Assembly: GCF_008065095.1 (NCBI RefSeq)
Contig: NZ_CP042911.1
Coordinates: 2,490,001-2,522,000 of the forward strand
Source: Gemmata obscuriglobus
GTDB taxonomy: Bacteria; Planctomycetota; Planctomycetia; Gemmatales; Gemmataceae
Direction of reading: 5' to 3'
DNA length: 32,000 nt
The translations under genes and the position numbers were made by a program. Below the pieces are notes generated by a model that made no database searches, was not told where the DNA came from, and saw nothing but the letters and a program-made list of their open reading frames with translations. This document shows positions 1-32,000 of this stretch, in pieces (positions within the stretch are counted from its first letter, which is position 1; each line of letters starts with the position of its first letter).

Positions 1-95
1 ATGCGGACGGGACCGGGAGGCTGAAACGCGAGACCTGGGACGACATGAAGTTGTTGCTGCGCACAATGGGCCGCGACGTGCCTGCCGCGAAGTGA
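1..95 (+). CDS. 3' end of an unidentified CDS that begins upstream of the window
   Basis: Frame 3 is open from the window edge and ends ...GRLKRETWDDMKLLLRTMGRDVPAAK at TGA 93-95. A hairpin follows immediately. Too short to assign a function. Confidence 0.3.
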   Translation, partial: ADGTGRLKRETWDDMKLLLRTMGRDVPAAK

Positions 96-121
96 CACCG
101 ATTTCCAGATCGGTGTTTGTG
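95..121. terminator. Hairpin between convergent genes (ACACCGAT / ATCGGTGT, 6-nt loop, then TTGTG)
   Basis: 8-bp perfect stem at 95-102 / 109-116, lying between the stop at 93-95 (+) and the kinase stop at 126 (-). The T-tract is weak. Confidence 0.35.
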
Positions 122-125
122 CGGA

Positions 126-2612
126 TCAGTTCGCGCCGACGCGGCTTCCTTCGGCGGTCGGTGGGTTCACCGGGAACCGGAGGAACGCGGCGTCGTCGTT
201 CGGGTTCGGGTCCGGTAACCGCGGGGCCTCGATCTTTGTCGCGGCAAGCGCGGTGCCCGGGCCGCACGACGGGTCGCAAAGGTTGTTCGCCGCGGCCAAC
301 CCCGGAACCGCCGCCGGGGCCTTCAACAGTTCGTCGGTCTTCGCGAAGTAGTTTAGCGCGATCTTGTAGGTGTGCCCGGTGCCGAGTTCATTCGCCGGGC
401 CGTCGAAGTGGAACCCGATCGGCATCTGGTAGAACGTGTTGTTGGTGAACGTGCAGCGCATCGGGCGCCCGCCCGGACGGGCGAGCGACACTCCGGCGGC
501 CGTCAGGTGGTAGAACCGGCAGTTCGACACCTCGAAATCGATCGCGGGACCGTCGAACAGCACCCCGGACCGTCCCGGCCCCTCGAACCGACAGTTCCGG
601 ACGGTGACGAACTTGTTGTCCAGGCCGCCCGTGGCGAGGGAGAGCAGGCCGGTCTCGCCCGTCGCGGGGAGGGCGACCCGTAACCGGTCCAGCACCACCG
701 GGCGGTCGCGGTCGCCCGCAACGTTCCACAGGTGGACGCCGGTCTTGACCACGTTCCGCACGGTCACGTTATCGAGTAGCGTGCCGGGGGCGTTCCCGCT
801 CAACTGGACCCCGATCTCGGCTTGGCCCTTTCCGTCGAACTCGAGGTTGCGCAGCCTCAGCCCCTCCGCCCCGCCCGTGTCGAACATCAGCCCGCCTTTC
901 GCGAGGGGCTCGATCACCGCGAGCCGACCGTCCGGCAGGCCGGATTCGATGGTCACGTCCTTGTGCTTGTGCTTGTCGAGCCGAATGGTCGGTTCGCTGA
1001 GCCGGGGCTCGGTGATGACGATGGTGTCGCCCGGGCCGACTTTGGCGATCGCCTCGCGGAGCGACCCGACCGCGTTCTCGCCCCCGCCCTTCGAAACAAT
1101 GACGCGGCGGCTCGTGGGGGGAGGGGGCGACGGGGCGGTCGAGGCCGTCTTGCCGGCGAAGAACGCGAAGTACGCGCCGGCGCCGGCCGCGGCGACCACC
1201 AGGACGGCGGCGACCAGCAGCACAACCGCCTTGACCACGCCGCCGCCGCCCCGACGCGAGGGCGGCGGCGTGCGCGTGCGGACGCGCGACGGGCGTTCCT
1301 CCTCATCCTCGGGCGGTAGCGGCAGCGCCTCCGGGCGCGCCGCGCCCTTGTCTTTGTCACCGGTATCGAGGTTCGCCCACACGGCCGGCGTACCTGCGGC
1401 CGCGGGGGGCGGCGTAGCGCCGGCGGTGACGACCGTTGCGGCGGTCGAGAGCGTGTGCGGGCGGGCGTGCCCGGTGGCGGTCGCGGTTCCGGACACCAGT
1501 GAGGGCGGCCCCGACCCGCGACCGCTGCCGATCACCGCCGGGGACAGCACCGGCATCTCGCGCTCGGCCGGCGGCGGGATCGGCGTCGCCACCCACTCCG
1601 CCAGCGCCGCCGTGACTTCGGCGGGGATCTGGTACCGCCGGGCCGGGTCCTTCGCCATCATCTTCTCGATCACGGCGACCAGCTCGTTGGGCAACTCGGC
1701 CCGGAGCGCCTTGATCGCCCGCGGGACGCGCGTCTGGTGCCAGATCAGCTTCTGCGCGACCGACCCTTCGGGGAACGGCGGGGTGCCGCCGAGCAGGTAG
1801 TAGAACGTCGCCCCCAGCGAGTAGATGTCGGCCCGGATGTCCACCGTGTGGCTGTCCATCGCCTGCTCGGGGGCGAGGTAGTCCGCGGTGCCGAGCACGT
1901 TTTCGTCGTTCTGGCGGGTCAGGTTGTCTTCGGTGTCGTGCGTCAGCCGGGCCAGCCCCAGGTCCAGCAGCTTCACCACGCCCGACCGGTCCACGAGGAT
2001 GTTGCCGGGCTTGACGTCGCGGTGGATCAGCCCCATCTCGTGGGCGTGCTGGAGGCCCACGGCGGCGCCGTAAATGTAGTGGCACGCGCGGGTGATGTCG
2101 AGCGGCCCGAACTTCTTGACGAGGTCCTGCAGGTTCACCCCGTCCACCCACTCCATGACGAGGAAGTGCAGGTTGTCGTCCTGATCGATGTCGTAGGCGC
2201 GGACGACGTTCGGGTGGTCCACCGCGGCGGCGGCCTTCGCCTCCCGGTAGAACCGGTCGAGGCTGGCGCGGTCCTCGGCCCGCGGGAGCGGGAGCACCTT
2301 CACCGCGACCCGGCGGCGCATGAGCTTGTGCTCGCACAGGAACACCGTCCCCATGCCGCCGCTGCCGAGCTTCTCCAGCACCTTGTACTTGCCCAGGTTG
2401 AACCGCTTGTACTTGCCCTGGAGCAGTTGCTCGGCCTGGAAGTACGTGAGCACGCCGTCGCGGACGAGCAGTTGGGCCAGCTTGGTCGGGTCGGCGGGGA
2501 GCCCCCCGGCGTCGCGCAGCTTCTGGACGTGGTTCCGGAGCTTGGCCTCGTCGACGAGGTTGCTCTTCCGGACCAGTTCCAGCATCTCGTCCGCGGTCGT
2601 GGGGGCGGGCAT
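126..2612 (-). CDS. Membrane Ser/Thr protein kinase with an extracytoplasmic right-handed beta-helix-like domain
   Basis: ORF 126..2645, with the start trimmed to ATG 2612 (MPAPTTADEMLELVRK) because the paralog begins MPAPATVPDFLELVRK. Hanks motifs are GSGGMGTVF, VAVK, HRDVKPGNIL, DLGLA and APE. One TM span (VVLLVAAVLVVAAAGAGAYFAFF). The C-terminal ~330 aa show repeated short beta-strand/Asn/Gly periodicity (NVTVRNV, VTVRNCRF, VSNCRFY, TFTNNTFY), typical of parallel beta-helix repeats. Confidence 0.9.
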   Translation of the reverse strand: MPAPTTADEMLELVRKSNLVDEAKLRNHVQKLRDAGGLPADPTKLAQLLVRDGVLTYFQAEQLLQGKYKRFNLGKYKVLEKLGSGGMGTVFLCEHKLMRRRVAVKVLPLPRAEDRASLDRFYREAKAAAAVDHPNVVRAYDIDQDDNLHFLVMEWVDGVNLQDLVKKFGPLDITRACHYIYGAAVGLQHAHEMGLIHRDVKPGNILVDRSGVVKLLDLGLARLTHDTEDNLTRQNDENVLGTADYLAPEQAMDSHTVDIRADIYSLGATFYYLLGGTPPFPEGSVAQKLIWHQTRVPRAIKALRAELPNELVAVIEKMMAKDPARRYQIPAEVTAALAEWVATPIPPPAEREMPVLSPAVIGSGRGSGPPSLVSGTATATGHARPHTLSTAATVVTAGATPPPAAAGTPAVWANLDTGDKDKGAARPEALPLPPEDEEERPSRVRTRTPPPSRRGGGGVVKAVVLLVAAVLVVAAAGAGAYFAFFAGKTASTAPSPPPPTSRRVIVSKGGGENAVGSLREAIAKVGPGDTIVITEPRLSEPTIRLDKHKHKDVTIESGLPDGRLAVIEPLAKGGLMFDTGGAEGLRLRNLEFDGKGQAEIGVQLSGNAPGTLLDNVTVRNVVKTGVHLWNVAGDRDRPVVLDRLRVALPATGETGLLSLATGGLDNKFVTVRNCRFEGPGRSGVLFDGPAIDFEVSNCRFYHLTAAGVSLARPGGRPMRCTFTNNTFYQMPIGFHFDGPANELGTGHTYKIALNYFAKTDELLKAPAAVPGLAAANNLCDPSCGPGTALAATKIEAPRLPDPNPNDDAAFLRFPVNPPTAEGSRVGAN

Positions 2613-2771
2613 GGAGATCTCCGCTGCGCGACGGGCGGGTCGCATGGCGTTCCGGCGCCCGGTGCGAACCGGCGCGCGGCCGGCCGCAAGTATAGTGTAC
2701 GGCAGAACTCAGGGGTTGTGGATTCCCGAGTTCGGAGGCGCACGCCCGGAGGCGTGACGGGGGAGGTGGGG

Positions 2772-4355
2772 TTACACGGGACGCGCGGCGGTGGGCGGGC
2801 GGCCCGAGCCCTTCGACCCCTTGCCGATCTGGTACGCCACAACGAGCCCGCCGACGAACACCCCGGCTAGGAGCAGGGCCAGGGCCACAACCAACCACGT
2901 CCGGCCCTTTCCGGTGACCAAGGGCAGAGGCCCGACGGGCGCCGGGCGCGTCCGGGCCGCACCGGCGCCCGCTTTCGCCCGGGGCGGGATCGGTGTCGTC
3001 GGAGACGCGGCGGCCCGCCCGGTCGAAACCGGGCCGTTGACCGGCGTGTCGGGCCCCGACTTGTACTTGGGGGCGGCCGCGGCCGACGGGGGCGCGATCG
3101 GGAACGCCGCGGCGCTCGTGCCGTCGCCGGGCCGCACCCGGGGGATGTCGATGGAGCTGCCGCCCGTCCGGGCGAACACCCCGCGCCCGGGGCCGAACAG
3201 CGCCCGGGCCAGCGGCAGGTTCGCCCCGGTCCCGGACGTGCTCGGGGGGGCCGCCAGCGCGCGCACCTGCGGGCACAGGACCGGCATCTCGCGCTCCGGC
3301 GGCGGGCCGATCGGCGCCTCCGCCCACTCGGCCAGCGCCTCGGCCACCTCGATCGGCTCCTGGTACCGCTCCGCCGGGTCCTTCGCCATCATCTTCCGCA
3401 GGACCGCGAGGACGCCGGCGGGCACGTCGCTGCGGAACTCCTCGACCGGCCTCGGCTCGCGCGTCTGGTGGGCCACCAGCTTCGCGGCGATGGTGCCGTC
3501 CGGGAACGGGGTCTGGCCGGTGAGCAGGAAGTACAGCGTGCCGCCCAGGGAGTAGATGTCCGCCCGCACGTCCACGACGTTGGTCACCGCCTGCTCCGGC
3601 GCCAGGTAGTCGGCGGTGCCGAGCACGCACTTCTCGTCGTACTTCTCGGTGACGCTGTCCTGCTGCTTGTTGAAGAACCGCGCCAGCCCCATGTCGAGCA
3701 CCTTGATGACGCCGGTGCGGTCGAGGAGCAGGTTCCCGGGCTTGATGTCGCGGTGGACCATGCCGAGTTCGTGCGCGTGCTGCATCCCGACCGCCGCCTG
3801 CGCGACGTAGTGGGCGGCCCGCAGCGGGTCGAACGGCCGCTTGTCCATCGCGTACCGGGCGGCGATCTCCTGGAGGCTGGCCCCGTCCACGTACTCCATG
3901 ACCAGGAAGTGGAGCTTCTCGTACTGGTCGATGTCGTAGGCGCGGACGATGTTCGGGTGGTCCAGCGCCGCAACGGCCCGGGCCTCGCGGTAGAACCGGT
4001 CCAGGTTGGAGGGGTCGTCGAGCTTCTCGACCGGCAGCACCTTGAGCGCCACCAGCCGCCGCATGAGGGTGTGCTCGCACAGGTACACGGCGCCCATGCC
4101 GCCGGCCCCGATCAGCTCGAGGAGCCGGTACTTCGAGCCGATGGTGAACCGCTTGTACCGCCCGAGCTTGAGCTGTTTGGCCTGGAAGAAGGTGAGCAGC
4201 CCGTTGTGGACCAGCACGCCGGCGGCCTGGTCCACGGTCGGGGGGGTGCCGGTGGCGCGGTACCGTCCGAGCAACTCGTCGAGCTTCTTGTCCGGAACCA
4301 GCCCGCCCTTGCGGACCAACTCCAGAAAGTCAGGGACGGTGGCGGGAGCCGGCAT
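2772..4355 (-). CDS. Tail-anchored Ser/Thr protein kinase, paralog of the downstream kinase
   Basis: Motifs GAGGMGAVY, VALK, HRDIKPGNLL, DMGLA, APE. It shares the pre-kinase N-terminal module and the post-kinase EWxxxPIxPPxEREMPVL segment with 126..2612. A single TM (WLVVALALLLAGVFVGGLVVAY) lies near the C-terminus and there is no ectodomain. Confidence 0.9.
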   Translation of the reverse strand: MPAPATVPDFLELVRKGGLVPDKKLDELLGRYRATGTPPTVDQAAGVLVHNGLLTFFQAKQLKLGRYKRFTIGSKYRLLELIGAGGMGAVYLCEHTLMRRLVALKVLPVEKLDDPSNLDRFYREARAVAALDHPNIVRAYDIDQYEKLHFLVMEYVDGASLQEIAARYAMDKRPFDPLRAAHYVAQAAVGMQHAHELGMVHRDIKPGNLLLDRTGVIKVLDMGLARFFNKQQDSVTEKYDEKCVLGTADYLAPEQAVTNVVDVRADIYSLGGTLYFLLTGQTPFPDGTIAAKLVAHQTREPRPVEEFRSDVPAGVLAVLRKMMAKDPAERYQEPIEVAEALAEWAEAPIGPPPEREMPVLCPQVRALAAPPSTSGTGANLPLARALFGPGRGVFARTGGSSIDIPRVRPGDGTSAAAFPIAPPSAAAAPKYKSGPDTPVNGPVSTGRAAASPTTPIPPRAKAGAGAARTRPAPVGPLPLVTGKGRTWLVVALALLLAGVFVGGLVVAYQIGKGSKGSGRPPTAARPV

Positions 4356-4867
4356 TGGTGCTGTCCTTCGGCCCGGAGAGCGGGCGCCACGAGCACGCCC
4401 GATGGGGTCATGCGAACTAATCTGCTCAGCCCGGTTGCGCTGAGCAAGGGAGCAGTTCTGTTTTTAACACGAATTCCGCCGTGGCCAAAGTTCCGGCCGT
4501 CGCGACCGAAGCGGTCGTGCCGATTGAGTCGAACGCGCCCGTGCGGTGCTCCAGCTATCATACCCGGTCGGCCGGTTGCGGACGTAATTCGCTGTGCCGC
4601 ACCGCGCCGCTCTTCGTCGGTACCGCGCTTGCCTGCGGTTAGCATTGAAGGGCGCTGTGCTATGCGCTCCGGTGCGACCGGTTGGTACGGGTGGGGCGGC
4701 CGTGGTCGCACGCGCGAGCCTTTTCCGCCCGCAGACCGTCGCCCTGCCGCCGCTCATCTCGGTGTGGGTAGGCGCCGGTTCACGGGACGGCTAGAGTAAA
4801 ATCCTCATCCGCCGTACCGGCCTCCGAGCCCATCGGTCGCTGGCGCGCCAACACAGGAACCCGGTTC

Positions 4868-7021
4868 ATGAGCGCCCGGCGTGCCCTCGATCAGGTCCGC
4901 ACCGTGAAGGCCGTTTGCCCGCACGACTGCCCGGACACCTGCGGGATGGTCGTCACCGTGGACACCGCCACCGGCCGCGCGGTCGAGCTGCGCGGCGACA
5001 AGGAGCACCCGTTCACCCGCGGCGCGCTGTGTCAGAAGGTGTCGAACTACCTCGAACGGGTGTACCACCCGGACCGGCTCCTGCACCCGATGAAGCGCGT
5101 CGGGAAAAAGGGCGAGGGGAAGTTCACGCGCACCTCCTGGGACGAGGCGATCGCGACCATCGCCGCGAAGTTCAAGGAGATCGCGGCGTCCGCAGACGGC
5201 CCGCAAGCGATCCTGCCGTACAGCTACGCCGGCACGATGGGCAAGCTGATGTACGCGAGCCTGGACCGGCGGTTCTTCAACCGGCTCGGGGCCAGCCTGC
5301 TCGACCGCACCATCTGCGCCACCGCCGGCGCGGCCGGGTGCGACGTGACGCTCGGCACCCGGGCGGTGACCGACCCGGAAGCGGCGGTCAACGCCCGGTA
5401 CATCGTGAACTGGGGCTCGAACACGCTGGTCACCAACCTGCACTTCTGGAAGGTGCAACTGGCGGCCCGCAAGCTCGGCGCGAAGATCGTCACCATCGAC
5501 CCGTACCGCTCGCCGACCGCGGCGAAGTCCGACCAGTGGATCGCGGTCCGGCCCGGGACCGACGGGGCGCTCGCGCTCGGGGTGATGCACGTCATCTTCC
5601 GCGAGAACTGGCAGGACGACGACTACCTGAGCCGCTACTGCGTCGGCGCGGCCGAGCTGCGCGAGCGGGTGCTCCGCGAGTACGCCCCCGAGCGGGTGTC
5701 GCACATCACCGGCCTGCCGGTGCCGGAGATCGAGACGTTCGCGCGCGAGTACGCCCGGGCGCGGGAGCTGTTCGGCGGCCCGGCCCTGATCCGGGTGAAC
5801 TACGGGTTGCAGCGGCACGGCGGCGGCGGAATGGCCGTCCGCACCATCGTGTGTCTGCCTGCGCTGACGGGCGACTGGCGCCACCCGGGCGCCGGCGCGC
5901 TGCTCAGCACCAGCAAGGCGTACCCGTTCGACGACCACTACCTGACGCGCCCCGATCTGGTCCCCAAGGGCACGCGCACCATCAACATGGTGAACCTCGC
6001 GGAGGCCCTTCACGGAGAACTACCCGTTCCGTCCGCGGGCGGGGAGAAGTGGCCGCCGGTGCGCGCGCTGTACGTGTACAACTCCAACCCGGCGGCGGTG
6101 AACCCGGACCAGTCGCGGGTGCTCTCGGGGCTGGCCCGCGAGGACCTGTTCACGGTCGTTCACGACCAGTTCCAGACGGACACCGCGGACTACGCCGACA
6201 TCGTGCTGCCCGCGACCACGCAGTTGGAGCACTTCGACATCCACAGCAGCTACGGGCACCTGTACGTTCAGGCCAACAACGCCGCGATCGCCCCGCTGGG
6301 CGAGGCGAAGCCGAACACCGAGGTGTTCCGGCTCCTGGCCCGGGCGATGGGGTTCGAGCCCGAGCTGTTCGAGGAGAGCGACGAGGCGATCGCCGCGCGG
6401 AGCCTGCGCGCGCCGCCGGCCCCGGGCGTGGCGGGGGTGAGTGCCGCACTTGAGGGTATCACCCTCGACGCCACAAAGGCCGGCCCGGTGCGCCTGAACG
6501 TGCCCCGGAACTGGGCGCCGTTCGCGGAGGGCAACTTCCCGACGCCGTCGGGCAAGTGCGAACTGTACTCCGAGCGCGAGGCGCGGGCCGGAAGGGACCC
6601 GCTCCCACACTACGCCCCGCCGCACGAGGACCCGCAAACGAGGCCCGAACTTGCGGCCCGGTACCCGCTGCAACTGCTCACCCCGCCGGCCCCGTCGTTC
6701 CTCAACTCCACGTTCGTGAACGTGGACACGCTGCGCAAGTCGGCCGGGGAGCGCACGCTCGAAATGAACCCCGCCGACGCTGCGAAGCGGGGCATCGTGG
6801 ACGGTCAGATGGTCCGGGTGTTCAACGACCGGGGCCGGTTCCGGGCGCGGGCGGTGGTGGGCGAGAGCGTGAAGCCGGGGGTGGTGGTGTCGCTGGGGCT
6901 GTGGTGGCGCAAGTTCACCGACGACGGCGCGAACTGCAACACGACGACCAGCACCGCGACCACGGACTTCGGCGGCGGTGCCACGTTCTTCGACAACCTG
7001 GTGGAAGTGACAGCGCTCTAA
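4868..7021 (+). CDS. Molybdopterin (Mo-bisPGD, DMSO-reductase superfamily) oxidoreductase
   Basis: N-terminal 4Fe-4S motif CPHDCPDTCGM...GALC. The length is 717 aa. The C-terminal molybdopterin-dinucleotide-binding barrel pattern is present (LEMNPADAAKRGIVDGQMVRVFNDRGRFRARAVV). No adjacent electron-transfer subunit genes. Confidence 0.88.
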   Translation: MSARRALDQVRTVKAVCPHDCPDTCGMVVTVDTATGRAVELRGDKEHPFTRGALCQKVSNYLERVYHPDRLLHPMKRVGKKGEGKFTRTSWDEAIATIAAKFKEIAASADGPQAILPYSYAGTMGKLMYASLDRRFFNRLGASLLDRTICATAGAAGCDVTLGTRAVTDPEAAVNARYIVNWGSNTLVTNLHFWKVQLAARKLGAKIVTIDPYRSPTAAKSDQWIAVRPGTDGALALGVMHVIFRENWQDDDYLSRYCVGAAELRERVLREYAPERVSHITGLPVPEIETFAREYARARELFGGPALIRVNYGLQRHGGGGMAVRTIVCLPALTGDWRHPGAGALLSTSKAYPFDDHYLTRPDLVPKGTRTINMVNLAEALHGELPVPSAGGEKWPPVRALYVYNSNPAAVNPDQSRVLSGLAREDLFTVVHDQFQTDTADYADIVLPATTQLEHFDIHSSYGHLYVQANNAAIAPLGEAKPNTEVFRLLARAMGFEPELFEESDEAIAARSLRAPPAPGVAGVSAALEGITLDATKAGPVRLNVPRNWAPFAEGNFPTPSGKCELYSEREARAGRDPLPHYAPPHEDPQTRPELAARYPLQLLTPPAPSFLNSTFVNVDTLRKSAGERTLEMNPADAAKRGIVDGQMVRVFNDRGRFRARAVVGESVKPGVVVSLGLWWRKFTDDGANCNTTTSTATTDFGGGATFFDNLVEVTAL

Positions 7022-7088
7022 CCGCGGCGCTGTCGCGCGTGGCCGCGCGAGCGGGGATCTGTGATCGTTTTCCGTTGCCCGGAACCAT

Positions 7089-7730
7089 ATGAGTCGTCCA
7101 CCCGCCGTCGATCAACTCACCCGGCGCGACGAGCGGACCGCGGTGGCGACCCTGAGCGCCGCGTTTGCCGATTACGTCCTGCTCACAGCACTGTGCCCCG
7201 ATCCGGAGCGGCGGCGGCGGGTGGCGTGGACGTACTCGCGGCTGCTGTTCCGGATGGCTGCGGTCGAAGGCGGGGCGTTCGCCACCGCCGACCGCGCCGC
7301 GGTGGTGTGCGCGCTCCCGCCGCGGCGTGAGTGGCCGACGCCGTGGGCGTTCGTCTGTTGCGGAGCCGTCTCCCTGGGAGTGCATTTGCGCCCCCGGGCG
7401 GCCCTGCAAATGATCCGGATCGGGGTCGCGTTCGATGAGGCCCGCGAACGGCACCTGGGCGCCCGCCCGCACTGGTACGTTCACCTGCTCGGCGTGCGCC
7501 CCGGCGCACAGGGCCGGGGGCTGGCACGTGCCGTCCTGGCACCGGTCTTCGCCGCCGCGGATCGCAGCGGCGTCCCGGTGTACCTCGAAACGATGCCCGA
7601 GGCGAACGTTCCGATTTACCAGAAGCTGGGCTTCGCGCTGGTCGGGCTGCGCGAACTGCCGGGCGGGTTACCGAACCACGAACTCGTTCGCGAGCCGGCG
7701 CCCGGCGTGAGACGGAGTGTTACGGGCTGA
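7089..7730 (+). CDS. GNAT-family N-acetyltransferase
   Basis: Acetyl-CoA binding motif LGVRPGAQGRGLARAVL (R/Q-x-x-G-x-G/A), followed by VYLET....N...YQKLGF, typical of the GNAT C-terminus. Confidence 0.75.
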   Translation: MSRPPAVDQLTRRDERTAVATLSAAFADYVLLTALCPDPERRRRVAWTYSRLLFRMAAVEGGAFATADRAAVVCALPPRREWPTPWAFVCCGAVSLGVHLRPRAALQMIRIGVAFDEARERHLGARPHWYVHLLGVRPGAQGRGLARAVLAPVFAAADRSGVPVYLETMPEANVPIYQKLGFALVGLRELPGGLPNHELVREPAPGVRRSVTG

Positions 7731-8196
7731 CGAGCGGTCCACCGACCTGTTTGGGCTTCGCGGTCGCGGCGCCCGCCGGCACGTCGATGTCCTTGGTGCT
7801 GGACGAAGCGGGCAGGTCCGCTTGCACCTCGTACCGCGGGAACAGCGACTTGATGAGCACTTCGCCCGACGTGTCCGACTTGTCCACCTTGTCCGGCTTG
7901 GCGTTCGGGTCGAACGCCTCGATCGAGATCACCACCGCCCCGGCGGGCGCCCCGTGCCCGCCGGCGGACGCCGTGTCGAACTTGCCGTCCTTGATGTCCG
8001 CGTACCCGCTCGGGCCGCTGCCGCCCTTGGTCGCGTCGGGCGTGAAGTAGATCTTCCCGACCGGGACGGGCTGGCCCTTGAAGGTCACCGTGCCGGACAC
8101 GCGGTGCGTGCCGTCGCCCCCGCACCCGACCGCCAGGGCACAAGCGACCGCCGCCACCGCGCCGCCGGCGGCGCGAACGAACCTCGATCCGACCAT
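7720..8196 (-). CDS. Small lipoprotein with a carboxypeptidase-regulatory-like beta-sandwich
   Basis: Only the last 158 codons of ORF 7720..9117 look protein-like. ATG 8196 gives MVGSRFVRAAGGAVAAVACALAVGC (signal peptide plus lipobox LAVGC), then VSGTVTFKGQPVPVGKIYF. It lies immediately downstream of the DUF1559 gene, a recurrent planctomycete pairing. Confidence 0.7.
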   Translation of the reverse strand: MVGSRFVRAAGGAVAAVACALAVGCGGDGTHRVSGTVTFKGQPVPVGKIYFTPDATKGGSGPSGYADIKDGKFDTASAGGHGAPAGAVVISIEAFDPNAKPDKVDKSDTSGEVLIKSLFPRYEVQADLPASSSTKDIDVPAGAATAKPKQVGGPLVSP

Positions 8197-8261
8197 GTGA
8201 GCCGATCTCCGGGAGAGTGAAAGGAGAGGGGCCGCCCCGCGGGGCGGCCGGACCGGGGCGG

Positions 8262-9257
8262 TCAGTTGAGCGAGGCCACCTCGCCGGAACTGATCGTGGC
8301 GAGCGCCTTCAGCAGGTTCAGGTCGGTATTCTGGTTGATGAAGCGGACGCTCCCGTCGCCCATCGCGAAGTTGGCCCCGCCCGTGTGCTGACTCCCGAAG
8401 CTGATGTCGTTGAAGTTGTTGCTGCCGTTGTACACGGTCGAGTTGATCGCGTTGGTCACGTTCTTGCACGACCCGCTCCCGCCGTTGTTCCCGCGGGTCC
8501 AACTGCGGTACTGGTGGTACGTCAGGTTGCCCGGCATGTTGACCGAAATCTCGCCCACCATCAGCGTGTTCGAGGTGCCGTCGGTCACGCTGGTCAGTTT
8601 GACGGTTCGGTTGGTGGTTACGCTCCCAGATGTGTTCTGGAAGTGGCACAACATTCCCACAGTCGAGTACGCTCCGTTGCTCCCGCCTTGGCCGAACGGG
8701 AAGCTCACTGTGGTGCCGTTGTACACGAAGTTCGCCGGGTTCAGGTTCGACGGGTAGCCCGGCCCCATGACGCCGTAGTAGTGTGTCGTGACCGCGGTGG
8801 TCAGGTTCCCGTTGGGGTCGAGGTGCCGCTTGGGGTCGGGGCCGGATGGGCAGAAGTACGTTGGGACCACGTTCGCGGCGAGCAGGCCGTTGGCTGTGGA
8901 GTTGTATGCTTCTGCAAAGTTGTATCTGTTGTACAGGTTGCCCTGCTCGACCTGGGGTAGGATGTACACGAGCCAGCTCGTGCCCTTGATCGTGGCGGTG
9001 TTCCCGGCCGGGTTCGGCTTCGGGTACACGTCGAACTCGGCGCCGGGAGGCAGCGACCCGGCGGCGTCGTGGTACGTGTGCAGCGCGAGCCCGAGCTGTT
9101 TGAGGTTGTTTTGGCACTTCATGCGTGAGGCCGCTTCGCGCACCTTTTGCACGGCGGGCAGCAGCAGCCCGATGAGAATCGCGATGATCGCGATCACCAC
9201 CAGCAGTTCAATGAGCGTGAACCCGCGGGCCCGCGGGCGGGAGAGTGGGAGAGACAT
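8262..9257 (-). CDS. DUF1559 protein with a prepilin-type N-terminal cleavage/methylation domain (type II pseudopilin-like)
   Basis: Start trimmed to ATG 9257 (MSLPLSRPRARGFTLIELLVVIAIIAILIGLLLPAVQKVREAA). The C-terminal HTGGANFAMGDG segment is the H-X9-DG motif. Confidence 0.9.
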   Translation of the reverse strand: MSLPLSRPRARGFTLIELLVVIAIIAILIGLLLPAVQKVREAASRMKCQNNLKQLGLALHTYHDAAGSLPPGAEFDVYPKPNPAGNTATIKGTSWLVYILPQVEQGNLYNRYNFAEAYNSTANGLLAANVVPTYFCPSGPDPKRHLDPNGNLTTAVTTHYYGVMGPGYPSNLNPANFVYNGTTVSFPFGQGGSNGAYSTVGMLCHFQNTSGSVTTNRTVKLTSVTDGTSNTLMVGEISVNMPGNLTYHQYRSWTRGNNGGSGSCKNVTNAINSTVYNGSNNFNDISFGSQHTGGANFAMGDGSVRFINQNTDLNLLKALATISSGEVASLN

Positions 9258-9436
9258 TGACCGGCTCCAACAAAACCAGAGAAGAAGCGGGGGAGAGAAT
9301 TCGACCCTTCCTTGATACTCTCCACGCGACACACGCCGCAACATTATTTTTGTTACGGCGAACAGTTCTTATTATTCCGGCGTTCTTGGAGGCCGGCAGT
9401 TGGGGCGGAGGTGGAATTGTTTGACCGGAGGCGCAC

Positions 9437-10168
9437 CTACAGGCCGGTGGCGTCGATGGCCGCGGTGTAGGTGGTTTCGAGGTCGAGCACGATCACCGGC
9501 CCGCCGCGCAGCCCGAGCGGCACCGCGGGGACCGGCCGGCCGACGGCCGCGGCGTAGGGCCACACTTCGATCTCGTTGGCCCCGGTTTCCCGTCGGTGAA
9601 CGGGGCGGTACCCCGAGACGTAGGTCGGCGTGTCGGACATGAACTGGGCCGGCTGCCCGCCGAGCGCCGCGAGCAGGGCGTTGTGGAGGTTGGCGTGCCG
9701 CTCGGTTACGACATCAATGATGACGACGCCCACACCGCGGCGCAGGTACGCGATGCATTTCGCCACAAATGCCGCACACGCCGCTCCGCGGTCCTTGTTG
9801 CGCGGGCTGACCAGTTCGATAACGCCCACCAACGGCCGCCCGGCCCGTCGCTCGCGGATCTCGACTTCGTGCTCGTCGGGGAAGATGGCCGACAGCGTTA
9901 CCACTGCCCGAGGGGCCGAGGCCAGCGCGGTAAGCGTTCCGCTACTCCCGTTCAATCCGTGAGACGGATCCGGCGGGTCGTCGAGGCGGCACTCGGATAC
10001 GTCCACCTCGACTTGCGGCCCCATTCGCACCTCGCTGACCGCCTGAAACTGATCGCGGGGTAGCGTCGTGTTCAAAAAACGCACGAGCGAAATCGCCCAC
10101 GCTTGGGACATCGTCGTCCACGGGAGCCGGCGCCGGTCGGGCGAATGAAAATGGTCGAGTAACGGCAC
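9437..10168 (-). CDS. DUF4058-family protein (Uma2/PD-(D/E)XK-like fold), paralog A
   Basis: GTG start at 10168 preceded by GGAGGA. Motifs are MPLLDHFH, VIELVSPRNK, GVVIIDVV and the C-terminal VPAVPLGL....LDLETTYTAA. These match my recollection of the DUF4058 pattern (IE-x-LSP-x-NK ... IDLL ... iPL...d..ldL...Y). Confidence 0.7.
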   Translation of the reverse strand: MPLLDHFHSPDRRRLPWTTMSQAWAISLVRFLNTTLPRDQFQAVSEVRMGPQVEVDVSECRLDDPPDPSHGLNGSSGTLTALASAPRAVVTLSAIFPDEHEVEIRERRAGRPLVGVIELVSPRNKDRGAACAAFVAKCIAYLRRGVGVVIIDVVTERHANLHNALLAALGGQPAQFMSDTPTYVSGYRPVHRRETGANEIEVWPYAAAVGRPVPAVPLGLRGGPVIVLDLETTYTAAIDATGL

Positions 10169-10191
10169 GGCGTTCCTCCAATCGCGGCATT

Positions 10192-11352
10192 TTACCCGGC
10201 CGCGAGGGCGCGTTCGAGGTCGGAGCGGAGGTCGGCCACATCCTCAATGCCGACGCTCAGCCGGATGAGGCCGTCGTCCACCCCGCGGGCCTCGCGCACC
10301 TCCTTGGGGATGCTCGCGTGGGTCATCGTGGTCGGGTGGCACACCAGCGACTCCACCCCGCCGAGGCTCTCGGCGAGGCTAAACAGTTTCGTGCGGGTCA
10401 GGAACGACTTGGCGGCCGGGATGCCGCCGCGCAGCTTCAGCGAGATCATCCCACCGAAACCCCGCATCTGCTTCGCGGCGGTGCCCCCGCCCGGGTGCCC
10501 GCGGAGCCCCGGGTAGTACACGTCCGCGACCGCGGGGTGCGACGCGAGCCAGTGTGCCAATTCCATCGCGTTCGCGCAGTGCCGGTCCATGCGTACCGCC
10601 AGCGTCTTCAGCCCGCGGAGCACGAGGTACGAGTCGAACGGCCCCGGCACCCCGCCGGCGGCGTTCTGGTAGAACTTGATCGGGTCGAGCAGTTCCTTCG
10701 CGCCCACCACGCACCCGCCGACCACGTCCGAGTGTCCGCCCAGGTACTTGGTGGTGCTGTGGACCACGAGGTCGGCGCCGAGCTTCAACGGCTGTTGGAG
10801 GTACGGCGACGCGAACGTGTTGTCGACCGCCAGCTTCGCCCCGTGCTTGTGGGCCAGTTCCGCGAGCGCGGCGATGTCGAGGATCTGCAACAGGGGGTTG
10901 GTCGGCGTCTCGATCCAGACCAGCTTCGTCTTCGGGGTGATGAGTTGCTCGAAGCCCGCGGCGGACGAGTCGTCGGTGTATTTGGCGACGAGCCCCCAGG
11001 GCTTGAACACCTTGTCGAGCAGCCGGAACGTCCCGCCGTACAGGTCCGCGGACGCGACCACCTCGTCGCCCGGGCGGAGCAGCGCGCCGAACACCGCGGT
11101 GGTGGCGGCCAGCCCCGACGCGAACGCCAGCCCGCGCTCGCCCTCCTCGAGCGCCGCCAGAGCGGTTTCGAGTGCGGCGCGGGTGGGGTTCCCGCTGCGG
11201 CTGTACTCGTACCCCTTGTGCTGCCCCGGGGCGGCCTGGGTGTAGGTGCTGGTGGCGTAGATCGGCACGACGGTGGCACCGGTCGCGGGGTCCGCGTCCT
11301 GGCCGGCGTGGATCGCCCGGGTGCTGAAGCCGTGCGCGTGGTCGGTTGACAT
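10192..11352 (-). CDS. Cystathionine gamma-lyase/gamma-synthase (Cys/Met-metabolism PLP enzyme)
   Basis: Family pattern YSRSGNPTR, DNTFASPYLQQPL and the PLP-lysine motif HSTTKYLGGHSDVVGG, at 386 aa. I recall close resemblance to actinobacterial MetB/CGL proteins. Confidence 0.9.
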   Translation of the reverse strand: MSTDHAHGFSTRAIHAGQDADPATGATVVPIYATSTYTQAAPGQHKGYEYSRSGNPTRAALETALAALEEGERGLAFASGLAATTAVFGALLRPGDEVVASADLYGGTFRLLDKVFKPWGLVAKYTDDSSAAGFEQLITPKTKLVWIETPTNPLLQILDIAALAELAHKHGAKLAVDNTFASPYLQQPLKLGADLVVHSTTKYLGGHSDVVGGCVVGAKELLDPIKFYQNAAGGVPGPFDSYLVLRGLKTLAVRMDRHCANAMELAHWLASHPAVADVYYPGLRGHPGGGTAAKQMRGFGGMISLKLRGGIPAAKSFLTRTKLFSLAESLGGVESLVCHPTTMTHASIPKEVREARGVDDGLIRLSVGIEDVADLRSDLERALAAG

Positions 11353-11499
11353 GACGTTCCTTTCGTGTGGGCGCTACCTCCAGCCTACCGCGACCGCCTG
11401 CGGTGCGGCCAGTGAGCGGCCCTCGGGTTACTCTCATGTCCTTCAAACGTCTTTCCAGTTAGCATGTCGATCCTGGCGTTTTCGTTTGAAGGGGTTCTC

Positions 11500-13719
11500 A
11501 TGCTCCGGTTCGCTCGTGTACTGCTTCCGACGGCTCTTGCGGTCGCGCTGACGGGTTCGGCCCCTGGGGCTCCGCCCGAAGCTCCGGTGGACCCGGGCTG
11601 GGTCGAAGTCGCGCGCAAGAACGGCCTCACCGCGGCAGAAATCAAACTCTTGCGCGAGCAGAAGTTCCTCGTCACTGGCACCACCCGGCGACAGGTATTC
11701 AGCCCCTACGTCGGCAACGACGTGCCGGTTTTTATCACCAGTGATTCCGTTCTGAGCGCGTACCACGTCCTGCTCGAAGAGTCGATCTACCGTATGGAGC
11801 TGGCGAACAGCCGAAAATTACCCGGCGTGCTGGCCCGGGCCGTCAAAAATCTGGACGAGGCGGCGGCCAGCTTTCCAGGTCGAGCACAACTCGCGAAGCC
11901 GGCGACGAAACGTGCCGCGATCTTCCTCGGGGTCGCGCGGAATCTGCTCGACGACAAAATCCTCCCCAACGACGCCGACGTGAGTGGCGACGTGCAGGCT
12001 GAGGTGAAACGCGTCGTTGCGGGCGTCGGCACTGAGAAGCCCACCTGGCTCGGCCCGCCGGATAGAGGATTCGCGGCGGTGGACTATTCGCGGTTCACGC
12101 CGCGCGGCTTCTACACCCGCACGCCCGCACTTCAGCGACACTTTCGGGCGGTTGCGTGGCTGCAAGCGATACCGTTCCGATTGGACCGCGACGAGGAGCT
12201 CGTGGCGTTCGTGCTGATGCGCCGTGCCTATTTCGGCGCACAGCCGAATGCGCAGATCGATCAAAGCATCTGGGATTCGTTCCGTGCTTTTCTCGGCAAC
12301 CGCGATGATTGGGATCTGTCGGACGTATGGCACAGCCCGAAAGACCTGACGAATGCGGAACTGGACCGGGTGCGGCAGAAGTACGCGGGGAGCGGCGAGA
12401 GCTGGAAGTCGCAAATCAACGACCAACTCCGCGTCGCTCCAACGGAACCGGGCGCCGGGTCCGAACTCGCGTTCCGCTTCCTTTCCGCGTACCGTTTGCC
12501 GGACGCGGTGATGTTCGCACGCACGGTTCCGGGCGTAGAGAAACGCGTCTTACCGTCGGGGCTCGACGTGGCCGCGGCGCTCGGCTCACCGCTCGCGCGC
12601 GACAAGCTGAAGAAAGAGCGGCCACAACTGTTGACGGAAATCGACAAGCAACGCCCGCTGTTTAAGGGCGACAACGTGTACGCGGACTACCTGCGGTGCC
12701 TCGGCACGCTGATGGAACGCACCGAACCCGATGCGCCGGAGTTCATGAAGGGCGAGCCGTGGCGCATCAAGACGGCGCAGACGGCTCTCGCGGGTTGGGC
12801 GCAGATGCGGCACACCTGGGCGCTCCAGGCGAAAAACCACACCGACTACCTTAGCGACACTGAACGGTGCGACGGCTTCATCGAACCTGTGCCGGAGTTC
12901 TACGGCAGCTTAAACAAGCTCGTCGAAGACACGACGGCCATTCTCAAAGAGGCGGGGGCGTTGACGGACGACGAGGGGGCCGTGCTCAAGGAGTTTGCCG
13001 AGGAGTTTCGTGCGGCGGAAGAGCTGGCGAAAAAAGTAGCTGTGCCGAAATTGGATCCTCGCTCGCTCACACAGAAGGAGCGCGATCTCGTGCTCAAGTT
13101 CGCCCCTGAGCTGGACGGGCGATGGGATCTGCCGGAGAAGGAGAGAATAACCGATAACCCTTTGGCCGAATTTACTGATGCTGTTGCCGAGTATCGAAAA
13201 TTCGCCGGGCCGCCCGGCTCACCCGACGGGTACAAATTTCTCGCTTCATACTTGGGGCATCGCGCGGGCCGGAACGCCCGGCACTGGGAACGCCTTGCGA
13301 AGGTGTGCGGCAAACTGGAAACGCTCGCGCACAAGCAACTCCGGCAGGTGCCGTTCACAGCAGACGAAAAGGCGTTCATCCGGGACTACGGCAAATCGCT
13401 CGCCGCGATCATGCTTTACGGCGGCAGCTCTTGGCTCCGGCCGCGCGACGACGCGATGCGGGTGGTCGATGTGTTTTCCGGTAATGGCCGGCACTTGCAC
13501 GTCGGCATCGCCCGCCCGCGAATCATGTGGGTGCTGTACCCCACCAAGAACGGCGAGGTGTTGTGTTCTGGGGCGATCGTGCCGTATGCCGAGTTCACCA
13601 GCGCCAACCGCTTGACGGACGGCGACTGGAAGGCGCTCCTTGATTCGCCACGAAAGCCGGCGGTCCCGGCGTGGGCTCAGCCGGTCGTTCCGCCCGAGCG
13701 CGGAACCGGCAACCGGTAG
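11500..13719 (+). CDS. Secreted DUF3160-like protein
   Basis: ORF 11464..13719, with the start moved to ATG 11500 (MLRFARVLLPTALAVALTGSAPG signal peptide). The ~740-aa size and the FTPRGFYTRT...HFRAVAWLQ segment match what I remember of DUF3160. The family call is from memory only. Confidence 0.55.
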   Translation: MLRFARVLLPTALAVALTGSAPGAPPEAPVDPGWVEVARKNGLTAAEIKLLREQKFLVTGTTRRQVFSPYVGNDVPVFITSDSVLSAYHVLLEESIYRMELANSRKLPGVLARAVKNLDEAAASFPGRAQLAKPATKRAAIFLGVARNLLDDKILPNDADVSGDVQAEVKRVVAGVGTEKPTWLGPPDRGFAAVDYSRFTPRGFYTRTPALQRHFRAVAWLQAIPFRLDRDEELVAFVLMRRAYFGAQPNAQIDQSIWDSFRAFLGNRDDWDLSDVWHSPKDLTNAELDRVRQKYAGSGESWKSQINDQLRVAPTEPGAGSELAFRFLSAYRLPDAVMFARTVPGVEKRVLPSGLDVAAALGSPLARDKLKKERPQLLTEIDKQRPLFKGDNVYADYLRCLGTLMERTEPDAPEFMKGEPWRIKTAQTALAGWAQMRHTWALQAKNHTDYLSDTERCDGFIEPVPEFYGSLNKLVEDTTAILKEAGALTDDEGAVLKEFAEEFRAAEELAKKVAVPKLDPRSLTQKERDLVLKFAPELDGRWDLPEKERITDNPLAEFTDAVAEYRKFAGPPGSPDGYKFLASYLGHRAGRNARHWERLAKVCGKLETLAHKQLRQVPFTADEKAFIRDYGKSLAAIMLYGGSSWLRPRDDAMRVVDVFSGNGRHLHVGIARPRIMWVLYPTKNGEVLCSGAIVPYAEFTSANRLTDGDWKALLDSPRKPAVPAWAQPVVPPERGTGNR

Positions 13720-13729
13720 CGCGTCGATG

Positions 13730-14377
13730 TCAGGTCGGGGTGGCCCCTCGGGCGGCGTCGGCGTAGGTGGATTCGAGGTCGAGCGTCAGGTTCGTTCCTC
13801 CGCGCACGGCTATTGGCACCGTGGGCAGCGCCGCGCCCGCCGGGACGTTGTGGTGCCACAGGCCGAACAGCTCGGCGCCGTTGTGAACCATCGGGTGAAC
13901 CGCGAGCACCGGCGCGTCGGTCCCGCGCGGCCGCTTCGTGATCGGGTACACCCCGGTGAGGCTGTGCAGGTGCGTCGCCCAACTCGCCGCCCCCGGGAGC
14001 GCGTCAACGATCACGACCCCGGCCCCGGCGGACATGAGCCCGGCGGCCCGGACCGCAAACGCCAGCGCCGAATCGGAATCGGCCTTATTGTCCGGGGTCA
14101 CAAGCAGCACGGCCGCCGCGACCTGGCGCCCGTCCCGCCCCACGACGCTGACCCCGACGCGGTCACTGAACCGGGCCGGGGCCATGTTCATGGGCATCGT
14201 TTCGGGCACCGGGCCGGGCAGTTGGACCGCCGCGGCCGCTTGCGCCCGCGTCGCGGCGGCGGGCTCGGCGACGAACGGGCCGCCCGCGAGCTGGGCGTTC
14301 AGGGCGGCGGCGACGGCCGTGGCCCAGCCGGTCAGGAACTCAACCGGGTCGCGCCCGTCGGTGTTCAGGAGTGGCAT
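13730..14377 (-). CDS. Divergent DUF4058-like protein, paralog B
   Basis: Alignable with paralogs A and C: MPLL N-terminus, VLLVTPDNK versus (V/I)ELVSPxNK, GVVIVDAL versus VVIIDVV, and the C-terminal LPTVPIAV....LDLESTYADA. The start lies 15 nt after the stop of paralog C. Confidence 0.6.
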   Translation of the reverse strand: MPLLNTDGRDPVEFLTGWATAVAAALNAQLAGGPFVAEPAAATRAQAAAAVQLPGPVPETMPMNMAPARFSDRVGVSVVGRDGRQVAAAVLLVTPDNKADSDSALAFAVRAAGLMSAGAGVVIVDALPGAASWATHLHSLTGVYPITKRPRGTDAPVLAVHPMVHNGAELFGLWHHNVPAGAALPTVPIAVRGGTNLTLDLESTYADAARGATPT

Positions 14378-14392
14378 GTGTCCTCGTGTGGG

Positions 14393-15136
14393 TTATTCCG
14401 GTATGCGGAGCCGGGCGCAGGCTTCCGCGTAAGTGGCTTCGAGGTCGAGCTTGACGCAGCCGTAGCTCTTGAGTGCGAGCGGCACCGAGGGCAGCGGCTC
14501 GCCGACCTTGAGCGGCCAGGGCCAGAGGTCGATCAGGTCTTCTCGCTTGCGGCTCACCGGGCGGTACGCGGTGACGTAAATCCACGGATCGTCGGCCATC
14601 AAGAATTTGCTGTCGTGCTTGGCGATCCGAACGAGTTCGTTGTGCAGGTTCCAGTGCCGCGATGTCACGATGTCGATGACGACGAGGCCGATGCCCTTCC
14701 CAAGGTAGCTGAGGCACTTGGCGGCGAACTGCTCGCGTTCGCTCTCGTCTTTCTTGTTCGAAGGGCTGACCAACTCGACCACCGCGAGCAGGTTGTAATT
14801 GGCGTTCGCGTCCCGCACTTCGACCTTGACCTCGACCGGAAACGACGCCGGCATACTCAACTTGGTAGCGGGCGGAGCGTACGTTTCGGCCATCACCGCG
14901 ACCGCGGTTCCTATGCCTGATGCGATCTCGGTGTCGCCGGACCCGTTTTCGTCCGAACGCTCGTATTCTGCGACGTCTGCGGACACGGCGGAGCCCAGGT
15001 GCATCGGGGCGTCCGCGACGAACTGCTTCGGCAGCCGACGGTTCAGGTCGTCAGCAATGGCAAACGCCCAGCGCCCGTGAAACGATTCCCAAGGGCGGCG
15101 GCCGAGCGTACCGTGAAAGTGATCGAACAGCGGCAT
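14393..15136 (-). CDS. DUF4058-family protein, paralog C
   Basis: Motifs MPLFDHFH, VVELVSPSNK, GLVVIDIV and LPSVPLAL....LDLEATYAEA. The ATG is preceded by GAGGAGGG and lies 31 nt after the cystathionine beta-synthase stop. It looks more AT-rich than its neighbours by eye. Confidence 0.7.
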   Translation of the reverse strand: MPLFDHFHGTLGRRPWESFHGRWAFAIADDLNRRLPKQFVADAPMHLGSAVSADVAEYERSDENGSGDTEIASGIGTAVAVMAETYAPPATKLSMPASFPVEVKVEVRDANANYNLLAVVELVSPSNKKDESEREQFAAKCLSYLGKGIGLVVIDIVTSRHWNLHNELVRIAKHDSKFLMADDPWIYVTAYRPVSRKREDLIDLWPWPLKVGEPLPSVPLALKSYGCVKLDLEATYAEACARLRIPE

Positions 15137-15167
15137 CGCGTGCCCTCCTCGGCGTGCATTGTACCGC

Positions 15168-16517
15168 TCACTTGCCGCGCCGGTCGCCCCAGTAGTGGAT
15201 CAGGTCGATGCGGGTGACGATGTCGAGGACCGCGTCGTCCTGGGTCGCCAGCACCCCGGTGTAACCCGCCAGGAGCAGCCGGTACGCCTCGTCCAGGTGG
15301 GTGCGCACGTCGAGCGTCGGCAGCGGGCGGGCCATCAGGTCGCCGATGAGCACCTGGCGCGGGTCCTTGCCGTCGTGCAGGATGCGGGCCAGCGACACCT
15401 CCTGCACGCTCCCCACCGGCTTCCCCGCGTCCATCACGGGCAGTTGCGAGATCCCGGTCGCCTCCAGCAGCAGGATGGCGTCCTGCGCGGTCGCGGTCGG
15501 GGCGATGAACACCAGCTTCCGCTCCCCGCGCTTCTTGATTAGGTCGCCGACCGAGTGCGCGGGGGCTTCCGTGAAGGCGAGGTTGTTCGCCTTCAGCCAC
15601 CCGTCGTCGAAGAACTTGCTCAGGTAGTTGCGCCCGGTGTCGCAGCCCACCGCGACCACCAGGTGCCCCGGCCCCAGCCGCCGCGCGTACCGTAGGGCCG
15701 CCGCCACGTTGGTCCCGGTGCTGCCGCCCAGCAGCATCCCCTCGCGGCGGGCCAGCTCGCGGGCCACGTGGAACGACTCGGCGTCCCCCACCCGCACCCA
15801 GTCGTCCACGTACTTGCTCGAGAACGTCTTGGGCACGAAGTCCTCGCCGATCCCCTCCACCTTCCACGGCTTCGGCGAGTCGCCCGACAGCACCGACCCC
15901 TCCGGGTCCGCCCCGACGATCTTCACGTTCGGGTTCATCTGCTTCAGGTACTTGCCCACCCCGCTCACGGTGCCGCCGGTGCCGACCCCGCACACGAACA
16001 CCGTCACCTTCCCCTTCGTCTGCTCCCAGATCTCGGGGCCGGTGGTGCGGTAGTGGGCGTCGGGGTTGGCGGCGTTGGTGAACTGGTTCGGGCGCCACGC
16101 CCCCGGGATCTCGCGGGCCAGCCGGTCCGCCACCCCGTTGTAACTTTCCGGGGAGTCCGGGGCGACGGCGGTGGGGGTGATCACCACCTCCGCGCCGTAG
16201 GCCTTGAGCAGCAGGACCTTCTCGGTGCTCATCTTGTCGGGCAGCACGAAGATGCACCGGTACCCCTTTACCGCCGCGACCATCGCCAGCCCGACCCCGG
16301 TGTTGCCCGCGGTGGCCTCGATGATGGTGCCGCCGGGACGGAGCAGGCCGCGCTGCTCCGCCTCGTCGATCATGGCCAGCGCCACCCGGTCCTTCACGCT
16401 CCCGCCCGGGTTGGCGAATTCGACCTTCACCGCGACCTTCGCCTGAAGGCCCTCGGTGAGCCGGTTGAGTTGCACCAGCGGCGTCCGGCCGACAGTGTCG
16501 AGGATGGATTCGAGCAT
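15168..16517 (-). CDS. cbs: Cystathionine beta-synthase (PLP domain plus C-terminal CBS-domain pair)
   Basis: The N-terminus reads GRTPLV...KVEFANPGGSVKDR (PLP lysine), followed by the GNTG loop and GVGTGGT. The C-terminal ~120 aa contain two CBS motifs (ISQLPVMDAGKPVGSV ... GVLATQDDAVLDIVTRIDL). Confidence 0.9.
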   Translation of the reverse strand: MLESILDTVGRTPLVQLNRLTEGLQAKVAVKVEFANPGGSVKDRVALAMIDEAEQRGLLRPGGTIIEATAGNTGVGLAMVAAVKGYRCIFVLPDKMSTEKVLLLKAYGAEVVITPTAVAPDSPESYNGVADRLAREIPGAWRPNQFTNAANPDAHYRTTGPEIWEQTKGKVTVFVCGVGTGGTVSGVGKYLKQMNPNVKIVGADPEGSVLSGDSPKPWKVEGIGEDFVPKTFSSKYVDDWVRVGDAESFHVARELARREGMLLGGSTGTNVAAALRYARRLGPGHLVVAVGCDTGRNYLSKFFDDGWLKANNLAFTEAPAHSVGDLIKKRGERKLVFIAPTATAQDAILLLEATGISQLPVMDAGKPVGSVQEVSLARILHDGKDPRQVLIGDLMARPLPTLDVRTHLDEAYRLLLAGYTGVLATQDDAVLDIVTRIDLIHYWGDRRGK

Positions 16518-16801
16518 GGTTTGGGACTCCGGACCGGGGACGTTCCGAACACCTCAATTGTCGAGCGCGGCCCCGCGGGGAGACAAGCCCGCGGAACTCG
16601 TTCTTTTTCGCGGTTCCGCAGTTGGCGTGTCGCGCGCGCGTGTCGTACAGTGGGCGAGACGAGACGAAGTCCGTAGTTCCACAGTTTCAAGTTCCGGGCG
16701 CCGTGCGAAACCCGCGGCCGCCCGAACGTTCGCCCGGCCGGTGTCGGCCCCGGAGCTTGAAACGGCCGCGACCGCTCCGCTTCCGCCGACCGTTGTTCAT
16801 T

Positions 16802-17788
16802 ATGAGCCTGCCCAGTCAAAGCGTCGCGCTGCTCCAGGCGGCCCGCGACCTCGTGAAGAGCTTGCCCGCCGACGCGGTGCTGCTGCTCACCGAAACGTCC
16901 CTCGACTGGGGCGAGGTGCGGCGCATGCTGGCCGGGTGCCGGCTGTTCGTCGCGGCCGAGAACCCGGCCCTCACGCGGTCGCTCCGCGACGACCCGGACT
17001 GGACCGTCATCGACCTCGACCCCGAGCCGCTCCCCACCCAGGAGCGGATGAACACCGCGCTGCTCAAGGCGGTCTCGGACGAGCTGCTCCCGCCGGGGTC
17101 GCACGTGGTGGCGATCTACAACGGGATCGCGACCCTCGACGACGCCCCGGAGCCGGTGGACAGCCTGAGCGTGATCCACCTGGGCGAGCACCTGGAGCGG
17201 ATGACCTCGCAGGACCTGCGCATCCTGGGGGACGCGGCCCCGCTCGACGTGCTCCGCGCCGTGGTCGATCTGGCCACCGAGATCGGCCGCGAGGGCCGAG
17301 AGGGGCAACCCATCGGCACCATTCTGGTGGTGGGCGACACGCGCAAGGTGTTGAGCCTGTCGCACTTCCAGAACTTCAACCCGTTCCGCGGGTACTCGCG
17401 GGCCGAGCGCGACGTGCGCAAGAAGGACGTGCGCGAGCAGATCAAGGAGATCGCGAAACTGGACGGCGCGCTCCTCATCGGCCGGGACGGGATCGCGGAA
17501 GCCGCCTGCCTGCACCTGGGCGCGCACGGGGCCAACATGCGGAAGGGGTTCGGCAGCCGCCACACCGCCGCCGCGGGCATCAGCAAGCAGACCAGCGCGG
17601 TGGCGTTCGCGGTGAGCCAGTCGAGCGGCAGCGTGCGGGTGTTCAAAGGGGGCGAGGAGGTGCTGCACATCGAGCCGCTGGCCCGGCCGCACGTGTGGCA
17701 GCCGTTCCGGCTCGAGACCCAGGAGATCGAAGACAAGGACGAAGAGGAAGACGAAATAACCGACGAGAACGGCGACGAGGTGTCGTAG
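16802..17788 (+). CDS. Soluble DAC (DisA_N) domain protein, putative diadenylate cyclase
   Basis: ORF 16622..17788, with the start moved to ATG 16802 (MSLPSQSVALL). The C-terminal half has GTILVVGD, LDGALLIGRDGIAEAAC (DGA motif) and GSRHTAAAGIS (equivalent of GTRHRAA). There is no TM segment. The N-terminal ~190 aa are unassigned, and the tail is acidic (EIEDKDEEEDEITDENGDEVS). Confidence 0.7.
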   Translation: MSLPSQSVALLQAARDLVKSLPADAVLLLTETSLDWGEVRRMLAGCRLFVAAENPALTRSLRDDPDWTVIDLDPEPLPTQERMNTALLKAVSDELLPPGSHVVAIYNGIATLDDAPEPVDSLSVIHLGEHLERMTSQDLRILGDAAPLDVLRAVVDLATEIGREGREGQPIGTILVVGDTRKVLSLSHFQNFNPFRGYSRAERDVRKKDVREQIKEIAKLDGALLIGRDGIAEAACLHLGAHGANMRKGFGSRHTAAAGISKQTSAVAFAVSQSSGSVRVFKGGEEVLHIEPLARPHVWQPFRLETQEIEDKDEEEDEITDENGDEVS

Positions 17789-17831
17789 CGCGAATCGTTC
17801 CGTTGCGCGGAGAAGCCAAAGAGATTTTGGT

Positions 17832-17896
17832 AGGATTTACAGGATCAACAGGATTTCAAATGGGTCGGTTTTCATCCGGTGAATCCTGTTCATCCT
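17832..17896. repeat. Inverted pair of 9-bp-periodic AGGAT triplets
   Basis: AGGAT occurs at 17832, 17841 and 17850 on the + strand. ATCCG/ATCCT/ATCCT occur at 17874, 17883 and 17892. The arms ACAGGATCAACAGGATTT (17839-17856) and GAATCCTGTTCATCCTGT (17881-17898) are near-complementary. Confidence 0.8.
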
Positions 17897-18139
17897 GTCA
17901 AAACGTGTCTTCGTGAATATGCGGCTCGGACGGGCCGACGCGCGCACACGACCAGCCGCTCATTCCATTCGCAATTCTTGTTCACGGTCCGGCACTGGTA
18001 TCTGTTCGGTTTTTGCCTTTGTGGCCCAGGCGTTCCTGTCCGGGCAACCTTCTCGCGCCGCTCAGGCCGGAACGTCTGGACCACAAGAAACAGACACTAC
18101 CAACCGGATCGCGTCCTCATACATGAACCCATCTGCGGT

Positions 18140-18228
18140 GCCGCTTTTCCTGACGAGCCGCGACCGCCAGGGAGCGGGGTACGTGGCACCGCTCCCTGGC
18201 GGTCGGCGCGCCCGTCAAGAAAAGCGGC
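18140..18228. repeat. Extended ~90-nt imperfect hairpin downstream of the USP gene
   Basis: The inner 17-bp stem is perfect: CGACCGCCAGGGAGCGG (18161-18177) / CCGCTCCCTGGCGGTCG (18189-18205). The outer arms GCCGCTTTTCCTGACG (18140-18155) / CGTCAAGAAAAGCGGC (18213-18228) have one mismatch. Confidence 0.75.
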
Positions 18229-18271
18229 AGTAGTACCGGGTACGCGTATCAGTCGGTCGGATCGGCACGGG

Positions 18272-18763
18272 TTACGTCGGGACGGGTTGAGTCGGTATAC
18301 GCATCGTCAGCACCGGGCATTCAGCCTTCCGCATCACGCTTTCCGCCACGCTCCCGACCAGCAGCCGCGTCAGCCCGCTGGTGCCGTGAGTCGCCATCAC
18401 GACCATGTCCGCTTTCACGTCCGTCGCCAGTTTCAAGATCTGCTCCGCCGGGTCGCCCTTGAGGAGCCGGTAGTACGCGTGAAGGCCGGGGCTGGTGGGG
18501 TGCATCCGGGCGAGCTGGTCACACGCCTCACCCGGCTCCTCCGTGGGGAACGGGACGACCGCCCCGTTCGGGGCGAACACGTGCCCCGGCGCGATCACGT
18601 GGGCGACGATCAGCGTCGCCCGGTAGTCGCGGGCCAGCGCGCAGGCCAGGTCGAACGCCGACCGCGCCGCGTCCGAGAAGTCGGTCGGGTAAAGGACAGT
18701 GCGGATCGGAAGCACGGCGGGTTCCTCTTGAAGTGACGCGAGGGATGGCGAACCGGCCGCCAT
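18272..18763 (-). CDS. Universal stress protein (UspA family)
   Basis: Motifs IRTVLYPTDFSDAARSAFDLA, ...LIVAHV..., DMVVMATHGTSGLTRLLVGSVAESVMRKAECPVLTMR (G-x2-G-x9-G(S/T) ATP-binding type). Confidence 0.85.
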   Translation of the reverse strand: MAAGSPSLASLQEEPAVLPIRTVLYPTDFSDAARSAFDLACALARDYRATLIVAHVIAPGHVFAPNGAVVPFPTEEPGEACDQLARMHPTSPGLHAYYRLLKGDPAEQILKLATDVKADMVVMATHGTSGLTRLLVGSVAESVMRKAECPVLTMRIPTQPVPT

Positions 18764-18764
18764 T

Positions 18765-19223
18765 TTATCGCACCGCGACCGCCGGTGCGGGCACCGGTCG
18801 GGAGCTGATGCGCTCTTCGCGCAGGTGCTGGTGGCACCGCACGCAGGTGAGCGTGAGATCGACGTAAGCGAGCGCCGCGGCGTCGATGTTCTTGTCCTTC
18901 GCGGCCTTTTTGAGGTTCTCGGACCGGCGGATGAACTCGTTGGTGTGCATCAGGTACTTTTCGGTCTCGTTGATCTTCCAGGTCACGTCTTTGGCGCAGT
19001 CCATCAGCCCGTCGGCGCCGCTGCCGATCTTGGCGAAGTCGTTCATCGCCAGCCCCTCCAGCACCCGCTGCGAGTGGGTCAGTTTGCGCTGCATCACGGT
19101 CGGCTTTTTCGGTTCGGCCTTCTCTTTCGGCTGCGGCTTCTCGTCCGCCCACCCGGCCCCGACCAGCGTAACTGCGGTTGCGACGACGGCGGCCCACAAC
19201 GCGACTCGAACGAACGGCTTCAT
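18765..19223 (-). CDS. Class II (c-prime / c556-like) four-helix-bundle cytochrome c
   Basis: Start trimmed to ATG 19223 (MKPFVRVALWAAVVATAVTLVGAG signal). A single CVRCH heme motif lies ~20 aa from the C-terminus of a ~125-aa helical mature protein. The stop TAA is separated by 1 nt from the USP ATG. Confidence 0.55.
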   Translation of the reverse strand: MKPFVRVALWAAVVATAVTLVGAGWADEKPQPKEKAEPKKPTVMQRKLTHSQRVLEGLAMNDFAKIGSGADGLMDCAKDVTWKINETEKYLMHTNEFIRRSENLKKAAKDKNIDAAALAYVDLTLTCVRCHQHLREERISSRPVPAPAVAVR

Positions 19224-19450
19224 CAGCTTCTCCCGGTCGGGGTGCCGCAGCGTCGCCGGTGAAATCCGGGCCGTGGTGCGGCAGTGCGAGCGGAAAAGCA
19301 ACTCGGGGGCCGGGCGCGCAGAAAGTGTGGCAAACGTGTGAAGTGCTGGTTTTTCGGTTCAATCGTGTGAGACGTGGCTGCTCCCTTCTCGCCTGCCGTG
19401 TGCGATTGTGGCACACGGCGGGCGAGAAGAGACGGAACCGCACACCGCGC

Positions 19451-19936
19451 TCAGGCGGCGTCCCCTTTAACGGATGGGGGGGCGGCCCGGTCGCACCACG
19501 CGATCACGGCGTCCAACTCGCGGATCGTGGCGTCGCGGTCTGTAACCGCCGCGCGCTCGACGGGGGGGAGGCCCGTGCGGGCGGCGATCCGGTCCGCGAG
19601 CCGGTGAACTTTCATCAGCACGAACGCCGACCCGGGGCCTTCCGATCGCCGGAACACGGCCCGGAGAGCGCGGCACCAGATGACGAGTCGCTCGGGGATG
19701 TTCTGAGTCGGTTCCGGGAAACGCGAGTCGTTGTGGGCGGCGGTGTACTCGCGCAGTGCCGCACGGAACGCCTCGAACGCCTTTTGTCGCGCCTGGAGGT
19801 CGGCGGCGGAGGTGGCGGTCTTGGCCGGGTCGTCCCGGTGGTTCTCCCACCGGGCCTGGAGGTCGAGTATGCGGGCGAGCGCGGTCGCCTGCTCGGCACT
19901 CAGTTTCTCGGCGGCGCTTTCGCTCAACTGCGGCAT
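19451..19936 (-). CDS. Hypothetical protein
   Basis: Protein-like helical sequence from MPQLSESAAEKLSAEQATALARILDL onwards. The upstream 52 codons of ORF 19451..20092 look non-coding. The start is uncertain (ATG 19936 or 19984). Confidence 0.5.
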   Translation of the reverse strand: MPQLSESAAEKLSAEQATALARILDLQARWENHRDDPAKTATSAADLQARQKAFEAFRAALREYTAAHNDSRFPEPTQNIPERLVIWCRALRAVFRRSEGPGSAFVLMKVHRLADRIAARTGLPPVERAAVTDRDATIRELDAVIAWCDRAAPPSVKGDAA

Positions 19937-20324
19937 GGTCGCTTTCGCGGGTTGAGTAACGGAGGGGCCTTGTACCCCTCTCATCGGTTCGGACGGTTCC
20001 GAGGGTCCATAGCGAAGAATGGAAAGTGAGGAAAGCCGGGTTGTTCGCTCCGCACATCCGTCCCGTGAGTCAGGTGGCAAGAAGGTTCGCAACCTCGGTC
20101 GAACGGACGGTTGCCCGGTAACCGTTACAAAATCGGTTCCGACACGCTCCGAGTGGGACGAGTGCGAACTGCTTGGAATTGCAGCAGTTGATGACAGGGA
20201 ACGGAGAAACTGGCAGACCTTGGCACAGCGTCTGCTTTAATTCTCCTCGTCGAAAAACAAGTCGGGCCGAGTCCCCCTGGCCCGCCCAACATACCTCACG
20301 ACCCATCCCCAACCCTATCAACGA

Positions 20325-20359
20325 GAGCCGGCGGCTTCGGTCGCCGGCTCCTTCTTTTT
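20325..20359 (+). terminator. Rho-independent terminator with a C(UUCG)G tetraloop
   Basis: GAGCCGGCG G C TTCG G T CGCCGGCTC (20325-20350), followed by CTTCTTTTT. The T-tract is on the + strand only. No + strand CDS lies upstream. Confidence 0.75.
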
Positions 20360-20538
20360 AAAGTGTTCTGTGCGGGTGCGTGGCGAAGGTGAAGGGCTGT
20401 GAGGTGCCGCTTTGGGGCGGTCGAGATACGAGCGTGTGAGGAACTGGTTCGCTCACCGAGGGGCATAGTCGGTTTGAAAGCGGCCTTGAAAGAACTCGTG
20501 AAGCGATCGGGGAATGGATGCCGGCGTAAACGAATCGA

Positions 20539-20573
20539 GCCGGCTCGCCTCAGCTTTTGCGAGGCAAACCGGC
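20539..20573 (-). terminator. Candidate rpsU terminator hairpin
   Basis: GCCGGCTCGCCTC (20539-20551) pairs imperfectly with GAGGCAAACCGGC (20561-20573), 25 nt downstream of the rpsU stop. The U-tract is only weak (TCGATTCGTTT on the - strand). Confidence 0.35.
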
Positions 20574-20598
20574 CTTCTGATTCGTTCGGTCGGGACGC

Positions 20599-20820
20599 TT
20601 AGTACGAGCGTTCCTTCTTGACCGCCGGCTTGCCCATCGCGGCGCGCTTGATGGCGTTGCGGCGCTTGGCTTCCTTACGGTTCCGTGCCTCGCACGGCTT
20701 CTCGTAGTACTCATGGGCACGCAGCTCACGCTTCAGCCCGCTGCGTTCGACCAGCTTTTTGAACCGCCGGAGAGCCGCCCCGATCGGCTCCCGGTCGTGA
20801 ACACGCATGCGCAGTCCCAT
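20599..20820 (-). CDS. rpsU: 30S ribosomal protein S21
   Basis: The sequence V.....EPIGAALRRFKKLVERSGLKRELRAHEYYEKPCEARNRKEAKRRNAIKR matches the S21 family pattern. GGGAGG lies upstream of ATG 20820. Confidence 0.9.
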   Translation of the reverse strand: MGLRMRVHDREPIGAALRRFKKLVERSGLKRELRAHEYYEKPCEARNRKEAKRRNAIKRAAMGKPAVKKERSY

Positions 20821-21032
20821 TCAGCCTCCCGATTGTGGTGACAGAAGAGGATGATACGAGTAGGCGGGCGAATGTGCCACTCATTTTCCCGTTTTTTGTG
20901 CTGCGAGCCTTGCGCTTCAAGCTTGACAGCCCGTCGGGCATCCGCTATCCCTCGCGACTCTTGAGTAGAGCAGACCCGGGCCGCCCGGTTCGGGGGAGTG
21001 ACGGGCGCCCGATTCGCTGGAGGAAGTCCGAG

Positions 21033-22136
21033 ATGCGCAAATCGATTCGCGGGGTCGCGGCCCTGGTTCTGGGATCGGCCCTGACGGCGACGGCCGCGGC
21101 CCAGCCGCCCCAACCGCCCGCGGGCGCGCCCCCGGTGACGCCGACCGCGCCGGTGGGGGGGCCGGGCGCCGCCATGTCGGGCCTCGCGCCGTCGGTCACG
21201 CCCACCCCGAAGCCGCCCGAGGTGCGCCCCACCGGCAACGCCGCGGTGGTCAACGGCAAGCCCATCCCCGAGGTGGCGGTGTACCGCGCGCTGCGCCAGT
21301 TCCCGGAACAGCACCGGGACATGGCCCGCAAAGAGATCATGGCCCACCTGATCGAGAACGCGCTGATCGACGAGTACCTCACGGCGCTCAAGACCACCGT
21401 CGACGAGAAGGACGTGGAGAAGCTCATCGCGGACCTGAAGAAGGAGCTGACCGAGGCCAAGAAGGACTACGCGAAAGAGCTCGAAGCGATGATGCTCACC
21501 GAGGCCGAGTTCCGGAGCGAGGTGACGGCCCAGATGAAGTGGGAGAAGTTCGTCCAGCAGCAGGGCACCGACGCCGCCCTGAAGCAACTGTTCGAGAGCA
21601 GCCCGGACGTGTTCGACGGCACCATGGTGCGCGCCCGCCACATCCTCATGACCCCGGGCACCGACGAGGCGAAGCGGAAGGACGCGGACCAGAAGCTCCG
21701 CGGGATCAAGCAGGCGGTGGAGCAGGAGGCCGCGAAGGCGGTGGCCGCGCTGCCCGCCACCGCGGACGCGGTCGCGAAGGAGCAGGCCCGGGTGAGCAAG
21801 ACGGACGAGATGTTCGCGGCGTACGCGAAGGGGTACAGCACCTGCCCGTCGAAGAAGGACGGCGGCGACCTGAACTTCTTCCCCCGCGCCGGGGCGATGG
21901 TGGAGCCGTTCGCGAAGGCCGCGTTCGCGCTCAAGCCGTACCAGATGAGCGACGTGGTCGCCACCGAGTTCGGCTACCACCTGATCCTCGTCACCCAGCG
22001 CCGCCAGGGCACCCCGAAGAAGTTCGAGGACAAGGGCGTGAAGGAAGACGTCCAGATGCTGTACGCGATGCGGCTCCGCGAGTCGGTGATCGCGATGATG
22101 AAGCCGAAGGCGCAGATCACCATCACCCCGAAGTGA
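21033..22136 (+). CDS. Secreted parvulin-type peptidyl-prolyl cis-trans isomerase (SurA/PrsA-like)
   Basis: Start moved to ATG 21033 (GGAGGAAG upstream; MRKSIRGVAALVLGSALTATAAAQ signal). The rotamase domain reads RARHILM...YSTCPSKKDGGDLNFFPRAGAMVEPFAKAAFALKPYQMSDVVATEFGYHLILV. Confidence 0.85.
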   Translation: MRKSIRGVAALVLGSALTATAAAQPPQPPAGAPPVTPTAPVGGPGAAMSGLAPSVTPTPKPPEVRPTGNAAVVNGKPIPEVAVYRALRQFPEQHRDMARKEIMAHLIENALIDEYLTALKTTVDEKDVEKLIADLKKELTEAKKDYAKELEAMMLTEAEFRSEVTAQMKWEKFVQQQGTDAALKQLFESSPDVFDGTMVRARHILMTPGTDEAKRKDADQKLRGIKQAVEQEAAKAVAALPATADAVAKEQARVSKTDEMFAAYAKGYSTCPSKKDGGDLNFFPRAGAMVEPFAKAAFALKPYQMSDVVATEFGYHLILVTQRRQGTPKKFEDKGVKEDVQMLYAMRLRESVIAMMKPKAQITITPK

Positions 22137-22163
22137 TCGGGCACCGGATTCAGTGAGTTCGAG

Positions 22164-22196
22164 GCGCCCGCGGACCCGGTCCGCGGGCGTTTCTTT
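22164..22196 (+). terminator. Rho-independent terminator of the PPIase gene
   Basis: CGCCCGCGGA (22164-22173), loop CCCGG, TCCGCGGGCG (22179-22188), then TTTCTTTT. Confidence 0.8.
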
Positions 22197-22444
22197 TGCG
22201 CGCTGACCTCACCGCAATACAGGTTTCAATCGCCTGGGCACCGGAACGGGTACGAGCACTTCACCGCGGCGCAGTTAAAATCATTCCGGGAGCGGTGTAA
22301 CGTCGGCGTTTGCGTTCTTCGACCTCAGGTAGGCGCTTTGCGTTCGCGTTCGTGCTGGTGGCGCTAATTCGCGACGACGGCCCGAACGAGCGAACCGCGA
22401 AGCCCGCGGAAGTTGAGAAGAAGTGGTCCGCCTCGCCATGAGAC

Positions 22445-22864
22445 CTACGCTCCCGCGTTCGGATGCCGAAGAAGGAACGAAAGATACCCCACGAGGGGCG
22501 AATCGGGATTGGAGGCCAGTTGCTGGAAAAAAGCCGCGAGTTCTTCCTTGGAAGAGAACTGTGCGGTGACGCGATCCTCCGTCCAGTTGGCGTACTGAGT
22601 GATTGGAAAGCCCTTCTTCGGTACCCCAAAGCACGCCACCGTGCGCCCCTGGGGGGCACCGTTCCGCGTTACGTCGAGATTGTACCGCGTTTCGGTCTCA
22701 TCACCTGTCATGACCTTGAGGCGGACGGTCGCCTGATTTTTCGTCACTGCCTCAGTCGCCTTGGCTATTTCAACCGCAGACGTGTGTAAGGCATTGCTTG
22801 CTTCGTTAACGTCTTCCTCGGTCTCTTGTAGCGAAGCCCGCAGCAAGTCTTCCAGTGTGGGCAT
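22445..22864 (-). CDS. Hypothetical protein (139 aa) in an AT-richer pocket
   Basis: Non-repetitive, protein-like composition (MPTLEDLLRASLQETEEDVNEA...). I recognise no motif. Confidence 0.45.
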   Translation of the reverse strand: MPTLEDLLRASLQETEEDVNEASNALHTSAVEIAKATEAVTKNQATVRLKVMTGDETETRYNLDVTRNGAPQGRTVACFGVPKKGFPITQYANWTEDRVTAQFSSKEELAAFFQQLASNPDSPLVGYLSFLLRHPNAGA

Positions 22865-22970
22865 GGGTTAACTCGCAGGGAAAATGATTCGTCCTGTAAT
22901 GGGCAGATGGTCGGAGAGGCCACTTGCAACACCGGACAGCCAAGTGAAGGCTTCTGGCTTCCCACCCGCC

Positions 22971-23297
22971 TCAATGCACTCGGGCAAGGCGGTGAAACAC
23001 GGCGACCTGAAACTGCGCACCCGGGGCCGCGTCCGGGAATATCAGCTCGTAACCGGACAACGCCCGATTGCGCAATTCCTCGGCCGCGGTCGCCGTGATT
23101 TCGCCGAGTCCCAAGACGTCAGGCGCTTGGGTCGCAACGAGGTGCTGAAGCGCGGCATCGACCCGGGCGCACTTCTCGGCATAGGCCGGTGGTTCAAGCG
23201 GCCAACGCTCTTGGCCCGCGCGGCTCGCGTCGTAGTGCGCGAAATTGTTGACGTTCCACCAGGCGAACCGGATCGCAGGCAGCACATTGGGCGACAT
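22971..23297 (-). pseudogene. N-terminal fragment of an endonuclease/exonuclease/phosphatase (EEP) family protein
   Basis: IRFAWWNVNNF (EEP motif I Asn) and PDVLGLGEI (catalytic Glu motif) are present. The ORF stops after 108 aa, and the later EEP Asp/His motifs are absent in all frames downstream. Confidence 0.45.
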
Positions 23298-23336
23298 CGC
23301 TCGCGCCGGGTTGGAGCAACGGGGCGGGTTCCACGT

Positions 23337-24401
23337 TTAACGTATCGCCCGGTGCTGGCGCAGGGCATCGAGGGTGCGGCGCATGTCCGGCGGGAGCGGC
23401 GCCTCGGCCTCGATCCACTGCCCGGTGCGCGGGTGCTGGAACCGCAGCCGGAACGCGTGCAGCGCCTGCCGCCCCAGCAGCACCTCGTCCTCTGCCGGGG
23501 GCGTGCCGGGGGCGATCTCCGATAACTTCACCTGGGCGCGCCCGCCGTAGATCTTGTCCGCCAGCACCGCGCACCCCACGTGCAGCAGGTGGACGCGGAT
23601 CTGGTGCGTGCGGCCCGTCCGCGGCTGCACCTTCACCAGCGTGAACCCGCGGAACCGCTCCAGCACCTCGTAGTAGCTCAGCGCGTGCTTCGCGTCCGGG
23701 TCCGTGGAGACGATCATCTTCAGCCGGTCGTAGGGGTGCATCTTCAGCGCCCCCTCGATGTAGTCCGAGTCGCGCTCCAGCTCCCCCGCGGCGATCGCCA
23801 CGTACTCCTTGAACACCTTCCGCGACTCGAACTGCATCGCCAGATCGCGGTGCGTCAGGTCGTCCTTCGCCACCAGGATGACGCCGCTCGTGTCCTTGTC
23901 GAGCCGGTGGACGATGCCCGCACGCAGGTGCCCGGCCCCGGTGCTCAAATGCTCGCGGAAGTGCCACTGGAGCGCGTTCACCAGCGTGCCGGACCAGTTC
24001 CCCTTGGCCGGGTGGACCACCATGTCCGCCGGCTTGTTCACCAGCGCCAGCCACTCGTCCTGGTACAGGATGTCGAGCGGGATGTCCTCGGGCACCGGGA
24101 TCTCGTGCGTCGGCTCCGGCATCGTGACGTGCAGCCGGTCGTTCTTGCGCACCTTGTAGCTGGGCTTCAGCACGGGGCGGCCGTTGAGCAGCACCCCGCC
24201 GCTCTCGATGGCCCTCTGCACGACCGAGCGGCTCCAGTCGGCCCCGAGGTGGAGCTGCACGTACTGGTCGAGGCGCATCCCCTCGGACTTGACCATCACG
24301 AGCAGGTCGAGCGGCTCGCGGAACCGCACGCTGGGCGTGACCGGGGCGGGCTCGGCGCCCGGGGCGATGAGGTCGTCTTCCAGCTCTTCGGGCTCGGACA
24401 T
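23337..24401 (-). CDS. rluD: RluA-family 23S rRNA pseudouridine synthase (RluD-like)
   Basis: Start trimmed to ATG 24401 (MSEPEELEDD). An S4-like N-terminal domain (MRLDQYV...SRSVVQRAIESGGVLLNG) is followed by the catalytic HRLDKDTSGVILVAK and PRTGRTHQIRVHL. Confidence 0.9.
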   Translation of the reverse strand: MSEPEELEDDLIAPGAEPAPVTPSVRFREPLDLLVMVKSEGMRLDQYVQLHLGADWSRSVVQRAIESGGVLLNGRPVLKPSYKVRKNDRLHVTMPEPTHEIPVPEDIPLDILYQDEWLALVNKPADMVVHPAKGNWSGTLVNALQWHFREHLSTGAGHLRAGIVHRLDKDTSGVILVAKDDLTHRDLAMQFESRKVFKEYVAIAAGELERDSDYIEGALKMHPYDRLKMIVSTDPDAKHALSYYEVLERFRGFTLVKVQPRTGRTHQIRVHLLHVGCAVLADKIYGGRAQVKLSEIAPGTPPAEDEVLLGRQALHAFRLRFQHPRTGQWIEAEAPLPPDMRRTLDALRQHRAIR

Positions 24402-24496
24402 GGTGCCCCCGGGAACGGATGAGCCCCCCTGATTCTCAGCTCGGCAGGAATCAGGGAGGCTCGCGTTCCGTGTTCGGTTCGGGTTGTCGGCGACGG

Positions 24497-25339
24497 TCAC
24501 GGCCCGCCGGGGAGCCCCGGGAGGCCGGCGCCGAACGGGTTGTCGATCGGCGACTTGGGGGCGAGCCCCGGGTCGATCGGCTTGGGCATGGTGTACGCGC
24601 GGTCTTGCAGGTCGATCACCTGCCGCGGGTTGCTCCGCAGCGACTCGGCGAGCTTCTTCGCGTCCTTGCTCCACTCCGTATCGGGGACGGCTTCGGCCAG
24701 CTTCTCCAGGTACTCGGCCGCCTTGGCCGGGTCCCCGCGGTACTGGTCCGGGGCGCCGTCCTTCGGCATCCCGACCAGTGCGGCCTCGCCCTTCGCGGCG
24801 CCACGGAGGCAGACCGCCTTCATGATCGGGTCGTCCTTGTACGCGTCGGCGAGCTTCAGGAACGAGTCGCGGGCCTTCTCGACGTTGTCGACCGCCTCTT
24901 TGCGGCGGGCGGGGTCGGTCAGGCTGAACCGCTCGATGCCCTCCGGCCCGAGGAGCGCGCGGGCCGTTTCGACTTCCGCGAGCCGGGCCTGCACCGTGTC
25001 CGGGTTCTTCTTGGCGAACTCCTCGAGCGACGACACCGACGCGGACCCGCTCAGCCCGTCGAACTCGGTCCACCGCCCGGACTCAACTTTGAAGTTGCTC
25101 CGGGTGATGTAAATGGTGGTGCCGACGACCGCCGCCACGACGAGCGTGACGGCCATCGCCCGGTAGCTGATGAGTTCGCCCTTGGTGAACTGCTCCCAGC
25201 CGGTGCTCAGGGCGGTCGCCAGCGCGTTCGGTTCGGCCGGCGGTTCCGGGGGCGCCGCCGGCGCAGCCGGGGCCGTGGGCGCGGTCGGGGCCGTCGGGGC
25301 GGTGGCTGCGGTCGTGGGTGGCGTCGGTTCCGTGCTCAT
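24497..25339 (-). CDS. Single-pass membrane protein with a Pro/Ala/Thr-rich N-terminus and a helical-repeat C-terminal domain
   Basis: The N-terminus reads MSTEPTPPTTAATAPTAPTAPTAPAAPAAPPEPPAEP. The TM is AMAVTLVVAAVVGTTIYI. The helical part is rich in A/K/E/D. No enzymatic motif. Confidence 0.65.
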   Translation of the reverse strand: MSTEPTPPTTAATAPTAPTAPTAPAAPAAPPEPPAEPNALATALSTGWEQFTKGELISYRAMAVTLVVAAVVGTTIYITRSNFKVESGRWTEFDGLSGSASVSSLEEFAKKNPDTVQARLAEVETARALLGPEGIERFSLTDPARRKEAVDNVEKARDSFLKLADAYKDDPIMKAVCLRGAAKGEAALVGMPKDGAPDQYRGDPAKAAEYLEKLAEAVPDTEWSKDAKKLAESLRSNPRQVIDLQDRAYTMPKPIDPGLAPKSPIDNPFGAGLPGLPGGP

Positions 25340-25519
25340 TTAGCGCTCTCGGCACACCAGTGAAGACATCGCGGCCGGCACAAACGGATCATCCGGCAGA
25401 TTGAGTTGATGATATGGCCCCCCTCAGAAGGGGTCAACGGAAGTGCGGGGCGGGCGACGCCGGGTCCGAACGCCGTCCAATACAATGAGTTGGAACACGC
25501 ACCTTAACGAGGGCGGCGC

Positions 25520-26434
25520 ATGCTGGGGCGGTTTTTCAAAGGCATCAAGGCGGGGCTGACCAAGACGAAGAGCGTCTTCGGCGGCGTGTTCGACCTGCTC
25601 CGCGGCAAGGGGCGGGTCGATGAGGCGTTCCTTGAGGAGCTTGAAAAGCGCCTGTACCTCGCGGACGTGGGCACCCAGGCCACGCTGCTGATCGTGGACC
25701 GGGTCCGGCAGGGGTTCCGCGACAAGGAGATCACCGGCGAGATCGAGACGTTCGTGAAGGCGCAGCTCCGCGAGCTGCTCACCGACCCGTCCCCGGGGCT
25801 GAACTACCAGGCTTCCGGCCCGACGGTCGTCATGATCGCCGGCGTGAACGGCTCGGGCAAAACCACGTCCATCGCGAAGCTGGCGAACCGGCTCCAGGCG
25901 GACGGCAAGAAGGTGCTGCTGGCCGCGTGCGACACGTTCCGGGCCGCCGCCGTCGAGCAGCTCACGGTGTGGGCCGGGCGGCTGGGCTGCGACATCGTGA
26001 AGCAGGGGCAGAACGCCGACCCCTCGGCGGTGGCGCACGACGCCTGCGAGAAGGCCAAGGCCCGCGGGTTCGACGTGCTCATCGTGGACACCGCCGGGCG
26101 GCTCCACACGCAGACGCACCTCATGAAGGAGCTGGAAAAGATCCACCGGATCGTGACCCGGCAGATCCCCGGCGCCCCGCACGAGGTGCTCATGGTGCTG
26201 GACGCCACGACGGGCCAGAACGCGCTGGTTCAGGCCGAGCAGTTCTCGAAGTCCGTCAAGTGCACCGGCATCATCCTGTCGAAGCTCGACGGGACGGCGA
26301 AGGGCGGGGCGGTGTTCGCGATCAAGCAGAAGCTCGGCCTGCCGGTCAAGTTCGTCGGCCTCGGCGAGAAGATCGAGGACATGGAGCCGTTCGACCCGGA
26401 CGCCTTCGTGACCGCGCTGTTCGAGAAAGAATAG
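25520..26434 (+). CDS. ftsY: Signal recognition particle receptor FtsY (NG domain only)
   Basis: [15 protein letters not shown] (G1), DTAGRLH (G3), [10 protein letters not shown] (G4), [22 protein letters not shown]. Confidence 0.95.
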
Positions 26435-26516
26435 GAAGGGCGTTGTTACCGTGGCGCGGTAAACCTCGCCGCGCGTGCGAAAGCTGGCACCGCGTTCAAT
26501 TGCAGATCAATTCTCA

Positions 26517-26742
26517 TCTGTAGCCGGCCTCTGTGCGGTCGGTGCTAGACGAATGGTGTCGCGCCGGATTTATACCAAATCCGGTTGAAGAGTAACCGCT
26601 CGGCAGAGTGTAGGTTGCACCCGCCTGCTGACGCAGGCGGTTCGACAAACTGCGGTCGAACCGCCTGCGTCAGCAGGTGGGTGGCGCTCCCAACCACCGT
26701 TACTCTTCAACCGGATTTGGTATCACAGAGGCCGGCTACAGA
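26517..26742. repeat. ~226-bp compound (nested) palindrome, MITE/REP-like
   Basis: The outer 19-bp inverted repeat is TCTGTAGCCGGCCTCTGTG (26517-26535) with its complement at 26724-26742. The middle 25-bp repeat is 26572-26596 / 26699-26723. The inner 29-bp repeat (1 mismatch) is 26618-26646 / 26655-26683. Each inner arm also contains its own hairpin CCGCCTGC-TGAC-GCAGGCGG. Confidence 0.85.
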
Positions 26743-26849
26743 ATACGGCGCAGATGCGGGGCAACCGACCGGGGAGTGAGGCACCCGCTATCAGCCGGCG
26801 GGTGGCGCCCCAGATCGCAGCTTGAAACTACCGGACCCGAAATAAGAAC

Positions 26850-26921
26850 GTTCGGGGGCAGGGCTCGAACCTGCGTCCAACCGGATGAGAGCCGGCCGCT
26901 CTACCACTGAGCTACCCCAAA
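26850..26921 (-). tRNA. tRNA, anticodon CUC by manual folding (nominally Glu)
   Basis: 72-nt cloverleaf. Acceptor stem UUUGGGG/CCCCGAA. D arm GCUC-AGUGGUA-GAGC. Anticodon arm GCCGG-CUCUCAU-CCGGU. Variable loop UGGAC. T arm GCAGG-UUCGAGC-CCUGC. Discriminator C. No encoded CCA. Confidence 0.8.
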
Positions 26922-26926
26922 CGTAA

Positions 26927-26998
26927 ACCTGGGGACAGGGCTCGAACCTGCGTCCAGCCGGTCCAGAGCCGGCCGCTCTACCACTGAGCTACCCCAGG
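26927..26998 (-). tRNA. tRNA, anticodon CUG by manual folding (nominally Gln)
   Basis: 72-nt cloverleaf. Acceptor stem CCUGGGG/CCCCAGG. The D arm is identical to its neighbour. Anticodon arm GCCGG-CUCUGGA-CCGGC. Variable loop UGGAC. T arm GCAGG-UUCGAGC-CCUGU. Discriminator U. It lies 5 nt from the neighbouring tRNA. Confidence 0.8.
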
Positions 26999-27010
26999 CC
27001 GACCGGCGCC

Positions 27011-28348
27011 TCACGACGCCGGCAGCTTCAACGTCTTGCCGGAAAACACCCCGACCTTCCTCAACAGTGCGGCCAGCCCCGGGTGGCCGACCGCGACGCC
27101 GTGGACGAGTTCCGGCGTCGGCCGGAACGCTTCGACCGTGCGGCCCGGGCGGGGCGCCGTCCACCCCTTCGCGACCGGATCGACGCCGCACCGCACGCAC
27201 ACGGCCTCGACCTCGGCGCGGGTGCAACTCGCGGTGCCGCCGAGCACCTCCCACGGCGCCGGGAGCGCCGCCCAGACCGCCGTGTCCGGTTCCAACCCGC
27301 CGCCGCTCGCCCGGTGCCAGTACGCCACGTCCGCTGCCATCAGCCGGAGGACCTTACCCGGGCACAGCCGATCGAGGAGGGCGTTCATGTCCAGCGCGTG
27401 AAGCACCGCGATCCAGCTCTCGCGGGCCTTGTTCCACGCCCCGGCGATGGCGTTCCAGGTGGTCGAGTCGTCGCCCCGCTTCACGATCATCGTGGCGCGG
27501 TCGAACCGCGACTTCTCCCACACGCTCCGCAGCAGTTCCGCGATCCCGGCGAGCAGGTCGAACCAGACCGCTAGGAACCGGCCCTTCTGCTCGTCGGTCA
27601 GCCGGTCGAGCACCTCGCGGACCGGGTGAACGTGGGCCACCGCCCACCAGTGCGCGGCGGGGCTGCGCCGGCACCGGGCGAACAGCATGTCGGCGATTTC
27701 GTCATACGGGCGCTCCTGCGGACCGTTGGTGAACACGCTCCGCAGGTTCGCCCGGGCCGTCAGGTACGCGATGAAGCACGCCGAGTCGCGGTCGGCGACG
27801 AAATCGGCCCGGGTGATCCGCGACGCCAGCCGCGACTTGGCGACCAGCGTGTACTCGCGCTTGCGGATCTCGCGCTCCAGCGTGACCAGCTTGGCCTCCA
27901 TCCGCCCCAGCAGCCGGAACCGCTTGTTGTACTGCCGCTTCGACAGTTCCCCGAGCCCGGCGGCGGTGCGGTCCGAGCGGTTCAGCCGGTGCTGCTTGAA
28001 GTCGCTCGCGCCCGGCGCCTTCGCGATCGTGCCCGATGCGGCGGCGATGTACGGCGCAAGCGCGGCCGGTTCGTCGCACGCGGCGCCCGCCGGCGCGGCG
28101 AGCGTCGGGAACAGGTCGCGCGCGGTCCGAACCTGGTTCGCCAGCCCGACCGGCTTTTGAAACTCGGTCGACATGGAGCTGTACGCCCACCCGCCGCGGG
28201 TATGGGCGCCGCGGGCCGCGCGGTCGAGGATCGTGCTCTCGGCTGAGGACAGCGCCGCGCCCAGTTCCTGGCGCACCAGTTCGGCCACGTCCTCGGGACG
28301 CAGCCGCCGTGCGAGAGAGGAGTATAAGTCGTCGATGGTCGCCATCAC
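27011..28348 (-). CDS. Hypothetical protein (445 aa), no recognisable domain
   Basis: Long ORF with balanced, protein-like composition (many W/F/Y/K/E/D, unlike the GC-artefact ORFs). Its stop lies 12 nt from the tRNA pair. Confidence 0.7.
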   Translation of the reverse strand: MMATIDDLYSSLARRLRPEDVAELVRQELGAALSSAESTILDRAARGAHTRGGWAYSSMSTEFQKPVGLANQVRTARDLFPTLAAPAGAACDEPAALAPYIAAASGTIAKAPGASDFKQHRLNRSDRTAAGLGELSKRQYNKRFRLLGRMEAKLVTLEREIRKREYTLVAKSRLASRITRADFVADRDSACFIAYLTARANLRSVFTNGPQERPYDEIADMLFARCRRSPAAHWWAVAHVHPVREVLDRLTDEQKGRFLAVWFDLLAGIAELLRSVWEKSRFDRATMIVKRGDDSTTWNAIAGAWNKARESWIAVLHALDMNALLDRLCPGKVLRLMAADVAYWHRASGGGLEPDTAVWAALPAPWEVLGGTASCTRAEVEAVCVRCGVDPVAKGWTAPRPGRTVEAFRPTPELVHGVAVGHPGLAALLRKVGVFSGKTLKLPAS

Positions 28349-28400
28349 GCCTCCGGCCCGTCGGGCCTCGTCTGCTACTCACGCTGAGAGACACGCGGGC

Positions 28401-28477
28401 GTGAACTGGGTTCACCGATGGGGCAATCGCTGGTCGCCCGCTGGCGTTTCGCTGACGGATTGCTGGTCACCGACTGG
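28401..28477. promoter_or_regulatory. Operator-like sites upstream of the 445-aa gene
   Basis: A perfect palindrome GTGAAC-TGG-GTTCAC lies at 28401-28415, 53-67 nt upstream of ATG 28348. Two direct repeats are ATCGCTGGTCGCCCGCTGG (28426-28444) and ATTGCTGGTCACCGACTGG (28459-28477), 15/19 identical and 33 nt apart. Confidence 0.35.
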
Positions 28478-28777
28478 TGTGTTGATGGACGCACGGTATG
28501 CGAGATGTGCCGACTTTAACACTCGTTGCATGAGGGATGCAGGTGGCGTATGTGAACGCCCGCGGATTGGCGTCGGACCGACCGGGTCGCGATTCGAGGT
28601 GCCCGCAGCACGACATTCGTGCTGCGTAAGCTGTTAAATAGCAGGGGTTTGTGTGAGAAGTGTCTCGCGCACACGTGCCGCGCCTTCGGCACAGCCGGCC
28701 CGAAGCATCGTCGACCGCTTCGTGACCGCTGTAACCCCCGTTACAGCGCGGGCCGAATCCGATAGAGTCGTGCCTTT

Positions 28778-28888
28778 GCCGGAGCGCGGGCCTCTGGCCC
28801 GCTGGTACGCGCTGGGAGTGAGCTTTGAGTACACGCGGAGCCGAATCGAACCGCCGAGGTCAAGCGGGCCAGAGGCCCGCGCTCCGGC
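28778..28888. repeat. 25-bp perfect inverted repeat with a 61-nt spacer
   Basis: GCCGGAGCGCGGGCCTCTGGCCCGC (28778-28802) has its exact complement at 28864-28888. Each arm contains the self-complementary GCGGGCC-TCT-GGCCCGC. Confidence 0.85.
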
Positions 28889-28919
28889 GCCAGCAGTACC
28901 GTATCGAGAGGACCGGTTG

Positions 28920-30257
28920 TCATTTTGCGTCGTTGGTCACGATCTTGCCGACCAGTCGGGCGTCGGGGAAGTTCGCGAGCGCGTAGGTGTTCCGGCCGTC
29001 GCGGACCTGCACCTTGGTGATGTGCGCGGGGCCGATAAACGCCCCGTTCTTACCCACCGTTTGCAGGTTCAGGGTGTGTTCGCCGGCGGGCAGTTCGAGT
29101 CGGAGGACCTGGATCTTGTCCGGCAGCAGCCCCCAGCACCGGGTGTCGGCGGACTCGGTCGCCTCCCACACCACCCCCGCCGCGTTCAGCGCAAGGCTCG
29201 TCATCTGGGACTTGTCGGTGCCGATCGCCTCCTTCACCCCGTACACAATGCCCTTCTTGACCACCCGCCGGACGATCGCCCGGGCGAGCGTCTCCGTCAT
29301 GAGCGCCTCGCACTGCTCGCTTGCCATCTGACCAATATCGGTGATCGTTTGCGTCCGGCCTTCGGGGTGACCGATGACGTTAACATTTACGCTCGCCACC
29401 TGGTTGATGGGCCGGACCACGCGCGGCACCTTGATCGGTGCGATGGTGGGGGGCAGGGACTGCTTCCCGGCGGCAGTGAGGATGCGGTCCGCGACCAGCA
29501 TCGCCGCGGTGGTCGCGATCTCGGCCTTCTCGTCCTTGTACGGGCCGCGCCCGACCAGCGTGAAGACGTACAGAACCCCGCAGCCCGGGCGCGAGTGGCG
29601 GCCGCTCTTCGCGCGTTCGAGGTCTTGTTTGGCGGGCGGGAAGTCGGGCAGCCACTGGGCGACCAGTTCGAGGGAGCGGGCCACGTCGTCGTAGTTCGTG
29701 TGCGTCTCCTCGCGGAGCGCCGCGTGCAGGTACGGCCCCACCGGGACGTACTTGTAGTTCGCCTTGAGGTTCTTCCCCTCGGCGTCCTTGCTCTTCGACT
29801 TCTCGATGATGAGCTGCTGCTTCTGGTTCACCTGGAGCGCGTAGGCGGTGGCGTCGGCCCCGTCGCCGAGCAGGTTGCACAGCGCCAGCATGACGCGGAT
29901 CAGCACCTTCTCGTAGTCCTCGCCGGCGTAGGCGAGCTGCTGGTCGTCGGTGAGCATGGACAGCGCGCCCTCGGCGAGGTCTTTGCCCTCCTTCTCCTCG
30001 AACCGGTCCCGCACCTCGCGGAGGAGCTTTTCGGCCTCGCGGTAGTTCCCCTCGGAGAGGAGCACCATCGCGCGGTCGAGCTTGAGCACGTCGGCGTCGC
30101 CGCCGTTCTTGGCGATCGCGGCGTCGAGCTTGGTCTTCGCCGCGGTCGTGTTGCCGGAGTTGTACGCCGCGCGGATGTCCTGGAGCTTGTCCGCGTGGGT
30201 GGCGCAGCCGATCAGCGCGGCCGACACGACCGCAACGAGCGCGTACAGTTTGGGCAT
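28920..30257 (-). CDS. Large lipoprotein with an N-terminal TPR-like helical region (possibly COG3014-like)
   Basis: Start trimmed to ATG 30257 (MPKLYALVAVVSAALIGC, lipobox LIGC). The helical N-terminal part reads LSEGNYREAEKLLREVRDRF. The family name is from memory and is weak. Confidence 0.65.
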   Translation of the reverse strand: MPKLYALVAVVSAALIGCATHADKLQDIRAAYNSGNTTAAKTKLDAAIAKNGGDADVLKLDRAMVLLSEGNYREAEKLLREVRDRFEEKEGKDLAEGALSMLTDDQQLAYAGEDYEKVLIRVMLALCNLLGDGADATAYALQVNQKQQLIIEKSKSKDAEGKNLKANYKYVPVGPYLHAALREETHTNYDDVARSLELVAQWLPDFPPAKQDLERAKSGRHSRPGCGVLYVFTLVGRGPYKDEKAEIATTAAMLVADRILTAAGKQSLPPTIAPIKVPRVVRPINQVASVNVNVIGHPEGRTQTITDIGQMASEQCEALMTETLARAIVRRVVKKGIVYGVKEAIGTDKSQMTSLALNAAGVVWEATESADTRCWGLLPDKIQVLRLELPAGEHTLNLQTVGKNGAFIGPAHITKVQVRDGRNTYALANFPDARLVGKIVTNDAK

Positions 30258-30348
30258 GAGTCGCTCCGCAACGGGTGGGTGGGGCAGTTCCGGTGTCAAA
30301 CCGAGGGCGCCGGGCACGCGCCCCGGCACCGCTCGACCCGAAACCCGA

Positions 30349-30987
30349 TCACGGCCGCCGGCTCTTGCGGTAGCCCTTGCGGATGGAGGCCGATTCCTTG
30401 CTTGAGATGCCGGTCTGGATGTTCACGAGTTCCAGGGTAAGTAGGTGGTCCTTCTGGGACGAATCGTTGTTTTGAGTGGTACCTGTGGTGGTGGTGGCGA
30501 ATAGCAGGTAGTCAAACGGCATCCCCTGCGACCGCATGGTGGACATGAACTTCTCCTGGCAGTCCGGTTTGAACAGGTCTTCCGGCCGGAGCCGGTGCGT
30601 CTCGATTGCGGCCGCGACGTACTTGCGGCTGAGTGACGTGAAGACCTGGGAGTTATTGATTTTCGTGTCGATGATTTCGTTGATTTGGTCCTTCCAGTCG
30701 ATGAGATCATCCGAGCCTTTGTTTTGGACGCCGACGAAGCAGATGACTTTCGGGACTGGTGCTGCCGTGCTGGCGGGTTGCAGCCCAGCGTCTTGGCGCG
30801 CGAGCAGCTTCGCGACCGCCTCGTCGATCATGGGCTTGTACGTTTCGGCCCCGGCGGCGTGGCTGCCGACCATGTCCTTCTTGCCGTCCTGGATCACCTC
30901 GCCGACCTGCTTTGAGCGGCAGCCGACCAGCGCAGGTGCGGCGGCGAACGAACCCCCGACGAGACCCAAGAAGCGGCGACGATCCAT
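30349..30987 (-). CDS. Tat-signal lipoprotein with an LpoB-like (COG3417-type) domain
   Basis: Start trimmed to ATG 30987. MDRRRFLGLVGGSFAAAPALVGC combines a twin-arginine motif with the lipobox LVGC. The body (VICFVGVQNKGSDDLIDWKDQINEIIDTKINNSQVFTSLSR...FDYLLFATT...LLTLELVNIQTG) follows the E. coli LpoB pattern (vllVdsVnNrT...l.nal...gkFtlvs...a.YvLys...l.mqLm.vqtGe). Confidence 0.55.
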   Translation of the reverse strand: MDRRRFLGLVGGSFAAAPALVGCRSKQVGEVIQDGKKDMVGSHAAGAETYKPMIDEAVAKLLARQDAGLQPASTAAPVPKVICFVGVQNKGSDDLIDWKDQINEIIDTKINNSQVFTSLSRKYVAAAIETHRLRPEDLFKPDCQEKFMSTMRSQGMPFDYLLFATTTTGTTQNNDSSQKDHLLTLELVNIQTGISSKESASIRKGYRKSRRP

Positions 30988-31284
30988 GACGGCTCCTGGC
31001 GGCGCGCGGGCGCGGCGCCGCGATCCCCCCGCGGCCCGGACGCCCAAAGTTCAGTGCGCAGTGCGACGCGGCTAATAGCCGCGCGCCGGCCCGGCGGCAA
31101 GACGGAAACGGATTGCAGGTTGGGGCAAGCGTCCGACAGACGCGCGGCCGGGACGGCCTTTCGTTTCCGCTTGCCGCTCCGCGGCGGGCGGCGATACCAT
31201 GCGTGGATTGCCACTCATTCGCGTCTTTCTGGGACGTGCGACAATCGGTGCCGAGCTGGCCGTCGTCGTTGTTGGTAGGAGGAT

Positions 31285-31914
31285 ATGGCCAAACCCGGCG
31301 CGCCACCGATCACGCAGCCGCTCGCGGGGACGGAACCCGCCCCGGACGCGATCCCGCTCGGTTCGCTCCCTGACCCGGACGCGACCCGGCCCGGGGACGA
31401 CGCGCTCGTGGCCACCTTCAACCAGGTGCGCGACGAACTCGTCAGCACGCTGATGTACCTCCTCGGCAACAGCGACGACGCCCAGGACGCCGCGCAGGAG
31501 GCGTTCCTGAAGTGCTGGCGGGCCCGCGACTCGGTGCCGGACGTGCAGAACCTGCGGGCCTGGATCTTCCGCGTCGCGCTCAACGCCGCCAAGGACTTCC
31601 AGCGGAGCGCGTGGAACCGGAAGAGCCGCCCGCTCCCGGAGGACGACCTCATGTTACCCGCCCGGGGCGACGCGCCGGGCCAGGCGGCCGAAGAGCAAGA
31701 GGCTCTCGACCGGCTCCGGCGCGCCATCACGCAACTGCGGCAGGACGAGAAAGAAGTGTTTCTCCTGCGGCAGAACGGCGATCTAACCTATGAGCAGATC
31801 GCCGAGATCCGCTGCGCCCCGGTGGGCACCGTGAAGACCCAGATGCGCACCGCGCTCATCAAACTGCGCAAGGTGCTCAACCCGCACGCCGCCGAGGACG
31901 AACCCTGTTCGTGA
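31285..31914 (+). CDS. ECF-type RNA polymerase sigma factor (sigma-70 family)
   Basis: Region 2 reads LLGNSDDAQDAAQEAFLKCW...LRAWIFRVALNAAKDFQR. Region 4 reads LRQDEKEVFLLRQNGDLTYEQIAEIRCAPVGTVKTQMRTALIKLRKVL. The start is uncertain, since the long Pro-rich N-terminal extension may not be translated. Confidence 0.85.
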   Translation: MAKPGAPPITQPLAGTEPAPDAIPLGSLPDPDATRPGDDALVATFNQVRDELVSTLMYLLGNSDDAQDAAQEAFLKCWRARDSVPDVQNLRAWIFRVALNAAKDFQRSAWNRKSRPLPEDDLMLPARGDAPGQAAEEQEALDRLRRAITQLRQDEKEVFLLRQNGDLTYEQIAEIRCAPVGTVKTQMRTALIKLRKVLNPHAAEDEPCS

Positions 31915-32000
31915 CGGATCACGGGAGTACGAACGCACGACCGCCCGCCGGCTCCGGGCCGGCGCCCTCAACAACCTTCCCGCCGACCGCCAACCCCGGC
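31911..32000 (+). CDS. 5' end of a possible anti-sigma factor gene (partial)
   Basis: GTG 31911 overlaps the sigma-factor stop (GTGA), and the frame is open to the window end. Support comes only from position and the usual sigma/anti-sigma coupling. Confidence 0.25.
   Translation, partial: MTDHGSTNARPPAGSGPAPSTTFPPTANPG

Follow-up and report, generated by a model that had tools for sequence, protein, structure and literature searches.

The 32-kb window analysed here, by which we mean the whole stretch of DNA, raises the question of why small genes of the DUF4058 family stand behind both the cystathionine beta-synthase gene (cbs) and the CGL gene. A sequence-only reading of this DNA had argued that three such genes (A, B and C) were unlikely to have come to rest behind the two enzymes by chance. 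It had offered as explanations a link to sulfur amino-acid or PLP metabolism, an addiction or selfish module, and a local paralog expansion.

Organization of the locus

The order of the minus-strand genes and the lengths of the three junctions described in that reading proved exact, as did the presence of GGAGGA-type Shine-Dalgarno sites before A and C and of a shorter one before B (Table 1). Besides A, B and C, the window contains no further DUF4058 genes. The small gaps leave no space for a separate promoter or terminator ahead of any of the three genes, and no promoter- or terminator-like site was found in the junction between cbs and C. To judge from the gap sizes, A, B and C most likely travel as passengers on the mRNAs of cbs and CGL, each with a Shine-Dalgarno site of its own for translation.

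Table 1 Features of the cbs and CGL loci (positions within the window).
Feature	Position	Strand	Remarks
DUF4058-A, 243 aa, GTG start	9437..10168	-	PF13267 match
CGL-to-A junction, 23 nt	10169..10191	-	Shine-Dalgarno GGAGGA at 10179-10174, 5 nt 5' of the A GTG
CGL, cystathionine gamma-lyase/synthase family PLP enzyme	10192..11352	-	PF01053 match
DUF3160 gene	11464..13719	+	PF11369, 286 bits; convergent with B
DUF4058-B, 215 aa	13730..14377	-	Divergent paralog
C-to-B junction, 15 nt	14378..14392	-	Shine-Dalgarno GAGGA at 14385-14381, 3 nt 5' of the B ATG
DUF4058-C, 247 aa	14393..15136	-	PF13267 match
Hypervariable segment of C (5' two-thirds)	14740..15110	-	Mismatches versus JC717
cbs-to-C junction, 31 nt	15137..15167	-	Shine-Dalgarno GAGGAGGG at 15150-15143, 6 nt 5' of the C ATG
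cbs, cystathionine beta-synthase	15168..16517	-	PALP and two CBS domains; heads the unit
DacZ-type diadenylate cyclase	16622..17788	+	DacZ_P and DAC domains; divergent from cbs

The cbs product matches Pfam PALP (276 bits) and the CBS domain and is 100% identical at the amino-acid level to its counterparts in Gemmata algarum JC673 and JC717; with TIGR01137 (cystathionine beta-synthase) it reaches 512.3 bits, barely above the cut-off of 510.25. CGL reaches 510 bits against Cys_Met_Meta_PP (PF01053). Its best NCBIfam equivalog, NF005871, is named 'cystathionine gamma-synthase' (558 vs 513); the label CGL is therefore based on its partnership with cbs and not on this family name.

Between the cbs half and the CGL half of the locus lies the DUF3160 gene, a strain-specific filler outside the conserved unit. 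JC673 and JC717 retain no more of it than the last ~50 codons, beside a WD40 gene. Its GC3 is 0.77 versus 0.94-0.97 for cbs and CGL; A and C likewise have a lower GC3 than the two enzyme genes. The upstream border of the syntenic locus is marked by the DacZ gene, which adjoins cbs in nearly all Gemmataceae loci. This adjacency is kept even deeper than the DUF4058 arrangement, and no functional reason for it is known.

A, B and C are DUF4058-type paralogs

The three ORFs are mutually homologous DUF4058-type genes. Membership by Pfam itself held for A (31.9 bits) and C (50.4 bits), which exceed the PF13267 cut-off of 25 bits, and failed for B, which has no Pfam match at E<=0.01. B is joined to the family by BLASTP against C (8e-19, 29% identity) and by an independent family HMM built from 68 distant representatives only (E=1e-27). 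C retains the conserved family residues D54, E57, E121, N127, K128 and D155, A retains the conserved residues as well, and the family-invariant Asp/Glu/Lys residues are present in A, C and two further types, D and E. B lacks the ADVxE motif and carries LLVTP in place of ELVSP, losing its E; the same residues are missing in all 11 B orthologs, which have conserved motifs of their own in common. B is a divergent member, conserved yet degenerate, and by these residues would probably be catalytically inactive if the family is enzymatic.

Homologs are numerous for C (>120 orthologs at 53-93% identity) and A (>120 at 44-94%). The 68 homologs of B are all without Pfam annotation, and those with names belong to Gemmata, Frigoriglobus and unclassified Planctomycetes. 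A, B, C, D and E are separate old lineages (A and C share 40% identity) and group together in one half of an approximate tree of the family, built from distances and lacking support values. A is nearer to C (40%) than to most, but nearer still to some members unlinked to CGL, such as P0198 (52%), which like P0239 is located at another site in its genome.

The arrangement is conserved in one clade

In the Gemmata/Frigoriglobus group, defined by CBS of at least 80% identity, a DUF4058 gene of the C, B or D type follows cbs by at most two genes in 21 of 22 loci, and a DUF4058 gene stands behind CGL in 9 of 17. C lies directly behind cbs in at least 10 genomes; behind CGL we found A (L172, L022, L087) or the related A2/E types (L008, L012, L018, L176). 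An HMM scan over 440 kb of Gemmataceae loci placed all DUF4058 matches of the cbs- and CGL-anchored loci within the interval from cbs to two genes past CGL and none in their flanks. Because it recurs in related genomes, the arrangement is more than chance, and the non-chance association proposed earlier extends over Gemmata, Frigoriglobus and related MAGs.

The association with each enzyme persists where the two are unlinked: L173 and L174 have cbs with C/B and no CGL within 10 kb, and L087 and L176 have a pair of DUF4058 genes behind a CGL gene that has no cbs in its vicinity. L177 carries PhyH and two DUF4058 genes beside DacZ at the same syntenic locus, with cbs and CGL absent. Tandem pairs recur, as C-B or as two copies behind CGL. 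C, B or A is missing from many genomes; 8 loci have B but no C, and 6 have C but no B. The interval between or behind cbs and CGL in the Gemmata group also holds DUF413, PhyH and a 419-aa unknown, and a SAM-dependent methyltransferase gene lies behind CGL in L011, L018 and L171.

Beyond this clade, DUF4058 accompanies cbs-CGL in 0 of 7 loci of basal Gemmataceae and other Planctomycetes and in 0 of 54 loci of other phyla. The basal loci L026-L028 have cbs and CGL adjacent or close without DUF4058, and CGL immediately follows cbs in 26 of the 54. None of 80 loci of another DUF4058 subfamily has cbs or CGL as a neighbor; the upstream neighbors there are heterogeneous, comprising 112 different Pfam families. 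In this second subfamily, the upstream neighbor is co-oriented in 35/48 cases (~23 of them within 110 nt) and the downstream neighbor convergent in 23/49, so that DUF4058 members often close a co-directional gene run. The neighborhood statistics thus bear out an enrichment at cbs and CGL in the Gemmata group, but not in basal Gemmataceae, other phyla or the 80-locus subfamily: the link is a feature of this clade and this locus rather than of the DUF4058 family.

Purifying selection, allele turnover and copy loss

A, B and C are all under purifying selection, with dN/dS of 0.17, 0.125 and 0.15 (the latter versus JC673), compared with 0.15 for CGL; other genome pairs gave 0.19-0.25. The three genes most likely encode working proteins. 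Between strains with 100% identical CBS, C is only 71.5% identical. Against JC717, its hypervariable segment contains 8-28 mismatches per 30 nt, versus 0-3 in the flanks (cbs, junction and B), and dS is 0.56 for C (dN 0.196) versus 0.059 for cbs and 0.079 for B. The divergence stays within the 5' two-thirds of C, a part of the gene whose alleles in strains of the one species are recombinant or mosaic, and this allele turnover suggests a conflict-type function. A is frameshifted in JC717 by a 1-nt deletion; because of this, and because C, B or A is missing in many genomes, individual copies are dispensable.

Structure predictions do not confirm a nuclease fold

The assignment of a PD-(D/E)XK nuclease fold in the sequence-only reading was not borne out. 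A Foldseek search with two confident AlphaFold models (pLDDT 86 for C) returned no PDB match, and no PD-(D/E)XK structure, for either. Matches to Uma2 were sub-threshold in 10 of 45 DUF4058 members (best E=0.014; 12 versus a threshold of 27 bits), and a comparison by hhalign with a small alignment of Uma2 proteins gave a negative result. PADLOC and PHROGs, covering defense and phage families, gave no matches for these genes, the viral contigs searched held no copies, and terminal repeats or mobile-element signatures do not flank the genes. The nuclease analogy is thus weak, and a nuclease or conflict function would be putative.

A resident cassette is the best-fitting explanation

We give about an even chance to an old, lineage-specific DUF4058 cassette in the cbs-CGL operon that diversified in place as a co-transcribed passenger and whose role is likely unrelated to sulfur chemistry. 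The ancestral state would have been a cbs-CGL (homocysteine-to-cysteine) operon without DUF4058. The cassette may have entered it once, in the common ancestor of the Gemmata/Frigoriglobus group, and diversified into at least five paralog lineages, namely C and B behind cbs, A and E behind CGL, and D between, with separate genomes shedding separate copies. Of the explanations offered before, local paralog expansion combined with a passenger position fits best, whereas a family-wide sulfur or PLP link is not supported, given the 80-locus subfamily, L177 and the dispensable copies. The arrangement holds up and is shared by several genera; it looks more like a cassette resident in the operon than like a novel component of sulfur metabolism. 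A role of DUF4058 unrelated to sulfur amino-acid chemistry is most likely, and the genes recall the Uma2-type paralog cassettes of cyanobacteria discussed below. Two observations count against a passenger: at least one copy is retained near-universally in clade genomes, as expected of a functional partner too, and the attachment to each enzyme outlasts the separation of cbs and CGL.

These two observations also speak for the first alternative, which we judge unlikely, namely that the DUF4058 proteins are accessory or regulatory parts of reverse transsulfuration in the Gemmata group. Possible tasks are the sensing or control of pathway flux or the processing of the operon mRNA; B would then be a non-catalytic partner to active C and A. 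Such a role fits a purifying selection as strong as that on CGL, and a SAM-dependent methyltransferase in the interval makes pathway sense, recalling yrrT in the mccAB operon of Bacillus subtilis. However, the association is confined to the clade and absent from the 80-locus subfamily, every paralog is individually dispensable, L177 has the cassette without either enzyme, and an accessory protein of metabolism would not usually have hypervariable alleles like those of C.

Somewhat less likely still are actively selfish nuclease genes, homing-endonuclease-like or addiction-type, that home in on or exploit 3' ends of conserved genes and spread or persist by recombination. Patchy presence among related genomes, the swap of the C allele at sharp breakpoints between identical flanks, the position of second-subfamily members at the end of co-directional runs and the low GC3 of A, C and the DUF3160 gene are in line with this. 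Against it, mobile-element signatures, viral copies and defense or phage matches are absent, orthologs mostly descend vertically and keep their positions from genus to genus, recombination is confined to a tract within C and has not co-converted its flanks, and the nuclease activity is putative; an addiction pair is further opposed by B and C occurring without each other. Neutral hitch-hiking of functionless, slowly decaying genes, a pure historical accident, is improbable: although gaps of 15-31 nt offer few neutral breakpoints, the DacZ-cbs adjacency is even deeper and copies are frequently lost (or frameshifted, as A in JC717), it is already disfavored by dN/dS well below 1 (0.12-0.25) with intact frames across genera, by the strongly conserved motifs of B in at least 11 genomes and by the family-invariant residues kept in A, C, D and E.

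Comparison with known systems

Reverse-transsulfuration cbs-CGL pairs are known as mccA-mccB of Bacillus subtilis and Rv1077-Rv1079 of Mycobacterium tuberculosis. The locus shares with cbs-CGL operons the order of cbs and a Cys_Met_Meta_PP gene on one strand and, in some Gemmataceae, a SAM-dependent methyltransferase in the cluster; however, where nearly half of the other-phyla loci have the two genes abutting directly, DUF4058 is wedged in only in the Gemmata group.

Free-standing homing endonuclease genes lie between conserved genes in T4-like phages (seg/mob). Like these, the DUF4058 genes are small, encode putative nucleases and sit between conserved genes with no promoter of their own; their presence is patchy and their alleles are recombinant. 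They differ in lying outside a phage or mobile context at positions fixed over long evolutionary time, in that their nuclease activity and target site are putative, and in the flanks of C not being co-converted.

Uma2 (DUF820/COG4636, PF05685) proteins are predicted PD-(D/E)XK endonucleases that occur as paralog cassettes, mainly in cyanobacteria, and whose genes are seldom paired with an antitoxin, similar to 'solo toxins' (PMC2701414; PMC3424549). Both families consist of small single-domain proteins with many divergent paralogs, often in tandem cassettes, and show a local motif likeness (ELVSPxNK...K..Y...G.G.VVID in DUF4058, E(I/V)LSxx...D...K..Y...GV.EYW in Uma2). DUF4058 is nevertheless a separate Pfam family below the Uma2 threshold, and the Uma2-like PDB entries 6okh and 9y1l were not recovered by Foldseek for either DUF4058 model. 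It differs in the conserved MPLxDHFH at its N-terminus, in a long insert that is disordered and in an additional beta-sheet at the C-terminus. Its cassette here lies within a metabolic operon of housekeeping type, where it is inherited vertically across genera.

Arrangement of the cbs-CGL locus

Comparison with the ORF list and the sequence returned exactly the gene order, coordinates and gap lengths that a sequence-only reading had assigned to the locus, and the Shine-Dalgarno sites proposed ahead of its three DUF4058-type genes (A, B and C) were likewise found. The DNA is of the high-GC planctomycete type, and GC3 frame analysis supported all listed ORFs from cbs to A as real genes. A search that included the family HMM detected no DUF4058 gene in the 32-kb window beyond A, B and C. 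The cbs product narrowly passed the cystathionine beta-synthase equivalog model TIGR01137 (512.3; cut-off 510.25). For the second enzyme, the best NCBIfam name was 'cystathionine gamma-synthase' (NF005871), and we infer its lyase role, and hence the name CGL, from its pairing with cbs. A cbs equivalog and a Cys_Met_Meta_PP enzyme of the gamma-lyase type thus form a reverse-transsulfuration pair in one co-directional unit.

Features of the window, with positions counted within it
Feature	Position	Strand	Basis or content
Two tandem Ser/Thr protein kinase genes and a molybdopterin oxidoreductase gene	126-4355, 4868-7021	-, +	
DUF4058-A	9437-10168	-	GTG start; PF13267, 31.9 bits
CGL-to-A gap	23 nt	-	contains GGAGGA
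CGL	10192-11352	-	Cys_Met_Meta_PP, PF01053, 510 bits
DUF3160 gene	11464-13719	+	convergent, between B and CGL
DUF4058-B	13730-14377	-	ORF list and sequence
C-to-B gap	15 nt	-	contains GAGGA
DUF4058-C	14393-15136	-	PF13267, 50.4 bits
cbs-to-C gap	31 nt	-	contains GAGGAGGG
cbs	15168-16517	-	ORF list and sequence; Pfam PALP and CBS domains
cbs-dacZ intergenic region	16518-16621		104 nt
DacZ-type diadenylate cyclase gene	16622-17788	+	DacZ_P sensor and DAC domains
Two adjacent tRNA genes	26850-26998	-	Rfam RF00005, 62 and 65 bits

Judging from gaps, strand and Shine-Dalgarno sites, cbs-C-B and CGL-A probably are operon units, probably on a housekeeping transcript. Neither terminator-like nor promoter-like sites were found in the junctions, the count in a scan of the locus being not above that of shuffled sequence, and an Rfam scan detected neither riboswitches nor other RNAs around the cbs-CGL locus. 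Terminal repeats and insertion footprints were absent from a repeat search of the locus, whose only matches came from coding similarity among the paralogs.

Two neighbouring genes deserve mention. The diadenylate cyclase gene is divergent from cbs, a pairing whose conservation reaches deeper into Gemmataceae than that of the DUF4058 insertion. CBS domains of other proteins are known c-di-AMP receptors, and a regulatory link from c-di-AMP to CBS is conceivable. The DUF3160 gene has the lowest GC3 (0.77) among the likely genes of the window and is strain-specific. In the Gemmata algarum strains JC673 and JC717, just its last ~50 codons remain, beside an oppositely oriented WD40-repeat gene of ~700 aa; this spot has therefore been rearranged recently.

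DUF4058 genes recur behind cbs and CGL in the Gemmata group

We fetched 80 cbs loci, one genome per species, and searched them with tblastn and the family HMM; look-ups of exact proteins supplied additional loci. The Gemmata group was taken as the loci with a CBS 80% or more identical to that of the window (Gemmata, Frigoriglobus and related MAGs). Here, a DUF4058 gene lies at most two genes downstream of cbs in 21 of 22 loci, the sole exception being L020, and in 18 of these 21 it is the very next gene. Behind cbs, eight loci have C together with B, eight have only B, six have only C, and one has a further paralog lineage, the 'D' type. With co-occurrence in 8/22 loci, C and B do not constitute an obligate type II toxin-antitoxin pair. 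Behind CGL, DUF4058 genes are present in 9/17 loci, either as A types, as an 'E' type or as two tandem copies (L087 and L176). Every HMM match in the cbs- or CGL-anchored loci falls between cbs and two genes past CGL, and the flanks gave none in a scan with the family HMM that covered 440 kb altogether, which argues against chance clustering in a DUF4058-dense genome. These counts bear out the earlier statement that the arrangement is unlikely to be due to chance.

Outside the Gemmata group, DUF4058 genes were absent from all seven loci of basal Gemmataceae and other Planctomycetes (CBS 62-78% identical), three of which (L026-L028) have cbs adjoining or near CGL, and from all cbs loci of other phyla (0/54), 26 of which have CGL directly after cbs. 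Since the basal and other-phyla loci are without DUF4058, the ancestral state is reconstructed as an uninterrupted cbs-CGL operon, which DUF4058 would have entered in the Gemmata-group ancestor. The family itself is older than this insertion, because the L026 genome carries a DUF4058 copy (P0239) outside its 'empty' cbs-CGL junction. Two small genes beside P0239 in L090 are not members by HMM.

Linkage to the pathway varies between genomes

Several arrangements show DUF4058 genes attached to each enzyme separately. Gemmata sp. SH-PL17 (cbs-C-B-DUF6629) and F. tundricola (cbs-B-DUF6629) lack CGL within 10 kb; in L087 and L176, CGL is followed by the two DUF4058 genes with cbs not nearby; and L171 has the compact form cbs-DUF413-C-CGL-methyltransferase, in which C lies 12 nt before CGL. 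Such attachment speaks for DUF4058 as a true accessory of the homocysteine-to-cysteine pathway. Against this stand L177, where the frame of DacZ, Mo-oxidoreductase and kinase is kept around a PhyH-DUF4058-DUF4058 cassette without cbs and CGL, and the solitary P0198, an A2-type protein (52% identical to A) encoded elsewhere in its genome, and we regard a pathway accessory as unlikely. The PhyH-DUF4058 context of P0120 is similar to that of L177.

The cbs-CGL interval is variable, with recurrent genes for DUF413, PhyH dioxygenase and DUF6629, a 419-aa protein and a SAM methyltransferase. The conserved ~419-aa protein follows DUF4058-B in several Gemmata (L008 2337-3596, L010 12074-13327 and L031 8425-9684, also L009 and L012); it has no Pfam or PHROGs match and is absent from the window. 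A SAM-dependent methyltransferase gene is found after CGL or CGL-A (L011 14682-15950, L018 6777-7904 and L171 10388-11095), those of L011 and L018 being Rv2258c-like with a winged-HTH domain. A methyltransferase behind CGL recalls yrrT, which belongs to mccAB, the Met-to-Cys operon of Bacillus subtilis. On the downstream side, past the CGL-A end, a kinase and the oxidoreductase are conserved as syntenic markers in L087, L171, L172, L175 and L177. Contigs carrying the exact C protein of the window in the same gene order (L001-L006) occur in at least 20 public sequencing runs in Logan, including SRR5887367, SRR5887628, SRR5887509 and SRR9494610; public reads thus cover the strain well, possibly with expression data among them.

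A second DUF4058 subfamily (P0336-like, 52-73% mutual identity) was sampled at 80 metagenome loci, and none of these has cbs or CGL near the DUF4058 gene. The upstream neighbours (n = 48) belong to 112 Pfam families, most commonly helicases (4) and WD40 proteins (3). The upstream neighbour is co-oriented in 35/48 cases, often within 110 nt, and the downstream neighbour is convergent in 23/49; DUF4058 members thus tend to end a co-directional gene run, with modest asymmetry. A link of DUF4058 to sulfur or PLP metabolism, one of the explanations offered earlier, does not extend to the family as a whole, given 0/80 loci and such heterogeneous neighbours.

DUF4058-B represents a divergent subfamily

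The assignment of all three ORFs to DUF4058 held for A and C, which pass the PF13267 gathering threshold (25 bits, whole-protein score); a match to this model was also obtained for 44 of 45 aligned homologs. B does not reach the threshold and has no Pfam match at E<=0.01, yet is homologous: it is 29% identical to C (BLASTP E=8e-19) and matches an HMM built solely from 68 distant family representatives (E=1e-27, 88 bits). NCBIfam scans of A, B and C gave no match. The identities of 40% between A and C and 29% between B and C rule out a recent tandem duplication. In related genomes, all 11 B orthologs lack ADVxE as well as the Glu in ELVSP, retain NK, VVIVD and LDLEATY, and share a strongly conserved stretch of their own, GAGVVIVDALPGPxSWATHLHSL. 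The database holds 68 B-type proteins, those with names coming from Gemmata, Frigoriglobus and unclassified Planctomycetes, and precomputed annotation places a Pfam domain in none of the 68. Based on the shared residue loss, the conserved stretch and these relatives without a Pfam domain, B is a conserved, degenerate DUF4058 subfamily that the Pfam model misses. The family comprises 2253 clusters at 50% identity (E<=1e-3).

Structure models do not match known nucleases

A literature search found nothing mentioning DUF4058 or PF13267, and nothing useful on Gemmata and cystathionine. AlphaFold models of C (pLDDT 86, pTM 0.80) and A (pLDDT 84) agree with each other. Each model opens with an N-terminal helix and one strand; a disordered insert (~30-45 residues) precedes two strands, a helix and one more strand, after which come the four-stranded sheet of the C-terminal part and a last helix. 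A PD-(D/E)XK core is compatible with this order, order alone being no test of the fold. Foldseek searches with both models against the PDB yielded no match at E<=0.001, with query-normalised TM-scores all below 0.25, and the C model had none at E<=0.001 in BFVD; nothing fell below E=0.02 across the PDB and BFVD runs. Uma2-like structures are present in the Foldseek PDB library and were still not matched, and in neither model did an alpha-beta-beta-beta-alpha-beta core superpose on known PD-(D/E)XK members. Two family profiles run against PDB sequences found no match even at E<=10.

Against Uma2 (PF05685, gathering threshold 27 bits), C scored 12.4 bits (E=0.11), below the threshold. Sub-threshold Uma2 matches were obtained for 10/45 homologs, each confined to residues ~116-154 and the best at E=0.014, and this similarity is the sole sequence link found. 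Alignment with hhalign to a single Uma2 sequence and to a 3-sequence Uma2 alignment, a very thin template profile, was negative. With two confident models lacking a PDB match and Uma2 similarity below threshold, the claimed PD-(D/E)XK nuclease fold is not upheld, and we treat it as a hypothesis.

Near-invariant family residues are the N-terminal MPLxDH together with D55, E120, S123, N126, K127, D128, R133, K139 and D154. D55, E120, S123, N126, K127, D128 and D154 are kept by the A, C, 'D' and 'E' types, and B is without the Asp and Glu. The near-invariant positions as a set hint at an enzyme or a metal site. The PADLOC defence models (E<=1) and PHROGs returned no match for A, B and C, and IMG/VR viral contigs contain no relatives of the DUF4058 genes. 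That these are actively selfish or homing nuclease genes appears distinctly unlikely.

The genes are under selection and C alleles turn over

Between the window and JC673, C has a dN/dS of 0.15, B of 0.125 and A of 0.17, next to 0.15 for CGL; DUF4058 genes in other genome pairs gave 0.19-0.25. Judging from these ratios, A, B and C encode selected proteins, and the ratios disfavour hitch-hiking without any function, which we consider very unlikely.

The CBS of the window is 100% identical to those of JC673 and JC717, and other genes of the window differ from both, which makes its source a third strain of this species or of a very close one. Synonymous divergence from JC673 is a mosaic, with a dS of 0.059 for cbs, 0.061 for B and 0.27 for C. 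Towards JC717, B is 98% and C 71.5% identical (C dN 0.196, dS 0.56). The excess is confined to window positions 14740-15110, the 5' two-thirds of C, with 8-28 mismatches per 30 nt, against near identity in cbs, the junction and B. The divergent tract starts within ~30 nt of the start codon and stops near the ELVSP motif. Because its breakpoints are sharp, and DUF4058 dS in other genome pairs is only ~2x that of cbs, the pattern in G. algarum suggests allele replacement by recombination inside C. DUF4058-A of JC717 (L175 14323-15053) has a 1-nt deletion that leaves two ORFs, 112 and 130 aa long, and the cause is either recent pseudogene formation or an error of assembly or sequencing; if the deletion is not a sequencing error, A would be dispensable in at least this strain.

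Origin and possible role of the DUF4058 genes

The occurrence of DUF4058 at cbs and CGL in the Gemmata group is a real, conserved and clade-specific neighbourhood, previously undescribed. Of the earlier interpretation, this association stands and the nuclease label and the family-wide sulfur link do not; its three dockings, if read as independent events, are better seen as the history of one locus. The simplest account, which we hold with about even confidence, starts from one old insertion of DUF4058 into the cbs-CGL operon, after which the copies would have diversified in situ into the lineages A to E and then been differentially lost. The genes would be expressed as passengers on host transcripts and would serve a selected function other than pathway chemistry, closer to that of the paralogous Uma2 cassettes.

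In a more speculative reading, to which we give little credence, DUF4058 may be both a structurally new family, because two confident models lack a PDB analogue, and a dedicated, clade-specific part of the homocysteine-to-cysteine operon of the Gemmata group. In one version of it, active and inactive paralogs (C/B, A) may couple the status of sulfur amino acids to a transaction of nucleic acids or small molecules, and diversification of C alleles may reflect a conflict layered on this coupling role.

A gene's tight, conserved association with two enzymes of the same pathway can come from one old insertion plus local duplication, and such a neighbourhood alone is no evidence of shared function, a caution for guilt-by-association. 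The association is worth a bench test. The family is uncharacterised and may be novel in structure. Culturable strains are available in G. algarum, Gemmata sp. SH-PL17 and F. tundricola, and the genes occupy one defined place, where B is degenerate, A frameshifted in JC717 and C hypervariable as natural variants. There is also an annotation gap, the whole conserved B type being listed as 'hypothetical'. Among known systems, the paralogous Uma2 cassettes have been described as likely solo toxins (PMC2701414), and to these we liken the DUF4058 genes, as paralog cassettes, of unassigned function, of small restriction-endonuclease-like proteins.
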